A stretch of DNA of 64,000 nucleotides from a virus. Numbering within the stretch: the stretch's first letter is position 1; every line of letters begins with the position of its first letter. The notes below the pieces were generated by a model. The model was not told the DNA's origin and did no database searches. It saw only the letters and a list, made by a program, of their open reading frames with translations. Location: positions 123,488-187,487 of IMG/VR virus record IMGVR_UViG_3300027896_005002. One strand, given 5' to 3'. Below, in pieces: positions 1 to 64,000 of this stretch. Both the position numbers and the translations under genes were made by a program.

Positions 1-44
1 TCAAAGAACAAAGATACAAAATAGAACGCAAAATTCTCCTCAAA

Positions 45-677
45 ATGTTTCCATCCCATAACACCCTACAGAGCATCGCCACACAACTCAAAATGAGCAG
101 ACAAGCCATGAGCTTCAAAATAAAATACTTAGGCCTAACAAACAAATGGAACGATCGTAAACAAGAAATTATAGATGCTAGACCTCCTAAATCACAATTA
201 CTCTCAGTATTGTTTTGTATATACTTTGTTCAAAACACAAATAAGAAATACTATGTCACTGCACATAATTTTTTACGTTGGAGAGAATATCATAGCCGCT
301 TATTAAAAAAAATATTTCCAAACAAAAACTTACAAAAAGACTTCAACAAATATGGACCTGAATCTCTTAGAGTAAAAATCATAAAAGAATCTGCAGATCT
401 TAAACAACTAAAACTACTAAAGAAAACATTAATTAGAAACAATCTAAATTGCTATAACATAAGCATTCCTTTCCGGACTACAAAAGAACGATACATAGAC
501 ACGATGTTATTATCACCACTAAGAAAAAGCAAACATGCATACATCACGTGGAATAGAATAATCAAAAAATGGAAAGCACAACCAGTCAAAAATGGCAAAC
601 AATTCTATTTAGGCCATTTTAGCAAAGAGTTAGAAGCTAAAAAAATTGTCGATAAATTCTTTAAAGGATCCAAATGA
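45..677 (+). CDS. GIY-YIG family homing-endonuclease-like protein with C-terminal AP2-type DNA-binding domain
   Basis: GIY-YIG core reads YYVTAHNFLRWREYH ... H..LL.K.....NLQKDFNKYGPESL.VKIIKE. The C-terminal ITWNRIIKKWKAQPVKNGKQFYLGHFSKELEA matches the AP2 fold consensus. An N-terminal HTH-like stretch is also present. Confidence 0.55.
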   Translation: MFPSHNTLQSIATQLKMSRQAMSFKIKYLGLTNKWNDRKQEIIDARPPKSQLLSVLFCIYFVQNTNKKYYVTAHNFLRWREYHSRLLKKIFPNKNLQKDFNKYGPESLRVKIIKESADLKQLKLLKKTLIRNNLNCYNISIPFRTTKERYIDTMLLSPLRKSKHAYITWNRIIKKWKAQPVKNGKQFYLGHFSKELEAKKIVDKFFKGSK

Positions 678-1345
678 GTAAACTTTATTTTAATGTCGGC
701 GATACAGTCCATGTCAATGTCAGCACAATAATTAATAAACCAGAATTTGATGTTGTTATAACTAAAATAATTGTCCGTTATGGTAAATTTAATGGAGAAA
801 GAGATAACCTAATCAAAGGCAAATTAATAATTCCATATAAATGTGAATGGACTCATAAATCTAAATATCCATGTTTTAACTGCAATAACACTGGAATGGT
901 AACTGAAAAATCATTCTCCGAACACTACATAACTAACATCATCAAAAGATGTAATAAATCAATCAACACTATCAATAATATCTACACTGAACACGAACAT
1001 CGCAATACGGTTTACTTAATGCATAAAATAGACACCGAACAAAAATCTGTATGGTGTGGTACATTATTTGATCTTATATCGAATGTATTGTCCAAATTAC
1101 ATAAGAATATCGATAGAGATATTGATTTATCTAAAGCACAAAATCTCTATATGAAAAATCATATTGGATTGATAAAATCTAATGATCATATTTTTTATGT
1201 TAATAAGAAAAGATTTTCAATGTGGGTAATTAAAAATATCGATAAATTACTTTATACAGTCAAACAAATGGATGATATGGCACTAGAAGAAGACAAACAA
1301 ATAGAAGAAATATACAATAACGACTTTGAATATGCAGAAAACTAA
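674..1345 (+). CDS. hypothetical protein (Cys/His-rich N-terminus)
   Basis: 223-aa ORF. Its start overlaps the upstream stop (ATGA), indicating translational coupling. Confidence 0.35.
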   Translation: MSKLYFNVGDTVHVNVSTIINKPEFDVVITKIIVRYGKFNGERDNLIKGKLIIPYKCEWTHKSKYPCFNCNNTGMVTEKSFSEHYITNIIKRCNKSINTINNIYTEHEHRNTVYLMHKIDTEQKSVWCGTLFDLISNVLSKLHKNIDRDIDLSKAQNLYMKNHIGLIKSNDHIFYVNKKRFSMWVIKNIDKLLYTVKQMDDMALEEDKQIEEIYNNDFEYAEN

Positions 1346-1568
1346 TATTCTAGAAAGGCAAATAAATGAGCACACTCAAAATAGGCATCAAAGTCAAAAA
1401 ACTAAAATTCTGGGTCTGGTTCGACAAAACCAACACTAAAGAAGATGATACAAAATTCGAAGGTACTAACGGCTGGGGTGGTGAAACTAGCAACATCACT
1501 ATTGCTAAATTAAACGTACATCCTCGAGACATCGAAGGAAGAATCGAAGCTGACGGATACCTCTGCTA

Positions 1569-2087
1569 ATGAATTTTCACGACATTATCCAAACTATCGA
1601 TGATTGGGTCGGCGGCGGACTCCAAGGCCAACATGATGACGGTGATCCCACTCCAGATGACAAACTCCTCTTCTACAACACAATCAACAACATACCAATT
1701 AAATACAAACATGGCGGAATTCTATATAGAGGAATTTCTCTACCAAAATCTACTAACCTCAATAACCTCAAAATCTCTGAACTAATCTCATCTTGGTCCA
1801 AATCGCTACAAATCGCACAAGAACACGCACTAAAAAATCCATACACCACTCTCCACATCATCTTCAAAAAATCTATCCACTCAAATCATATTCTCATCAA
1901 CATCGAAGACTTCTACAAAGACTTACCATCTCTCACTAACATCATCCCTCCCAACATCAAACTAAGAATCAACCACTCTACTCGAGAACAAGAAATCATC
2001 TGCAAAAACATATCCCTCTCTATCAATAACATCTACCTCATACATCACCACAACCAATGGCTATCACTACCCCAATTAAATGGATAA
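1569..2087 (+). CDS. hypothetical protein
   Basis: 172-aa ORF, co-directional and adjacent to the upstream ORFs. Confidence 0.3.
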   Translation: MNFHDIIQTIDDWVGGGLQGQHDDGDPTPDDKLLFYNTINNIPIKYKHGGILYRGISLPKSTNLNNLKISELISSWSKSLQIAQEHALKNPYTTLHIIFKKSIHSNHILINIEDFYKDLPSLTNIIPPNIKLRINHSTREQEIICKNISLSINNIYLIHHHNQWLSLPQLNG

Positions 2088-2317
2088 AATTGCAGAAAAT
2101 ATTAAAAGGTTCGAGGTTCAACTGGCCTCACTCAAAAATCATTTGCTAAAAAAATTGGCATAAGCGCTACTCATTTAACCTCATTGAAAAGAAAAAGAAA
2201 AGACCATCTTTAAAACTTATTTGCAAAATATCTAACAAATTCAATATTGATCCAGCTTTTATTGTTACACATACAGATAACTTGCAACTTCTTAGGAATT
2301 TATTAAAAAATCGTTAA
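2080..2317 (+). pseudogene. frameshifted XRE-family helix-turn-helix regulator remnant
   Basis: MDKIAENIKRFEV in one frame, GLTQKSFAKKIGISATHLTSLKRKRK in a second frame, and SLKLICKISNKFNIDPAFIV in a third together give a typical Cro/CI-type HTH. Two frame changes near the aaaagaaaaagaaaag homopolymer run are needed, and the later frames have no start codon. Confidence 0.35.
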
Positions 2318-2439
2318 TACCTACATCAAGTCCTAATTCTTCATAAATAAATCTACTGCGGGCTCTTGCTGACATCAACTCTTTTCTATTTCTTTCTATA
2401 AATACAACCTACCTGTTTCTTATTTTTAAAGCTCAGTAT

Positions 2440-2990
2440 ACCACATGCGCGGGCCCGTGAACGAATCTTCACAACGACGTTAACTAGGCCCTCGCTGGCA
2501 CCTAACAGTACCCCTTCGAGGATAACCCTGCGAATTCGCACGATTCTTAATTGTGGCGGTTACCATAACACCTCTGGGATCTCAGCATTAAGGCAACAGA
2601 GATCTCAAGTAAAGAGATCTCCTCCGAGATCTCATAGGTCTCGGATCTCAAGAATTCGAATCGATGTCGGCTCTGTCGAGTTGAGTTTTTGAGATCCGAC
2701 TCAGTATAAAATTAGACTCAGTGCCATGAAGTAAACGGATTGGAGCTCTTAGTGTAGATAGAGTAGAGTGTAGAGAGCAGAGATAGCACGGTACGCTCTA
2801 GAGAGCTAGTGTAGAGGGATCTAGAGATCTCAGTAGAGCGTGATTTTTGGAGCTATATGGAGAAGGATCTCACTCGAGAGAGTAGTGTGTAGAGTAGTGA
2901 TATCGCGAGATAGAGCGTAGAGATAGAGTGCTTTCTGTTCGACTGCCACATTTAGGCGCTCGACAAAGAGGAGAAGATAGGGAATAAGTG
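2440..2990. repeat. GC-rich non-coding region dense in short palindromes (several GAGATCTC copies; GA-rich TAGAG-like low complexity)
   Basis: No ORF of 60 aa or more. GAGATCTC / GGATCTC recur about 7 times in roughly 300 bp, together with GGGCCC, GAATTC, ATCGAT, GAGCTC, TCTAGA, CTCGAG, GATATC and TCGCGA. The base composition is unlike the flanking AT-rich DNA. Confidence 0.5.
2942..2959 (+). promoter_or_regulatory. copy of conserved motif ACTGCCACATTTAGGCGC (opposite orientation to the other copies)
   Basis: Matches the recurring motif ACNGCCACWTTTGGAACGC. No adjacent TATA element or gene was seen. Confidence 0.25.
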
Positions 2991-3003
2991 AGTAGAGAAG
3001 ATT

Positions 3004-3414
3004 TTAGTAGAGTTTGATGCCGGCTTTTTTGAAGTCCGATTTGAGGACGAAGACTGGGAATAATTCAGGTAGTAGTTGGTTGTTGGTATCGTAGGCTTTT
3101 GTGCCTTTTCTTTTTGATGGCCAACCGACTTTTGAGAAGTTTTTTTCAGTGTAGTTGCCAATGAATATTTCGTTTTTCTTTAATTCAGGATGATGTATCC
3201 TCTTTGAAGTTTTTATAATGATTCTATCGACAATAGCGCTAAGGAGACAAAGCAGAGGGCCAATGATGATGAGGAGTGAAAGAGGACGATATATGATGCT
3301 CGTTATTAGCCAGTGGTATATGATGCCTATTAGAGTGAGGAGAATACCGATTATAAAGATGATTGATGAAAAGAAGAAATCTATGATAATGAGAATTTTG
3401 TTTCTTGAGTTCAT
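3004..3414 (-). CDS. small membrane protein
   Basis: 136 aa with two long hydrophobic segments (IIFIIGILLTLIGII ... LLIIIGPLLCLLSAIV). Confidence 0.35.
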   Translation of the reverse strand: MNSRNKILIIIDFFFSSIIFIIGILLTLIGIIYHWLITSIIYRPLSLLIIIGPLLCLLSAIVDRIIIKTSKRIHHPELKKNEIFIGNYTEKNFSKVGWPSKRKGTKAYDTNNQLLPELFPVFVLKSDFKKAGIKLY

Positions 3415-3420
3415 AGTACC

Positions 3421-3615
3421 TCAGAAGTTCTCGAGATTTTTGAGAATTGTTTCTTCATCCATGTCATCCGGGAGTTCCATATAGTCTGGATTGCTTGGAT
3501 GTAGATGAGAGCGAGCAATGTTTCGTTTGATACGTGCTATTGCGAATATGTTGTAATTTTCCATATTAGTATAATCATGAGATAGCGTAGAAATGGCCAT
3601 TAATTTTTTTAGCAA
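3421..3615 (-). CDS. hypothetical protein
   Basis: 64-aa ORF filling the gap between co-directional genes. Confidence 0.25.
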   Translation of the reverse strand: MLKKLMAISTLSHDYTNMENYNIFAIARIKRNIARSHLHPSNPDYMELPDDMDEETILKNLENF

Positions 3616-3941
3616 TGACAGAAGAATCGTTCGGGAGTTTCTTCACAGTACATTTTGAGGAAGAAGGTGCATTCTTTATGAATTTGGCAGGGTTTGTGTA
3701 ATGATAGTGCTCTTTTGAGTATGTGTTCCATGAGTATGGAGAGTTCAGATCCTTTAAGATGTTTTGTGCTTTCTTCGACCTCTTCTACGCCACCATGAGC
3801 AGAAATTCTGAATTGGTGATCACGCCATGTAAAGCGTATTGCATTTTTTTCTGTTGTGAAGTCGATGTCAGTGATTTGTTTTTGGAATGGTATGATATCC
3901 GGCGTTGTTAGAGTTTTTATAATGTCCGATTGTGAGTACAT
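3609..3941 (-). CDS. hypothetical protein
   Basis: 110-aa ORF in the minus-strand gene array. Confidence 0.35.
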   Translation of the reverse strand: MYSQSDIIKTLTTPDIIPFQKQITDIDFTTEKNAIRFTWRDHQFRISAHGGVEEVEESTKHLKGSELSILMEHILKRALSLHKPCQIHKECTFFLKMYCEETPERFFCHC

Positions 3942-3961
3942 AGTGTTCCTTATAATGTTCC

Positions 3962-4189
3962 TTATAATAAGTCATTAGCTTTGAGATATGTATCGGTAAT
4001 GAATTCCAGAGTGACGTTGCCTTTGCTGTGATTGTATCCGAAGGCAATAGCGTCTCGAATAAGATCTGTTTTTTTAATGCGAAGTTGGTTACGGACTATT
4101 TCAGCATTGTTTATAGCTTGTTGTAGTCGACCTTCGGCAATGTGACGGATGATTTCATCCATTAATGTGACTAATGTTGGTGTTGTCAT
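3962..4189 (-). CDS. hypothetical protein
   Basis: 75-aa ORF. Its ATG overlaps the TGA of the upstream prepilin-like ORF (CATGA). Confidence 0.35.
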   Translation of the reverse strand: MTTPTLVTLMDEIIRHIAEGRLQQAINNAEIVRNQLRIKKTDLIRDAIAFGYNHSKGNVTLEFITDTYLKANDLL

Positions 4190-4338
4190 GGATTGATTCC
4201 GGGGCGATTGCCATAGGGTGCCGATTGGTTAGGGTGATTTACGTGACCGACGACACCAGCAATGGTTATGCCGAGGATAGTGAGGATGACAATGAGTACC
4301 ATGAGTTCGATGAGAGTGAAGCCTTTACGTTTTTTCAT
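4186..4338 (-). CDS. prepilin-type N-terminal cleavage/methylation-domain peptide (type IV pilin / pseudopilin-like), 50 aa
   Basis: Translation MKKRKGFTLIELMVLIVILTILGITIAGVVGHVNHPNQSAPYGNRPGINP contains the class-III signal motif KGFTLIELMV. A GGAGG box lies 6 nt upstream and there are ATGA overlaps on both sides. The segment is locally GC-rich. It is under the 60-aa cutoff of the ORF track. Confidence 0.45.
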   Translation of the reverse strand: MKKRKGFTLIELMVLIVILTILGITIAGVVGHVNHPNQSAPYGNRPGINP

Positions 4339-4622
4339 GAGGACCTCCGATTGAGTAGGTATTTGTGAGTGAAAGCGATAATTTTTGATGGTGATCGAAT
4401 TTCTACTGGGCCATTTTTGGGTACTGTTTTTAAGTAAGCTTTTATAGTATCTGTTAGAGTAGGAAAATCTGGAGATTCTGTAGAATTTTCCATTTTGATG
4501 TCGTGTTTTTTGAGGAAAGATGCCATTGATTGGAGAGTGTCAGTTTCTACAATGAGAGCACATCGTTTGCCAGTACATATGACGGTAGCTTTAGGATAGC
4601 GAATGATTCCTTGTTTAGTCAT
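4335..4622 (-). CDS. hypothetical protein
   Basis: 95-aa ORF. Its stop overlaps the start of the pilin-like ORF. Confidence 0.35.
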   Translation of the reverse strand: MTKQGIIRYPKATVICTGKRCALIVETDTLQSMASFLKKHDIKMENSTESPDFPTLTDTIKAYLKTVPKNGPVEIRSPSKIIAFTHKYLLNRRSS

Positions 4623-4642
4623 TATTTATACCTTATAAATAC

Positions 4643-5074
4643 CTAAGCATTGACTTGGTCCCTGAGTTTGTTGGAAAATCGTTTTGCCTGGACGACAGCT
4701 TGTGCACTTAAAGCATAGAAGACGGAATTTCTGACATTTTTGAGAGCGTCTTCTAATTCTGCTGGATCAAGTTCCTTGAAAGATTCGATGATTTTATTGT
4801 GATTGAAGTCAGGAATATTAGCTACAGAGGTCAACGGATTTTGATGACCGTTATGGTGATGTTGAATGACCGCTGGTGGATGAAAGCCTTTGCGAATTTT
4901 GTAAAAGTATTTGAAATTTTTGGTAACAATGGGTTCTTTATCTTTGGACCGTAAATGATAAATGTGAGTGTAGACAGCACTCGATGTGATGTTGAATCGA
5001 TCCATGAGTTGTTGTTTGGTGACACCATCGGGGCTGGATTGGATATATTCCAGCATTTGTTGATGAAGTGACAT
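4643..5074 (-). CDS. putative winged-helix DNA-binding protein
   Basis: N-terminal LEYIQSSPDGVTKQQLMDRFNITSSAVYTHIYHLRSK resembles a wHTH domain. Confidence 0.35.
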   Translation of the reverse strand: MSLHQQMLEYIQSSPDGVTKQQLMDRFNITSSAVYTHIYHLRSKDKEPIVTKNFKYFYKIRKGFHPPAVIQHHHNGHQNPLTSVANIPDFNHNKIIESFKELDPAELEDALKNVRNSVFYALSAQAVVQAKRFSNKLRDQVNA

Positions 5075-5086
5075 AGAAATACTCCT

Positions 5087-5323
5087 TTATAATAAATATT
5101 TTTCTGCCTTACCGTATGCGTAGTATGATGATGGATGGAATTTTCTCCAAAGTGTGAGAATTCCTACAAAGATCCAAGTTATGGGACCGGTAATGAAAAT
5201 ACATATTTTACGATATTTTGTAAATGCGTTTAGAGGGATAACAATTACAGAGAAGTAGCCTATAAGACCCCAGCAACCGACGCCACTTACAAGATATCGC
5301 CATAAGGGAATTGTTTCGTGCAT
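5087..5323 (-). CDS. small membrane protein
   Basis: 78 aa with two transmembrane-like segments. Confidence 0.3.
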   Translation of the reverse strand: MHETIPLWRYLVSGVGCWGLIGYFSVIVIPLNAFTKYRKICIFITGPITWIFVGILTLWRKFHPSSYYAYGKAEKYLL

Positions 5324-5324
5324 A

Positions 5325-5639
5325 TTATTTCTTTTGAGAAGGTGTTGGTTTAAATTTGATTATTTTACCGTTTTTTTCTTCATAACATATAGGACCTCTT
5401 CCATCTTCACGGACACCGAACATTCCATTGAGAATTCCAAGAAATCCGACTTTTGAAGCAATGTGTGGTTCATGATTATCGACTTGGATTGTTGGATGTC
5501 TCTCGAGGGCTTTGCGACAATTCTCTCTGTGTTTTATTAATTCATTAGCGCATACCGAATCGAGTTTTAAGATTTCATTTAGCAAGTCGCAGACATCTTT
5601 GACGGTAATACTTTTTTTAACGGTAATACTTTTTGCCAT
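5325..5639 (-). CDS. conserved hypothetical protein, paralog of 38070..38381
   Basis: About 70% identical to the ORF at 38070..38381 (shared DVCDLLNE ... ANELIK.REN ... ERHPTIQVD.HEPHI.SKVGFLG.LNGMFGVR.DG.GPICYEEK.GKIIKFKPTPS). The N-terminus carries a tandem 18-nt duplication (KSITVKKSITVK). Confidence 0.5.
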   Translation of the reverse strand: MAKSITVKKSITVKDVCDLLNEILKLDSVCANELIKHRENCRKALERHPTIQVDNHEPHIASKVGFLGILNGMFGVREDGRGPICYEEKNGKIIKFKPTPSQKK

Positions 5640-5763
5640 AATTCACCTTTTCTATTTGCCGGAAAGCCAGCTGACAAAGACTATTGGACCTATGAATAAT
5701 AGTACGATGATGATGGTTGTTCTTATAGGATGTTTTTCAAAGTCCATAAATGTGCAATTATTT

Positions 5764-5781
5764 CCCTCAAAATGTGGCAGT
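5764..5781 (+). promoter_or_regulatory. copy of conserved motif (CCCTCAAAATGTGGCAGT)
   Basis: Recurring intergenic motif, about 125 nt upstream of the minus-strand gene that starts at 5639. Confidence 0.3.
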
Positions 5782-5817
5782 CGAATTGTCTCTTTCTCTC
5801 TTGGCCGATGGAAGTGG

Positions 5818-6453
5818 CTATGCTTCGGTTTTTTCTTTTGCTTCTTTGTCGGCTTTCTTTTTCTTTTCGATGTATTGTTTGGATTTTTCCGCAACCGTTA
5901 TAGTGGCCAGTTTCTTTAAGACGTCGAGGACCTTGGAGTCATTTTTTTCGAAAAGTTCTGTAAAAGATTTTTTGTCCAGGATGAATTCCACAGGTGATTT
6001 TGATTGGACCGAGCATTTGCCGAATTTGGAAGCAGATGTGGCCAAGAATTTTTGGTCCAATGTTTTGTCGATGCCGAAGTAGAATATGCAACGGCTTTTG
6101 CCATTGACTGATTTGCTCTTTTTCCGGGCCTTGAAAGCGATGACACGGAAGTCTTTGCCGGTTTCGGATTTGAGGCCAAAGATGATTTTGCCGCATTTGT
6201 ATCCGAGTTTGGTCAGAGGTTTATTGTCGATTGTAAGGGTTAAGAGATGGCTTTCAAAGTCCGTTACGATTTGTTCCATTGGAGGCCGTTTGTATTCGAC
6301 CTTGGTTTCGTCAACATCTTTTTTCGGCTTCTTTTCAATGGTTGTTGCAGTGGTTACGACTTCCTTTTTCTTTTTTTCCGGTACCGGTTTTTTCTCCGGT
6401 TTTTCTGAAGCAGTTTTGTTTTTGTCGTCAATGACGTCATTGAGTTCGGGCAT
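5818..6453 (-). CDS. lysine-rich hypothetical protein
   Basis: 211 aa with KKPVPEKKKKE and KKKKADKEAKEK tails. Confidence 0.4.
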   Translation of the reverse strand: MPELNDVIDDKNKTASEKPEKKPVPEKKKKEVVTTATTIEKKPKKDVDETKVEYKRPPMEQIVTDFESHLLTLTIDNKPLTKLGYKCGKIIFGLKSETGKDFRVIAFKARKKSKSVNGKSRCIFYFGIDKTLDQKFLATSASKFGKCSVQSKSPVEFILDKKSFTELFEKNDSKVLDVLKKLATITVAEKSKQYIEKKKKADKEAKEKTEA

Positions 6454-6940
6454 GGTAGCTCCTATTTGAAGTGTGGGAGAAGTATAAAAACCGTGCTATT
6501 TGATTTCTGATCCGTTGATCGAAATTTCTTCGATGTCGTATAATATTGATAGCTTGTTTGATGAGTTCTTTTTGGCGGTCAATGAAAGTTTGTCGTATTG
6601 CCGGTGGTACACCCTTCATTCTTTGAATTGTTTTTAAATATCTTTTTCTTCGAGGTAAGATGCCAAATTGAATACTGGTTAATGTTTGCCGATTAATAGC
6701 TCGTTTTAGAATGAGCCGGAATAAGGGGATATCATTCATCGCTTCTAAGATTTCCTTTATAAGACCCATATTATGTCGAGTCATATCATTCGATTGTTCT
6801 AAAGCTTCTAACCTTTGCAAAATTTCAAATTGAGTTACTTGACTACTTTGCTTGGTTTCAATGATGATTTGTGACTTATCCCCTAATTTTGCAAAAATAT
6901 CAGGAATTGAGTCTTTTTTATTTGTAACATTCTTTAGCAT
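6437..6940 (-). CDS. hypothetical protein
   Basis: 167-aa ORF in the array. Confidence 0.35.
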   Translation of the reverse strand: MLKNVTNKKDSIPDIFAKLGDKSQIIIETKQSSQVTQFEILQRLEALEQSNDMTRHNMGLIKEILEAMNDIPLFRLILKRAINRQTLTSIQFGILPRRKRYLKTIQRMKGVPPAIRQTFIDRQKELIKQAINIIRHRRNFDQRIRNQIARFLYFSHTSNRSYHARTQ

Positions 6941-6969
6941 ATTTTTATAATCACCATTAAAGTCGTAGA

Positions 6970-7185
6970 TTATTCACATTTCAACGTTTCCAAAAATTCT
7001 TGAACTGAGTGAGTCGTTTCCAATAAAATTTTTAGATCAAGGACATCATCTGTAGTGATTCTTGGTCCGTCTAAAAACTTCGCATGTTCTTCGGCAAATA
7101 TTATACTCATTGGATTTTGATCTGATATTTGTTTTGACATTTCTGCGTACATTTCACTAAGTCGATCAAAAAAATTCATACTCAC
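6970..7185 (-). CDS. hypothetical protein
   Basis: 71-aa ORF. Confidence 0.3.
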   Translation of the reverse strand: MSMNFFDRLSEMYAEMSKQISDQNPMSIIFAEEHAKFLDGPRITTDDVLDLKILLETTHSVQEFLETLKCE

Positions 7186-7231
7186 TCCCTATTATTATAA
7201 TCAATTAATTCCATAAAGAATGTCCACATAT

Positions 7232-7819
7232 CTACGCTACTTTTTTGACTTTGATCCAGTCATTAACATCGATGCCTCGACTTAAATGTGATTTGTAAAT
7301 GCTGAATTTTTTCTTAAGGACAATGCCTTCTTCAACTGAAAGATTTCTTTTGATGATTAGGTTATATAGATCCAGGAAATTGTCAGTATATTGACGAATG
7401 GAAAATACTTGGTTCTTATTTAATGGAGAAATAATCTCTGGTGCCGTCAAAAAGTGGCTATAGTATTTCCTTCTTTCGACCAATTGTAATGATCTCAGGT
7501 CCTTTCCGTTGTAATAAGGCGTATCAAAAATGACTATAATGTTTTTGAAATCTGTCGACCGGAAATTGACTAATTCACCGTCAAAAACTGTGTCGTTTGG
7601 AATTTTCTTAAAAGCATCGACAAAAACTGAAGAATTAAAATCAATAATTGTTCCATGTCGATTGAATAATTGAATTTTGTTGGCAATTTTGAAGATAAGA
7701 CAACGCCAGCCATTGTATTTTATTTCGGCATCCCATTGTGGATTTTTGCTCAATTTGATAAAGTAGTCCGCATTGGGCCATAGCCGAATTGGTTGTGGCG
7801 GATAAAAAAACTGTATCAT
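7232..7819 (-). CDS. minimal ligase-superfamily nucleotidyltransferase (ATP-dependent ligase-like, no OB domain)
   Basis: Motif I AEIKYNGWR (a KxNG variant), motif III FDGELV, motif IV EGIVLKKK, motif V DWIKVKK. Only 195 aa. Confidence 0.5.
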   Translation of the reverse strand: MIQFFYPPQPIRLWPNADYFIKLSKNPQWDAEIKYNGWRCLIFKIANKIQLFNRHGTIIDFNSSVFVDAFKKIPNDTVFDGELVNFRSTDFKNIIVIFDTPYYNGKDLRSLQLVERRKYYSHFLTAPEIISPLNKNQVFSIRQYTDNFLDLYNLIIKRNLSVEEGIVLKKKFSIYKSHLSRGIDVNDWIKVKKVA

Positions 7820-8019
7820 AAACCGCGCTCAATTTCGATTTTTCTGGCTGCATCTAAAAAATGTGACCTTAAAGGATCAGTTAATTCTTGGGCTTTGAGT
7901 CTGAGTCGACGAACGTACTCTATCGGATCTGTGCGCAATAATTCCTGATTTGATTGTGCACGATTTTTAATGAATTCAGGATTTAAAACAGCATTTTTAG
8001 GGATTTCCCATTGTTCCAT
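7816..8019 (-). CDS. hypothetical protein
   Basis: 67 aa. Its stop overlaps the start of the downstream ligase-like gene. Confidence 0.3.
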   Translation of the reverse strand: MEQWEIPKNAVLNPEFIKNRAQSNQELLRTDPIEYVRRLRLKAQELTDPLRSHFLDAARKIEIERGL

Positions 8020-8029
8020 AAGTACTCCT

Positions 8030-8413
8030 TTATCCTTTTAGAACCTTTTTGTATTTTACAATTTTTAAAATTGGTTTGAAAAAGTTTGGTTTTTTAATGA
8101 TAGAGCCTTCATGAGGCAATAATAAAGCCACTGCACTTTTATGCCGTTTTCCATGAAGATGAGATTCTGCATTTCCTTTTGGCATTGATATTTTACAAGT
8201 ATCACAATAAAATTCATGTTTGGGATCGTATAACGGTTCTTGCAGAGGTGGAAATACTTCATCATAAATTGTTTGAAATTCTGCCCGTTCATTTGCAGTG
8301 CATTCCATTTCCCAAGCATCAGCACCACAATAATCAATTATTCCTTTTGCGAGTTGTAAAGCTCTTTTGAGTTTTTCAAGTAAAGATTCTTTGATTTCGC
8401 CTTGGATATTCAT
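8030..8413 (-). CDS. C2H2 (U1/matrin-like) zinc-finger protein
   Basis: FYCDTCKISMPKGNAESHLHGKRHK fits C-x2-C-x12-H-x4-H. Confidence 0.4.
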   Translation of the reverse strand: MNIQGEIKESLLEKLKRALQLAKGIIDYCGADAWEMECTANERAEFQTIYDEVFPPLQEPLYDPKHEFYCDTCKISMPKGNAESHLHGKRHKSAVALLLPHEGSIIKKPNFFKPILKIVKYKKVLKG

Positions 8414-9531
8414 GCGTCCTCACTTTTATATTTTAATTGGGTCATTTTGCATTCACTTACATCAACGTCATCTCTTATTTCTTTGAAGCTTGGTTGGTAT
8501 AAGCAACCGTTTCGATATGCGTAAAGGTATTTAATTTCGACGACTGATCCAATAGGTGGGTGCCGACTGCAACTGCAATAGCCGACAAATTCTCGATCAC
8601 CAGCTCCATTGAAAAGTTCCATTCCTATTGAGGCTTTTCCAGTACGACCTTCAACGACGATGACTGAACATTCGGCATAAAATTTGAATTTGAATTGATC
8701 GAGACCTTTTCCGGGAGAGAAAATTGCTGACATTTTCTTGAAGACGATTCCTTCTTTTCCTTGGGCCTCGAGTTTGTTGTAAAAAGCGACTTTAGCTGCT
8801 TTGCCGACAATGATGTCAAGGATTTTGATTTTGGGACCGAATCGTAATTGATTAAGAATATGATATCGTTGAAGATAAGGCAAAATGCGCAAATTCATTG
8901 TACCGAGTTCGAGGATGTCCCAAGTATAAAAAATGCCGTTGACTTGTTCACCATCGATGAGAATATTGGGATTGATATTACTTAGCGATGCTTTGAATTC
9001 CGAATCACATTCACAACCGATTCCTTTTTTATTTCGAACAGTTAAAATACCGTTGGTCAAATGAAGAGAAAGATGCTTACCGTCCTTTTTTTCTTGAGCA
9101 CAAAAATCATCGTCATCAAGCAATCGAGCAAGGTCATCTTCATCAGTTTCTGTAAGTAATTGAGGGATGAATCCAATGTCGATGTCATCGTCAGGTGCTT
9201 CCCTTCTTTCTGCAGCTTTTCTTCGATTTTCTCGAATTAATTTGAAAGCCTCGGTCGCTGTCCGGAATTTTACTGGATCGTTTTGGCCAGTTTGACTGTC
9301 TTGGTGACACTGTCTTACGATTTTGCGAAAGGCTGTTTTTACTTCATCCTCTGTTGCCGTTGGTGATACACCAATTACCGTGAAGGCTGATGTCGCAGTT
9401 AGATTTTTAGCAGAATCTGAATTTTTAAGAGCTTCACTAAAAATACCGGCCCATTGATTGGGATTTCCTTTTTCACCAGTATATGTACCGTATTTTGATG
9501 GTGATGACCAGATAGAAGATTTTTTAGCCAT
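8410..9531 (-). CDS. ATP-dependent DNA ligase with N-terminal J-like domain
   Basis: Ligase motif I EKKDGKHL, motif III FYTWDILEL, motif IV EGIVFKK. The N-terminus (EDEVKTAFRKIVRQCHQDSQTGQND..FRTATEAFKLI) is J-domain-like with HQD in place of HPD. The start is taken as MAKKSSIW, which has a GAGGAG box 8 nt upstream. Confidence 0.6.
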   Translation of the reverse strand: MAKKSSIWSSPSKYGTYTGEKGNPNQWAGIFSEALKNSDSAKNLTATSAFTVIGVSPTATEDEVKTAFRKIVRQCHQDSQTGQNDPVKFRTATEAFKLIRENRRKAAERREAPDDDIDIGFIPQLLTETDEDDLARLLDDDDFCAQEKKDGKHLSLHLTNGILTVRNKKGIGCECDSEFKASLSNINPNILIDGEQVNGIFYTWDILELGTMNLRILPYLQRYHILNQLRFGPKIKILDIIVGKAAKVAFYNKLEAQGKEGIVFKKMSAIFSPGKGLDQFKFKFYAECSVIVVEGRTGKASIGMELFNGAGDREFVGYCSCSRHPPIGSVVEIKYLYAYRNGCLYQPSFKEIRDDVDVSECKMTQLKYKSEDA

Positions 9532-9773
9532 TATCGAACTCCTCTGCATGCATGTTCACGAGTTCCGATTGCGAATTTTTTCATGACTTCTTTTGATTCC
9601 CGAGCTAAAGGTCCATGCCATTGGGACATATTGGCCAAAGAATAAAGTATTTGCGTTTTTAATCCATCAGTTCCATATTCATCGATTGCTCGAGGAATGG
9701 CCTTCAAATATGCAGCACCGATAGGATCCCTTACATTTTCTATAGCATTTTTGATGGCTTCATCGAGTGTCAT
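9531..9773 (-). CDS. hypothetical protein
   Basis: 80 aa, coupled to the downstream ligase gene. Confidence 0.3.
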   Translation of the reverse strand: MTLDEAIKNAIENVRDPIGAAYLKAIPRAIDEYGTDGLKTQILYSLANMSQWHGPLARESKEVMKKFAIGTREHACRGVR

Positions 9774-9785
9774 AATGTGGTAGTC

Positions 9786-10058
9786 CTATTTTGCTTTAAT
9801 GATTTCAACCGGAACGCCTTCGCAACTATCATGTTGTTGTCTATCAATTTTTGCATATTCGGTTTTGAGAGTTTCGATGATAGATGCCATTTTTTTCATG
9901 ATTACAGCTTTGTGATTTGCGCCTTTTCCCTGATTCCACATTTCACCGCCGATTGTAACGGCGTATTTTGCTCCACCATCATCATCCGATTCCGTAATAT
10001 TTACCCGAAATTTTCGAGTCTTTGTTACGAATACTTCAACCTTTGCTTTTTTAGCCAT
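9786..10058 (-). CDS. hypothetical protein
   Basis: 90-aa ORF. Confidence 0.3.
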   Translation of the reverse strand: MAKKAKVEVFVTKTRKFRVNITESDDDGGAKYAVTIGGEMWNQGKGANHKAVIMKKMASIIETLKTEYAKIDRQQHDSCEGVPVEIIKAK

Positions 10059-10229
10059 GATTTCCTCACGCCATCACTAAGGTTTTTGATTTTCTGGTTT
10101 TAGTCCGCTCATCCTTTTTGTACCAGCGATATGCCGTTGATTTGCTGATCGGTTTCGTGTTCGGTGAACAGGTTCCGTATTTTGAAGGCGATGTCCAAAT
10201 GCTGTTTTTCATAATTTCCTCTTTTTTTT

Positions 10230-10508
10230 TTAAGCATGAACCAAAGCTTGTTTCGTGTAGGAAGCCAAGGACCTACGACCGAATTTCCTACCTTGAACGC
10301 CGATAGATTCCAGGTGCTTGCAGTGGCCATGACGAATATTTCCACGGCAGGAACAAGTCCACCATTGGGCGCCAGGAGCATTGTCGTAAGAAACCATGTA
10401 AAGTTGATTGGAAGAAGACGACCGGACTTTGAATCTGACTTTGTAACGATCTGAATCCGGAAGAACCTCGACCGCTGTGTGCTGAATCCTGCTCATTAAA
10501 TCGTTCAT
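10230..10508 (-). CDS. SWIM-type zinc-finger protein
   Basis: WWTCSCRGNIRHGHCKHL fits the CxC...CxH SWIM pattern. AAGGAG SD. The bipartite promoter motif lies upstream. Confidence 0.35.
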   Translation of the reverse strand: MNDLMSRIQHTAVEVLPDSDRYKVRFKVRSSSSNQLYMVSYDNAPGAQWWTCSCRGNIRHGHCKHLESIGVQGRKFGRRSLASYTKQALVHA

Positions 10509-10540
10509 ATTTGCTCCTTATGGTTTATTGTTTCCTTTTT

Positions 10541-10594
10541 CCTATTAATTATAATCATGTTGACAGCGCGTACTGCGTTCAAAATGTGGCCGTT
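10541..10594 (-). promoter_or_regulatory. bipartite promoter-like element (GCGTTCAAAATGTGGCCGT plus TGATTATAATTAATAGG)
   Basis: The upstream motif and a TATA-rich extended -10-like box show the same spacing as at 13233, 14282 and 20461. It lies upstream of the minus-strand gene that starts at 10508. Confidence 0.45.
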
Positions 10595-10650
10595 CTTTCT
10601 ATGTATTTTTAACGTAGAAATACCGCCATTTTTTGACGACGGAAAGGAAA

Positions 10651-11421
10651 TCACCTATCAAGAATTGTAGTCTTTGAAATTGTTCCGCCTTGAGGTATTG
10701 AAATCAAATAACAGCCGTATTCTTTGCTATATTGACGGTGTATTTTGATGCCAGTTTTTTCCGAAGCGTATTCAATTGACCTATATGCATATGGAGGAAC
10801 TGCAATACTTCCATACATGGCATTCTTTTCCAAAAAGTCTAAAAGTTTGACGTAAAAATATGTTCCTTTTTTGGGAAGTGGGAAAAGAGTATTCTCAGTA
10901 GTGAACCTAGACTCTGTTCCTTGAACCAATTGATGTTTCCATTCTTTCCAATCGCCACTGATGATCCAATTGCACGGTTTTGGATAACCTTCAATGTGAT
11001 AGACACAAACATCAAGACCTGAAAGCGTTTTTACAATTGATCGAGAATAAAAATTGCCCGGTCGATTTTCATCATAACCTTCTAATCGATCCAAGAATTG
11101 GAAGTGGTCAACTTCAAAAACTTCGCCATGTACAAGATAATTGAAAGGATCTTGAAGGGTAATGAAGGGAAATCCTACCGTAAAATTAAACATTCGACCT
11201 CGGATTTTATCTTTACAAATAAATTTGCCATTAGAATTTTCCATTACCTGATAATTACTTAATCCACGTAAAAGAGTCCCATATACAAAGACGAGTTTCT
11301 TCATACTTTTATCTCGATTTTTTTGAAAGATTTTTCGATCATTGGCCTTACAATAACCGCAATTTGTGGCACTTTCTTGTGACCGATGTTTATGACCTTC
11401 ACGACAAAGATATATTGACAT
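10651..11421 (-). CDS. gamma-glutamyl cyclotransferase (GGCT/AIG2-like) domain protein with N-terminal zinc ribbon
   Basis: LVFVYGTLLRGLSNYQVM matches the GGCT N-terminal motif, followed by a conserved E (HGEVFEV). The C-terminal segment AYRSIEYASEKTGIKI is shared with the ORF at 22519. Confidence 0.55.
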   Translation of the reverse strand: MSIYLCREGHKHRSQESATNCGYCKANDRKIFQKNRDKSMKKLVFVYGTLLRGLSNYQVMENSNGKFICKDKIRGRMFNFTVGFPFITLQDPFNYLVHGEVFEVDHFQFLDRLEGYDENRPGNFYSRSIVKTLSGLDVCVYHIEGYPKPCNWIISGDWKEWKHQLVQGTESRFTTENTLFPLPKKGTYFYVKLLDFLEKNAMYGSIAVPPYAYRSIEYASEKTGIKIHRQYSKEYGCYLISIPQGGTISKTTILDR

Positions 11422-11547
11422 TTTTGATGTCCTCCATCATTTGATTTCGAAGAAATGTTTCCAAAGCTAATGCTGTTGAATGCGATATATGACCAGCTTT
11501 TGCAAGATCCCAAACACCCATAATTTGAAGAAGATATTTTTTGATAC

Positions 11548-11808
11548 TCATATCTGTTCCAAATAAGATTTGATTGATCTTTTGAAAATTTCCGTAGCTT
11601 CTTCTGCTCGCAAAGCTGGTACAACGCCACCATGAGATTGAAAAGCAGCGATGACATTGTCATTTTTATCTTCAATGTAGCCGTAGTAATGGCCTTGACC
11701 GAATTCACTTACCCTTTGCGTGAGTTTGCAGTAAAAGCCGTCGATTTCCTGAATGAGAGTGTGAAATGTAATTTTTTTGTCGAATATTGTCGCAAGGTCG
11801 TCGCTCAT
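11548..11808 (-). CDS. hypothetical protein
   Basis: The start is set at the MSDDLATIF methionine so that ATG overlaps the upstream TGA (ATGA). Confidence 0.3.
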   Translation of the reverse strand: MSDDLATIFDKKITFHTLIQEIDGFYCKLTQRVSEFGQGHYYGYIEDKNDNVIAAFQSHGGVVPALRAEEATEIFKRSIKSYLEQI

Positions 11809-12047
11809 AATGTGGCCGTACTTTCTTTGAACTGTCCGTAAGAGTCGCAAAAATTTTCCCAAACTCCAATGGGCAATTCAATGGTCGTTTTTTCGGAACC
11901 TTCGATAGCAATTGCTTTGACGATGGGCTCGCATAATTTCAGGAAGTTTTCAAATTCCTGTTTCATGCAAGTATAATCTTCAAAGCTGACGTATTTGCCA
12001 TTGTTTTCTTGCATCATGCAAGTTTTTACATCAAATCGTTTTACCAT
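11805..12047 (-). CDS. hypothetical protein
   Basis: 80 aa. GAGGAAAT SD upstream. Confidence 0.35.
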   Translation of the reverse strand: MVKRFDVKTCMMQENNGKYVSFEDYTCMKQEFENFLKLCEPIVKAIAIEGSEKTTIELPIGVWENFCDSYGQFKESTATL

Positions 12048-12054
12048 GATTTCC

Positions 12055-12468
12055 TCAGTTTAATTCATCGGGATTAGCGGTTTGCGATTCTTCGGCCGGC
12101 AAATTCGAAATCAAAGCATCGATTGCCTGTTGCCGTTCCAAAACCATCGCCTGATACGCTTCATAATCGTTTTGCGCCGGATTGGTCACCTTATAATCTT
12201 TCGTATAGGTGTGACCGGTTTTGCCATCCTCATTGACCCAAATATGAAAGCCGGCAGCATCGGCCTTTTTCGAAAGAACGCGTAGCTTGGAGCATTTTTC
12301 CTCGATCTTCGTATTGATCTCCGATTGCGTATCTTCATTACCGTCAGCTTCAGCAAATTCCACTTTGTGCTGGCCAATGGCTTTGTTGAGCATCCTATAG
12401 GCCTTGATGATTTGCAGGTTCGGGTCATCCGCGATTCCGCTTTTTGATACGATTTGTTTCGTCGCCAT
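12055..12468 (-). CDS. hypothetical protein
   Basis: 137-aa ORF in a locally GC-richer stretch. Confidence 0.35.
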   Translation of the reverse strand: MATKQIVSKSGIADDPNLQIIKAYRMLNKAIGQHKVEFAEADGNEDTQSEINTKIEEKCSKLRVLSKKADAAGFHIWVNEDGKTGHTYTKDYKVTNPAQNDYEAYQAMVLERQQAIDALISNLPAEESQTANPDELN

Positions 12469-12505
12469 ATCTTCTCCTTGTAAATGTGAACTGTGAACTT
12501 TTTTT

Positions 12506-13201
12506 TTACTTCGGATATTTGACCGCCGGTTGATACCTGCAAGCGGTTGTGACTTTTTCTACCGTTTCTTTTTGACCTTCCTCGATTGATTTCCGCATCT
12601 GGAAGTAATTGTACGAAAAATCTTCCGAGGGTTTCACCGTTTTGACTACATTGAAAAAATCGTTGTATCGATCAGCGAGAAGCGTTTTCAAAGCTTCAAC
12701 TTTTTCCGGGCGAAGGGTTGCGGTTTCAACAACCGTAAACATGATCTGGAATTTTTCCTTGAAGATTTTCTTCAAAGGTTCTTCCATTGCGATATCCATC
12801 GCGGAATATGATTCGCGGAATTGAATCTGCATCTGGGGTGGTTTGTAATTTTCTTCATCATCTTTGTCGGCACCTTTGATGTAAACCGTTTTGTAAAACA
12901 TATCATCGTTGAAAGCTTTTTCTTTTGCTTTTGCGGCCTCTTTTTTCAGAACATCTTCGAGCTCCACTAATTCCGTTTGCAAGTTTTCGATGTTCCGGGA
13001 AATTTCGATGCACTGATCAACGACGACTGTATAGGGTTTTTTTCCTTTATGATCTTCGGTTACCAAAGTGCAATCATCATCGAGAATGGGACTTTCAATA
13101 ATAAGTTTATCCTTATTGCGGTCGTTCTGGTTCTTTTTGCTACCAGCCAACTTAATGGCAGGCAAATCTTCAATTACGACCGGTGCTGCTTTTTTCTTCA
13201 T
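12506..13201 (-). CDS. hypothetical protein
   Basis: 231 aa. AAGGAGA SD. Promoter motif upstream. Confidence 0.4.
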   Translation of the reverse strand: MKKKAAPVVIEDLPAIKLAGSKKNQNDRNKDKLIIESPILDDDCTLVTEDHKGKKPYTVVVDQCIEISRNIENLQTELVELEDVLKKEAAKAKEKAFNDDMFYKTVYIKGADKDDEENYKPPQMQIQFRESYSAMDIAMEEPLKKIFKEKFQIMFTVVETATLRPEKVEALKTLLADRYNDFFNVVKTVKPSEDFSYNYFQMRKSIEEGQKETVEKVTTACRYQPAVKYPK

Positions 13202-13232
13202 ATATTCTCCTTTAAAAAAGTGATTTCCTTTT

Positions 13233-13284
13233 CCTATTTATATAATCAGTCATTTTTCACAAACCGCGTTCCAAAAGTGGCTGT
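13233..13284 (-). promoter_or_regulatory. bipartite promoter-like element (CCGCGTTCCAAAAGTGGCTGT plus TGATTATATAAATAGG)
   Basis: Conserved motif pair upstream of the gene that starts at 13201. Confidence 0.45.
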
Positions 13285-13409
13285 CGACCTAACTATTTAG
13301 TTATCCATGTTTTAGAAGAATCTGAATGGTTGTATATAGAACATAAATAAAAGTCGATGATAAAATGACACCAAAGATGAATTTGTATAATTTTCTCATA
13401 TTGCTCTCC

Positions 13410-14009
13410 TCAAGCGTTGTTTACTTTTAAGAATGCACGACAATTTGGACATCGAAATAACCAATATTCTATTGATGTGGGATCGTTTTCGTCTTTTATT
13501 TTAACAGTTATCAAATCTTTTTTTGCATATTTTCTACCACAAGCCGGACATTCATCTCTTTTTATTTGTAAATTTCCTCTATTTGTTTCCCATACTTGTC
13601 CAGGTTTGCTGTTTGATTGTATCTTTCTCCAAACTTTACCAGATGCCCAGTCATGCTGTGATTGTTGATATCGTTCAAACCGTTGTCGAGCTTGTTTTTC
13701 AACTCGATAAATCGCATTGAGTAAATTTGATCGCCAACCATTTACTCTGAGAACCTTTATAGTCCTTATCCAACCAATTCTATCTGTGATATTTACCGCG
13801 CATATGCGAATTGCATCCTGACCTTTTCCGCGACCGTTACCATTTTGTTTTGAAATTGATGAATATACTTTTATAATAATTTTTGGATTCTCAATCAAGA
13901 TTTTTTCATATACATATTCTCTGGTGGTTGAAGGTCCAGTAGCTTCTTCAAAAAAAAGATTTGCCATTACAACATTCATCTCGTTGAGAGTTATTACCGT
14001 ATAATGCAT
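13410..14009 (-). CDS. hypothetical protein with C-terminal zinc ribbon
   Basis: CPACGRK...CPNCRAF. AAGGAGAAAATA SD. Confidence 0.35.
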   Translation of the reverse strand: MHYTVITLNEMNVVMANLFFEEATGPSTTREYVYEKILIENPKIIIKVYSSISKQNGNGRGKGQDAIRICAVNITDRIGWIRTIKVLRVNGWRSNLLNAIYRVEKQARQRFERYQQSQHDWASGKVWRKIQSNSKPGQVWETNRGNLQIKRDECPACGRKYAKKDLITVKIKDENDPTSIEYWLFRCPNCRAFLKVNNA

Positions 14010-14274
14010 ATTTTCTCCTTATCGTCTTTTTGGTCTTTTGGAATTGTAACAAAGGAGTGCAGTAAATTACATCTTTTGTTTGCTTCATAATACGAGCGTG
14101 ATCAACCAACATATCAAATAGTTGGTAGCGACTTTCAGCAGATTTTGTTGTTTGAGAATAATTTCTATAAAATTTATCTGGAAAGGGATCATAAAGTACT
14201 TCAACTTTAACAGAAAATCTTTTTGTTTTAAAAGCTACTTCCGGAATTTTTGCCGTCAATTTAATTTTTTTCAT
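13948..14274 (-). CDS. hypothetical protein
   Basis: The start is set at MKKIKLTAK, with an AGGAGA box 7 nt upstream. The longer listed ORF would run through the promoter element. The 3' end overlaps the next gene by 62 nt. Confidence 0.35.
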   Translation of the reverse strand: MKKIKLTAKIPEVAFKTKRFSVKVEVLYDPFPDKFYRNYSQTTKSAESRYQLFDMLVDHARIMKQTKDVIYCTPLLQFQKTKKTIRRKYALYGNNSQRDECCNGKSFF

Positions 14275-14281
14275 TGTTTTT

Positions 14282-14410
14282 CTCCTATTATATATGATCA
14301 TGTCACTACGTGTTGTGCGTTCCAAATGTGGCTGTAGAAAAAAACAAATCTACGACTGCCATTTTTGGACCGCAATTAGTGGATTGATATGATTATATAA
14401 AATAGGAGAA
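14282..14410. promoter_or_regulatory. divergent promoter region with the bipartite motif in both orientations
   Basis: On the minus-strand side: TGCGTTCCAAATGTGGCTGT plus GATCATATATAATAGGAG. On the plus-strand side: GACTGCCATTTTTGGACCGC plus GATTATATAAAATAGGAG, ahead of the gene at 14438. Confidence 0.5.
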
Positions 14411-14437
14411 TGAAAACAATAAAAAAGGAATGATTAT

Positions 14438-15634
14438 ATGATAACAATCGGATGTGACCCAGAGTTCCTAGTACTCGGGCCCGATAACATGGTTAAAGGC
14501 TTCAACATCGGTCACAGTTGTCCCGCTGGAAATATTGGCACCGATCATGGTGGATCGGTTGGAGAATTAAGGCCAATGTATGGAACGCCCCGTCAGGTAA
14601 CCGAAAATATTCGGGAACTTTTTCGAATCATTCACACCAAAACTCCTCGCGATAAAATTGCTGCCGGTGGCGGTGAAAAATACGGTCATTCAATCGGTGG
14701 TCATATTCACTTTGGTGGAGTACAATTGGATCATACTTACGAATCTTGCACACGACAAAGAAATCGCGGACGAGTGAGACCCTTAACACTTGATCGTTCC
14801 AGGACAGTTCACAAATTAGTTTATATGCTCGATTATTATCTCGGTCGTCGGTTGAAAAAAATTGACGGCGGACAACGACCAAAATCAGCAAATTACGGTC
14901 GTTTATCTGACATCGAATCAAAAGGAACGGATCGATTCGAATATCGCACACCACCATCGTGGTTATCCGATCCGCAATTGACGGAATCCACTTTGGCAAT
15001 TTCATATCGGATCGCGGAAATGTGGAAAGAAAATCCGCGATGTTTCGATGAAATCATCAACCGAAACAAAAGCATCGCCCGAAAAAAAGAATATGGAGTT
15101 TTAATTCCCAATTCTGGTGATCAAAGAAATTACTACTCTGAACAAGTTGCAGCTTTTAAGCGAATAGCTTTTTCGAAAACATACCGAATGGACAATGCCA
15201 ATTGTTTGGACACATGGTTATCCGGTTCTCAAATCGCACAAATTGTCGATCGAATGTCGAAGAAGATTGCGTTGCAAATTTGCCAGATGAAATTGATAAC
15301 AAATCAGGACGGCATAGAATCAGAATCAGTCGTAAAAGTTTTGCGGTTTGCGGTACCTGAAGTAAAAATCATAGCACAGAGATTTAATTATCATCATGCT
15401 TTCCGGTCCCGAATTAAGGATGACACAATTTACATCAGCAAAAATTTGAGACCGTATCTTAAGGTAAAACGCGGGCATCACTTCCGAGTAAAATTTGCCC
15501 AATTTGACAACAACACTGTGGTTTATAAAACCGGCAACAGCAACATTTTGAATGAAGTAATAACAATTTTCGAAACCGGTGCAAGGAAAAAGCTTCGCAA
15601 AGCTGATGCAAATTTGATACCGGCTCAGTCATAA
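14438..15634 (+). CDS. putative amidoligase (glutamine-synthetase-like COOH-NH2 ligase, Amidoligase_2-like)
   Basis: N-terminal GCDPEF acidic strand and a GGHIHFGG His-rich loop recall GS-like amidoligases. This call is tentative. Context includes GAT-II (18641) and GGCT (10651) genes. Local GC content is higher than the flanks. Confidence 0.35.
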   Translation: MITIGCDPEFLVLGPDNMVKGFNIGHSCPAGNIGTDHGGSVGELRPMYGTPRQVTENIRELFRIIHTKTPRDKIAAGGGEKYGHSIGGHIHFGGVQLDHTYESCTRQRNRGRVRPLTLDRSRTVHKLVYMLDYYLGRRLKKIDGGQRPKSANYGRLSDIESKGTDRFEYRTPPSWLSDPQLTESTLAISYRIAEMWKENPRCFDEIINRNKSIARKKEYGVLIPNSGDQRNYYSEQVAAFKRIAFSKTYRMDNANCLDTWLSGSQIAQIVDRMSKKIALQICQMKLITNQDGIESESVVKVLRFAVPEVKIIAQRFNYHHAFRSRIKDDTIYISKNLRPYLKVKRGHHFRVKFAQFDNNTVVYKTGNSNILNEVITIFETGARKKLRKADANLIPAQS

Positions 15635-15705
15635 AAAAATGAAGAAATCTGGCCAAACTGTAAAAAACTGTTGATTATAAACATATACAAAAAGAGGAGG
15701 ATCAC

Positions 15706-16128
15706 ATGGCACAAGAAGTAATGCTTCAATTCGGAAATGATGATGAAGGCCTAAACTTGACCGGCACCGTCAATTTCCCAAATACGATTAACCTTCAAGG
15801 TCTCTCGGTCCTTTCAATCAAAGGTCTCGGGGAATGGCGTCATGCACCGGCCAATATCGTTCATATCAACGAACGAACGATTGAAACCTTCGGCATGAAG
15901 GAAAAGTCGAAGAATCTTTCGAAGGTTGGTCTCAATTGGATCGGAATCAAGGCCAACAGCGACATCCTTTTGGCGCATTCGCTGCGTCACGGTCGGACCG
16001 GAACGAAAAAGGTGCAGGATTTATTGACGAAGTTTTTCAAGGCCATCGGCGCTTCTTCCGTCAAATTCAGTATCCTGGACACCGAAAAAGAAATGGCCCA
16101 ACAGGCGGTACACGACGATAATCAGTAA
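15706..16128 (+). CDS. hypothetical protein
   Basis: 140 aa. Strong SD (AAGAGGAGG). Confidence 0.4.
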   Translation: MAQEVMLQFGNDDEGLNLTGTVNFPNTINLQGLSVLSIKGLGEWRHAPANIVHINERTIETFGMKEKSKNLSKVGLNWIGIKANSDILLAHSLRHGRTGTKKVQDLLTKFFKAIGASSVKFSILDTEKEMAQQAVHDDNQ

Positions 16129-16137
16129 TTCAGAAAC

Positions 16138-16165
16138 GGCCGTCCTAAATGGCGCCTGGACGGCC
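16138..16165 (+). terminator. GC-rich hairpin (GGCCGTCC-n12-GGACGGCC) after the gene ending at 16128
   Basis: Perfect 8-bp GC stem. No U-tract, so this may be an RNA stability or processing hairpin rather than an intrinsic terminator. Confidence 0.3.
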
Positions 16166-16218
16166 AATTCAATTGAACGGAATTTCCTTAACCAATAACA
16201 ACCTTCAAAGGAGGGAAT

Positions 16219-16542
16219 ATGGCGACAAAAAAACTTAAGTCGCTTAAGATCGAACGCAAAAAGAAAAAGGCCAAAAAGCAGGCAAAAATTCGCTTGACCA
16301 TCAAGGTCGCGAAAGTCGATCGCACGGCACGGAAAATCAAAGCCTTTGCGAAGAAATCCCTGAAATCAGCCATCAAGGGCCTCAAAGGCGCCAAGGTCAA
16401 AAAAATACCCGAACGCCTTTACCGGAAAATCGATGCCGCAATCGCCGGCAGCGCCGATCTCAAAACAATCGTCGACGAAGCCGTCGTCAAAATGGTCAAT
16501 GACAACCTTCTTCCCAAAAAGAAAGAAAAAGCGGAAGCATAA
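16219..16542 (+). CDS. lysine/alanine-rich histone H1-like DNA-binding protein
   Basis: KKAKKQAKIRLTIKVAKV ... AKKSLKSAIKGLKGAKVKK. SD AAAGGAGGG. Confidence 0.4.
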   Translation: MATKKLKSLKIERKKKKAKKQAKIRLTIKVAKVDRTARKIKAFAKKSLKSAIKGLKGAKVKKIPERLYRKIDAAIAGSADLKTIVDEAVVKMVNDNLLPKKKEKAEA

Positions 16543-16866
16543 ACCGTCATGGCCACTAAAAGAAAAAAGAAGGACACAAAATTGATTCCTTGTCCCGAAT
16601 GGAATGAGGATTCAAAATGTGTCCTTCCTTCTTGGGAAAGCAAAAAGTGTGGAAAGAACTACTGCAAAATATTACCACATGTTGAAAACAAAAATATAAT
16701 ATGATAAAATATTATAAGAACTATCCGGCGTAGAAAGGTCGACGTAACTGTCCCTTCAAAACTAACGGAGCTTATTAAGCATTGAAGTTAGCTACGCACT
16801 TGGTAATTGAAGAAACATCAATTACATTCACTTACTAGAAAACTTAAATTGATTTTGAAGAACTGA

Positions 16867-16904
16867 TTGAGACTGAGAATGCATGCTCGGTCTCAATTTT
16901 TTTT
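16867..16904 (+). terminator. rho-independent terminator
   Basis: TTGAGAC-tgagaatgcatgctcg-GTCTCAA followed by a T8 run, downstream of the plus-strand cluster at 14438-16542. Confidence 0.5.
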
Positions 16905-16923
16905 GAAATGATGACAACCACTT

Positions 16924-17979
16924 TTAGCGACCAGTTTTGTCAAGATAAATTGGGTCTCTCTGTTTCAAGAATAATCTGCCAAAACCAACAATATATCTTT
17001 CTATCATTGGCTTTATCACTATTCCCTCTCTCAATTTATCAATCATAAAACTTTGACTATGAGAAGCTTCAGGCAATGTCCGTCCATTCAACCAATCCTT
17101 TAATGAAATATACGTCGAAATTATAGGCACCCATATTGCTCTCAAACCTGTTCGATCTAATATAGGTTGAAGTTCATTATAACCCAAAGGCCGACCATTT
17201 ATATCTATATCAAACAACCTTGTCGTAAACTTCTTTAAATTATAATGATTACCTTGCACTCCAGGCCCTATAAACTCACTCCTTATAGTCACTGCACAAT
17301 TTGGATAAAATTCTGATTGTATTATTTGAGCGGCTACTATTAATCCTTCATTTTTTGCTACTTGCCAAAAAGAATGATCTTCATGATCTGGCAAATTAAC
17401 TATTCCATGACCATGTGTACAAACACTTATTGTCTCATCTATACCAACAAAAGTAGCCATATTGCTACCTTCAATCTTCTCTGTTATCCACACTAATTCA
17501 TTCATCAATATGTCAACAATATCAATATGAGTCTCACAATTCTCAATATCATAATTATAAACCATCTCAGGTCTCTGAATCAAATTACCTGTACTTGTAA
17601 TTATCTCTGGCGCTTCATATTTAGTAACTCCTATAGCTGCTGTCAAATCAGTTGGTAAAGTATCAGTTTTTAAATATGTTTTTACACTATCTATGGATGT
17701 AACTAGTCCTTGACTTATTTCACCACGTAAGCGAACAGTTTTGATTCTATTTTGATCTTTTCCAGACAAAAAATTCTTGATATTTTGTTGTTGGATAAAA
17801 CCTTCAGGTAATAAAGAATCTATAGGGAAATATATTATTTCGTCACCAGTTTTATATAGACCTTTGGGTATTACAAATTGATATGTCATATCCTCGACTT
17901 GACCTAATTCAAGTTTATCTGCATTTGGATGAGGATACACTTTCGACAATTTCTTTCTTTCAACAGCAAAGGTACTCAT
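16924..17979 (-). CDS. RNA ligase (Rnl5/NgrRnl-like) with N-terminal tRNA-binding-type OB domain
   Basis: The N-terminal YPHPNADKLELGQVED resembles the Trbp111/MetRS C-terminal OB motif. The nucleotidyltransferase domain has motif I EKIEGSN, motif IV NEGLIVAAQ, and a REGIVIKP motif. Confidence 0.55.
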   Translation of the reverse strand: MSTFAVERKKLSKVYPHPNADKLELGQVEDMTYQFVIPKGLYKTGDEIIYFPIDSLLPEGFIQQQNIKNFLSGKDQNRIKTVRLRGEISQGLVTSIDSVKTYLKTDTLPTDLTAAIGVTKYEAPEIITSTGNLIQRPEMVYNYDIENCETHIDIVDILMNELVWITEKIEGSNMATFVGIDETISVCTHGHGIVNLPDHEDHSFWQVAKNEGLIVAAQIIQSEFYPNCAVTIRSEFIGPGVQGNHYNLKKFTTRLFDIDINGRPLGYNELQPILDRTGLRAIWVPIISTYISLKDWLNGRTLPEASHSQSFMIDKLREGIVIKPMIERYIVGFGRLFLKQRDPIYLDKTGR

Positions 17980-18079
17980 TTTGATTCCTTTAGATAGATA
18001 TGTGTTTCTCCCTCCGGAACTTGATTTATTTTATGCGTCAACCAACAATTAATTTACGTCGAAGATTTTTATTTTTTCT

Positions 18080-18098
18080 ACGCGCCTAAAAGTGGCAG
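18080..18098 (+). promoter_or_regulatory. copy of conserved motif (CGCGCCTAAAAGTGGCAGT)
   Basis: Intergenic, about 100 nt upstream of the RNA ligase gene. Confidence 0.3.
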
Positions 18099-18193
18099 TT
18101 TGAACTCGAAAGTATTTCTCCCCCTATATAATATAAGGGACTCATCTTCAATTTCTTGAGAAGACAAGTCCCTTAATAAATAGGAGGAGGAAA

Positions 18194-18397
18194 TTATTTA
18201 AAAATATCTGTAGTGTCTATAACATGAACTCCCGTAGAATCAAATTGAAATTGAGGTTTAGGTGTCACTGGTTTTGGAAGTGGCACAAGAAGTATCTGAA
18301 TTTTGTCGAGATTTCTTTCAATTTTTTTCACAGAAACACTAATATTCAAAAGAGTAACTGTAATAATACAAAGTAAAATGACGATAATAACTTTCAT
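18194..18397 (-). CDS. small secreted/membrane protein
   Basis: 67 aa with an N-terminal hydrophobic segment. Confidence 0.3.
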   Translation of the reverse strand: MKVIIVILLCIITVTLLNISVSVKKIERNLDKIQILLVPLPKPVTPKPQFQFDSTGVHVIDTTDIFK

Positions 18398-18445
18398 ATA
18401 ATCCCTTTGGTTAAATCAGTTTCATAACGGAAATGAAAGGCAATT

Positions 18446-18640
18446 TCACGTGCATCTTTTGGAGACAAGCCTTTTGCTAATACCCACCCAAAAGCCAGAG
18501 AATACCAAATCTTGCTCTCGTGGTACTTCAATCGCAGTAGCTTTATCGGATACTTCTTGCTTAAAAGTTGTCTTTAAATCTTTGAGAAGAATTGTTCCGC
18601 TAGGAATAGTATATTTTGAATGAGCACCGGCGAACTTCAT
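18446..18640 (-). CDS. hypothetical protein
   Basis: 64 aa, immediately downstream of the GAT-II gene. Confidence 0.25.
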   Translation of the reverse strand: MKFAGAHSKYTIPSGTILLKDLKTTFKQEVSDKATAIEVPREQDLVFSGFWVGISKRLVSKRCT

Positions 18641-19600
18641 TTAATTATTTCCCTTTTTGTAAGTGATCTGTTTTGTGCCATTACTTCCGATTCGGACTAT
18701 TTTCGGTGAATTAGGATCCTTAGGATTTGATCCACATCCTCGAACTATCGTCGGCTTTGACTCTCTTGAAAAAGATGTAATGCCTATCGGCCGATTTGCT
18801 TGTGTCACTTTCCGATAATTATGATCGTATTGACTTGAGGATAAGGGAGAATCATCGCTTTCATCGGAGGTATAAGTTATTGTCGCAGCTTTTTTCTTCT
18901 TCTCCTCTATAACTCCCTTCCTCGAGAACTTATTTTTCACCACATCAAATTCCAGAAGTTCCCTTTCATAAAGGGTCGCAAAACTGATATTCGGGAATAT
19001 TCCCATTTCATTTTTCACTCCCAACGTCTTCAACATGATTTTCTTTGTGGAAGCAAAAAATATTATCCCATGATACATTGCCATACATAACGGTTTCCCA
19101 CCATCGGTATAAAAATACATTTTCTTCTGGGATTTCGAATACATCACCAAAGCTGCTGACCCTTCAATTGATGCTATTGCATTTTTGAGTGACGTTCTTT
19201 CCGTATAAGCGAGAATCGATTCTGAGTCGACATCACTTGTATATGGGTAATTTGCCAACTTATCTAAATGGACCGTTCCATTATGCACCAACACCCAATT
19301 TTTTGATTCAAATGGATGTGCATTTCGATTTTCTTTGATTGTTGCAAGACTAGATGAAGCATATCGGCAATGGCCGATTACAAATCGTTCATTGCCAATT
19401 GTCGGACTGACGAAATGTTCATTGACAAAATCTTTGGCACAAATGGAAGCTTTTATAATTCCAGTTCCGAGGGAATAATATCCGGTAGCATGCTCTCCGC
19501 GTTCTTGGGTATTTATCAAACCCTTAACAAAAAGGGAGTTCAAATCAAGATCAGTTGTCGTTTCTTTTGTTGGTTTAATCCATCCAAATATTCCACACAT
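18641..19600 (-). CDS. class-II (Ntn) glutamine amidotransferase domain protein
   Basis: Begins MCGIFGWI, with the catalytic Cys2 right after the initiator Met. NGTVHL and ..DSE.. segments are consistent with GAT-II. Long Ser-rich C-terminal tail. Confidence 0.55.
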   Translation of the reverse strand: MCGIFGWIKPTKETTTDLDLNSLFVKGLINTQERGEHATGYYSLGTGIIKASICAKDFVNEHFVSPTIGNERFVIGHCRYASSSLATIKENRNAHPFESKNWVLVHNGTVHLDKLANYPYTSDVDSESILAYTERTSLKNAIASIEGSAALVMYSKSQKKMYFYTDGGKPLCMAMYHGIIFFASTKKIMLKTLGVKNEMGIFPNISFATLYERELLEFDVVKNKFSRKGVIEEKKKKAATITYTSDESDDSPLSSSQYDHNYRKVTQANRPIGITSFSRESKPTIVRGCGSNPKDPNSPKIVRIGSNGTKQITYKKGNN

Positions 19601-19637
19601 CGTTTTTGTCTCCTTGTTAATATAATCAACAGTTTTT

Positions 19638-19775
19638 TCAATGACCGTTTCGTCTTTTTTGAAAATCTTCGACCCTTTGACTAACTCTACGAACTGACGC
19701 TTTTTGTTCGTCGCTTAAATGTTCGTAGCTACGACCGTAATGTTTCCTTGCTAATTCCTCATATTTTTCATTCAT
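19638..19775 (-). CDS. hypothetical small protein
   Basis: Start set at MNEKYEEL, which has a GAGGAAAA SD. Under the ORF-track cutoff. Confidence 0.25.
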   Translation of the reverse strand: MNEKYEELARKHYGRSYEHLSDEQKASVRRVSQRVEDFQKRRNGH

Positions 19776-20064
19776 GATTTTCCTCACAATCTTCGCAGTT
19801 TTTTTCCGAATGTGGACATTCTTCTTTTCCGCAAACATTTGATTCTTCTTCATCATTTATTTGCAGTTTGAGTTTTTCCACTACATCAAAAAGATTCGGT
19901 CCCATTGAAACAAATTCATTAGTAACTTGTTTGCCGTAAGCTTTCCATTGTTCATAAAGATGTGGATCAAGTCTGCGAAGAGCACTGCTAAGATCATTCA
20001 TTGCTGACTCAATGGTGTTTGCCAAAGACTGAATTTCATCAAAATCTTCTTGAATAAGACTCAT
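19768..20064 (-). CDS. acidic Cys-rich hypothetical protein
   Basis: 98 aa with a C-terminal CGKEECPHSEKNCEDCEE. Confidence 0.35.
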   Translation of the reverse strand: MSLIQEDFDEIQSLANTIESAMNDLSSALRRLDPHLYEQWKAYGKQVTNEFVSMGPNLFDVVEKLKLQINDEEESNVCGKEECPHSEKNCEDCEENHE

Positions 20065-20075
20065 AAATTTATCTC

Positions 20076-20450
20076 CTAAGCCGCATCAATGATTTGTAGA
20101 TTTTTTGCGAATTGTTCTCGTTCAATCCTCCAACGTTCGTTTGCCGCAGTTACCTTAGTCTCATATTCTGATTTCAATTGGTTCAGACAATTATCATGAT
20201 TTATGTCTGGATTGCCGATCCTCTCGTTTTGTTTGAGAGCAAAATAAACGGCATCGGCGTAAGCGGAATAACCAGGAGCTCCAGCATTTGATCGGGAAAG
20301 TTTACTAACTCTTTCCTTGACAATAACAATCCTGGCTTTCGGATATTTAACTCTTTCAGCCTTAATTTCTGCAAGAACGCTGTCTTTATCATAAGTCTTA
20401 TAAAGTCCTGTAAAATGTAATCCTTGACTTAAGGCTTCTTCATTTTTCAT
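20076..20450 (-). CDS. hypothetical protein
   Basis: 124 aa. An AGGAGG SD and the bipartite promoter lie immediately upstream. Confidence 0.4.
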   Translation of the reverse strand: MKNEEALSQGLHFTGLYKTYDKDSVLAEIKAERVKYPKARIVIVKERVSKLSRSNAGAPGYSAYADAVYFALKQNERIGNPDINHDNCLNQLKSEYETKVTAANERWRIEREQFAKNLQIIDAA

Positions 20451-20460
20451 ATTTTCCTCC

Positions 20461-20600
20461 TATTTATATAATCATGAATTCTCGTTATTGCGCGTCCAAA
20501 TGTGGCTGTCTCAACCTATCCACAAACCTAACCATTTTTCACGTAGATTACTACCACATTTTGACCCGCGTTCACGGAATATGATGATTATATTAATAGG
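20461..20600. promoter_or_regulatory. divergent promoter region with the bipartite motif in both orientations
   Basis: On the minus-strand side: GCGCGTCCAAATGTGGCTGT plus TGATTATATAAATAGGAGG. On the plus-strand side: CTACCACATTTTGACCCGCG plus TGATTATATTAATAGG, then AAAAGGAGG and the ATG at 20614. Confidence 0.5.
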
Positions 20601-20613
20601 AAAAGGAGGATTT

Positions 20614-20841
20614 ATGATTTATATGGGTGATGATTATAGCCGCAAAGATGATTGGTCAACGGTCCCTGAAAAAGTCCTGGAAGAATCCAAAAAATTGACC
20701 AATGAAAACACCGATAAAGAAGCTCTTACGGTCAATGATGACATTATGATCACCAATGGCGAAGCTCTGGAAGAAGCCGCAAACGAGGAAATGATGATGT
20801 CAATGTACGAAAACGGAAATCTACAACCCGAGGATTTATAA
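20614..20841 (+). CDS. acidic hypothetical protein
   Basis: Start set at the ATG with an AGGAGG box 4 nt upstream. 75 aa, rich in Glu/Asp. Confidence 0.4.
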   Translation: MIYMGDDYSRKDDWSTVPEKVLEESKKLTNENTDKEALTVNDDIMITNGEALEEAANEEMMMSMYENGNLQPEDL

Positions 20842-20844
20842 TTC

Positions 20845-21042
20845 ATGGAAACCATCGTTATCGATCTTATCAACTTCATTGAAAAATATTTCGGTGGTCG
20901 AGTTACTGATTGCGGCGGCGAATTCGTTGACAAAGAATGTGAATTTAGCTGTAAACAATATCATCAATGCAAACGAAATTATAACATGGCGGACGAACTT
21001 GAAGCTCTCAAAAAACGTGCACTTAAAAGGAGGAATATATGA
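20845..21042 (+). CDS. hypothetical Cys-rich protein
   Basis: 65 aa. Confidence 0.3.
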   Translation: METIVIDLINFIEKYFGGRVTDCGGEFVDKECEFSCKQYHQCKRNYNMADELEALKKRALKRRNI

Positions 21043-21374
21043 TCGGTAACAGCCCATTCGGTCAAATGGAAAAAGAAGCAGATCTTGACACAGCCCGGAG
21101 AATCATGGAAATTGCCGGAGCTGCCACAAACGAAGAAGCTGTGGCAAATGCCGGCGGCGAATTAACATTCTACCAACTTCAATACAAACTCGAGAAAGAA
21201 GGCCGAATTTCCATACGACCGATAATACCTACAGAAATATGTATCATTGATTCACTTGACCTCCTTCTCGAAGAAAGAGATGTCAAACTTGCTCTAAAAA
21301 TCCTCCATGAAGTTCGTGAAACTTTCTCTCGATACGATGAATACATGGAACTTGTCGGAGTCCTCGTCAAATGA
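21039..21374 (+). CDS. hypothetical protein
   Basis: 111 aa. AAAAGGAGG SD. ATGA overlap with the upstream ORF. Confidence 0.4.
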   Translation: MIGNSPFGQMEKEADLDTARRIMEIAGAATNEEAVANAGGELTFYQLQYKLEKEGRISIRPIIPTEICIIDSLDLLLEERDVKLALKILHEVRETFSRYDEYMELVGVLVK

Positions 21375-21904
21375 AGTTCAAAGACATCAAACAATTCCCT
21401 CAAATCTACTACAATGTCAACCTCTCATGGTCATCTCTTGACGACTGGCTTGCTCGTCAAATGAATATCGGTGAATACAAAAGTCAGAGAGAAGGCCTCT
21501 CCTCTCTCAACATCAATCCTGACTTTCAACGCGGCCACGTCTGGACTAAAGACCAACAAATCGCCTACGTCGAATTCATGCTTTGCGGCGGCACTTCCGG
21601 TCGCAATATCTACTTCAACCATCCAGGATGGATGTCATCCTTCAAAGGTGAATTCGTCCTTGTTGACGGTCTCCAACGCATTACTGCAGTCCAAGCTTTC
21701 ATGCACAATAAAATCCCAGCCTTCGGCTCTCTTATTGAAGACTACGAAGATAAAATGCCATACAATGTTGATTTCATAGTTAATGTGGCCAAACTCCAAA
21801 CACGAAAAGATGTCCTCAACTGGTACATACTCATGAACTCTGGCGGCACACCTCACACTCAAGAAGAAATTGACCGAGTCAAAACTCTCAAGGACCAACT
21901 ATGA
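21371..21904 (+). CDS. DUF262-type ParB/sulfiredoxin-fold nuclease domain protein
   Basis: FQRGHVW and VDGLQRITA match the DUF262 / DGQQR motif. Confidence 0.5.
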   Translation: MKFKDIKQFPQIYYNVNLSWSSLDDWLARQMNIGEYKSQREGLSSLNINPDFQRGHVWTKDQQIAYVEFMLCGGTSGRNIYFNHPGWMSSFKGEFVLVDGLQRITAVQAFMHNKIPAFGSLIEDYEDKMPYNVDFIVNVAKLQTRKDVLNWYILMNSGGTPHTQEEIDRVKTLKDQL

Positions 21905-22323
21905 AAATTATCAACATTGTCATCATTGATGATGACCCCAACATCCGCGATATGGTCAAACTCAACATCGGCAATGAAAACTTCAATCGAATAGCTGTCG
22001 CTTCTCACAGAAGTGACATCATTACTTATCTTTCTACTGCAGACTTCTACATCATCAACGCTCAACAACCAGACTACGACCTCTCTCTTTGGGAAACTCT
22101 TCACCTTCTCTCGAAAAAACTTGACGTCCCATTCAACAAATTACCTGTCGTCATCATGACTGACGGCTACTCCCTACCATTTGATCCACAACTACCCAGT
22201 TTTGAAAAACCATTTGACTTTCAACAATTAATCGTGGCCATCGTCAAACAACGACTTGATTATATAGAATACAAACTATTACCTCTTGCTATACACGGAA
22301 TAGGAAAATGGAGTATTAACTAA
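21901..22323 (+). CDS. CheY-like receiver (REC) domain protein, standalone, possibly atypical
   Basis: IVIIDDDPNIRDMVK acidic pocket, a conserved T (VVIMTDG) and K (EKPFD). The expected phospho-Asp position reads IINAQ, so it may be a pseudo-receiver. Confidence 0.5.
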   Translation: MKIINIVIIDDDPNIRDMVKLNIGNENFNRIAVASHRSDIITYLSTADFYIINAQQPDYDLSLWETLHLLSKKLDVPFNKLPVVIMTDGYSLPFDPQLPSFEKPFDFQQLIVAIVKQRLDYIEYKLLPLAIHGIGKWSIN

Positions 22324-22517
22324 TGATGACAAAAATATACAAAATCACAGGCTCTTCTGAAAAACGATCAACAACTGTCTACAGAAACAAACACGACATT
22401 CCTCGTACAATAGCATTATTAGAAAAATGTGGCTATCAAAACATCAATATTGAAGACATCATACTCAATCAAACACACGTCCATTACATTTTCCCAAACC
22501 TTAAAAAACTCAATTAA
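22323..22517 (+). CDS. hypothetical protein
   Basis: 64 aa. Confidence 0.25.
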   Translation: MMTKIYKITGSSEKRSTTVYRNKHDIPRTIALLEKCGYQNINIEDIILNQTHVHYIFPNLKKLN

Positions 22518-22518
22518 G

Positions 22519-22938
22519 ATGAACCACCAATTTACTATACAAAACACTGATTTCCCAAGGCCAAGAATATGCTCGTCTTTTTGGCGCCAACTCGTAACAT
22601 ATCTTTCCCTACATCCGGAAAAAGAAATATCAATACCATCTTTCGCTTACCGCTCAATCGAATACGCGTCTGAAAAGACAGGAATCAAAATCAGCAGGAA
22701 GCTCGACACAAGAAATAATCACTATAATGTCAAATTAAGTGCAGAACATTACTACATCAAATTGAGCGCGGAATACTGTCACGCCAAATACGGTTGTCTA
22801 AAAAAGAACGGAATGAATTGTAAGAAATGTGAACATTACAAATATTACAAATATAAATTAAAACATCCCGGATATTTTAGTAAGAAAGCTCGTGCCGCAA
22901 GGAAATTGAAACGTCTCAGCAGAAAGGACTCTTTATGA
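22519..22938 (+). CDS. hypothetical protein sharing a conserved module with the GGCT protein
   Basis: Contains FAYRSIEYASEKTGIKISR, identical over 16 aa to the C-terminus of the 10651..11421 product. The start is set at the ATG just after the upstream stop. Confidence 0.35.
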   Translation: MNHQFTIQNTDFPRPRICSSFWRQLVTYLSLHPEKEISIPSFAYRSIEYASEKTGIKISRKLDTRNNHYNVKLSAEHYYIKLSAEYCHAKYGCLKKNGMNCKKCEHYKYYKYKLKHPGYFSKKARAARKLKRLSRKDSL

Positions 22939-23285
22939 ACTGCCAACAACTCTTACAACAAGTCGACTCACTCGGCAAAAAAGCCAAAACTCACTACCAA
23001 TCACTACGTCAAACACAAAACGTCAAAAACTCTGCCATACAAACTATCAATCTCTTTCAACAACCAACACGCCTCATCGTCTCTCCCCAAATCCTTAACC
23101 TCATTCGTCAACGTTCTGACGGAATCACACTCATCAAACTACCCAAAACATCTAAATACGATCACATCTCAAAAATTCAATTCCACAAAAACTACCACTC
23201 ACTCAATTCATCCCAAAAAAGACAAATCCGTCAACTTTATAAAGAATCTGAACGTGAATGGAAAGCCGAAAGCGAAGTATCATGA
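22935..23285 (+). CDS. hypothetical protein
   Basis: 116 aa. Confidence 0.3.
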   Translation: MNCQQLLQQVDSLGKKAKTHYQSLRQTQNVKNSAIQTINLFQQPTRLIVSPQILNLIRQRSDGITLIKLPKTSKYDHISKIQFHKNYHSLNSSQKRQIRQLYKESEREWKAESEVS

Positions 23286-23527
23286 AATGCAATCGTTGCG
23301 GCGGTTGCTGTCTTGCCAGCCCTTGCTTTGAAATTCCTTTTGACAAAGAAATATTCATTGAAATCAATGGTCTCAAAATTCATAAATGTCCTCACCTATC
23401 TTTCAACAACAACATCGCTACTTGCAATGTCTTCAAATCAGGCAATATCCACAAAAACTCTAATTGCACTTCTAACCACCCTCCAGAATTCTATAAAAAA
23501 TATCTAAACTCCAAAAACCTCATATAA
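23282..23527 (+). CDS. Cys-rich small protein
   Basis: MKCNRCGGCCLASPCFE... Confidence 0.3.
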   Translation: MKCNRCGGCCLASPCFEIPFDKEIFIEINGLKIHKCPHLSFNNNIATCNVFKSGNIHKNSNCTSNHPPEFYKKYLNSKNLI

Positions 23528-23534
23528 TTTTTTT

Positions 23535-23555
23535 CTCGCCTCAAAATGTGGCAGT
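23535..23555 (+). promoter_or_regulatory. copy of conserved motif (CTCGCCTCAAAATGTGGCAGT)
   Basis: Sits at the left edge of a 770-bp non-coding stretch. Confidence 0.3.
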
Positions 23556-24128
23556 TATCTCATTATCATAGATTTCTTCTTTTCATCAATCATCACACTA
23601 CCGTTATATACGTCACATATTACTACTTGTAAACAACCTCAATAATCTTCTATCATCACTTCCCATCACTCTATTACACAATAATCATTATCAGTCGTCA
23701 TATCGCGTATGAAGGCTGCTGACATTCATCATCTCTCTTCAGTGTTTCCTCTGGTATATAGCTATTTTCCCAAATGGCCTTTACTTTCTTCAATTTCGTC
23801 TCTATCTCTCAATCGACGGAGATAAATTAACATTATTCTCTGTAAACTTACTTAAAAAGCATTCAAAACATCATCATCAACTTACGTGAAATATCCTCTA
23901 AAATACTAAGGCCCTCTCTTCTCAACAAATATTACCCTCTGTAAACATACAGATTATATTTCATATACCTTAAATCAGTGGGCGATAGAATAGATTTTAG
24001 TAAGTTAAAATATACCATACGCGCGCGCAATATCAATTAATTATAGAGAGAAGGGTTTGACGCTTTTTATCTTGTAAATACACGTAATTGCACTAGCTAC
24101 GTTGCCATAAGTAAATTTACAAGAGATA

Positions 24129-24205
24129 CCTACCCGGAGCAGATGCCGCGTTGCGTCGGGTGCCGGAGAAGTCTTGCGAGAGCCTATCGCGTTGGCCCCT
24201 ACCAC
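24129..24205 (-). ncRNA. candidate structured small RNA (GC-rich island in an AT-rich non-coding region)
   Basis: No ORF. About 80 nt of roughly 65% GC (CCCGGAGCAGATGCCGCGTTGCGTCGGGTGCCGGAGAAGTCTTGCGAGAGCCTATCGCGTTGGCCCC). On the minus strand it lies about 60 nt downstream of the 35-bp motif copy at 24281. The strand assignment is tentative. Confidence 0.2.
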
Positions 24206-24280
24206 AACAAACCACAATAAATGAATGGTATAGATAAAGGGTCAGTAGAAGGTCTATATATGTAGGTATGTCACTAAGAG

Positions 24281-24315
24281 AATCGTGAGGCTTGTGACAG
24301 TATCTATATTTTTAG
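24281..24315. repeat. 35-bp motif AATCGTGAGGCTTGTGACAGTATCTATATTTTTAG (copy 1 of 2)
   Basis: Near-identical copy at 28808..28842. Overlaps the last codons of the radical-SAM gene. Confidence 0.5.
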
Positions 24316-25224
24316 ATACTTTTCTTTACTAGACAAGACTTTACATTCACAAAGTTCTGGATAGGGACAAATTTGTGGTTGTTTTAATAAATTTCCTAAA
24401 TCAAAATCTTTTACAATGAACTTACCTGTTCTAATTTGATTCCAGCATGTTACAATTTTATGTTTGCCGAAATCTTTATTATTATCACATGAAACAATAA
24501 AAAAATTACATCCAGCATTACAATTTTCACCTTTACGAATTTTTGGAATATCTTCTTCAATGGGAAATTTAGTTTTTATAAAATCCGGGCATAAATTGAA
24601 AAGATTGTTATATTTTAATAAGTAGTCATTTTGATATGATCCGTCGGCGTTAATTACAGTCTTACACATACGTCCTTTTATACATCGTGGTATTATAAAA
24701 ATGTCATGTTTAGAAAGAATATCAAATACTTCGTGATAAACATCTAAATTTGTTCGACCTATTATTAATGTTTGGCCATTTAATAAAATGGGTGTGATAA
24801 TTTGAGTAACATTAATATTGACATTTCTAGATTTAAATTGCTTTATATTATTAATAAATTTATCTAAAAATTTTGATAATTCTTCATGAGTATTAATGTT
24901 CCGACATTCAAGATGTAATGACACATAAAGATTGCCATTTTTAATTTCATCATAATTATAACTTTGTTCACTGAGTTTAGTATTAATTATATAGTTATAA
25001 CCACATTGTTGAATATATTCAATTATTTTATAAATGTTAACGTTATCAAAGGGTTCTCCGCCTGAGATTATAATAAGACTTGATTGAGGTAAATTTTTAA
25101 AAAATTTCATATTTTTGATATCAATATCACTGTATTGAAATTGATGTACATTGTCATTTACACAGTAATAGCATCTTGGTTGACAATTATTTCCCATTAT
25201 ATTTAGTTCAACTACAATATTCAT
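24304..25224 (-). CDS. radical SAM enzyme with C-terminal SPASM/twitch-like Cys-rich domain
   Basis: CQPRCYYC (CxxxCxxC), a GGEPF SAM-binding motif, and at least 7 further Cys in the C-terminal third (CNAGCNF...CPYPELCEC). The start is set at MNIVV, which overlaps the upstream stop as TAGTATG. Confidence 0.55.
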   Translation of the reverse strand: MNIVVELNIMGNNCQPRCYYCVNDNVHQFQYSDIDIKNMKFFKNLPQSSLIIISGGEPFDNVNIYKIIEYIQQCGYNYIINTKLSEQSYNYDEIKNGNLYVSLHLECRNINTHEELSKFLDKFINNIKQFKSRNVNINVTQIITPILLNGQTLIIGRTNLDVYHEVFDILSKHDIFIIPRCIKGRMCKTVINADGSYQNDYLLKYNNLFNLCPDFIKTKFPIEEDIPKIRKGENCNAGCNFFIVSCDNNKDFGKHKIVTCWNQIRTGKFIVKDFDLGNLLKQPQICPYPELCECKVLSSKEKYLKI

Positions 25225-25225
25225 A

Positions 25226-25828
25226 CTATCTTTTATAGAGGATGATTGTTCCAAGTATTGATTTGCTTTTATTGCCAGTGCCGTTATACATATAGATATT
25301 GTTGTTTGTTTGCCAATTATTTTCATGAATGTATCTGCAGAATCGTTCATTTGAGTTTATTGTTTTTTGTATTTCATCGTGTCGGCAGCATTGATGTCTG
25401 TTTTTTAAGATGATGTTGATAGCGATCATTACTTCGTTTATTTGTCTGCGATTGAGAATTTTTAGTATTTCTGTTGTGAGGTTAATTGCTTTTTCTGGCA
25501 TGTATAATGTGTCCAGGTTGACAATGCCGGGATTGAATGGTCTTTTAAAGATGTATTGTATGTGACCGCAAAACCAATTGCAGTTAGGTAATTTGTTTTT
25601 GTTAATGTTAATAGTTGTTGAATCGTAGTCAATGCCGAAATATTGTTTTTGAGTAATGAGGCCTGATTTGAAAAGTTGGTCAGTTTCGCAGTTTTCACCG
25701 ATTTGTGGAGAGCATAGAGAAATGAATGATTTGTTTTTGGGCATTGTGTGGTAGAATAGTTCTCGATAAGTGTTTATGATGATTTCTCGAGATTTAGTTT
25801 TTTTGGTGTCGTTAGAATATAATTTCAT
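25226..25828 (-). CDS. hypothetical protein
   Basis: 200 aa, coupled between the helicase and radical-SAM genes. Confidence 0.4.
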   Translation of the reverse strand: MKLYSNDTKKTKSREIIINTYRELFYHTMPKNKSFISLCSPQIGENCETDQLFKSGLITQKQYFGIDYDSTTININKNKLPNCNWFCGHIQYIFKRPFNPGIVNLDTLYMPEKAINLTTEILKILNRRQINEVMIAINIILKNRHQCCRHDEIQKTINSNERFCRYIHENNWQTNNNIYMYNGTGNKSKSILGTIILYKR

Positions 25829-35161: not shown

Positions 35162-35365
35162 CTATTGCGTTTTTGTTGGCTCTTTATTTTTTAAAAAATT
35201 TTCAATTAATCTGTCGATAGTAGCAGCGAAAGATTTATTGTGTGTGTAAGCTTCTGTAGTTCTTAGTTCAGTTAACACGTCTATAGATTTGACATGTTTT
35301 AGTATTACGTTAAGAACTTCTTGGATTTGATTTTTAGCTACGGCCATAAAATTCTCCTTACTCAT
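35162..35365 (-). CDS. hypothetical protein
   Basis: 67 aa. Confidence 0.25.
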   Translation of the reverse strand: MSKENFMAVAKNQIQEVLNVILKHVKSIDVLTELRTTEAYTHNKSFAATIDRLIENFLKNKEPTKTQ

Positions 35366-35379
35366 TTGCGAAGGCTCAT

Positions 35380-35598
35380 TTATATTCCGTATTTCTTTTT
35401 AATATCTTTCAGATTATATCCTAAAAAAAACTCGCCACCAGGAAGCATATCTTTAATTGAACCTGTTTCAAGATATTTTGAATAGAAGGATCGGAAACCT
35501 TTTCTTATTTTTACTATTGTAAATCCAAGAATTCTTTTATCTTTAGGAATTAAAATATAGAATCTTGAAATCTTGATGAAGTTTTCGGAAAGTTTCAT
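35380..35598 (-). CDS. hypothetical protein
   Basis: 72 aa. Confidence 0.25.
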   Translation of the reverse strand: MKLSENFIKISRFYILIPKDKRILGFTIVKIRKGFRSFYSKYLETGSIKDMLPGGEFFLGYNLKDIKKKYGI

Positions 35599-35659
35599 TA
35601 TATTCTCCTATTCATGTATATAATCATATTAAAATGCATAGTTTTTGATTATCGTAGTA

Positions 35660-35797
35660 TCATTTACAGGCGCATTTATCTTCATTTTTACATTTACATT
35701 TTCTTCCTAAAAGTCGAAGCAACGGTCTAATGAACGGGATAAACGAGATCAATCCTAAAATAGCTAGGGCTAGACAGTGTGGGCATATGCCAAACAT
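35660..35797 (-). CDS. small membrane peptide with Cys-rich tail (45 aa)
   Basis: MFGICPHCLALAILGLISFIPFIRPLLRLLGRKCKCKNEDKCACK. Under the ORF-track cutoff, in an otherwise empty gap. Confidence 0.2.
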   Translation of the reverse strand: MFGICPHCLALAILGLISFIPFIRPLLRLLGRKCKCKNEDKCACK

Positions 35798-35801
35798 GAT
35801 G

Positions 35802-36023
35802 TTATCCTGACCTTTCGTCTGATGGCTCTTTGAAAGCACGGTCTGGTGTTACAGTCCACGTACATCTGTTCTCATGTGTTCCTAAGAAGCAGAAGCATGT
35901 AGGGCATAGGAAATGGAATATGAAATTTGATGGGTTGTCGCGGATGACGGCGTTCCATGATTCATTGTCCGTAGACCAGATAGGGTAGTTTTGTTTGCAT
36001 CTGTCACATATTAATTCTGGCAT
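35802..36023 (-). CDS. small zinc-ribbon protein
   Basis: CDRCKQ...CPTCFC. Confidence 0.3.
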   Translation of the reverse strand: MPELICDRCKQNYPIWSTDNESWNAVIRDNPSNFIFHFLCPTCFCFLGTHENRCTWTVTPDRAFKEPSDERSG

Positions 36024-36059
36024 CTTATTCCTTTAAGTTGATTCTACCTATTGTGAAGA

Positions 36060-36602
36060 TCATATAGAGCTGCAAGTCGTCCCGTTATAGCATCTCGTGA
36101 CACAAGCTGCCGCTTTTTTATGTGGTTTGAGATGGGAGCATTGTTTTTCATTGTCGGTGAATTTGTGTGAACATTTTTCATTAGTGCATATTACTTTTGG
36201 ATTTTGGATTCTTTTTTTTGTGAATTCTAGTAAGTCGTATAAGAAACAAATTTCTGCTTTTACAGCAAGATATAATTGACGGTATCGTTCTGCAGTCATT
36301 ATCGTATATTCAGTACTAAAAGGATGACTAAGTTTAGAAGCGACTTTACTCCAAGGATTCTTTTGAGAATTGCATGATGATTTATTATCGAATTTAGTGA
36401 TGGGACAGCTGGCACAATTAGTTGTACGATACTTGACGATAGGAGTATATATAAGACATAATGGACAAGTTTTCCAATCAATTTCGATATTGTACCATTC
36501 GTCTACAGGTATTTTTGCAGCGTAGTATAACATGACTAATTGTATATTCTGCCACCAATGTTCAATGCTTTCTTCTATAGCTTTAATGTCATCGAGTGTC
36601 AT
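36060..36602 (-). CDS. Cys-rich hypothetical protein
   Basis: 180 aa with many CxxC pairs. Confidence 0.35.
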   Translation of the reverse strand: MTLDDIKAIEESIEHWWQNIQLVMLYYAAKIPVDEWYNIEIDWKTCPLCLIYTPIVKYRTTNCASCPITKFDNKSSCNSQKNPWSKVASKLSHPFSTEYTIMTAERYRQLYLAVKAEICFLYDLLEFTKKRIQNPKVICTNEKCSHKFTDNEKQCSHLKPHKKAAACVTRCYNGTTCSSI

Positions 36603-36843
36603 AAATTTCCTCTGAAATGAATATTAAATACCTTCCCAGGCTGCAGCCAAATGGGCACGCACTGTCTCTTTGTCTTCTGAGTGCCTCCTGTTGTCACTAT
36701 TTTCAGGATTATCATTTGCCCAGATAAAGAGATTTTCAATCTTATCCACAAAAGATTGTAGTTCCTTTTTAGATTTGAGTCGTTCCATTAATTTTGTTTT
36801 AGATGTTTCCAGTTTCATTTTTAGACTCTTTTGTAATTTAAGT

Positions 36844-37362
36844 TTAAGATTTTCGGAAAGACTGATTTTTATTTGTGATTTTTCGTTTTAAATTGTTTAG
36901 CATTTTGATAGCTTGGTCTTGTATTTCGTTCTCATTTCCGACAAGTAAATAGACGGGTGCAAGTATTTCGTCAGTCAGATTTTTGCGTAGCCGTAAGCTT
37001 GCTATTTGAGTATGATTATGGTCGATTGGTAGCGCATCCGAGAGACTGATGATGTCGAGGCGATCACGACCTTTGCTATGTTCTAGGAAGAAGATAGAAG
37101 AGCAAGTCTTTCTTTTTAAATTTGTTTGTTTCATTAGAGTGCAGGCGTCTTCGATTAGCTTATAGTATTTTTCTAGTGAGTTCGTCCTATCATGATAGAT
37201 AGGGGCAAATAAAGTGCGAGTAGCCACTTTGTGGTTTTTGCTGAGGAAGATGATTTTGAATGCCCAATCTTTTGTGTCCGTTGTGAATCGGATAAGTTTG
37301 ATTTTTTCGAGGATGATGTATCTAGTTGGGATGATGCAAAATGAACCGATTATCTCAATCAT
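36844..37362 (-). CDS. hypothetical protein
   Basis: 172 aa. Confidence 0.3.
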   Translation of the reverse strand: MIEIIGSFCIIPTRYIILEKIKLIRFTTDTKDWAFKIIFLSKNHKVATRTLFAPIYHDRTNSLEKYYKLIEDACTLMKQTNLKRKTCSSIFFLEHSKGRDRLDIISLSDALPIDHNHTQIASLRLRKNLTDEILAPVYLLVGNENEIQDQAIKMLNNLKRKITNKNQSFRKS

Positions 37363-37625
37363 TTTTTGACTCCTTTGAGATGTTGATTAATGATTTTTTG
37401 GCGTATTTTAAATTCTTTGGGAGTTTCAATGTGTTGGATAGATTTTAATTCTGGAATTTCACCGTCAAAGATGGGATCGAGTTTGAAGTATCTGAAACCG
37501 TTTTTGATAGTACATTTTCTTTTGCAGGAATAATGATCAGGTTTATCTAGACTTATAGTAAAAGAGCGACAGTTGTAGCAGCAACGGTATGAGATATTAA
37601 CTAGATTTTGTTTTATAGTTTTCAT
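37359..37625 (-). CDS. Cys-rich small protein
   Basis: 88 aa. ATGA-coupled. Confidence 0.3.
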   Translation of the reverse strand: MKTIKQNLVNISYRCCYNCRSFTISLDKPDHYSCKRKCTIKNGFRYFKLDPIFDGEIPELKSIQHIETPKEFKIRQKIINQHLKGVKK

Positions 37626-37671
37626 TTTTATAGTTCTGGTAAATATAGCATTTCTTTTTCACAGACAATCA

Positions 37672-38043
37672 TTATTTATCTGCTTCTGCAGTATTACCTG
37701 CTATTTCTTTTTTCATCTCATCGTCCAAAACAACTTCGCAATCAAATTGTTCTGAATTTTCATCATAATAAATAAGTGAATAACCATCATATGAGTCTGA
37801 ATAACCCATTTCGTTATGATACCATCCTTCTTGTACTAAACTCCAATAGGGTCCTACATAGTTATCGCCGCCACCGCGACCGTTCGGATAAGATTTTGCT
37901 AATATTTCGCAAGCGACGATGTAATTTCTGAGTTCATCTGTTTCATCTACTAGGTATCTCTTAAGTTCATTAAAAATGAATATCGTCTCATGGAAGTCAT
38001 CGGCGTCACCTTCCATAGTTCTAATAATGAGCTCACTTGTCAT
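37672..38043 (-). CDS. acidic hypothetical protein
   Basis: The start is set at MTSELIIRT to avoid a 73-nt overlap with the upstream paralog gene. Confidence 0.3.
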   Translation of the reverse strand: MTSELIIRTMEGDADDFHETIFIFNELKRYLVDETDELRNYIVACEILAKSYPNGRGGGDNYVGPYWSLVQEGWYHNEMGYSDSYDGYSLIYYDENSEQFDCEVVLDDEMKKEIAGNTAEADK

Positions 38044-38069
38044 AAAAGAAACCCTTTCTATAGAATTAT

Positions 38070-38381
38070 TCAATTCTTTTTCTTTCTTTTTGATGGTGTT
38101 GGCTTGAATTTGATTATTTTGCCTTTCTTTTCTTCGTAACATATAGGACCCATTCCGTCATCACGAACGCCAAACATTCCATTGAGAAGCCCAAGAAATC
38201 CAACCTTTGATACGATGTGTGGCTCGTGGTGATCAACTTGGATTGTCGGATGTCTTTCGACAGATTTACAACAATTCTCTCTCTGTTTTATCAGTTCGTT
38301 AGCACATTCCGGATCGAGTCTTAAAAATTCGTTTAATAAGTCACATGCATCTTGAACAGTGATACTTTCTTTAACAGTCAT
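38070..38381 (-). CDS. conserved hypothetical protein, paralog of 5325..5639
   Basis: See 5325..5639. About 70% amino-acid identity. Confidence 0.5.
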   Translation of the reverse strand: MTVKESITVQDACDLLNEFLRLDPECANELIKQRENCCKSVERHPTIQVDHHEPHIVSKVGFLGLLNGMFGVRDDGMGPICYEEKKGKIIKFKPTPSKRKKKN

Positions 38382-38391
38382 AATTCTTCCT

Positions 38392-38697
38392 TTATTTTAA
38401 TAACATTATGGTGATAAAGCCAATTGATATTCCAATAGTCTGTTGCAATGATATGGATTCTTTAAAAAATAATACGCTGACGACCAATAGTGATATGATA
38501 TTGACGTCGACGATAAGCATCGATGCAATAGCGATATTTTTAAATTTAAAACTCCATGCGAGAAAAATCAATCCTAACAACCACGTTAAAATACCGAATA
38601 AACACCATCGTATATTCGATGATGATAGCCATTTTTTCATCAAAATATCGCCTAATGTTAAAATAAGACCACTAATAATTGTAAGTGATAATCCCAT
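38392..38697 (-). CDS. small multidrug-resistance (SMR/DMT)-like 4-TM membrane protein
   Basis: 101 aa with four hydrophobic helices. The size and pattern are EmrE-like. Confidence 0.4.
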   Translation of the reverse strand: MGLSLTIISGLILTLGDILMKKWLSSSNIRWCLFGILTWLLGLIFLAWSFKFKNIAIASMLIVDVNIISLLVVSVLFFKESISLQQTIGISIGFITIMLLK

Positions 38698-38899
38698 TTT
38701 ATCCTAATTTTTAAAAAGGTTGCTCTTAGAAGAATTGGACTCTCTCTATGCACCTGGGCTACGTGTATAGCCATGATTCACTGTCTATTAATAGCTTATA
38801 GATCATCGTAGATTTCCCAGGTAGAGCCGTCATGCTTTTTGTGCCGATACATGAACATGGCTACATATCGTTGCAATCAATCCTTGCATAAAAGCAACC

Positions 38900-39217
38900 T
38901 CATAAATTTTTCTCTGTCATAAAAGCAATAACTACTAATATAGAAAGCAAAGTTAAAAATATTGTCAAAAATCGAGACTTACATGTAACACAGAAAATTA
39001 TCGATATTGCAACAAACACGAATGACGGTAAAAATCTTTTTGGAAGAAAATCGTTAAGAAATTTATCAAAAAATGACTGTTTTTGAATCTGAAATTGTTG
39101 AAGACTTGAATCTTTACAAACTAAAGTTGACGTTGTCGCTACTGGTAAAACTAAAATAAAACACGCTAAAAAACAAATTGTTTTCATATCGAAAAGTATA
39201 AAGTAAATTTGAGACAC
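38900..39217 (-). CDS. membrane protein
   Basis: 105 aa with multiple transmembrane segments. Confidence 0.3.
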   Translation of the reverse strand: MSQIYFILFDMKTICFLACFILVLPVATTSTLVCKDSSLQQFQIQKQSFFDKFLNDFLPKRFLPSFVFVAISIIFCVTCKSRFLTIFLTLLSILVVIAFMTEKNL

Positions 39218-39583
39218 ACAGGTGTTTTTTCGGATAAAATCTTTTTAATTTTATTTTTATACCACAAAAATCGTAACCTCTGTTTAATAAAAAATATTCT
39301 AATATAGCCAATTTCATTTTTTTCATCTATAACAAAACTGTCTTGTAAAAAACCAAAATAAACCATTAAATATTTAATGTCGTTTAAAGTTATTATTTGT
39401 GAATTCATATATTCAACATCTTTTAAAGTTATCTGCAAATTCATATTCATTCTTTTTTTGCTCCTTGTATATAACCGGTGGCACAAATACCGACGATACA
39501 AATATCAACGAGCATCGCTATACCTATCCATAAAGTAGATAGACCTAATCCATGGACCATGCCCCAAATAATCGAAAACGTGA

Positions 39584-39844
39584 TCATTTCTTAAATCTTT
39601 TTTCAATTGGATATAATTTACCATCATTGACACCGGCAAAATAAATAGATGCTATTAATTTAATAATAGAATCACAATCATATTTAGTATGACCTGTTTG
39701 TAATTTTATTTTACCTTTTTCAACGATGAAATTAAGGTGATTAAATGGATAATGAGTATTAATTGCAGATCTAAAAAAAGTCTGCGATCTTTTATCATAC
39801 GAATAACCCAAACAATAACGAAGAAAATTTTTAGTAATCTTCAT
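39584..39844 (-). CDS. hypothetical protein
   Basis: 86 aa. Confidence 0.25.
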   Translation of the reverse strand: MKITKNFLRYCLGYSYDKRSQTFFRSAINTHYPFNHLNFIVEKGKIKLQTGHTKYDCDSIIKLIASIYFAGVNDGKLYPIEKRFKK

Positions 39845-39872
39845 GATATTGTAATCAATAATTAAATCGTAG

Positions 39873-40100
39873 TCAGGTTGCTAATGCAATTATCGCTGTA
39901 TGAGTTTTTCCACAAAGAGGGCAGTCAAAAGTAGTTACACCATCTACGTCATCATCTTCTGTTATTACATTAACATTATCATCAACAAAAAATATTTGAC
40001 ACAATTCATTAGTAGTAGGGCATTTAATTATAAAACCTTTTATTTCTGCTTCCGTCGTTTGCATGAATATAATATAAATTGTTCGACATCTAATGTACAC
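39873..40100 (-). CDS. small zinc-ribbon protein
   Basis: CPTTNELC ... CPLCGK. The start is probably the internal MQTTEAE. Confidence 0.3.
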   Translation of the reverse strand: MYIRCRTIYIIFMQTTEAEIKGFIIKCPTTNELCQIFFVDDNVNVITEDDDVDGVTTFDCPLCGKTHTAIIALAT

Positions 40101-40101
40101 T

Positions 40102-40368
40102 TTATTTTATTGTTTTTTGTAAACAGTTTCTTGGCCACCACCATGGAATATTTTTGGGCATTTTCCTTAATTTGTTCTTACATAATTTACATGTAACATG
40201 TTCTCTGAGAAAAGTAGCATTATTTGCTCTTTTAAAAAATACCCTAGTAACACGTAATTTGTGACCTGTACAAAGTTTCACAGATCCAGTTATAAAATGA
40301 ATTTTGGGTCTTGATTTAAGTTTTGGTTTTTGTTCCAAAACAATTATTATTAATTTTCTTTTCCGCAT
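40102..40368 (-). CDS. basic Cys/His-containing small protein
   Basis: 88 aa with a CTGH...CKLC pattern. Confidence 0.3.
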   Translation of the reverse strand: MRKRKLIIIVLEQKPKLKSRPKIHFITGSVKLCTGHKLRVTRVFFKRANNATFLREHVTCKLCKNKLRKMPKNIPWWWPRNCLQKTIK

Positions 40369-40688
40369 TTTTTAGAATGACCACAATCATTTGCTCGTAA
40401 AGGTGTACACATGACAGAAGTTTCACGACCATATACACATTTATCATTTACTTTTCCACATTTAACTGCATGATTACATTTTAATGCTTTATCTGGTGTA
40501 CAATTAGTAGAAATTTTGAAAGAAAACAAACAATCTGAATGAACAATTTTTTCAAATGTATTAAATCTAAATTTGCATTTTGTACATTTCCGTCGTCTTT
40601 TTGTAGCATCTAAAATGTGATGGTATACTTGAGTGACTAATGTTTCGCCGGAACATCGGGGACATAAAAACATATTACCTCCCATCAA
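40350..40688 (-). CDS. zinc-ribbon protein with NrdR-like N-terminus
   Basis: MFLCPRCSGETLVTQV ... RRRKCTKCKFRFNTFEKI resembles the NrdR zinc ribbon. No ATP-cone domain follows. Confidence 0.3.
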   Translation of the reverse strand: MMGGNMFLCPRCSGETLVTQVYHHILDATKRRRKCTKCKFRFNTFEKIVHSDCLFSFKISTNCTPDKALKCNHAVKCGKVNDKCVYGRETSVMCTPLRANDCGHSKKCGKEN

Positions 40689-41269
40689 ATTTTAGAACAT
40701 TCAAAATAACCTGTTTGTACTTTATGAGATTTATGAGAACAATTATGACAACAATCGTATAGTTCATTTTTAAAAAGAATTTCTGTGAGATATTCCCATA
40801 AAAAATTAATATGGTCACAAACATACAGATTAAATTCAAATTCTTTTTGTTCTTTTTGATACATTTCAAATTGTGGTGATTTCTGTAAAAAAGCAAATTC
40901 AACATTTGAAATTCTGTCACAGACTTTAAGTACAATTGAATCTAAATTTGATCTAATTTTGGGATATGTTTTTTGTTTTCTTTCTTTCCTATTACGACCT
41001 AACTCATCAGTCACACAATAAACCATTTCAGCGATTTTAAATTCAAATTCTTTCCTCAAATCATTATAAGATATTGCTGTATCTTCAAGAACATCATGTA
41101 AAAAAGCAGCAGCTAACAAATCAAGATTATAAGATTCATTAAACCCAAATCTTACTAACGTATTATAAACATCTTCCAAATGTTTATAATATGGATAAAT
41201 GTCAGAATATGTTTGAACTGTATGAGCTTTAAGGCCAAATGCTCTGGCTTTTGCAATTAATTCATGCAT
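40685..41269 (-). CDS. small (p)ppGpp hydrolase (SpoT/Mesh1-like HD domain; small alarmone hydrolase)
   Basis: LLAAAFLHDVLEDTAISYNDLRKEF..IAEMVYCVTDE matches the RelA/SpoT hydrolase HD motif. The 194-aa size is typical of small alarmone hydrolases. Confidence 0.6.
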   Translation of the reverse strand: MHELIAKARAFGLKAHTVQTYSDIYPYYKHLEDVYNTLVRFGFNESYNLDLLAAAFLHDVLEDTAISYNDLRKEFEFKIAEMVYCVTDELGRNRKERKQKTYPKIRSNLDSIVLKVCDRISNVEFAFLQKSPQFEMYQKEQKEFEFNLYVCDHINFLWEYLTEILFKNELYDCCHNCSHKSHKVQTGYFECSKI

Positions 41270-41484
41270 TTAATAACCTTAGGAAGAAATCGATTGAAAA
41301 AATATCCGATAGTATATATGAGACCAACAATTATTATAAAAAAAAGAAATAATTGTAATGCTAATGTTAAAATATCTTTTCTATGCGTAGATTGTTCTGT
41401 TTCTTCTGAATCAAGATGTAAATCATCATTTTGTGAATAATTCATTACGGTGCCTCCATCCAGGTGTAACCACAAAACGCACAT
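41257..41484 (-). CDS. small membrane protein
   Basis: 75 aa with one transmembrane segment. Confidence 0.3.
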   Translation of the reverse strand: MCVLWLHLDGGTVMNYSQNDDLHLDSEETEQSTHRKDILTLALQLFLFFIIIVGLIYTIGYFFNRFLPKVIKCMN

Positions 41485-41681
41485 TTACAATCATAATGTT
41501 CAGGAATTGTCGCGCATGGTGTCACTGAACAATCTTTTGATTGTTTTATAAGTATTCTTTTGCAGTTTTTAGTTTTTGCACCACATTTGAAACAAGTAGG
41601 AATAGAATTGAATTTTGATAATGTTGATGTATAAGATGTGCAAAATAAAAACAGGAAAATAAAAAATATTGTTTGTTTCAT
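41445..41681 (-). CDS. secreted Cys-rich small protein
   Basis: Signal-peptide-like N-terminus (MKQTIFFIFLFLFCTS) and 8 Cys. Confidence 0.3.
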   Translation of the reverse strand: MKQTIFFIFLFLFCTSYTSTLSKFNSIPTCFKCGAKTKNCKRILIKQSKDCSVTPCATIPEHYDCKCAFCGYTWMEAP

Positions 41682-41693
41682 AATTAAAAAATG

Positions 41694-42011
41694 TTATTGT
41701 TTGATAAGTCGTCTTATTGGTAACATAAATTTTGTATAAAAATGACCACAATTTACATCACCTTCACATTTTGTCCATATTGATTTTTTATAAAATTCAT
41801 CAGTTGGCATAACTATATCTACATCTGGTATAAGTAAAATTAATGCTGGTGGTTTTAATTCTTCTTTTTTAATAACTCTAAAAATAGGACTCATTGTATC
41901 ATTAAAACAAAGGCCCATAATTGTTCGACAAGGATGCCAATCATTTATTTCTGGAAAATAAATATAATCATTCTTCTGAATTTGTTCACCATCTCTAAGT
42001 AATACTTTCAT
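41694..42011 (-). CDS. hypothetical protein
   Basis: 105 aa. Confidence 0.3.
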   Translation of the reverse strand: MKVLLRDGEQIQKNDYIYFPEINDWHPCRTIMGLCFNDTMSPIFRVIKKEELKPPALILLIPDVDIVMPTDEFYKKSIWTKCEGDVNCGHFYTKFMLPIRRLIKQ

Positions 42012-42481
42012 AAACTCTTTCTCATATTGACAAATTTATTAATGCAATTAGAAAAATTGAAATTCATAATATCTTCATTAAATAGTATTTTCCTACCTTC
42101 TGTTATAATAACTCCAATCTCGTTAGTATTATAAGCTTCTAATATTAAATTTTTACTATCGAGTTTAAATACCAAATAAATACCGTTTTCTATTGTACAA
42201 TCTACTCGACTTGGCAAAAGACCACACAATTTATAAATTTCATCACAACTTAATATTGCATTAATTCTTGCTATTGTATTAGGGTCTTCAGCTCCCTCAT
42301 TTTTCCAATGTTCAGGCATCTTTATTTTTAATATTCTAATAAAAACTTCGTGCATTTTAAGTGATATAGAACGATATTTAATAATGTCGTCCAACATTCT
42401 TTGCCATGCTGCTATTGCTTTGGGATAACCAGATACAGCCATCGCAGCAGAAACAATTAAAGTGTCGCATTCGTCAAACAT
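42008..42481 (-). CDS. hypothetical protein
   Basis: 157 aa. ATGA-coupled. Confidence 0.3.
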   Translation of the reverse strand: MFDECDTLIVSAAMAVSGYPKAIAAWQRMLDDIIKYRSISLKMHEVFIRILKIKMPEHWKNEGAEDPNTIARINAILSCDEIYKLCGLLPSRVDCTIENGIYLVFKLDSKNLILEAYNTNEIGVIITEGRKILFNEDIMNFNFSNCINKFVNMRKSL

Positions 42482-42986
42482 ATAATTCTTTCAAGTGTTT
42501 TTTACAATGTTTTTGTCCTCGTTTAAAACTACAAAATTCAACATCAACGGGACATTTATCACAATCTAAAGGTATTTTATCTTTATTACTTCTAACAATA
42601 AAAAATCCTTGACCTTTACAGTGAGGACAATTAGTATAGTCTTCATCTTCAGCAGCACCAAGTAGTACAATTTGTGTGCCTTTACAATAAGGGCATTTTA
42701 GTTTAACTCCATTTATTCCTGTTAAAGCACAATAAATATCATCAGCAATTTCATCTATCCTATGATCTGCTTTTTTTACAAATTTTTCATAATCTTTACA
42801 GGCTTCAACTGATTCTGTTGACATTGGAGTCTGTTGACTTGCACTTAATAATGAAAGGGCTTCATCAAGCAATTCATGTAACTTTTTATGAGCTTTTATT
42901 GACCATTCACCGGCTCCGTCAAAATATACTTTGTTAAATAATCTAGCCATGTCGTTTTCCCATATTTGCAAGTAATATGCCAACAA
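42474..42986 (-). CDS. hypothetical protein with C-terminal zinc ribbons
   Basis: CPYCKG...CPHCKG...CDKC. Confidence 0.35.
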   Translation of the reverse strand: MLAYYLQIWENDMARLFNKVYFDGAGEWSIKAHKKLHELLDEALSLLSASQQTPMSTESVEACKDYEKFVKKADHRIDEIADDIYCALTGINGVKLKCPYCKGTQIVLLGAAEDEDYTNCPHCKGQGFFIVRSNKDKIPLDCDKCPVDVEFCSFKRGQKHCKKHLKELYV

Positions 42987-43123
42987 AGAAGCCTACTAAT
43001 GGAAGAAAAGAATCACTAAATTTATGTGGTGATGTACCAAAAACTAAAATGATAAGTAAACAAGTACTTATGCATAATAATATTCGTTTCATAATGTATT
43101 CCATTTATTTGGTGTCCAATAAG

Positions 43124-43333
43124 TCAACCTATTCCGACACCCATCAATAAAAATAAAAATGCTTGCTTTTCTTCTGAAACAATGTCCATAAGTTCGCAAG
43201 CATATATTGTGCCTTTTCTCTTTAAACCTTTACATGGTGGTTTGTCATCCTTATATACTTTTATTCCAACAAGACAAACTTCTTCTCGACAACACTTACC
43301 ACATCTTTTACATTTATGCGTACGAGCTTTCAC
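43124..43333 (-). CDS. Cys-rich small protein
   Basis: 69 aa. Confidence 0.25.
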   Translation of the reverse strand: MKARTHKCKRCGKCCREEVCLVGIKVYKDDKPPCKGLKRKGTIYACELMDIVSEEKQAFLFLLMGVGIG

Positions 43334-43501
43334 TATTAATCTATAACTTTTCGACCATTAGGAATTTTTGATTTCTCGACTTTTTTGTCCCAAAAAGAAG
43401 ATGGTTTACCATTGATAATTTTTCTAATATTCGGATTCTTACGTCTCAACTCTTTGTTTTTGTAAAAGTTATCATTTCGTTTTTTCATTATTTCTCCTCT
43501 T

Positions 43502-43831
43502 TTATATTCGAAATCCCATACCATTTTCCGAAAGTAAATAACAATCATATCCGTCACGAAAAGGTCCAATGACTACTTTAATCGTTTTTATTTCAAATTC
43601 ATTGCATTTAGTTGATTTAACTTTTTTAAGCACTGTAAAACCAACTTGAGCATCATATCGTTTTTGAATAGCTTTTTTCATTTCATCCGATGTATCAGAA
43701 TCATCTAAAAGTGTCATTTCAATTCCACCAGCATGAAGATCAGGCGTCAGTATCATTTCACCCAATTCAATTCCTAATTGATAAGCAGCAAATCCTTTTG
43801 CCTCATCAATACTATTAAATTTTGTCGTCAT
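43502..43831 (-). CDS. hypothetical protein
   Basis: 109 aa. Confidence 0.3.
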   Translation of the reverse strand: MTTKFNSIDEAKGFAAYQLGIELGEMILTPDLHAGGIEMTLLDDSDTSDEMKKAIQKRYDAQVGFTVLKKVKSTKCNEFEIKTIKVVIGPFRDGYDCYLLSENGMGFRI

Positions 43832-44408
43832 AATGAAATGCTCGAGTTTCTTCTAGTTGTTTTTCAATATTAAGTTTTAAATTATAAACTTCCATAACTT
43901 TTTGCATGTTTTTTTTATTATATTCGTCTACTTTTTTTCGCACATCTTCATTTGACATAACATACACTGGATAATCTTCATGCTCAAATGTGTCACAAAC
44001 AACAATTACATGAGTTGCTTTTAATTGCTTTCCTTGTTCAAGCCATTCTTTAATTCGTCCTTTTGTTGTTATATTTGTATTTGTAGTTGCAACAGTACAA
44101 TTGCCAGCAACAATTGACATTCCTGCATTGTAAGCAACTTCACATTGACGGCAAGGCATAAATTTGATTTTATGTCGATATGTTCCAGGTTTGAAACAAT
44201 GTTGTCGTTGACACCATTCTTTGTGCGTCATTGATCCTTGTTTTTTCTTCTTTTGTTGAGCTTTCTCTTTCTCTAAGGCGCTAAGTAATGTGCCTTTAAA
44301 AGTCATTGCGCTGTGACTGCCACAGGTTGTACAACGTCTTGGTTCCTTTGATGATGATCTTTGATTAGTATCACCACATTCTTCGCATTTCCACAAATAA
44401 ACTGACAT
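43815..44408 (-). CDS. Cys-rich hypothetical protein
   Basis: 197 aa with an N-terminal zinc ribbon (CEECGD...CTTCGS). Confidence 0.35.
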   Translation of the reverse strand: MSVYLWKCEECGDTNQRSSSKEPRRCTTCGSHSAMTFKGTLLSALEKEKAQQKKKKQGSMTHKEWCQRQHCFKPGTYRHKIKFMPCRQCEVAYNAGMSIVAGNCTVATTNTNITTKGRIKEWLEQGKQLKATHVIVVCDTFEHEDYPVYVMSNEDVRKKVDEYNKKNMQKVMEVYNLKLNIEKQLEETRAFHYDDKI

Positions 44409-44416
44409 ATTTTATC

Positions 44417-44704
44417 CTATGGATGTGACCAATGTCTTATAACACCAGCAACAATTACCAGATTTGTAATAACATAGATTAAAATAATGCACAATCGTAT
44501 AAAAGCTATTTTGTCTGCTTCTTTGTCACTTGTGGAGGCTTTTTCACCGAGGGCTTTTGCTAATAATCTCCAAGATTTATTTTGCATAGGTTCTAAATCA
44601 ATCCAATACTCTTTCTTTAACGGAACATATTTCTGCAATGGCTCAAACCATCTATGTTGCCAACCATTAATAATTACATATTCATTTACGTATACTGTAT
44701 TCAT
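44417..44704 (-). CDS. hypothetical protein with C-terminal TM segment
   Basis: 95 aa. Confidence 0.3.
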   Translation of the reverse strand: MNTVYVNEYVIINGWQHRWFEPLQKYVPLKKEYWIDLEPMQNKSWRLLAKALGEKASTSDKEADKIAFIRLCIILIYVITNLVIVAGVIRHWSHP

Positions 44705-44705
44705 A

Positions 44706-45272
44706 TTAAATTTTTATTAAGTAATCTTTTGATTTTATCCAAGTCATAACATCCATATTAAAAACATATTCTACATTTTTAATAATCACATAGGAATGCG
44801 TTGTTATTATAACTTGACAATTTGATTCTTCAACGATCTTTTTAAAAGCATTTATTATTTTAACTTGATTCATTAATGAAATACCTGATTCTGGTTCATC
44901 AACCATTAACAATGTATCACTAAAAGTCTTTGCTGTTAATATTATTGGTAACATTGCTTCACCATGAGAGGCAAAACGAGAAGCAATTGAAAATTCAAAT
45001 AAAGAATTTTCATGTTCATTAAGTGCTTTAATTCGAGGATTTTGTTTTTCAGTGTCAAAAAACTGATAAACAGTACCAGGTTTAATACTTAACTTAACTA
45101 AATCTTTTTTATGTTCAGCAATCAAATTTAAAAGTGTTGATTTTCCAATACCATTTTCACCAACAATAACATTCAAACCATCCTTGAAATCAAAACTAAA
45201 TGGTTTTAAATTACGATATTTTGTAAGAAGTTTTATACTTTTAAGAAATAAGGCCACTATTTTTTTCTTCAT
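44706..45272 (-). CDS. small P-loop ATPase (ABC/AAA_21-like)
   Basis: Walker A GENGIGKST and Walker B LLMVDEPESG. Confidence 0.45.
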   Translation of the reverse strand: MKKKIVALFLKSIKLLTKYRNLKPFSFDFKDGLNVIVGENGIGKSTLLNLIAEHKKDLVKLSIKPGTVYQFFDTEKQNPRIKALNEHENSLFEFSIASRFASHGEAMLPIILTAKTFSDTLLMVDEPESGISLMNQVKIINAFKKIVEESNCQVIITTHSYVIIKNVEYVFNMDVMTWIKSKDYLIKI

Positions 45273-45438
45273 CTTTTATAAGTGTTTTTTCAATGCATAC
45301 ATGTGAAATTGTAGCTTCAGGCATACTTGTTTCAAATTGTTTTTGAAATGATGCATACAAATCGTCTGCTGCATTGTCGTTAGCTTTGTTCACTGGAACA
45401 TTGTAAGATAAAATAATTGTTATTCGTCTATTTGACAT
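45241..45438 (-). CDS. hypothetical protein
   Basis: 65 aa. Confidence 0.25.
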   Translation of the reverse strand: MSNRRITIILSYNVPVNKANDNAADDLYASFQKQFETSMPEATISHVCIEKTLIKDEEKNSGLIS

Positions 45439-45439
45439 A

Positions 45440-45868
45440 TTAAAGCTCCTTATTTAATAATTGAACAATATTAATTGCCTGTGTTGCACCTTCAATAGTG
45501 CAAATGTCCTCTTCTATTGATACATTTTCACAATCATAAATAGTGCCAACCAATCCAAATTCTCTCATTATCATTTCGACCGCAGGAATACTGGGCAACA
45601 ATTGTTTGCCATCTTTAGGTGATACTGAAATTGATATGTGTCTACACCATCCACAAGGTTGTTCTTCTATTGAGTAAGCTATTCGAAAACCATCAACAAG
45701 ATAACAAACAGAATTTGTGTCATTACCAACAGCATTTGAGTCATCAATAATCACTCGGGTTAAGTCAGCTATTAATTTATGTTGTTCAGCATAATCAATA
45801 ACTTTTTTAATTTCAGTTTTTGCTTCTTCATCAATAATTAATACTCTCATATATCTTCCGTAAAACAA
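45440..45868 (-). CDS. hypothetical protein
   Basis: 142 aa. Confidence 0.3.
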   Translation of the reverse strand: MFYGRYMRVLIIDEEAKTEIKKVIDYAEQHKLIADLTRVIIDDSNAVGNDTNSVCYLVDGFRIAYSIEEQPCGWCRHISISVSPKDGKQLLPSIPAVEMIMREFGLVGTIYDCENVSIEEDICTIEGATQAINIVQLLNKEL

Positions 45869-46266
45869 CTTTTATCTGATTTACCATCAACACAATCACC
45901 ATTCCTGCCAAAAGCACAATTTATACAAGACCTATTTGACTTCATTTCTTGTCGTTTAACCCAAAAGAATTGTCGTTTAAGAATTAATGCCATAATGCGA
46001 CAAAAAACATTTTCTTCATAAAATTCACAGTTATTTTTTTCATTCAAAACTATAGGATCATCAACAATAATATTTCTTCTTCTAATTTTTTGTATTGGTT
46101 CTAATTGTTCATATTCATGTTCCTCCATGTTTACTAAACAAATATGCATATTATGCTGAAGTTTAAATTTTCGGTTATTTCGATAAGTAATAGAAGTATA
46201 ATGACCGACATTACTTTCATCTGATAAAAAAATGCAATGCTCACAAAATTTATCTGACATCTTCAA
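45847..46266 (-). CDS. Cys-rich hypothetical protein
   Basis: 139 aa. Confidence 0.3.
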   Translation of the reverse strand: MKMSDKFCEHCIFLSDESNVGHYTSITYRNNRKFKLQHNMHICLVNMEEHEYEQLEPIQKIRRRNIIVDDPIVLNEKNNCEFYEENVFCRIMALILKRQFFWVKRQEMKSNRSCINCAFGRNGDCVDGKSDKSCFTEDI

Positions 46267-46483
46267 TTCCTATATGATTTATATTGTAAATTCTAAATTC
46301 TACAATTACTGTATTAATTAAAATTAAAACAAAAGCAAATTGTGGATTGTGCTCTTCTTTAAACCAATCACCACTAATCTCAATAGTAAACAATGAAAGA
46401 CCATCAGAAAACTTTCTAACAAAATGAAAGAAATTTACTTCCCAGGCATAATTTTTTGATAATCTTGTTGATAGATAAATCAT
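46250..46483 (-). CDS. hypothetical protein
   Basis: 77 aa. Confidence 0.25.
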   Translation of the reverse strand: MIYLSTRLSKNYAWEVNFFHFVRKFSDGLSLFTIEISGDWFKEEHNPQFAFVLILINTVIVEFRIYNINHIGIEDVR

Positions 46484-46489
46484 TTAAGT

Positions 46490-47089
46490 TTAAGTTCTCC
46501 TATATAAATTAGGATGATGCTTTATCATATCATCAATAGTTGCAGTTTTTTCTGTCCATTTATTCTTACCACATACGCAATCTGCATTTATTGAATCAAT
46601 TGGCATAACTAATTCATTTCCACAACTGCAAATAATAACTTTAAAATTTCCTGGTGAACAAGGACCATCATGTATTCCACAACATGTCGGACAATGCTGT
46701 TTTGATTCTTTTAGAATCCTAATATCTTTGTTGAGTGTTGAAGCATAAACTATAGTTAAGGCACCAATTTTATTTGTTTGTAACGGCATTGTCATAATTA
46801 ATAAAGTTGATTTATCAATAATATCATAATTTCGTGCCAACGAATCTTTTGGATGATGTGTCACATGACTATTAATAAATATTCTATCTTCATAAAGATT
46901 ATCAGGATGAGAACATATTGAAAAACCAAATTTCCTGGCTATTTCGCATGCAGGTATATCAAATCCATGGTCACAATGAAGAAAACTTCTTCGCTGATCA
47001 TTATATTGTTTCAATATTTTTGACAATTGCTCTAATTGTAGATTAGATAATTCCTCAAAAATAAGTAAACCAATAATAGTACTCTTCAT
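46490..47089 (-). CDS. Cys/His-rich hypothetical protein
   Basis: 199 aa. Confidence 0.3.
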   Translation of the reverse strand: MKSTIIGLLIFEELSNLQLEQLSKILKQYNDQRRSFLHCDHGFDIPACEIARKFGFSICSHPDNLYEDRIFINSHVTHHPKDSLARNYDIIDKSTLLIMTMPLQTNKIGALTIVYASTLNKDIRILKESKQHCPTCCGIHDGPCSPGNFKVIICSCGNELVMPIDSINADCVCGKNKWTEKTATIDDMIKHHPNLYRRT

Positions 47090-47418
47090 ACAGGATGAAT
47101 AACTTCTTTTGCAAAATGATCTACTAAGTGTATGGATCTATTACCTGTCAAACAATAAACTGGTTGACCTATTTTTAATGTATTGGTTTTATCTAAAGTT
47201 ACATTTGTTAAAGTAAACTGTGTCAAAGGATTTTCATAAAAGAAATCACCATCAGGAAAAAAGCATTTAACTTCATGTCCGATAAATTTTAAACATTGTT
47301 GTAAATTAATGTAATTACCATTTTTAAGAATAACAGTACCATCAGGAAACACAACTTTTTGAATCATATTAATTTCGTAATTTTCTGGATATGTGTAATA
47401 TAATTCAATAGGTTTCAT
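47086..47418 (-). CDS. hypothetical protein
   Basis: 110 aa. ATGA-coupled. Confidence 0.3.
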   Translation of the reverse strand: MKPIELYYTYPENYEINMIQKVVFPDGTVILKNGNYINLQQCLKFIGHEVKCFFPDGDFFYENPLTQFTLTNVTLDKTNTLKIGQPVYCLTGNRSIHLVDHFAKEVIHPV

Positions 47419-48028
47419 TGTATATTTTTCTTTTATGATGGATAATATTTACTATATATGAATCTCCCCACAATATTTTTAATACAATCCATTCTTGAAA
47501 AACTTCCCAACATGGTTGACATAAAATCTTATCTGAATCATGACTACAAACACCAAGTTTTCGATCTTGAAATATTTGATGTAACTGTGCTATATCGGCT
47601 TCACAATCACTTGTTAATCCTAATAATGATTGTGTGATTTGTTTTCGCATTATATTGAGATATATTTCACCAAAACTTCTAATTTTTTCAGAATCCATTG
47701 CTTCATTCATTGTTAAAATTTGTCTATTACAAACAACACAATTTTTAGAATTATGAGCCCAATATCGTCTTGCAATACGAGCAGGAGAAAAAGCATATAC
47801 TAAATGAGCAATAAATCGTTTTTTATTTATATATAAATCATTAAAAGGTTGTAATTTTCTTTCGTGGTTTTGTCGTTCATTTCTTAAATTTTCTTCGTTA
47901 TGTTGCCGTTGTAGTTCAACTTGTTGTCGTTCTGATTGCTCTTTTATTTTTTGAAGATTATTTTGTTCATCAATCTTTTTCTGATCAATTACACCGGCTT
48001 TTAATAATGCATCCTTTAAACTATCCAT
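47405..48028 (-). CDS. hypothetical protein (coiled-coil N-terminus)
   Basis: 207 aa. Confidence 0.3.
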   Translation of the reverse strand: MDSLKDALLKAGVIDQKKIDEQNNLQKIKEQSERQQVELQRQHNEENLRNERQNHERKLQPFNDLYINKKRFIAHLVYAFSPARIARRYWAHNSKNCVVCNRQILTMNEAMDSEKIRSFGEIYLNIMRKQITQSLLGLTSDCEADIAQLHQIFQDRKLGVCSHDSDKILCQPCWEVFQEWIVLKILWGDSYIVNIIHHKRKIYNETY

Positions 48029-48232
48029 TTAAGACCTTTGTTTTACTTTACTTATGATATCTTTCTCTATTCGTCTCGTCTCGTTGTTTAATAATCGAAT
48101 TTGATAAACGATGTAAATTATAAGACATGGACTACTATATAATTTGTACCAACCAGGTAAAACATTACAAAGTATTACGCCTATTATAAAGACTGCTATC
48201 ATTATAAAAAATATTATGTGTTCTTTTTTCAT
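48029..48232 (-). CDS. small membrane protein
   Basis: 67 aa with two transmembrane segments. Confidence 0.3.
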   Translation of the reverse strand: MKKEHIIFFIMIAVFIIGVILCNVLPGWYKLYSSPCLIIYIVYQIRLLNNETRRIEKDIISKVKQRS

Positions 48233-48244
48233 TTTTCTTTCCTC

Positions 48245-48454
48245 CTATAAAAAAGGTGATAAAGGCCACGGTGGCAAAGGCAATATTGAATATTGAAAAG
48301 ATCGTCGTAAAGCTTCAACATTTTTATATTGTTGAATTATAAATTCTAAATCTGTAATATATGATCTGTAGACCTTTTCTTTTTCTTTATATAACTCAAT
48401 TTGTTCTTGTAAATTTTTAATTCTATCTAAATCCGTTATATGTTGTTCAATCAT
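48245..48454 (-). CDS. hypothetical protein
   Basis: 69 aa. Confidence 0.25.
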   Translation of the reverse strand: MIEQHITDLDRIKNLQEQIELYKEKEKVYRSYITDLEFIIQQYKNVEALRRSFQYSILPLPPWPLSPFL

Positions 48455-48459
48455 ATGTA

Positions 48460-49419
48460 TTATACCTCATTGACAATAAAGCTAAAATCAGGTACCATAA
48501 AATCATCTTCTTTTTTACTGCCAAACATTCCTACAAGCATTTCATAATTTATATTAAAGTTAAGTTGTTTATATTTCACTACAGAAATGTGAGTGGAATA
48601 GTTTTGAACAAATTTTAATCCTGGTTGCTTTTTAAATAAACTCACAAACCAACCTAATATTTCAATTTGACCGCCAGAACCACAACGTTTTACAGAAAAA
48701 ATTGTTTTCCAAAATTCTTTATTACCAAAATTATCAATTAATGTCGTTAAAACGTGTGATACTGTCGTTGTCCATGAGTCTGAATAAACAATTTTACAAA
48801 GGTTGTTCCATTTATCTAATAAATATTTCCAATCATCAAGTGTTCCTTGTACATCTATCTTTGGAATATTACATGCTAACATTGAATAATTATAATAAGG
48901 ACTGCACATATCACAAAAGGCTGCCTGAAATGCATGTAGACTTTTTGGTGTTCTTGTTGAAAATATTGGAAAGAAATCAGTAGTATTAATTGGTATTCGA
49001 TCTCTTAAAACATCACATAAAGAATCTAATGGCATTAAAACAATATCATCACAATGAATAACAATGTCCTGTTTTTTATCAGTTGTTGAAAATAAATCTT
49101 GAAATTTTTTGGGATTTGCTTTAATTATGAGAGTCATTTCACAAAGAAGAGTATACCAAATAATATCTGGTGTAACAACAACACCTAAATGATCAGCCCA
49201 ACATTTTTCAAGATAATGTAAATAATTTGTATGATAATGTTGAACATCACCTATTGAATCACAACGATATTCTGCTTTATCCGATTGTTTAACTTTTCGA
49301 CTCATTTGCTTTAAAAAATAGTTTTTATAAGGAATAGGCACAGATGCTTGTTTTTTATTGTCCCATTCAGTTGGTGCTGAAGGAATGCCGACTTTTTCTT
49401 CTGAAAGTGTTAAGACCAT
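48460..49419 (-). CDS. hypothetical protein
   Basis: 319 aa. Confidence 0.35.
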   Translation of the reverse strand: MVLTLSEEKVGIPSAPTEWDNKKQASVPIPYKNYFLKQMSRKVKQSDKAEYRCDSIGDVQHYHTNYLHYLEKCWADHLGVVVTPDIIWYTLLCEMTLIIKANPKKFQDLFSTTDKKQDIVIHCDDIVLMPLDSLCDVLRDRIPINTTDFFPIFSTRTPKSLHAFQAAFCDMCSPYYNYSMLACNIPKIDVQGTLDDWKYLLDKWNNLCKIVYSDSWTTTVSHVLTTLIDNFGNKEFWKTIFSVKRCGSGGQIEILGWFVSLFKKQPGLKFVQNYSTHISVVKYKQLNFNINYEMLVGMFGSKKEDDFMVPDFSFIVNEV

Positions 49420-49432
49420 TTTTTCTCCTTAT

Positions 49433-49606
49433 TTTAAAATTATAGCATGAACTTTCCAATTTTCAAAATGATGACCAATTCGTTTAAATGCCGGTGCAAT
49501 AGCTCCACGACTTGTTTTTGCTTCAATACCTTCTATAGCTATATATGACCGTCCTTTACGTATAATTACTGTATATTCTTTATTTTTAAATAATCGTCGC
49601 ATATTT
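49433..49606 (-). CDS. hypothetical small protein (57 aa)
   Basis: MRRLFKNKEYTVIIRKGRSYIAIEG... Under the ORF-track cutoff. Fills a gap. Confidence 0.2.
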
Positions 49607-49736
49607 TTGCAAATTATGCTTTCTTTTTAAAAATTGTTTTCTTGAAAAAATAAGATGCTACAAGAAAAGAACAAACAAGAGGTATGAAAAAATGTGTAAG
49701 AATAAACATTATCATATTAATTCCTTTCAAAAAGGT

Positions 49737-49991
49737 TTAAATTTCTGTAAATGCTTTATCTTCAACTTGTTTGTAATATCGAATAAAATTCATTACGTCA
49801 TGCACAGATGCATCATTACATGATAAATGTTCGCAAGAATGATCATTATCATATATAATTCGCATTGGTTGACCTTGTGGTCCTTTCCACCGTAAAACTT
49901 CCCATTGGCCTACTGGCTTTAATGCTCTATCACTCAGCCAAGTTTTTAAATCTTCTAATTTACTGCGGTGTAAAAGACATCTATTAGCCAT
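49737..49991 (-). CDS. hypothetical protein
   Basis: 84 aa. Confidence 0.3.
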   Translation of the reverse strand: MANRCLLHRSKLEDLKTWLSDRALKPVGQWEVLRWKGPQGQPMRIIYDNDHSCEHLSCNDASVHDVMNFIRYYKQVEDKAFTEI

Positions 49992-50000
49992 AGTTATTCC

Positions 50001-50930
50001 TTATATCTTATATAAATTATTATCTTTAATGTATTGGAAAACATCAGGATGTATTAAATTTGTAGATGATTTTAAACCATCTATAAAATTCATTTGCCAA
50101 TATTCTTTTAAAGAAGTTCGTACATCGGTAGAACTAATTTTCGATAAAGGTTTTTCTGGCACCAATAACATGTGCGGAGGTTTAAGATACCAACCACTTT
50201 TTTTAGCTATTTCTACTCCCGTTCTAGGAATGACTACAAATCTAATCATTCTTTCTAGGTCTTCATAATTTACCCATTTATTAAAAGTATTGGCATTGTC
50301 CATTCCAATTGCCATACTAAAATCTCTTTCATTTTTTGCAAAATCTTCACTAAGAAGTTTTTTGACTAAATGATATGTTTCACCACCAAGTTTATGTTTT
50401 ATTTCAAAATCTGACACTGTTATTCGTCTATCATGTTTTGTTGCAAGTCGACACATGTTTAATCTATGTTCCGGACTTGCCATTCTCTTTCCATAAATAT
50501 GTTTATAGCAAGGCATGATCCAAACATCATCAAATTGTTCACTGAAATCGAGTAAAAATTTTGCAACTTCTACATGGCCAGGTGTTATTGGATCAAAAGC
50601 ACCGCCTAAAATTACTGTGTATAATTTTCTTCCGTATGCATGATATTGATGTTGACGTCTTTTAATTTTATTTAAAGTAGCATTAACTAGTTCTTCAGGG
50701 TTCCAACCATTTTCATGAATGCCAGCCAATAATGTACAAAGAAGATCACCAGATTCTTCTTTAATATTAGCTATTGATGTAAACCGACTTAATTCAAGAG
50801 CTTCTTTAAAAATATCTTCATTTCTTTGCCTCAAAGGTGTTTGTCCAAAAGACTTTTCAAATTGTATACAAATTTTTTTCGATAAGTTTTTAATGTCCAT
50901 TATTAATCTCCTTAAGATTTTCTCCTGCAA
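50001..50930 (-). CDS. nicotinamide/nicotinate mononucleotide adenylyltransferase with N-terminal MazG-like domain
   Basis: GGAFDPITPGH carries the (H/T)xGH motif. ISSTDVR matches the SxTxxR motif. The N-terminal EESGDLLCTLLAGIHENGW is MazG-like. Confidence 0.55.
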   Translation of the reverse strand: MQEKILRRLIMDIKNLSKKICIQFEKSFGQTPLRQRNEDIFKEALELSRFTSIANIKEESGDLLCTLLAGIHENGWNPEELVNATLNKIKRRQHQYHAYGRKLYTVILGGAFDPITPGHVEVAKFLLDFSEQFDDVWIMPCYKHIYGKRMASPEHRLNMCRLATKHDRRITVSDFEIKHKLGGETYHLVKKLLSEDFAKNERDFSMAIGMDNANTFNKWVNYEDLERMIRFVVIPRTGVEIAKKSGWYLKPPHMLLVPEKPLSKISSTDVRTSLKEYWQMNFIDGLKSSTNLIHPDVFQYIKDNNLYKI

Positions 50931-51105
50931 TTCCCATTATGATCACTCCACCAAGTATAAGCCAAATAAAGGCCCAATTATATCTTAAGGCAAAAAGACC
51001 AGTAAGGAATATACAAAACCCTAATGCAAGAAGTGTAAGTTCTGTAGTCTTTGTTGTTTTTATAGTAAATTCTTTCATAAGCTTTCTAAAGGAACTCCTA
51101 ACCAA
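50890..51105 (-). CDS. small membrane protein
   Basis: 71 aa with two transmembrane segments. Confidence 0.3.
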   Translation of the reverse strand: MVRSSFRKLMKEFTIKTTKTTELTLLALGFCIFLTGLFALRYNWAFIWLILGGVIIMGIAGENLKEINNGH

Positions 51106-51291
51106 TTTGCAAAAGCTTGATCATTAGGACAAATCATAAATCATCTTCCCAAGGACCACAAGGAGAAGGCATATGATCATGTGGTTCTTCTTTAAAATCA
51201 TGTCGACCTTTTAGCCAACCAATTACAAGACCAAGGACAAATAAAATTAGTGCTATAGGAGTTACAGAATACCATTGCATAAAATATGTCC

Positions 51292-51618
51292 CTATTTTAC
51301 GTTATCAGGCACATGCCTAATTTCAAAGATATTTATTACTCGATCTAAACTATCGAATCTTACACCTGCTGTATTTTGAAAGCCGTCCCATATTAAATCT
51401 GTTTGTTTATCACTTAATGCAGGAATACTGCCTTCACCATCAGCACCGGGTTTATTTTCTATTTTATAGTCAGATCCCATTATAGAAATAACTTGGTCTT
51501 TTGTCATACCCATTTCAACATGAGCAGCTTTTCTTACATAACTTGGATGATTATCACATGTACTGGCAAGCCAATATAAAACAACACCAATTATTATCCA
51601 TATTAAAGCACTTTTCAT
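51292..51618 (-). CDS. putative lipoprotein/secreted protein
   Basis: Signal peptide with a Cys (LASTC). Confidence 0.3.
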   Translation of the reverse strand: MKSALIWIIIGVVLYWLASTCDNHPSYVRKAAHVEMGMTKDQVISIMGSDYKIENKPGADGEGSIPALSDKQTDLIWDGFQNTAGVRFDSLDRVINIFEIRHVPDNVK

Positions 51619-51809
51619 AATTTCTCCTTTTCTAATTGATTTTTTAAAAATTCAATTGCTTTTTCGGGTGACATTGTAATATAAAAAGATTGTATTGGTA
51701 AACTGGCTACTTTTGGATATGCTATAAAACGTAATTCAACGCTATCAAATATTGGATCAAAATATAATGATTGTGTCATAATTGTCTCAAAAAAATGGAG
51801 TAGTAACAA
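51615..51809 (-). CDS. hypothetical protein
   Basis: 64 aa. ATGA-coupled. Confidence 0.25.
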   Translation of the reverse strand: MLLLHFFETIMTQSLYFDPIFDSVELRFIAYPKVASLPIQSFYITMSPEKAIEFLKNQLEKEKL

Positions 51810-52204
51810 TCTGTTTAAAGGTCCATTCTTCCTTCAACAGATTTTCATTTGCATCATACAGAGATAAAGGAGTATTCAGGATTCTCTGTTTGATCGTATT
51901 ATTACTACTCCAAATTTTTATAAGCATAACTCTACCTATATATATAATCATTACTCCAAATTTTTATAAGCATAACTCTACCTATATATATAATCATTAA
52001 TTATATCATAGATAGAATTATTTTGTTTTTGATTGTTCGGTCGTTCGACGATTGACTTCTTCGTTTTCCATATGTATAGTCCATTGACTATGCATTTTTT
52101 TAAAATCGTCTACGACTTCTTTGCGGATTTGTTCTTTTGTTTTCATATAGCCTTACAATTAAATATAATAACTTTTTAATATTAAAGTTATAAAATAATT
52201 TACA

Positions 52205-52246
52205 AAAAAAAGGCCGTGAGAGAATACCCTTCGCTCACGGCTTTAT
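52205..52246 (-). terminator. rho-independent terminator (bidirectional potential)
   Basis: GCCGTGAG-cgaagggtattct-CTCACGGC with a T8 run on the minus strand and an A8 run on the other side. Confidence 0.55.
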
Positions 52247-52321
52247 TATTCTATTATTTGTATGAATTACAAGATAGAATGATGCTTTCTAATTACTTCG
52301 ACATTTATCATTTAGCATAAT

Positions 52322-52412
52322 GTCCCTGCTCTACCAACTGAGCTATCGACCCTCGTAGTATTCTTTTTTAAAAAAATACTGTGAGGGTCGAACTGGAATT
52401 GAACCAGTGACT
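52322..52412 (-). other. tRNA-like element with halves in permuted order around a palindrome
   Basis: Minus strand reads ACTGG-TTCAATT-CCAGT (T-arm) + TCGACCC (3' acceptor) + T + CAC, then a palindromic spacer AGTATTTTTTTAAAAAAGAATACTAC, then GAGGGTCGA-TA-GCTCAGTTGGTAGAGC (5' acceptor plus a canonical D-arm). No anticodon arm completes it. Confidence 0.3.
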
Positions 52413-52555
52413 GGAATAGTAATGACAAATTCTCCATAATTATTGGCTTTTAGTATTAGTATGGAACGTTCACTCGCATAATTATGAATTAGGACCATCA
52501 CAAGTGTCAAGTGAGCCCTAATAAGTATGAATATAAATATTATGATACGTTCATA

Positions 52556-53317
52556 TTATCCATTAATAAATTGAAAAATATATTTGCCAATATTGAGTGA
52601 ATTATCAACAACAGTATCATTTGCTCTTGCTCTTGCTTTTTTCACGGCTGCAATCAAAATATCAATCCTCGAAAGGATATCACTTTTTTGTGCAGGTGAA
52701 AGTAATCCACTGAAATTTGTTTGTTTCCAATTACCGACAGGAACATCTTCATTAATAAGTTGAACCTGTGGAGGATGTTTGTCAGTTCCTGGATGTAAAG
52801 TAATAGGTTTTGCAATTTTATTTGTTCTGACCCTTGATGTCGGTTCGGTTTTAAATCGACCTTTTCCGGCTTCGGTATCAGGAAGCCATTTCTTTGCTGG
52901 ATCCAATGTCGGAATAACATCATAAATTTGTGTTCTTAAACTTTCCAATTGATTTTCAAGTTGTACTAATGCCTGAACCGGTACATTCTTAATTGTTAAG
53001 TCTTTGCCATCTTCGCCATTAATATTAATATCACCTTTTGCTTTTGTGTTGGCATCTTCTTTTTGTAAAATGATATCAAACAGTCTGGTCATCGATTTTT
53101 CAAAATATGTTAATTTGTCGCCCACTGTTGTAATTGGAGTTGGTAATTCCTGTTCAGGAATATCTTTATCTGAATCTGCAAAGGGTTCATATAACTTCGC
53201 GTGTGTGCTGAATAAGTGTGCCTTTTTTGTAAAAGTTTGATTGGTTTCAGCAATAATTTTACCTGCAGTTCCTCTGACATCTTTTTCTACCGCTACTAGC
53301 TCATGTAATTTTCCCAT
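52556..53317 (-). CDS. hypothetical protein
   Basis: 253 aa. Confidence 0.35.
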   Translation of the reverse strand: MGKLHELVAVEKDVRGTAGKIIAETNQTFTKKAHLFSTHAKLYEPFADSDKDIPEQELPTPITTVGDKLTYFEKSMTRLFDIILQKEDANTKAKGDININGEDGKDLTIKNVPVQALVQLENQLESLRTQIYDVIPTLDPAKKWLPDTEAGKGRFKTEPTSRVRTNKIAKPITLHPGTDKHPPQVQLINEDVPVGNWKQTNFSGLLSPAQKSDILSRIDILIAAVKKARARANDTVVDNSLNIGKYIFQFING

Positions 53318-53613
53318 AAAACACTCCTGTTAAAATTTTGTTTATATATAATTTTCTGTTGTTGTAGTATTATTAACATGCCTTTTTTACTCCTTAATTT
53401 ACGATAGTCAGATCAATGAAAAAATATATAGCAAATAATATATTAAAATAATCATATTGTCAAAGTTTTATTGAAATTCGGGCTAAAATTACATCGAGAA
53501 ATTTAATCGGTTTACCTTATTACTATACAATCATATTTCTTGTGTAAAATTTTTAATAATCTCCTTATAACTTCGCTATTATTAAATAAAAAAAGAAAGG
53601 AAAGGAGGTCACT

Positions 53614-54096
53614 ATGAAAATGTTCTTTTTAATCTTATTAAGCATCTGTTTGTGTTACAGCAAAGAACATTATAGGGACACAACTTACATCCATGCGTTT
53701 AAGTTTATTGATGCTTTGGAAAACCAGAATCAACATAACTATAGAGGCTCTGGGTATTATGAGTACAGCTTTCATCCAATAAGTTTGTTTCCGTTGTTTT
53801 GCTTGCAGGATAAAGTTGTAGACAAGTTTATGTCCCAAAATCCTAAAGATGTAATATATTTAACAGATTTAATAAATTTCTATAGAACTATAGAAAAAAG
53901 TAGTGTGACATTTACACGTTTGTATATTGGTGTCGTGCATTATATACAAATTGGTAGATCATATCCAGTAAAAAAATATTATACATTGTATACGTGCATG
54001 TCAACTGATAACAAATCGTGGTTCATAGATAAAACACCGCTGACGGTGACATTGATTTTGACAGATCGTTTCAAACATTTATATGGGTGTAAATAA
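53614..54096 (+). CDS. secreted hypothetical protein
   Basis: Signal peptide MKMFFLILLSICLCYS. AGGAGG SD. Confidence 0.35.
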   Translation: MKMFFLILLSICLCYSKEHYRDTTYIHAFKFIDALENQNQHNYRGSGYYEYSFHPISLFPLFCLQDKVVDKFMSQNPKDVIYLTDLINFYRTIEKSSVTFTRLYIGVVHYIQIGRSYPVKKYYTLYTCMSTDNKSWFIDKTPLTVTLILTDRFKHLYGCK

Positions 54097-54343
54097 TATG
54101 AAACACATAACATTTGCTCTTATGCTACTTTTATTTTGCGCGCCGTTGAATAAGACTTATGTTAATATTAAAGAAACAATTGATGAACAACTCGCAAAAG
54201 ATAGATATAAAATCTATACTGAAAGTGTAGAATCAGTGAGACCAAAATTATTAAATGACAGTATTGTAAAAGTTGATACAATAAAAAGCGTTACAGGCAG
54301 CAAATTCTATGTTTTAACGGTTAAAATGAAAAGTAAATACTAA
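54083..54343 (+). CDS. secreted small protein
   Basis: Signal peptide MKHITFALMLLLFCAP. Confidence 0.3.
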   Translation: MGVNNMKHITFALMLLLFCAPLNKTYVNIKETIDEQLAKDRYKIYTESVESVRPKLLNDSIVKVDTIKSVTGSKFYVLTVKMKSKY

Positions 54344-54954
54344 AGAGTAAGAGATAATTGTTGGGCATTTCTTGCAGATTTGACGGCTCGCAAAAGTTTT
54401 AATTGATCACTGGCGTCAGCAACCTGGCGCCAGTATTTTTTCACAATCTTTTTAAGAGACACCAATTGCTTAGGTGACATCCATGCTCTTTTGATTTGTT
54501 CATTTTCCGAAATATTTGGTGCAAATTTTTTCACATTGTGCATGTTTCGTAATAATTGTTCTGATAACGATGACAAATACTCTCCATCACAACCAGAAAA
54601 ACCAACTTCATTGTGAACAATTGTCACACCGGCATCTTGCTCAGCGACAGTTTGATGATTAAAAAGTAAAAGTAATGCTTTTTTGGCCCAAAGATCATCT
54701 GATGCGAGTTTGCCACGAACAAATTCTTCGATTTCTTTCTTTTTGATTTCACTTCTGAGTTGAAAAGTTTCTTCACATAAACACATGAATTGATGAGCAT
54801 CGGTGATGTTTAATTCGAAATCATTTGAAGCAAAACTTTTGGTTGTCTCGTCATTGAATTTTGACCTGGGAACAGTTACCACTATTTTGCCATTATTCTG
54901 TACTAAGCCAAAGCTAAGGAATCTCGCTTTTGTTTCTAATTGACTAAAATTCAT
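54340..54954 (-). CDS. hypothetical protein
   Basis: 204 aa. Confidence 0.3.
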   Translation of the reverse strand: MNFSQLETKARFLSFGLVQNNGKIVVTVPRSKFNDETTKSFASNDFELNITDAHQFMCLCEETFQLRSEIKKKEIEEFVRGKLASDDLWAKKALLLLFNHQTVAEQDAGVTIVHNEVGFSGCDGEYLSSLSEQLLRNMHNVKKFAPNISENEQIKRAWMSPKQLVSLKKIVKKYWRQVADASDQLKLLRAVKSARNAQQLSLTL

Positions 54955-55175
54955 ATCAAAACTCCTTGCTGACGTTGTTTTCGTCGAAGACGAAGATCTT
55001 TTTTATGTTGAATTTTTCGTTGTTCATCTAAGACTAAATCGTCGTTAGTTTTGAAACCTTTATTAAATTGACAACTTTCGCATGGTCCTTCTTCGCTACA
55101 CCATTTTGGTTTTGCCAAAATATACATACCAACTTTTTCACATTTATATTCAGGCAACCATCGGCGTTTGCGCAT
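54951..55175 (-). CDS. hypothetical protein
   Basis: 74 aa. ATGA-coupled. Confidence 0.25.
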   Translation of the reverse strand: MRKRRWLPEYKCEKVGMYILAKPKWCSEEGPCESCQFNKGFKTNDDLVLDEQRKIQHKKDLRLRRKQRQQGVLI

Positions 55176-55482
55176 CTTTTACCTCAAATTTTACAAAATT
55201 TTCATATTCGTCTTCAGTCCACTCTCGTTCAATATGTGGTCCTACTAATTTTGCTTGAACAACTTCAACAAATAATTCATGGTTTTCTTGCGTATGCTCA
55301 ATACCATAACGCTCCAAATTTCCCCATAAACCATCAACATAATTCTTTAAACGGATGATATAAACGATTTTGTGATTCGGAATGTCGATTAATGATTTCA
55401 TTACCTTTATTTTTTGCTGGTCTGTCATATAGATATAATCATGTACTTTTGTTAGAATGTGCCATAAAAACGTAGAAAACAT
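55150..55482 (-). CDS. hypothetical protein
   Basis: 110 aa. Confidence 0.3.
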   Translation of the reverse strand: MFSTFLWHILTKVHDYIYMTDQQKIKVMKSLIDIPNHKIVYIIRLKNYVDGLWGNLERYGIEHTQENHELFVEVVQAKLVGPHIEREWTEDEYENFVKFEVKDAQTPMVA

Positions 55483-55523
55483 TTATAATTTGTTTATTTT
55501 TTCACTATTTTAAAGGATATTTT

Positions 55524-64000: not shown

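Follow-up and report, generated by a model that had tools for sequence, protein, structure and literature searches.

The minus-strand interval 4186..4338 of the window (the whole 64,000-nucleotide stretch of viral DNA analysed here) is a genuine gene for a prepilin-type peptide with a class III signal, translationally coupled to both of its neighbours. Our reading is that this accessory gene of a huge tailed phage is real and expressed and encodes a 'headless' type IV pilin mimic that would perturb host filaments, and we put the probability of this reading at roughly 45%. The minus-strand ORF translates as MKKRKGFTLIELMVLIVILTILGITIAGVVGHVNHPNQSAPYGNRPGINP (50 aa), and the coordinates of the gene, its parts and its surroundings are collected in Table 1.

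The coupling is read directly from the coordinates. On the 5' side, 4335 is the last position of the upstream 95-aa gene and 4338 the first of the peptide ORF, while on the 3' side, the peptide's stop codon occupies 4188..4186 and the downstream 75-aa gene begins at 4189; both junctions are ATGA overlaps. The start is preceded by a GGAGG Shine-Dalgarno (SD) sequence, and across the window, the 5-mer SD core precedes 25 of the 62 long ORFs, compared with 2.8% of random 17-mers. The strong SD and the overlaps with both neighbours were described in an earlier note on this DNA, and both are borne out. The exact fit of start and stop into the two overlaps, together with the strong SD, points to adaptation to the operon. 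The 50-aa gene is also called in three independent JGI contigs from three samples (3300003852, 3300027902 and 3300003861), with an identical peptide throughout, and the ORF has zero substitutions among the 99%-identical variants L002/L003.

Scored with a codon model built from the long ORFs of the window, the pilin-like minus frame reaches +19 bits, and all five remaining frames of the 4186..4338 interval are negative. These scores bear on the plus-strand ORF 4174..4368 (64 aa), which has 64 open codons and an ATG start and would, if real, make the pilin-like frame an antisense accident. That view is almost certainly wrong, as the plus-strand ORF scores -9.9 bits, matches no Pfam family and opposes a long co-directional array of minus-strand genes, and the Pfam match at curated threshold belongs to the minus frame. 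We therefore reject it as an antisense shadow, in agreement with the earlier note, which had called it spurious.

Table 1. Features of the peptide gene and its surroundings (positions in the window).
Feature	Position	Strand	Basis or remark
Headless prepilin-like peptide gene, 50 codons	4186..4338	minus	stop codon 4188..4186; ORF list
Shine-Dalgarno GGAGG	4344..4348	minus	5 nt before ATG, within 3' end of upstream 95-aa gene
Leader MKKRKG, residues 1-6	4321..4338	minus	read from sequence; start of N_methyl profile aligned
alpha1-N-like hydrophobic transmembrane helix, residues 7-34	4237..4320	minus	Kyte-Doolittle, AlphaFold2, PDB matches
Coil tail HPNQSAPYGNRPGINP, residues 35-50	4189..4236	minus	AlphaFold2 coil, pLDDT about 60-66
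Upstream gene, 95 aa	4335..4622	minus	stop overlaps peptide start (ATGA)
Downstream gene, 75 aa	3962..4189	minus	start overlaps peptide stop (ATGA)
Strain-specific accessory island, nine small co-directional genes	3004..5639	minus	tblastn versus six relatives

The N-terminus carries a class III signature, consisting of a short basic leader, Gly-1 and then F7-T-L-I-E11 (Phe+1, Glu+5), and prepilin-peptidase cleavage is predicted after Gly6, which would leave Phe+1 and Glu+5 at the start of the mature product. The Pfam profile N_methyl (PF07963) matches with 30.3 bits, above its gathering cut-off of 21.2 (E 2.8e-7), with an alignment spanning positions 1-25 of the 27-position profile, which confirms the earlier claim of a canonical class III signal followed by a hydrophobic helix; NCBIfam TIGR02532 falls marginally under its cut-off (16.2 versus 16.3). 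In the six-frame translation of the full 64 kb, this is the sole such motif with a hydrophobic stretch after it. Hydropathy reaches a Kyte-Doolittle maximum of 2.95 at residues 12-30, AlphaFold2 predicts a helix at residues 9-34 with a core pLDDT of 90-95, and four PDB sequence matches, all N-terminal, include MshA, Geobacter PilA-N and PilA chains. Two other kinds of pilin were considered and rejected: a Flp/Tad (type IVc) pilin, as Glu+5 is followed by Leu rather than Tyr and a Pfam scan at E<=1 gives no match to any Flp family, and an archaeal pilin, as the signature is bacterial (Glu+5) and translation is SD-led.

The peptide shares its basic leader, Gly-1, Phe+1, Glu+5 and alpha1-N helix with PilA, MshA, GspG/H and ComGC, but differs from type IVa pilins and type II pseudopilins in having no alpha1-C, beta-sheet head or disulfide loop. 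A globular alpha-beta head is not present in the AlphaFold2 model, where only 16 predicted-coil residues follow the helix. This tail is Pro/Gly/Asn-rich and of low complexity, occupies the place of the pilin head domain and is predicted to face the periplasm or the exterior. With nothing more than a leader, an alpha1-N helix and a 16-residue coil, the peptide does not warrant the description 'minor-pilin-like' that it had first been given. Likewise, all NCBIfam equivalog models for pilins and pseudopilins align to residues 1-39 at most, with 16-26 bits against cut-offs of 44-400.

In type IV pili, alpha1-C and the head domain hold the subunits together outside the hydrophobic core, and the mature peptide has neither, with only about 28 helical residues. 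It is thus very unlikely that the peptide is a structural mini-pilin, which would be processed and polymerised into host pili or pseudopili, as a mixed or tip subunit, and would alter a surface or property of the filament rather than block assembly. The closest solved structures do include an unusually short pilin that is mostly N-terminal helix, Geobacter PilA-N ('geopilin domain 1'), but even this chromosomal structural pilin has 61 mature residues, retains a full-length alpha1 and pairs with PilA-C, and the neighbourhood of the peptide gene contains no 'head' partner bearing a pilin signature. The benefit of such a subunit would be that competing pilus-binding phages fail to adsorb or that the filament gains a new property. 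On its side are the retention of the assembly residues Glu+5 and Phe+1 and two viral precedents: prophage FimU mimics (P-FimU, minor-pilin substitution) block tip-binding phages (PMC12952977) and get incorporated while pilus function stays intact, and the pilins of the archaeal virus SNJ2 are assembled into filaments by host machinery (PMC12426801).

Homology searches recover the helix and leave the tail without relatives. A word-indexed search with the peptide gave zero matches, while exhaustive phmmer against 1.84 billion representatives gave 10 weak matches, all confined to the N-terminal helix and in clusters without names; tail residues 35-50 had no relative in that search. When the peptide was compared by tblastn with 50,697 phage records, nothing was found, although the low-complexity filter probably masks the helix. 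Under the same probable masking, residues 1-60 of P. aeruginosa PilA (an approximate query) gave three matches in these records, all to annotated full-length prepilin genes: two in 'Acinetobacter phage MD-2021a' records (~240 kb) and one in a Salmonella enterica record.

The base composition of the gene is unusual for the window. Its GC content is 47.7% versus 33.8% for the window, placing it in the top 3% of 153-nt windows, and hence the GC-rich patch reported previously is real, if modest. Approximately half of the excess is explained by amino-acid composition. In addition, GC3 is 0.52 where 0.375 is expected, and all five Leu codons are CTC (5/5), compared with 12% CTC usage elsewhere. Together with absence from relatives, GC3 and codon usage weakly suggest that the gene was captured from elsewhere. 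The earlier proposal of horizontal acquisition is upheld to that degree. A scan of 185,579 species genomes for a donor or host pilin found no donor: patterns drawn from the tail added no confirmed relative, and all confirmed matches end at or before residue 45. The best N-terminal matches in this collection are mostly from Planctomycetota and Firmicutes, a dominance that reflects the search pattern MKKRKGFT and how common such proteins are in general, and is therefore not diagnostic of the host.

The same features could be those of a non-functional remnant, in which the captured 5' end of a host pilin gene was truncated or frameshifted, its tail is read-through junk and the surrounding island turns over rapidly. 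The atypical GC and codon usage, the absence from six related genomes and the orphan status of the Pro/Gly/Asn-rich tail are all compatible with such an origin, and the variants show no polymorphism that could reveal selection. We nonetheless consider it quite unlikely that the ORF is a remnant, given that its start and stop fit ATGA overlaps on both sides behind a strong SD, that codon scores are negative in all five alternative frames, that short pilin-like ORFs arise independently in many viral lineages, several with 4-nt coupling, and that the genome scan recovered no donor gene matching at the DNA level or over a longer stretch.

The peptide gene lies within an accessory island whose products are 104, 78, 143 (HTH), 95, 50, 75, 110, about 60 and 136 aa in length, located downstream of a clade-conserved 211-aa gene (5818-6453). 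In the syntenic +-10 kb of six related genomes (~50% protein identity), tblastn finds no counterpart of any island gene, but it does find matches there for the genes between 5818 and 15634. Conservation in related genomes, on which the earlier note had staked the ORF, thus does not hold for the peptide gene; its absence from the syntenic region of all six marks it as strain-specific and accessory, not as a non-gene. The trio of 95-, 50- and 75-aa genes is kept while its flanks vary, even between 99%-identical variants. In the 75-aa gene, L002/L003 differ from the window only in the last 7 nt (3962-3968), which fall in the 12-nt deletion at 3957-3968.

Both coupled partners are orphans. Among 5.8 billion clusters, the upstream 95-aa protein finds only itself, it has nothing in Pfam, PDB or PADLOC, and its AlphaFold2 model is unusable (pLDDT 44). 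The downstream 75-aa protein has no match in a PDB sequence search, and IMG/VR scans with three neighbouring proteins found no relatives. PADLOC returned nothing relevant for the nine island proteins, no prepilin peptidase-sized multi-transmembrane ORF was found within the 64-kb window and Rfam gave no match over the whole window.

Two further island products, of 78 aa (5087-5323) and 136 aa (3004-3414), are membrane proteins with 2 predicted transmembrane segments each. Their presence, the translational coupling of the peptide to two soluble orphan proteins and a tail unlike that of any pilin would also suit a generic small membrane protein, for which the pilin-like N-terminus is a mere signal-anchor and the target is unrelated to type IV filaments; candidate activities would include lysis timing, depolarisation, blocking of rival DNA injection or anchoring of the 95-aa and 75-aa products. 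Such a protein is unlikely here, as the full class III signature (Pfam E 2.8e-7) far exceeds what a signal-anchor requires, no lysis genes are recognised near the peptide gene and PADLOC gives zero matches.

This DNA very probably belongs to a phage from a tailed huge-phage clade. It is contained in a 415,903-bp contig (ENA ERZ27247850, k141_2484546), such that the phage genome is at least 416 kb. ORFs of the window match 42 PHROG families, with a PHROG and Pfam gene content of the jumbo-phage type. The clade marker, a DnaJ-ligase, has 929 homologues, many of which are on contigs of 100-470 kb, and one of these adjoins a Baseplate_J gene. The attribution of the peptide to a phage, as originally made, is supported by this contig, these families and these relatives. 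A megablast search of phages with the 5 kb around the peptide gene gave no match.

Viral contigs and PHROGs commonly contain short headless pilin-like genes, and the peptide is a further example of this existing kind. Among IMG/VR loci with the motif GFTLIELMV, approximately 20 of 74 encode complete ORFs of <=85 aa, including ones of 43, 54, 56 and 61 aa, and several of these short ORFs overlap their neighbours by 4 nt. The matched ORFs in cellular genomes are nearly all >=94 aa, and headless pilins thus appear to be enriched in viral genomes relative to cellular ones, a comparison that is indicative only because the search patterns differed. In PHROGs, the N_methyl module occurs in six families, phrog_13280, 11263, 10597, 11596, 27437 and 3433 (annotated 'pilin'), three of which have profiles of just 59-72 aa.

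The peptide does not truly belong to any of these six families, and its tail is unique in sequence. Its best match is phrog_13280 (E 2.6e-9, residues 3-37), but any pilin-like peptide matches all six families via the N-terminus only. Against phrog_13280, 11263 and 10597, the alignment covers profile positions 1 to about 36 and does not extend to full-length similarity. A genuine member behaves differently, as seen for the 75-aa protein of L020, which aligns to positions 1-72 of 72 in phrog_11263 with E 1.4e-45.

The closest known counterpart is the truncated PilA ('P-PilA', N-terminal ~60 residues) of six virulent Pseudomonas phages (Sztanko et al., Cell Rep 2026; PMC12952977). Compared by description, P-PilA and the peptide are both phage-encoded and consist of the N-terminal pilin helix without a globular domain; both come from large, non-temperate-looking phages, and the role proposed for both is to block or mask type IV pili. 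With 50 residues and a helix at 9-34, the peptide falls within a description of truncated PilA as an N-terminal helix only, of about 60 residues or fewer. It differs from P-PilA in being shorter (a 50-aa precursor, about 44 aa when mature) and in having a Pro/Gly-rich coil in place of the alpha1-C continuation.

That a pilin membrane segment can act by itself is illustrated by the Caulobacter peptide CIP, a 17-residue pilin transmembrane segment that alone binds the kinase PleC, lowers pilus function and cuts susceptibility to a pilus phage by 77% (PMC7196804). Pilin-PilS intramembrane sensing in P. aeruginosa is cited in the same paper (PMC7196804). Our peptide is essentially a CIP-like transmembrane segment, although the analogy is functional only: the source of CIP is a Tad/type IVc pilin, with a signal motif unlike that of the peptide. 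A further comparison is PfsE, an inner-membrane peptide of roughly 30 residues that has no pilin-like signal. This small protein of Pf filamentous phage binds PilC and suppresses type IV pili, leading to superinfection exclusion (PMC8764522). The likeness to PfsE, again judged by description, lies in small size and phage origin, with pilus suppression being a feature of PfsE. On these precedents (PMC12952977, PMC8764522, PMC7196804), the peptide may interfere with type IV pili, type II secretion or competence, as the earlier note had also proposed.

Under our preferred reading of a headless pilin mimic, the peptide would insert into the inner membrane of the host with its N-terminus inside and its tail outside, and the host prepilin peptidase would cleave and N-methylate it to give a 44-residue product resembling the alpha1-N segment of a pilin. 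This product could then act in either of two ways: as a competitive or chain-terminating substrate in filament assembly, or as a decoy for the 'pilin pool' signal. Because the peptide keeps the part of a pilin that is recognised by the assembly platform, the peptidase and pilin-sensing kinases and does not have the part that stabilises the filament, its action would lie in the membrane in either mode. As a result, the infected cell would carry fewer or altered type IV pili, or related pseudopili of type II secretion or competence, and the phage would gain superinfection exclusion or lose fewer progeny to infected cells and debris.

A broader and more doubtful idea is that headless pilins are a widespread, repeatedly evolved phage device that acts purely within the membrane to switch off or reprogram type IV filaments. 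Such a device would imitate nothing but alpha1-N, as the segment to which prepilin peptidase, assembly platform and pilin-sensing histidine kinases respond, and no filament subunit would be produced. If this were true, the peptide, with its 50 residues and its coupling to two orphan proteins in a 416-kb phage, would be a minimal natural example. Type IV pili, type II secretion and competence pili have major roles as receptors for phages, in virulence and in gene transfer, and phages are known to disable such machinery by means of small, unrelated proteins (Tip, Aqs1, PfsE) and, as recognised recently, by minor-pilin substitution (P-FimU). Having a canonical signal but no head, and 44 residues when mature, the peptide is a clean minimal case for asking whether alpha1-N alone can act, be it by poisoning assembly, by saturating the prepilin peptidase or by fooling pilin-sensing kinases. 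Should alpha1-N alone be insufficient, the gene would simply join the other orphan accessory genes of huge phages. Should it suffice, such peptides would provide natural templates for anti-pilus, anti-virulence agents, and they would flag the hosts of uncultured huge phages as piliated.

We consider ORF 4186..4338, read by the earlier note as coding for a prepilin-like peptide in a coupled operon, to be a genuine gene encoding a membrane peptide of the pilin type, with a probability of approximately 0.8. What the note observed holds up, and its reading is supported in part. The quoted 50-aa sequence, the ATGA overlaps on both sides, and the strong Shine-Dalgarno (SD) sequence are all seen in the DNA, as listed in the table. 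In a codon log-odds model trained on 44 long ORFs in the window, the minus frame scores +19 bits, while the remaining five frames are negative, and gene calling on JGI contigs of three samples yielded an identical protein. Of the 62 long ORFs, 25 have an SD motif ahead of them, compared with 2.8% by chance, and host translation is therefore SD-led. It is extremely improbable that the opposing plus-strand ORF is instead the genuine gene, as it scores −9.9 bits, matches no Pfam family, and is oriented opposite to a long array of co-directional minus-strand genes. We rejected this candidate, which had already been called spurious; it is an antisense shadow of the peptide gene.

Features of the window and their coordinates
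Feature	Coordinates	Strand	Remarks
Peptide gene, 50 aa	4186..4338	minus	From ORF listing and DNA; start ATG 4338..4336, stop TGA 4188..4186
Upstream 95-aa gene	4622..4335	minus	TGA overlaps peptide ATG as ATGA
Downstream 75-aa gene	4189..3962	minus	ATG overlaps peptide TGA as ATGA
SD sequence GGAGG	4344-4348	minus	5 nt ahead of peptide start codon
Opposing ORF	4174..4368	plus	
Non-coding region, ~560 nt	2400-2960		Between plus-strand genes (45-2087) and minus-strand array
136-aa predicted membrane protein	3004-3414	minus	2 hydrophobic segments; no family match
78-aa predicted membrane protein	5087-5323	minus	2 hydrophobic segments; no family match
Tandem duplicate of 12-nt unit TTATAAGGAACA	3942-3968	minus	Includes SD of 110-aa gene
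DnaJ-ligase fusion	8410-9549	minus	
Vault-shoulder protein, 821 aa	30747-33212	minus	Major Vault Protein shoulder E 7e-21, Vault_3 E 7e-10
TnpB-like gene	59074-60312	plus	OrfB_IS605 E 1.7e-13; Cas12f1-like TNB domain

The claim of a class III signal followed by a hydrophobic helix is borne out by profile search, hydropathy, and structure prediction. The Pfam N_methyl model (PF07963) aligns to residues 1-25 with 30.3 bits (E 2.8e-7), above its gathering threshold of 21.2, and NCBIfam TIGR02532 gives 16.2 against 16.3. Judged by its basic six-residue leader (MKKRKG), Gly at −1, Phe at +1, and Glu at +5, the N-terminus is a bacterial class III signal, and a regular-expression search across the six reading frames found no second such motif with a hydrophobic stretch behind it elsewhere in the 64 kb. 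Hydropathy is maximal at residues 12-30, and AlphaFold2, run with no alignment, predicts a single helix at residues 9-34 (core pLDDT 90-95) followed by coil at 35-50. Because the leader and α1-N segment of a type IV pilin are present whereas α1-C and the head domain are missing, we describe the peptide as a headless pilin and do not retain the label "minor-pilin-like". The NCBIfam equivalog models (PilA, PpdD, GspG/H/I/J, and ComGC-GF) score it at only 10-26 bits against cut-offs of 44-400 and align only within its first 20-39 residues, and sequence matches in the PDB (MshA, Geobacter PilA-N, and PilA) are likewise N-terminal only.

An exhaustive phmmer search of 1.84 billion representatives returned 10 matches at E≤1e-3, all via the helix. 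In a set of one genome from each of 185,579 species, confirmed matches end at or before residue 45, and back-translated tail patterns confirmed no relatives of the tail HPNQSAPYGNRPGINP (residues 35-50), which by these searches is an orphan. We regard a generic membrane peptide with no connection to filaments as unlikely.

The GC-rich patch noted earlier is also present: the ORF has a GC content of 47.7%, compared with 33.8% for the window and ~38% locally, which puts the ORF among the highest 3% of 153-nt windows. From its amino acids and the codon usage of its neighbors, 41.5% would be expected, and GC3 is 0.52 where 0.375 is predicted, although that of a neighboring 211-aa gene is likewise high (0.50). 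The five Leu codons are without exception CTC, a codon with 12.4% usage in long ORFs (chance probability 0.124^5, or ~3e-5), and the synonymous-codon likelihood lies at the 5th percentile among gene chunks of equal size. The proposed horizontal acquisition is compatible with this composition, which is weak evidence for capture from a GC-richer source; no donor gene was found among the one-per-species genomes.

Conservation was assessed in six distinct genomes of relatives, over ±10 kb around the DnaJ-ligase gene; their DnaJ-ligase proteins are 48-56% identical to that of the window. Window genes at 5818-15634, namely the 211-aa, 167-aa, and 195-aa ligase genes, the 92-aa, 137-aa, and 231-aa genes, and the COOH-NH2 ligase, have clear counterparts in these genomes, whereas the nine small genes at 3004-5639 have none within the same loci, where the pilin motif is absent from every frame. 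In two 99%-identical variants of the window (L002/L003), the peptide gene and its two overlapping neighbors are retained, with zero substitutions in the peptide gene, an extra 46-aa gene upstream of the trio, and different genes downstream. The absence in six relatives and these changing flanks therefore place the peptide gene in a fast-turnover, strain-specific accessory island. The earlier note had taken lack of conservation in related genomes as grounds for refutation; at this level of identity, we argue that the absence favors accessory-gene status and does not count against the gene. A captured fragment without function is, in our view, quite unlikely. Two other small predicted membrane proteins, of 78 and 136 aa, lie in the same island, and one copy of the tandem 12-nt unit (3957-3968) is deleted in both variants.

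From gene content and the contigs of relatives, the window is very probably part of a huge tailed phage. A 12-kb comparison (window 2,001-14,000) showed it to be identical to L001, and its MVP-like gene is found on a 415,903-bp ENA contig, where by offset the window corresponds to approximately 123,411-187,410. No tRNA or Rfam family was found in the window, which matches 42 PHROG families at E≤1e-5. It encodes two ATP-dependent DNA ligases (one DnaJ-fused), an RNA ligase, a phiEco32-like COOH-NH2 ligase, RlaP, a Thg1-like enzyme, a nucleotidyltransferase, HD hydrolases, a GATase, a radical SAM enzyme, GmrSD_N, TnpB, and a vault-shoulder protein, a repertoire of the kind typical for jumbo-phage accessory regions. 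For the DnaJ-ligase fusion, 929 homologues were recovered at E≤1e-5; many lie on contigs 100-470 kb long, and one, on a 466-kb contig, is next to a Baseplate_J gene and to giant proteins that look structural. Some relatives carry a WGR domain in place of DnaJ, and the fusion is a handy marker for a huge-phage clade. The vault-shoulder protein is unusual for a phage genome, and the TnpB-like gene is followed by a 235-aa ORF with no assigned function. The non-coding region at 2400-2960, with GC of 43-52% (above its surroundings), at least four copies of GAGATCTC palindromes, and TAGAG(T/C)GTAGAGA-type direct repeats, could be regulatory or replication-related; it matches no Rfam family, and its RNA fold z-score is only −1.9.

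Short pilin-like genes recur in viruses. Scanning IMG/VR for DNA encoding GFTLIELMV and reconstructing the ORFs yielded 74 viral loci, ~20 of which contain complete pilin-like ORFs of ≤85 aa (~15 distinct sequences). These include ORFs of 43 aa (L071), 54 aa (L030/L045), 56 aa (L031, 162-kb contig), and 61 aa (L060, 109-kb contig), as well as an ~80-aa family on viral contigs reaching 374 kb; longer ORFs (98-142 aa) lie on contigs of 424-548 kb. Each of the five short peptides checked (43, 54, 56, 61, and 81 aa) passes the N_methyl threshold, and several short ORFs share the 4-nt overlap with neighbors seen at the peptide gene. Cellular pilin-like ORFs are nearly all ≥94 aa (two apparent exceptions, within ~165 nt of the ends of their fetched loci, may be cut short), and the viral enrichment is indicative only, the two sets coming from different search patterns. 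Six PHROG families contain the N_methyl module, three with 59-72-aa profiles; one is annotated "pilin" and the others as unknown function. Pilin-like peptides match all six through the N-terminus, while for a true member the match runs from end to end, and by these comparisons our peptide is a singleton within the short pilin-like class. The ~80-aa family (L012, L017, L023, L026, L038, L041, and L051; contigs of 5-374 kb) is distinct from it, with two conserved Cys and the consensus MKQRGFTLIELMV…SWGINGMTE(S/M)RCI(E/D)GYKF…DEFGKGV(R/K)C. On three viral contigs unrelated to one another, a gene for a short pilin-like protein (61-78 aa, acidic tail; L018 6308-6544, L042 8-232, L060 7588-7782) shares 4 nt with the beginning of a calcineurin-like phosphoesterase gene, a conserved pairing; the phosphoesterase (Metallophos E 3e-10 for L018) may be Mre11/SbcD-like.

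Established knowledge of class III signals suggests that the peptide would insert into the membrane, N-terminus facing inward, and that a host prepilin peptidase would cut after Gly6 and N-methylate Phe7. Given its anatomy and the precedents below, the 44-residue product would be recognized as a pilin in the membrane and be unable to supply the contacts holding a filament together. It might compete for the peptidase or assembly platform, terminate growing filaments, or mimic a full inner-membrane pilin pool toward pilin-sensing kinases. Whichever route applied, piliation or pseudopilus function would be reduced or changed, and the phage could gain superinfection exclusion or lose fewer progeny to infected cells. 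We tentatively favor such mimicry (competition, chain termination, or a decoy pool signal), at slightly short of even odds.

Among the precedents, PfsE of Pf phage blocks pili through PilC binding (PMC8764522). The 17-residue transmembrane segment of Caulobacter PilA alone binds the kinase PleC and, when added as a peptide, reduces susceptibility to pilus phages by 77% and attachment to surfaces by 71% (PMC7196804), a paper that also cites analogous intramembrane sensing between pilin and PilS in P. aeruginosa. Two-component parts carried by phages may have a bearing on this sensing scenario, although we found no link. A relative, L129, encodes a histidine kinase (HisKA/HATPase_c) close to its DnaJ-ligase gene, and window ORFs of 85-150 aa match Response_reg (E 3.6e-19), RRM_1 (E 7e-17), Thg1 (E 7e-20), and DUF7873 (E 2.8e-69). 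Structural incorporation of the peptide, which we judge very unlikely, has parallels in prophage FimU mimics that join the tip of the pilus and block phages binding there (Sztanko et al., Cell Rep 2026, PMC12952977) and in the haloarchaeal virus SNJ2, whose own pilins are assembled by host machinery (PMC12426801). For a truncated phage PilA, either incorporation lacking phage-binding sites or inhibited assembly was proposed (PMC12952977). Phage-encoded truncated, headless pilins are a kind already noticed, of which this peptide is a fresh instance, and its value lies more in providing a minimal test case for how headless pilins act than in the lone instance itself.

What the first reader, a model, noticed from the sequence alone, without database searches (positions are those of the whole stretch)
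10541..20600. Conserved bipartite promoter-like motif at cluster heads (8 motif copies in the first 24 kb, plus 2 divergent-strand copies)
Read in minus orientation the consensus is ACNGCCACWTTTGGAACGC, a 17-19 nt spacer, then TGATTATATAAATAGGAG(G), then the ATG. The full bipartite form is present upstream of the genes starting at 10508, 13201, 14274 and 20450. It also occurs on the opposite strand within the same divergent regions, upstream of the plus-strand genes at 14438 and 20614. Motif-only copies lie at 2942 (inverted orientation), 5764, 18080 and 23535. None occur after 24 kb. Fixed spacing to an extended -10-like TATA box points to a promoter class recognised by a specific sigma factor or activator. 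It may mark a temporal (early or middle) gene class, and the distribution suggests two differently regulated genome segments.
Basis: seen in the sequence. Interest (0 to 1): 0.6.

Follow-up and report, generated by a model that had tools for sequence, protein, structure and literature searches.

The report
Module-specific composite promoter of huge phages
The repeated motif is real and is most likely a roughly 60-bp two-part promoter heading every operon of one conserved 20-kb gene module in a clade of uncultivated huge phages; it is a new example of the familiar phage habit of using its own promoter code, not a new kind of element.

Summary
Six full bipartite copies lie upstream of the genes starting at 10508, 13201, 14274, 14438, 20450 and 20614. 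Eight further upstream-box-only copies all lie within 2.9-23.6 kb. Nothing comparable occurs in the other 40 kb or in 18 kb of flanking genome.

The window comes from a 416-kb metagenomic huge-phage contig. The same composite is conserved in every relative I could fetch (amidoligase identity 33-60%, locus GC 0.34-0.49). Its consensus is aGGTTAnaCGGCCAyaTTTTGA, about 20 nt, TGAyTAynnnAyTAGGA. All 31 high-scoring full sites are intergenic and all point at a gene start.

The conserved downstream core is TGAyTA, not the TATA stretch. ORFs without a Shine-Dalgarno sequence start exactly 13 nt after its T. This places the start site at the A of TAGGA and gives sigma-70-like geometry: TTGAnn, 18-19 bp, TGAyTA, 7 nt, +1.

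The TGAyTA box also occurs outside the module, whereas the upstream box is module-specific. Orphan upstream boxes are positionally conserved between relatives.

No RNA structure was found, no bacterial genome carries a cluster of the motif, and no recognising factor was identified. Verdict: a phage-specific promoter class, a new member of a known kind, of moderate interest.

The parts
10540..10597 (-). Full promoter for the operon starting at ATG 10508. Upstream box core GCCACATTTTGA at 10579-10590, -10-like TGATTA at 10552-10557, predicted +1 about 10543-10544.
   Evidence: (34.8 bits)
13231..13288 (-). Full promoter for ATG 13201. Upstream box at 13270-13281, TGATTA at 13243-13248, predicted +1 about 13235.
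   Evidence: (33.9 bits)
14283..14339 (-). Full promoter for ATG 14274. Upstream box at 14321-14332, TGATCA at 14295-14300, predicted +1 about 14286-14287. It is the left half of a back-to-back pair.
   Evidence: (25.1 bits)
14351..14408 (+). Full promoter for the amidoligase gene, ATG 14438. Upstream box at 14358-14369, TGATTA at 14390-14395, predicted +1 about 14403-14404.
   Evidence: (30.4 bits). The same divergent arrangement is conserved in L018, L020, L021, L023-L025, L028 and L029.
20457..20513 (-). Full promoter for ATG 20450. Upstream box at 20495-20506, TGATTA at 20469-20474, predicted +1 about 20461.
   Evidence: (41.5 bits)
20546..20602 (+). Full promoter for ATG 20614. Upstream box ACCACATTTTGA at 20553-20564, TGATTA at 20585-20590, predicted +1 about 20598.
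   Evidence: (42.9 bits)
2945..2956 (+). Orphan upstream box with no TGAyTA partner at the left edge of the segment. It faces inward, 52 nt from the 3' end of gene 3004-3414, and sits next to a GTAGAG/GAGATCTC repeat field.
   Evidence: (18.2 bits)
5767..5778 (-). Orphan upstream box in the 178-nt gap upstream of gene 5325-5639. It has the strongest box score in the window.
   Evidence: (26.6 bits)
10625..10636 (+). Orphan upstream box inverted relative to the 10508 promoter, with centres 48 bp apart. It points into the 3' end of gene 10651-11421.
   Evidence: (18.3 bits). The same inverted-partner layout occurs in L020 (3750/3652) and L024 (3698/3600).
18085..18096 (-). Orphan upstream box 110 nt upstream of the RNA ligase gene (ATG 17979).
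   Evidence: (15.5 bits)
23541..23552 (-). Orphan upstream box at the right edge of the segment. It faces inward, 18 nt past the stop of gene 23258-23527.
   Evidence: (22.9 bits)
7447..7458 (-). Weak upstream-box match inside gene 7232-7819. Status doubtful.
   Evidence: (15.2 bits)
3559..3579 (-). Downstream box alone (CATGATTATACTAATATGGAA), with an ATG at the predicted +1 (3564) opening a 47-codon ORF.
   Evidence: (23.1 bits)
7185..7205 (-). Downstream box alone, upstream of ATG 7179.
   Evidence: 19.4 bits
6940..6953 (-). TGATTA (6948-6953) placed 13 nt before ATG 6940 of the conserved 167-aa gene. Inferred leaderless start.
28759..28774 (-). Downstream box outside the segment. TGATTA at 28767-28772 lies 13 nt before ATG 28759 of the 976-aa ORF, with no Shine-Dalgarno sequence.
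2945..23552 (.). The motif-bearing gene module: amidoligase, glutamine amidotransferase, gamma-glutamyl cyclotransferase, DNA/RNA ligase-like genes and many ORFans. GC is 0.38, against 0.30-0.32 in its neighbours on the left and right flanks.

Best explanation
It is a composite promoter with two separable parts.

The downstream part, cATGAyTAynnnAyTAGGA, is this phage clade's core promoter. TGAyTA acts as the -10-like element at about -13 to -8. A 7-nt AT-rich stretch follows. Transcription starts at the A of TAGGA. This part is used all over the genome, sometimes directly abutting an ATG to give leaderless mRNAs.

The upstream part, (GGTTAna)CGGCCAyaTTTTGA, covers roughly -52 to -34. Its TTGA lies where a -35 element would be, 18-19 bp upstream of TGAyTA. 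It is added only at the operon heads of one conserved ~20-kb module (amidoligase, amidotransferase, cyclotransferase, ligases). That makes the module a separately controlled regulon.

What is shown: sequence, position, orientation, spacing, conservation and segment restriction.

What is inferred:
- That RNA polymerase initiates there.
- That the start site is at TAGGA.
- That recognition needs a phage-specified factor: either a sigma-70-family protein whose region 4 reads the TTGA-containing box, or an activator sitting at the -35/-45 position.

Orphan upstream boxes without a core promoter are probably extra binding sites for the same factor. Their role is unknown; insulation, titration and recombination joints are possibilities.
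For: (1) Position. All 31 high-scoring full sites in the window and six relatives are intergenic and aimed at a start codon. In 29 of them the box centre is 40-80 nt from the ATG. About 80% of the DNA is coding, so this placement is far beyond chance (order-of-magnitude estimate).

(2) Coupling. The box-to-box spacing takes only two adjacent values (15 and 9 of the 24 seed sites). The intervening sequence is not conserved.

(3) Conservation. The composite is present at several operon heads in every relative fetched, down to 33% amidoligase identity and across locus GC 0.34-0.49.

(4) Start site.
- In 82 kb of the source genome, 7 ORFs of at least 60 aa begin exactly 13 nt after the T of TGAYTA. 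Each other offset from 6 to 23 has 0 or 1.
- These include the 976-aa ORF at 28759.
- In L025 a 225-aa gene has its ATG at that position. Its N-terminus aligns residue for residue with homologues that have normal leaders.

(5) Not RNA. RNAalifold on 36 sites predicts 0 conserved pairs.

(6) Not a general bacterial signal. A scan of one genome from each of 185,579 species gave 42 singleton hits. My rough estimate from the information content of the pattern was about 50 by chance. No genome had a cluster, and no hit scored above 26 bits.

(7) Module restriction.
- The genuine metagenome hits whose gene content I checked all carry the same gene families.
- No upstream box occurs in the 18 kb flanking the window.
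- No further full site occurs in 9 kb beyond the module in the L028 contig.

(8) One relative (L025) encodes a sigma-70-family protein next to the module.

(9) Orphan boxes are constrained. L020 and L024 are about 70% identical in coding DNA but share a 39-bp island of 97% identity around one orphan box. Four or five orphan boxes sit at equivalent positions in the two loci.
Against: - There are no transcript data, so the start site and promoter activity are inferences.
- No sigma factor, RNA polymerase or convincing DNA-binding regulator was found in the 82 kb of this genome that I could read.
- None of the conserved unknown module proteins matches Pfam, PHROGs or PDB sequences.
- TGAyTA lacks the A(-11)/T(-7) pattern that sigma-70-type -10 elements need in any register that also fits the inferred start site. 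The polymerase may therefore not be of that type.
- An 18-19 bp spacer is at the long end for sigma-70-family promoters.
- The weight matrix favours ATG at the TAGGA position because A and G are shared, so part of the offset-13 signal is selection bias. One search, which uses only TGAYTA, does not have this bias.
- The genome scan used a narrow pattern and would miss a degenerate host consensus.
- The host is unknown.
Confidence: 0.8

Rival explanations
1. These are ordinary host-polymerase promoters. The host's housekeeping sigma reads TTGAnn as -35 and part of the AT-rich downstream box as -10. The extra conservation is an UP-like or strength element, and no phage factor is involved.
For: - TTGA, the four best-conserved -35 bases, is nearly invariant.
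- It sits 18-19 bp from TGAyTA.
- The six bases after TGAy read TAnnnT in about 70% of sites, by my count from the listings.
- No phage sigma or polymerase gene is seen in 82 kb of the genome.
Against: - TAnnnT as the -10 would put the start 3 nt inside the start codons of the leaderless genes.
- The register that fits the start site (TGAyTA or GAyTAy) lacks canonical -11A/-7T in GC-rich relatives.
- The generic sigma-70 scan does not pick these sites out, and its hits are no more frequent than in shuffles.
- The 20-nt upstream box is conserved across phages of GC 0.34-0.49 and is absent from other promoters of the same genome.
- No sequenced bacterial genome shows the composite more than once.
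Confidence: 0.2
2. The upstream box is an operator for a DNA-binding regulator (repressor or activator), independent of the polymerase. The promoter proper is only the downstream box.
For: - The two boxes occur separately. Downstream-only sites head genes at 3564, 6940, 7179, 28759 and elsewhere. Upstream-only sites are about as numerous as full sites.
- Orphan boxes are conserved between L020 and L024.
- Boxes often come in inverted pairs 27-107 bp apart, even when only one side has a core promoter.
- In L024 and L020 one promoter has a perfect box about 31 bp further upstream than usual.
Against: - The box is asymmetric, with no dyad or direct repeat.
- Its distance to TGAyTA is fixed to 1 nt in all full sites, which suits direct contact with the transcription complex.
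- Pair spacings show no helical phasing (my reading of the distances).
- No regulator was identified.
- This reading overlaps with the activator version of the best explanation rather than excluding it.
Confidence: 0.35
3. The repeats are mainly recombination linkers, like the PeSL cassettes of T4-type phages. Conserved promoter cassettes would serve as homology patches for gain, loss and shuffling of gene cassettes, and orphan boxes would be scars of such events.
For: - The segment is rich in ORFans.
- Operon cassettes are arranged differently in each relative.
- A 4.1-kb PolX-ligase cassette present in L020 and absent in L024 has upstream boxes at the joints, and L024 keeps a lone box at the empty site.
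- PeSLs are described as ~100-bp promoter plus stem-loop motifs in hyperplastic regions (PMC2839356, PMC4122927).
Against: - Only one indel was examined.
- Breakpoints at operon boundaries are expected under any promoter model.
- No conserved stem-loop is part of the cassette.
- Orphan boxes conserved at 97% within unalignable DNA look selected rather than like scars.
- This is an evolutionary side effect compatible with promoter function, not an alternative to it.
Confidence: 0.25
4. The upstream box alone is a complete promoter for a phage single-subunit or other non-canonical RNA polymerase, and the downstream box is a 5'-UTR signal.
For: - The box with its flank is a ~20-bp asymmetric, highly conserved sequence, as T7-type promoters are (my own knowledge).
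- It occurs on its own.
- The downstream box occurs next to start codons inside operons, for example at 19630.
Against: - Many orphan boxes point straight into a terminator hairpin or the 3' end of a convergent gene.
- The length-conserved but sequence-free spacer has no explanation at the RNA level, and there is no conserved RNA structure.
- Leaderless genes sit at a fixed distance from TGAyTA with no upstream box anywhere near.
- No such polymerase gene occurs in 82 kb.
Confidence: 0.05

Closest known systems
Temporal promoter classes of large lytic phages. Examples from my own knowledge: T4 early, middle (MotA box) and late (TATAAATA, gp55); Bacillus phage SPO1 gp28 and gp33/34 promoters; the phiEco32 gp36 promoter.
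   Same: - A phage-specific consensus longer than and different from the host's.
- It is placed at operon heads.
- It defines a co-regulated gene set.
- A -10-region element is used with or without an upstream element.
   Different: - The consensus matches none of these.
- TATAAATA occurs in only 2 of the 6 window copies and vanishes in relatives.
- The upstream box is confined to one ~20-kb module rather than to a large early or late genome arm.
- The recognising protein is unknown.
PeSL promoter/terminator cassettes of T4-type phages (PMC2839356, PMC4122927)
   Same: - Conserved 60-100-bp regulatory cassettes repeated through an ORFan-rich, plastic region.
- Each ends in a Shine-Dalgarno sequence and start codon.
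- One cassette indel here has boxes at its joints.
   Different: - PeSLs are sigma-70-like promoters with an integral stem-loop. Here the -10 is non-canonical and no stem-loop is part of the unit.
- Mini-circle formation and recombination were not tested here.
- Half-elements (orphan upstream boxes) are not a described PeSL feature.
Class II activator-dependent or sigma-appropriated promoters (general bacterial and phage transcription knowledge)
   Same: A conserved element overlapping or replacing the -35 region at a fixed distance from the -10 region, with a poor canonical -35.
   Different: No activator was identified. The element is asymmetric. Binding was not tested.
Leaderless transcription units (common in Actinobacteria, Deinococcus and archaea; occasional in phages)
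   Same: ATG at the inferred +1, no Shine-Dalgarno sequence, and a fixed distance to the -10-like element.
   Different: Here they coexist with strongly Shine-Dalgarno-led genes in the same genome. They are inferred from sequence only.

Membership tests
Housekeeping sigma-70/sigma-A promoter | -35 hexamer resembling TTGACA | tested here: met
   TTGA (TTGG or TGGA in some window copies) is the most conserved part of the upstream box.
Housekeeping sigma-70/sigma-A promoter | -10 hexamer TATAAT with A at -11 and T at -7, ending 5-8 nt before +1 | tested here: not met
   With +1 at the A of TAGGA, the hexamer in register is TGAyTA or GAyTAy. TAnnnT lies only 3 nt from +1. The generic sigma-70 scan does not single these sites out.
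Housekeeping sigma-70/sigma-A promoter | Spacer of 17 +/- 1 bp | tested here: inconclusive
   18-19 bp between TTGAnn and TGAyTA. This is possible but long.
Extended -10 promoter (TGnTATAAT) | TG exactly one base upstream of the -10 hexamer | tested here: not met
   TG is followed by Ay and then TAnnnT, which is two bases. That hexamer is also incompatible with the inferred start site.
T4-type late promoter (gp55) | Invariant TATAAATA at -10 and no upstream element | tested here: not met
   The exact 8-mer occurs only at the 13201 and 20450 copies. Relatives have TACTCTAT and similar. A conserved upstream element is present.
T7-type single-subunit RNA polymerase promoter | One contiguous ~20-bp conserved block from -17 to +6, and a phage gene for the polymerase | tested here: not met
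   There are two blocks separated by an unconserved ~20-nt spacer. No such gene is present in the window or its flanks. The remaining ~330 kb of the genome was not seen.
Sigma-54 promoter | GG and GC doublets 10 bp apart (TGGCAC-N5-TTGC) | tested here: not met
   GGCCAC...TTGA is 2 nt too short and lacks the GC doublet (read from the sequences).
Bacteroidota -33/-7 promoter | TTTG, 19-21 bp, TAnnTTTG; genes usually without Shine-Dalgarno sequences | tested here: not met
   TTTG is present, but TAnnTTTG is absent and the distance is about 25 bp. AGGAGG ribosome sites are ubiquitous.
PeSL cassette | Repeated conserved promoter cassette in an ORFan-rich plastic region | tested here: met
PeSL cassette | Stem-loop terminator as an integral part of the motif | tested here: not met
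   0 conserved pairs in 36 aligned sites. Terminator hairpins lie near orphan boxes, but at variable distance.
PeSL cassette | Recombination between cassettes causing indels or mini-circles | tested here: inconclusive
   One PolX-ligase indel between L020 and L024 has boxes at the joints. Mini-circles cannot be tested here.
Structured cis-regulatory RNA (leader or riboswitch) | Conserved secondary structure with covariation, or a match to a described family | tested here: not met
   No Rfam match in the window. RNAalifold finds no consensus structure.

The most novel reading that the evidence does not exclude
The amidoligase/amidotransferase/ligase module may be a self-contained regulon carried between huge phages, with its own promoter code. 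Under this reading the upstream box is read by a specificity factor encoded in or travelling with the module. The conserved orphan boxes at operon ends and module edges, facing inward and next to CGTAGA-type repeat arrays, would be functional. They could act as insulators or polymerase roadblocks, as promoter-terminator bridging sites, or as the joints at which cassettes are exchanged.
Probability: 0.2. Interest if true: 0.6.

Novelty: new member of a known kind. Interest (0 to 1): 0.42.

Why it matters
Huge phages are known almost only from metagenomes, and nothing is known about how they schedule their hundreds of genes. A clade-wide promoter consensus has three uses.
- It gives a likely start site, a separable upstream element and a set of predicted leaderless genes, which together offer a concrete way to annotate transcription units in these genomes.
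- It helps delimit a conserved but functionally obscure module. The phiEco32-type amidoligase system has been predicted to make or attach peptide-like modifications (my recollection of the literature, not checked here).
- It makes the specificity factor findable by DNA pull-down or by co-occurrence.

It does not change any general concept, because phage-specific promoter classes are classical.

Tried and rejected
- Nucleotide search of GenBank phages with the 11-kb region: no match.
- tblastn of the amidoligase against GenBank phages: no match.
- The only GenBank relatives are uncultured huge phages LR756500 and LR756501, found through the vault-like protein. LR756500 has GC 0.24 and lacks the motif.
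- Exact 16-mer scan of IMG/VR: 16 unrelated singletons.
- Amidoligase search in IMG/VR: nothing.
- tRNA and Rfam scans of the window: nothing.
- Generic sigma-70 and terminator scans: no enrichment over shuffles.
- Search for the recognising factor. Pfam or PHROGs on about 60 window proteins found no sigma factor or polymerase. The only hints were a weak HTH_11 at 4643-5074, a weak receiver domain at 21901-22323 and an AP2-like domain at 45-677.
- PDB sequence searches with four single proteins and four family profiles gave nothing significant.
- The N-terminal fragment of the L025 sigma gene found no homologue in the held DNA of the source genome, and only one fragment in the protein database.
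- Helical phasing of inverted box pairs was considered and dropped. The spacings run from 27 to 107 bp and are not periodic.
- Readings as sigma-54, ECF (GGAAC), Bacteroidota and archaeal TATA promoters were considered from the sequence and rejected. The reasons were spacing, non-conservation in relatives or ubiquitous Shine-Dalgarno sites.
- Structure prediction was not used. The conserved unknown proteins could only have been submitted without their locus-derived alignments.

Full report
**Where the window comes from.** The amidoligase gene at 14438-15634 is found, residue for residue, on a 415,903-bp ENA metagenome contig (ERZ27247850, k141_2484546). The window corresponds to about 123.4-187.4 kb of that contig. 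The genes are phage-like and mostly unknown. GenBank phages share only distant proteins, the nearest being uncultured huge phages. No tRNA or Rfam family is present.

**Checking the observation.**
- GCCACWTTT occurs ten times, all within the first 24 kb. Its reverse complement is the most over-represented 9-mer of that region, with 7 copies against 0.38 expected.
- I built a two-block weight matrix, 22 of whose 24 seed sites come from relatives. With it the six full sites score 25-43 bits, against a maximum of 17 in shuffled windows.
- Fourteen upstream boxes score above 14 bits in the 20.7-kb segment, against 0.33 expected. The remaining 40 kb holds one, against 0.72 expected.
- The 10 kb to the left and 8 kb to the right of the window in the same contig hold none.
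There are four more box-only copies, two of them doubtful. The 22425 match is probably chance.

**Relatives.**
- Homologues of the amidoligase at 33-60% identity exist on metagenomic contigs of up to 326 kb. I fetched eight loci.
- All show the same gene families, in different orders: amidoligase, two small conserved proteins after it, class-II glutamine amidotransferase, gamma-glutamyl cyclotransferase, ligase-like proteins and several conserved unknowns.
- All carry the same composite motif at several operon heads, including the back-to-back pair in front of the amidoligase.
- The clade consensus is aGGTTAnaCGGCCAyaTTTTGA, then about 20 unconserved and often GC-rich nt, then TGAyTAynnnAyTAGGA. 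The last block drifts by lineage: TAGGA, TAAGAAGG, TGAGGAG.

**Behaviour as a promoter.**
- At stringent thresholds, 31 of 31 full sites are intergenic although about 80% of the DNA is coding.
- All 31 point to a start codon, and 29 have the box centre 40-80 nt from the ATG.
- The distance between the two blocks takes only two adjacent values, while the sequence between them is free. This is what one expects if one protein complex touches both.
- An RNA-level explanation is unlikely. RNAalifold finds no conserved pair in 36 aligned sites, and in divergent pairs there is no room for promoters further upstream.

**Start site.**
- In L025 a 225-aa gene has its ATG inside the downstream box, exactly where TAGGA normally has AGG. 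No ribosome-binding site is possible there. Its N-terminus aligns residue for residue with homologues that have ordinary leaders.
- I searched simply for TGAYTA followed by an ORF of at least 60 codons. In 82 kb of the source genome, seven ORFs start exactly 13 nt after the T. Every other offset from 6 to 23 has none or one.
- These ORFs include the 976-aa ORF at 28759 and the conserved 167-aa gene at 6940. Three more cases occur in relatives.
- I read these as leaderless mRNAs starting at that A.
- The resulting geometry is TTGAnn at about -37 to -32, an 18-19-bp spacer, TGAyTA at -13 to -8, a 7-nt discriminator, and +1 at the A of TAGGA.
- This is the layout of a sigma-70-family promoter, but the -10 sequence is not TATAAT-like in that register. 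The TAnnnT that follows TGAy is too close to the start site to be the -10.

**Two separable parts.** The TGAyTA box also occurs without the upstream box, both inside the module (3579, 7205, 6953, 19630) and outside it (28774, 39859, 55443, and both flanks). The upstream box occurs only in the module. The downstream box is the general core promoter of this phage.

**Orphan upstream boxes.**
- About as many upstream boxes lack a core promoter as have one: 32 against 31 at the thresholds. Of these, 25 are intergenic.
- Fifteen point at the 3' end of a gene, often next to an intrinsic terminator hairpin. Several are the inverted partner of a full promoter in the same gap.
- In the window, the two outermost boxes (2945 plus strand, 23552 minus strand) face inward and bracket the segment. 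The segment has GC 0.38, against 0.30-0.32 for most of the surrounding DNA.
- The orphans are not mere debris. L020 and L024 are about 70% identical in genes but keep a 39-bp island of 97% identity around one orphan box, and four or five orphans sit at equivalent positions.
- A 4.1-kb PolX-ligase cassette present only in L020 has boxes at its joints, and L024 keeps a lone box at the empty site. This recalls the PeSL cassettes of T4-type phages (PMC2839356, PMC4122927), but it is a single case.

**Who reads it.**
- A scan of one genome from each of 185,579 bacterial and archaeal species found 42 singleton matches. My rough estimate from the information content of the pattern was about 50 by chance. 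No genome had a cluster.
- The JGI metagenome scan returned 91 loci, of which 81 had no strong full site. The genuine hits whose gene content I checked all carry the same gene module.
- Together with conservation across GC 0.34-0.49, this favours a phage-specified factor. The scan pattern was narrow, however, and the host is unknown.
- One relative has a sigma-70-family gene beside the module.
- In the 82 kb of the source genome that I could read, I found no sigma factor, polymerase or clear regulator.
- The conserved unknown proteins match nothing in Pfam, PHROGs or PDB sequences.

**Comparison and verdict.**
- The element works like the promoter classes of large lytic phages and resembles PeSL cassettes in its distribution.
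- It fails the defining features of housekeeping, extended -10, T4-late, T7-type, sigma-54 and Bacteroidota promoters, and of structured RNAs.
- It is a new member of a known kind: a phage-specific composite promoter. Its less usual traits are restriction to one conserved module, conserved orphan half-sites, and coexistence with leaderless starts.
- I put 0.8 on promoter function and about 0.5 on a phage-encoded specificity factor. Overall interest is about 0.4.

Noticed in passing
window 2330-3003: A ~670-nt stretch without ORFs at the left edge of the module is packed with repeats. There are at least four AGAGATCTCA units (palindromic core GAGATCTC), four (T)AGAGyGTAGAGA units and a 24-nt inverted repeat at 2641-2699. 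It ends at the orphan upstream box at 2945. It could be a replication origin or a regulatory hub.
   Followed up: partly
window-wide and all related loci; e.g. window 10613, 14349, 18077, 20542, 28775-28790; L021 380-545: The hexamer CGTAGA/TCTACG is 4.9 times denser in intergenic than in coding DNA across the clade (1.86 against 0.38 per kb). It often lies in the promoter spacer (-29 to -19) or just upstream of the boxes. In L021 a 3-4-copy iteron-like array containing it directly precedes an orphan upstream box. It is possibly the site of a second regulator.
   Followed up: partly
window 2080-2320: This looks like an Xre/Cro-type helix-turn-helix gene (…GLTQKSFAKKIGISATHLTSLKRK…PSLKLICKISNKFNIDPAFI…) broken by two frameshifts at A-runs. 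It is either a pseudogene or an assembly error. The reading is by eye from the sequence.
   Followed up: no
window 25829-28759 (minus strand): A 976-aa ORF in a GC-poor stretch (0.26-0.30) contains long internal tandem repeats (periods 243 and 192 nt, 25857-26866). It gives only weak helicase hits. Its ATG sits at the predicted +1 of a TGATTA box, and two TCTACG copies lie just upstream.
   Followed up: partly
window 30747-33212 (minus strand): An 821-aa protein has major-vault-protein shoulder and repeat domains (Pfam E = 7e-21). It is 43-44% identical to proteins of the 462-kb and 735-kb uncultured huge phages LR756500 and LR756501.
   Followed up: partly
window 59074-60312 (plus strand), with 60309-61016: A TnpB-like gene (OrfB_IS605 plus a Cas12f-like TNB domain). 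No search was made for its guide RNA or transposon ends.
   Followed up: no
window 51906-51999: A perfect 46-nt tandem duplication. Each copy carries a downstream-box look-alike (AATGATTATATATATAGGTAG) on the minus strand.
   Followed up: no
window 16219-16542 and 10230-10508: A 107-aa protein with 34% Lys+Arg (pI 10.6) follows the amidoligase in all nine loci. The 92-aa first gene of the 10508 operon has a SWIM-like CxC...CxH motif (my reading of the sequence). Either could bind nucleic acid, and the Lys-rich protein could be the amidoligase substrate.
   Followed up: no
L020 12998-17089 versus L024 12824-13291: A PolX plus NAD-dependent ligase cassette is present in one of two otherwise collinear relatives. 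Upstream boxes lie at both joints and a shared terminator lies beyond.
   Followed up: partly
L025 1-246; L029 13866-16436: A sigma-70-family gene (regions 2 and 4) lies next to the module in one relative. Another relative has an 856-aa protein with a weak type-IX-secretion sorting-domain hit. That would hint at a Bacteroidota host, but it conflicts with the strong Shine-Dalgarno usage.
   Followed up: partly
window 61033-62184, 62374-63153, 50001-50930; L027: RNA-repair and nucleotide-related genes cluster to the right of the module: an RlaP-type nucleotidyltransferase, DUF5131 and radical-SAM proteins, a cytidylyltransferase-MazG fusion, and Thg1 just outside the window. An RNA ligase also lies inside the module (16924-17979).
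   Followed up: no

Follow-up and report, generated by a model that had tools for sequence, protein, structure and literature searches.

YrlA RNAs are tRNA-like Y RNAs of bacteria and phages that are bound by Ro60/Rsr (Chen et al., 2014, PMC4201824; structure in bioRxiv 10.1101/312249). Chen et al. identify a YrlA by its position within 4 kb of a Ro60/Rsr gene (TROVE plus vWA) on the same strand (PMC4201824). A GNCGAA(N0-1)G motif near the YrlA 5' end is the proposed Ro60 contact, while the tRNA-like module is described in the structure paper as binding "an unknown factor" (bioRxiv 10.1101/312249). In M. smegmatis, the YrlA acceptor stem is 7 bp long and is cleaved by RNase P, and the upstream fragment then gains CCA (PMC4201824). 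Within the literature searched, phage permuted tRNAs or tRNA-like ncRNAs are treated in the YrlA papers only.

The window analysed here, a 64-kb stretch of viral DNA, carries a tRNA-like element on its minus strand. As the first-pass annotation had read it, the 3' half precedes the 5' half and a hairpin caps the acceptor helix, and this structural reading is correct by sequence and fold. The T-arm and 3' acceptor strand (ACTGG-TTCAATT-CCAGT-TCGACCC, 52408..52385) lie upstream of the 5' acceptor strand and D-arm (GGGTCGA-TA-GCTC-AGTTGGTA-GAGC, 52352..52328), and the two 7-nt acceptor strands are fully complementary. They had been said to pair across a palindromic spacer of 26 nt; the pairing and the hairpin stand, and the spacer measures 32 nt. 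Its outermost TC/GA lengthen the acceptor helix to 9 bp and its inner 24 nt (AGTATTTTTTTAAAAAAGAATACT, 52380..52357) fold into an additional hairpin, so the acceptor helix becomes a single long closed stem-loop. Having no free ends there, this helix cannot be charged. The element is also larger than the interval first reported (52205-52412), since a 4-bp stem and a terminal stem (52442..52290) enclose the reported part.

Read as RNA from its 5' end, the element opens with the terminal stem's 5' strand (UAAUUAU-GGA-GAAUUUGUCAUU, 52421..52442), which forms 12 + 7 bp with 52312..52290 (52442..52421 being the 5' partner) in both the RNAfold MFE and centroid structures. The internal-loop 5' side ACUA, the UUCC strand and the 4-nt variable loop AGUC follow at 52409..52420, and a YUAY-type CUAU (52419..52416) marks the start of the V region. 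UUCC (52416..52413) pairs with GGGA (52326..52323) in a 4-bp stem that we take to be the equivalent of an anticodon stem, and the last C of the variable loop pairs with G15 as a Levitt pair. The T-arm (ACUGG-UUCAAUU-CCAGU, 52392..52408) and the U8-A9 and D-arm segment (GCUC-AGUUGGUA-GAGC, 52328..52345, with G18G19 present) are read from the sequence and lie in the Rfam match described below. Between them stands the acceptor-like closed hairpin (52346..52391), which has no CCA and is built of UCGACCC (52391..52385), the 2-bp extension, AC/AC bulges, the apical hairpin (52380..52357) and GGGUCGA (52352..52346). The fold is completed (52290..52327) by A26, the GGGA strand, the 3' side of the internal loop, CAUUAUGCU, and the terminal stem's 3' strand; the family consensus at the internal-loop 3' side is approximately R-A-U-Y-A-G-N-N-U-R-A. 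The MFE structure, identical to the centroid, recovers the T-arm, closed acceptor hairpin, D-arm and terminal stem, with z = -5.2 to -6.7 against shuffles. The absence of an anticodon arm noted at first reading is confirmed, and ARAGORN calls no tRNA in the whole window. The core spans about 150 nt, and the distance from predicted promoter to terminator is about 270 nt.

The element had been placed between a strong terminator and a gene start. The terminator is there, downstream on the same strand, and belongs to the element itself, but on the upstream side a gene has its 3' end (stop at 52556). This gene (52556..53317, minus strand) encodes a 253-aa DUF7873 protein (PF25283, Pfam E 2.8e-69). 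Neither it nor the Y-RNA class was considered in the first-pass annotation. Directly 3' of its stop is a block, AATATTTATATTCATACTTA (52526..52545, minus strand), that is kept in the window and three related loci (L004, L007, L005), occurs once in the window and is conserved at clade level. It is followed by a sigma-70-like TTGACA-18-CATAAT (52481..52510, minus strand), which matches the consensus at 11/12 positions; the RNA is predicted to be transcribed from it, with a putative start near 52474. The depositors of phage FBKp24 annotated a promoter at the same place, between the DUF7873 gene and the RNA. Alignment with L004 and L007 reveals no conservation of the window promoter, so co-transcription of the RNA with DUF7873 is also possible. 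A 5' leader block, GAACGTTCCATAC (52459..52471, minus strand), is kept in L004, L007 and L005; it occurs once in the window and elsewhere in the closest relatives only.

The 3' tail (52204..52289, minus strand) holds a small hairpin (52280..52248) and then the intrinsic terminator hairpin (52241..52204), which folds as GCCGUGAG...CUCACGGC followed by eight U residues. Its apex, GAAGGGUAUUC, is unique in the window and conserved in alignment with L005 and L007, where the stem covaries; a pattern scanner missed this terminator because its loop exceeds 8 nt. The leader block, the terminator apex and a 3' YGAAAR motif are real for subgroups only. Two small ORFs that run over the element (52312..52437 and 52343..52510) are probably spurious.

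The best Rfam match of the window RNA is YrlA (RF02553), at full length, with 35.6 bits and E 3.5e-6; this score lies under the YrlA gathering score of 69, and no Rfam match in the window reaches gathering level. The module order is that of YrlAs: a 5'/3' terminal stem, V region, T stem-loop, closed acceptor-like stem, D stem-loop and a loopless equivalent of the anticodon stem. Shared features extend to the long end stem and the YUAY at the start of the V region, to the elbow nucleotides (U8, G18G19, T-loop UUCRA) and covarying Levitt pair, and to occurrence in phages with tRNA genes adjoining. The family model built here also recognises a near-threshold classical YrlA, at 54.6 bits. The element is very probably a YrlA-type tRNA-mimic ncRNA gene. 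It is not a conventional tRNA by the ARAGORN check, nor are its halves random matches, given the E-value of the YrlA match and compensatory conservation in every related locus.

The usual partner of YrlAs is missing from the locus. No Ro60/Rsr gene lies within 4 kb on the same strand, human Ro60 and D. radiodurans Rsr have no tblastn match in the 64-kb window, and Pfam TROVE is absent from the 50 window ORFs scanned. The GNCGAA(N0-1)G motif does not occur on the 5' strand of the window RNA, and the GUCGAAG on the 3' strand of its terminal stem (52302..52296) is probably a chance match. Across the family of related RNAs described below, GNCGAA(N)G is not enriched (2/63 and 3/63 against 1.1 and 1.6 in shuffles). 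At least 60 of the 75 cultured phage genomes with DUF7873 belong to genera without a TROVE match. Ro60 does appear in the same gene string at three loci, L065, L099 and, weakly, L085, the only related loci where it lies within 4 kb on the strand of the RNA. In L065 its gene is immediately adjacent to DUF7873, in L099 it comes after the RNA, and both of these loci have classical YrlAs. The near-threshold YrlA-like RNAs of the same architecture in these two loci do not lie directly downstream of DUF7873.

Several features set the DUF7873-linked RNAs apart from described YrlAs. Those scored with the YrlA model reach 32-38 bits, and Ro60-proximal YrlA matches in L065, L099 and Forza reach 50-61 bits. 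The T-stem sequence varies freely in the DUF7873-linked RNAs, whereas that of YrlAs is conserved. Their neighbour is DUF7873, which is mentioned neither in the Y-RNA papers nor elsewhere in the literature searched, and most of their loci have no Ro60 gene nearby. Most of them combine a 7-bp acceptor stem with an encoded N-CCA. The 7 bp and U(-1) are shared with the YrlA of M. smegmatis, which is Ro60-bound and Ro60-adjacent; the CCA that the latter gains after cleavage is already encoded in these relatives. The substrate features of the M. smegmatis RNA are missing from the window copy, whose acceptor stem is extended and closed as a hairpin. The window RNA is thus a closed-hairpin subtype of a DUF7873-linked, mostly Ro60-less YrlA-like RNA.

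Linkage to DUF7873 is the constant of this family. DUF7873 is the invariant upstream neighbour, with homologues in 90/90 loci and the RNA downstream, on the same strand in 76/76 non-redundant sources and about 100-300 nt away, within a full range of 80-730 nt. Protein identity across these sources ranges from 30 to 100%, which excludes contig redundancy as the cause of the conservation. Beyond DUF7873, a gene family is shared by 10 of the 90 loci at most, and no third gene travels with the pair. At 50% identity the DUF7873 family falls into 2,581 protein clusters, from phages of Proteobacteria, Actinobacteria and Cyanobacteria with genomes of 46 to >440 kb. The AF2 model of the protein (pLDDT 93.5) shows, on structure comparison, no known structural relative and no recognisable RNA-binding fold, and PHROGs contains no match. 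DUF7873 is, by gene linkage, the presumed protein partner of the RNA. On the strength of gene order, the balance tilts slightly towards the RNA acting together with DUF7873.

The fold is maintained by compensatory change. In an alignment of 85 sequences, pairing is intact in 99.0% of cells (66.7% in shuffles), 407 cells carry double changes against 101 in shuffles, and the true register scores 0.874 against at most 0.155 for slid registers. Covarying pairs are found at 7/7 acceptor positions, at 4/5 positions of the T-stem and in the D stem. Among 63 family members U8 is invariant, and the Levitt pair 15:48 covaries (G15:C48 in 54, A15:U48 in 6). The stem 27-30:40-43, for which the search did not select, is fully paired in 47/63 against 5.5% of controls, and the terminal flanks pair with a mean of -19.9 kcal/mol when cognate and -11.6 kcal/mol when non-cognate. 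An N-CCA is encoded in 47/63 members against a background of 1.3%, and most members have an RNase-P-type U(-1) with the 7-bp acceptor stem. The closed-acceptor subtype accounts for 16/63, the window copy included. ARAGORN calls no tRNA overlapping any family element. Megablast of the locus against cultured phages gives no match, and an exact-word IMG/VR search for the element and a single-protein search for the locus likewise find nothing; DNA divergence is too great for DNA searches to recover these relatives, which need profile or protein routes.

The module is present in cultured phages, namely phiRSL1, RHph_Y65, Mimi, NiceHouse, GodonK, FBKp24, D520, Keelan and PA-SR01, and its RNA is unannotated or mis-annotated in them. 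The annotation "tRNA-OTHER Sup-TTA" overlaps the RNA in FBKp24, and small spurious CDSs do so in D520 and GodonK. In RHph_Y65, Mimi, NiceHouse and GodonK the module sits inside the phage tRNA array, and tRNA genes lie near it in phiRSL1, D520 and Keelan. RHph_Y65 also gives a strong second hit (L088 10376-10471), which may be a copy of the RNA without DUF7873. Hosts include Klebsiella (FBKp24), Gordonia (GodonK and Keelan), Rhizobium (the RHph phages) and Vibrio (D520).

The best explanation overall is probably a YrlA-like tRNA-mimic ncRNA gene coupled with DUF7873. The fold, its covariation and the obligate genomic coupling are observed, and we infer that RNA and protein would work jointly as a ribonucleoprotein. 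The T-arm and D-arm would form a tRNA elbow, and the anticodon arm would be replaced by the 4-bp stem, a conserved asymmetric internal loop and the long terminal stem. If Ro60-Y RNA particles are a guide, the protein would dock on the irregular terminal stem or on the internal loop, leaving the tRNA-like module to engage factors that recognise tRNA, for example modification enzymes, RNase P, the CCA-adding enzyme, nucleases or repair enzymes. In most relatives, the encoded N-CCA and U(-1) should allow RNase P to open the acceptor loop, giving a tRNA mimic in two pieces with a CCA end. These N-CCA and U(-1) features, the location in tRNA arrays, the presence of Ro60 in three loci and the enzymes of the window suggest a function in phage tRNA/RNA surveillance, repair or protection while infection proceeds. 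The Thg1-like, RNA ligase and nucleotidyltransferase genes named in the first-pass annotation are all encoded there (Thg1 at 63373..63996, RNA ligase at 16924..17979 and the RlaP nucleotidyltransferase at 61033..62184).

An invariant same-strand position 80-730 nt downstream of DUF7873 would also suit a cis-acting 3' element of the DUF7873 mRNA, which would either draw RNase P or tRNA-processing enzymes to the 3' end, so that this end is defined or stabilised, or feed back on DUF7873 expression. The tRNA-like mascRNA element of MALAT1 is a precedent of this mRNA-3'-end type, most members are plausible RNase P substrates by their U(-1) and N-CCA, and the lack of promoter conservation in L004 and L007 points the same way. 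We nevertheless judge a cis-acting element unlikely. The 11/12 sigma-70 promoter lies between the window gene and the RNA, as does the promoter annotated in FBKp24, and the closed acceptor stem of the window copy, 9 bp plus a hairpin, is expected to be a poor RNase P substrate. A bare cleavage signal would have no use for the conserved terminal stem and internal loop, and the similar near-threshold RNAs away from DUF7873 in L065 and L099 are at odds with a cis role.

It is more doubtful still that the RNA works by itself as a tRNA decoy, titrating defence enzymes or toxins of the host that are directed at tRNA, with DUF7873 a mere neighbour. Several toxins act on tRNA acceptor ends, and a decoy would fit the location inside phage tRNA arrays, the genome's tRNA repair set (Thg1, RlaP and RNA ligase) and the tRNA-like acceptor end with CCA in 47/63 relatives. 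Anticodon nucleases would not be decoyed, however, for want of an anticodon loop, and the window copy has no free acceptor end to offer. If the protein had no part in it, the almost strict association with DUF7873, the sole conserved neighbour, would be difficult to account for. The first-pass annotation had suggested a decoy or a processing substrate, a conceivable reading; RNase P could plausibly process most relatives but not the window copy.

The permuted order of the halves, the RNA ligases encoded in the window and, in most relatives, the 7-bp acceptor stem, U(-1) and N-CCA recall a true permuted or split tRNA gene, another suggestion of the first-pass annotation and one that the YrlA structure paper raises for YrlAs in general (bioRxiv 10.1101/312249). 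A ligase would join the ends and RNase P/Z would open the acceptor loop, through a circular intermediate as in Cyanidioschyzon merolae. As cited in that paper, the permuted tRNA genes of C. merolae have a full, BHB-flanked anticodon stem-loop and mature to decoding tRNAs through a splicing endonuclease of eukaryotic/archaeal type (Soma et al., 2007, cited in bioRxiv 10.1101/312249); the window element has neither the anticodon stem-loop nor BHB features. Past the 4-bp stem its strands run instead into an internal loop that is asymmetric and then into a long helix whose sequence varies, and its ends form a 19-bp irregular helix from which no anticodon stem-loop, with its 5-bp stem and 7-nt loop, can be reconstituted. 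We know of no bacterial splicing endonuclease. ARAGORN labels nearly all of 5,100 in-silico joins "tRNA", but the anticodon is set by the cut points only and is thus arbitrary; these calls indicate that the T, D and acceptor parts are tRNA-like and lend no support to a real anticodon arm. An openable 7-bp acceptor with discriminator and CCA is found in 47/63 relatives, whereas in the window copy the acceptor hairpin is closed, extended and devoid of CCA, and no conserved identity set is seen across the 63 members, whose acceptor stems and discriminators vary freely. We therefore consider it very improbable that the element is a permuted or split tRNA gene.

Two-piece tmRNAs occur in alpha-proteobacteria, some beta-proteobacteria and cyanobacteria, and their small partner SmpB substitutes for the anticodon arm. 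The gene order of the element, T-arm, 3' acceptor with CCA (encoded in most relatives), loop and 5' acceptor, is that of a permuted ssrA, and a weak beta_tmRNA match lies beside the element in phiRSL1. Yet a permuted tmRNA-like ribosome-rescue RNA with DUF7873 as SmpB analogue is scarcely credible. ARAGORN, which can detect permuted tmRNAs, calls none, and Rfam tmRNA families have no match in the window region even at E <= 10. The closed structure leaves no room for a tag reading frame or pseudoknots, and the window element has neither. Position 3:70 is G3:C70 in the window, and the alanine identity pair G3:U70 occurs in 1/63 members; the D-arm is canonical, unlike that of tmRNA. GodonK, L012 and L028 carry standard tmRNAs alongside the element.

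The notion of tRNA debris, whether two tandem tRNA remnants or an att-type duplicate of a host tRNA 3' end, akin to the att-like site proposed in the first-pass annotation, draws on the warning of Chen et al. that dimeric tRNAs can score as false YrlAs, and tandem-tRNA junctions reach up to ~37-48 bits with the family model built here; its probability is negligible, as neither ARAGORN nor Rfam finds a tRNA beside the element or elsewhere in the window, the "tRNA 1" 3' strand complements the 5' strand of "tRNA 2" without a mismatch, the flanks pair with each other, and no integrase is found among the 50 window ORFs scanned. Debris or an att remnant was rejected on the covariation that holds the fold in 85 divergent sequences and on the fixed position relative to DUF7873 in 76/76 sources.

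To return to the coupling of a YrlA-like RNA with DUF7873, YrlA-type Y RNAs have so far been defined by proximity to Ro60, and the same architecture is here coupled to another protein family. Dozens of deposited phage genomes can now be recognised as carrying an RNA gene that was unannotated or mis-annotated, and non-decoding RNAs of tRNA-like form lie within phage tRNA arrays, where standard tRNA finders and Rfam thresholds overlook them. It is a tentative proposal that DUF7873 might be the dedicated partner of a distinct and very widespread class of phage tRNA-mimic RNA, in a Ro60-independent "Y-RNA-like" particle whose RNAs would mostly be opened by RNase P into two-piece, CCA-ended mimics for tRNA surveillance or repair, or for countering host tRNA-directed defences. 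DUF7873 may be a factor of the long-postulated kind that reads the tRNA-like module of YrlA RNAs; it is a concrete candidate partner for that module, in cultured systems that are tractable.

The tRNA-like element lies on the minus strand with its 3' half first, as the first-pass annotation had read it. Direct reading places the T arm and 3' acceptor strand, ACTGG-TTCAATT-CCAGT-TCGACCC, at 52408..52385 and the 5' acceptor strand and D arm, GGGTCGA-TA-GCTC-AGTTGGTA-GAGC, at 52352..52328. The spacer between them, described as palindromic, measures 32 nt rather than 26; its inner 24 nt do form an additional hairpin. The flanking 7-nt acceptor strands TCGACCC and GGGTCGA are mutually complementary, and the acceptor helix reaches 9 bp once the outer TC/GA of the spacer is counted. 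RNAfold on the region alone encloses the T hairpin, long acceptor hairpin and D hairpin in a terminal stem of 12+7 bp, with an MFE structure equal to the centroid (z -6.7 for 271 nt, -5.2 for the 157-nt core). The core reported earlier is real, but the terminal stem extends the element to ~52442..52290, beyond the original interval. The strong terminator said to lie on one side of it exists (52241..52204, minus strand) but is the element's own. The apex of this intrinsic terminator, GAAGGGUAUUC at 52222..52232 (minus strand), consists of GAA/UUC closing a GGGUA loop and is conserved while the stem covaries, recurring in related loci L005, L007, L045 and L049. Because the apex motif occurs once in the window, termination may not be the only role of the hairpin. 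A perfect 46-bp tandem duplication (51906..51999; 2.0 copies, 100% identity), some 200 nt past the terminator, overlaps small ORFs. L003, a JGI variant of the locus, has two adjacent 54-aa ORFs in its place, which suggests that copy number differs between samples.

Directly upstream of the RNA is the gene for a DUF7873 protein (PF25283; 52556..53317, minus strand; Pfam E 2.8e-69), and a 416-kb metagenomic contig encodes an identical protein, which points to a very large, phage-like genome as the source. Homologues of 30-100% identity were gathered from metagenomes, IMG/VR and GenBank phages. A structure-aware scan (5-bp T stem, TTCRANT loop, 7-nt strand, 7-147-nt loop, complementary 7-nt strand, TA, D-arm) finds this module in 75 of the 86 loci (63 distinct sequences), always on the DUF7873 strand and mostly 100-280 nt beyond its stop. 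A covariance model trained on 56 of these sequences finds exactly one copy in the window and a strong match just downstream of DUF7873 in 76/76 non-redundant sources, including those that the scan missed. ARAGORN calls no tRNA that overlaps any of the elements. In the model-based alignment (n=85), standard pairs fill 99.0% of pair cells versus 66.7% when shuffled, double-sided changes number 407 cells versus 101, and the covariation score is 0.874 versus 0.226 in shuffles and at most 0.155 in slid registers. Since the scan selected for the T, acceptor and D helices, unselected features were checked separately. A 4-bp stem corresponding to tRNA 27-30:40-43 pairs completely in 47 of the 63 distinct sequences (5.5% in non-cognate controls), and the pairing energy is -19.9 kcal/mol between cognate flanks but -11.6 between non-cognate ones. 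All 63 have U8; G15:C48 forms the Levitt pair in 54 of them and A15:U48 in six. All-against-all clustering of every locus ORF reveals no other gene family common to more than 10 of 90 loci, and therefore the conserved unit is DUF7873 plus the tRNA-like RNA; recurrent neighbors are ordinary replication genes. The shared strand and downstream position could also reflect a cis-acting 3' element of the DUF7873 mRNA, an unlikely reading; in the window, a near-consensus promoter, TTGACA-18-CATAAT (52510..52481, minus strand), lies between the upstream gene and the element.

Members differ in how the acceptor stem ends. N-CCA directly follows the 3' acceptor strand in 47/63 distinct members (background 1.3%). 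The acceptor stem of these members is 7 bp long and their tRNA-like 3' end is encoded; U precedes the 5' acceptor strand in 30 of the 47. Such a U(-1) is preferred by bacterial RNase P. N-CCA members thereby share the properties, the 7-bp acceptor stem among them, through which M. smegmatis YrlA is a substrate of RNase P (PMC4201824). RNase P probably opens CCA-type members into a two-piece mimic. It probably does not open the window copy, which belongs to a closed minority subtype (16/63) whose helix runs on (TC...GA) into a hairpin without CCA. Both the acceptor-stem sequence and the discriminator are freely variable, and G3:U70 is seen in 1/63, so no aminoacylation identity is conserved. 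A stand-alone tRNA decoy might carry CCA ends, yet is unlikely for an RNA whose linkage to DUF7873 is obligate. In 17/63 distinct sequences, a YGAAAR motif at a fixed +28 to +34 nt after the D-arm faces a AAGUAAUUG-type 5' motif, by eye resembling a loop-E/bulged-G (AGUA/GAA); the window copy lacks the arrangement in that form. Tandem pairs of tRNA-like elements follow DUF7873 in L011, L012, L024, L037, L041 and the phages NiceHouse (L090), GodonK (L091) and Keelan (L096). They recall Salmonella and M. smegmatis, where YrlA and YrlB arise as a pair by processing of a single precursor.

The first-pass annotation had proposed a permuted or split tRNA gene or an att-like site; its observation is confirmed and its interpretation partly supported, the architecture being right and the identities mostly wrong. 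ARAGORN, run as it had advised, calls no tRNA or tmRNA at the element or elsewhere in the 64-kb window, and no Rfam family matches the window at gathering level. With permissive Rfam thresholds, the region's best match is YrlA (RF02553, 'Y RNA-like'), not tRNA: full length at 35.6 bits (E 3.5e-6), short of the 69-bit gathering score. A true permuted tRNA gene would account for the order of the halves but is very improbable for a conserved fold that, as first noted, has no anticodon loop. A tmRNA-like RNA is a shade more improbable, and tRNA debris or an att site is scarcely credible beside the covariation.

Chen et al. (PMC4201824) give five defining features for YrlA: pairing of the ends in a terminal stem, a V region opening with YUAY, the order T stem-loop, acceptor-like stem-loop, D stem-loop, a GNCGAA(N0-1)G motif at the 5' end, and a same-strand Ro60 within 4 kb. 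The arrangement of halves described in the first-pass annotation is that of this class. The window element falls below the gathering score, has no adjacent Ro60 and lacks the 5' motif, and for these three reasons is not classed as YrlA proper. It is a member of a DUF7873-linked variant within the known YrlA class of tRNA-mimic RNAs, and the variant appears undescribed in the searchable literature.

Inclusion in Ro60 gene strings is occasional. Searches by tblastn with human Ro60 (matching PDB 9nen at 100% identity) and D. radiodurans Rsr (taken from the 2nvo alignment) detect no TROVE-like coding potential in the 64-kb window and, over all loci, match only L065, plus weakly L085. In L065, DUF7873 begins where a 534-aa vWA_Ro60/TROVE protein ends. 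A near-threshold classical YrlA (60.7 bits), whose 5' motif is of the CCGAA type and whose acceptor stem is closed by a tetraloop, lies upstream of the Ro60 gene. Four permuted tRNA-like elements surround the Ro60-DUF7873 operon on this IMG/VR contig (129-220, 387-566, 1438-1574, 4865-4959): two tetraloop-closed, one of them the near-threshold YrlA, one with a ~100-nt acceptor-loop insert, and one DUF7873-type RNA. L099 strings DUF7873, the RNA, a 558-aa Ro60, a tRNA, two YrlAs and further tRNAs on one strand; RlaP, a receiver domain and DUF5661 lie upstream, and the same genes flank the module in the window. The proposed Ro60-contact motif GNCGAA(N)G is not enriched among DUF7873-linked RNAs and few loci carry Ro60. 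In architecture the family therefore resembles YrlA, but it is mostly Ro60-less and its invariant neighbor is a protein of its own. Among GenBank phage records, 359 carry TROVE, chiefly those of Mycobacterium and Streptomyces phages. The 75 with DUF7873 come from phages of Vibrio, Rhizobium, Gordonia, Klebsiella, Serratia, Arthrobacter and Ralstonia and from cyanophages; at least 60 of the 75 fall in genera where TROVE has no match. Two related Gordonia phages, Forza and GodonK, share synteny in their tRNA arrays: Ro60 heads that of Forza, with a YrlA-like RNA inside, and DUF7873 with two tandem tRNA-like RNAs is inserted between tRNA-Asp and tRNA-Leu in GodonK.

In cultured phages, the RNA occupies an unannotated gap after DUF7873: phiRSL1 (ORF270), RHph_Y65, Arthrobacter Mimi, Rhodococcus NiceHouse, Gordonia GodonK and Keelan, Klebsiella FBKp24, Vibrio D520 and Pseudanabaena PA-SR01. 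Location in tRNA arrays is frequent: the gene sits inside one in RHph_Y65, Mimi, NiceHouse and GodonK, and tRNA genes are nearby in phiRSL1, D520 and Keelan. The FBKp24 element (68.9 bits) lies downstream of a depositor-annotated promoter. A deposited 'tRNA-OTHER (Sup-TTA)' overlaps its T-arm half (L094 3518-3597 vs 3554-3671) and is probably a mis-call of it. Tiny CDSs over the element in D520 (3431-3526) and GodonK (11003-11131, opposite strand) look spurious. In RHph_Y65 (L088), a second strong family-model match (10376-10471, 62 bits) and further YrlA-like matches (10205-10319) fall in an unannotated stretch ~4.5 kb from DUF7873, possibly additional RNA copies away from the protein gene.

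Many relatives place the module within a tRNA array. In the window, ARAGORN and Rfam detect no conventional tRNA gene, yet it encodes Thg1, RNA ligase and the RlaP nucleotidyltransferase, as previously listed, plus two further ATP-dependent ligase-domain proteins. This phage-like genome also encodes an 821-aa protein with a Major Vault Protein shoulder (E 7e-21) and vault repeat domains (30747..33212, minus strand), near which are an RRM protein (56344..56727), a WGR-domain protein (56743..57225) and RNA-repair enzymes. In eukaryotes, a vault contains MVP together with a TROVE protein and a small RNA, and by analogy the MVP-like protein could conceivably be linked to the tRNA-like RNA. Between RlaP and the DUF5661/WGR/RRM block, but on the other strand, a TnpB/OrfB_IS605 gene (412 aa) followed by a 235-aa ORF with only a sub-threshold Pfam match (PIN_6, E 0.0084) looks like a mobile-element insertion (59074..61016, plus strand). 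In a related 120-kb contig (L005/L006), the module adjoins a gene for a 2,646-aa fused RNA polymerase beta/beta'-like protein with intein and LAGLIDADG matches (12414-20354, minus strand).

Ro60-Y RNA particles are the model from which the function of the DUF7873-linked RNA is inferred. The irregular terminal stem and conserved asymmetric internal loop, A-rich on its 5' side and approximately R-A-U-Y-A-G-N-N-U-R-A on its 3' side, would dock a protein, most plausibly DUF7873, and the tRNA elbow and acceptor module would engage tRNA-recognizing enzymes. Such a particle might serve tRNA/RNA surveillance, repair or protection during infection. The variant is widespread, and DUF7873 is a candidate protein partner for a tRNA-mimic RNA.
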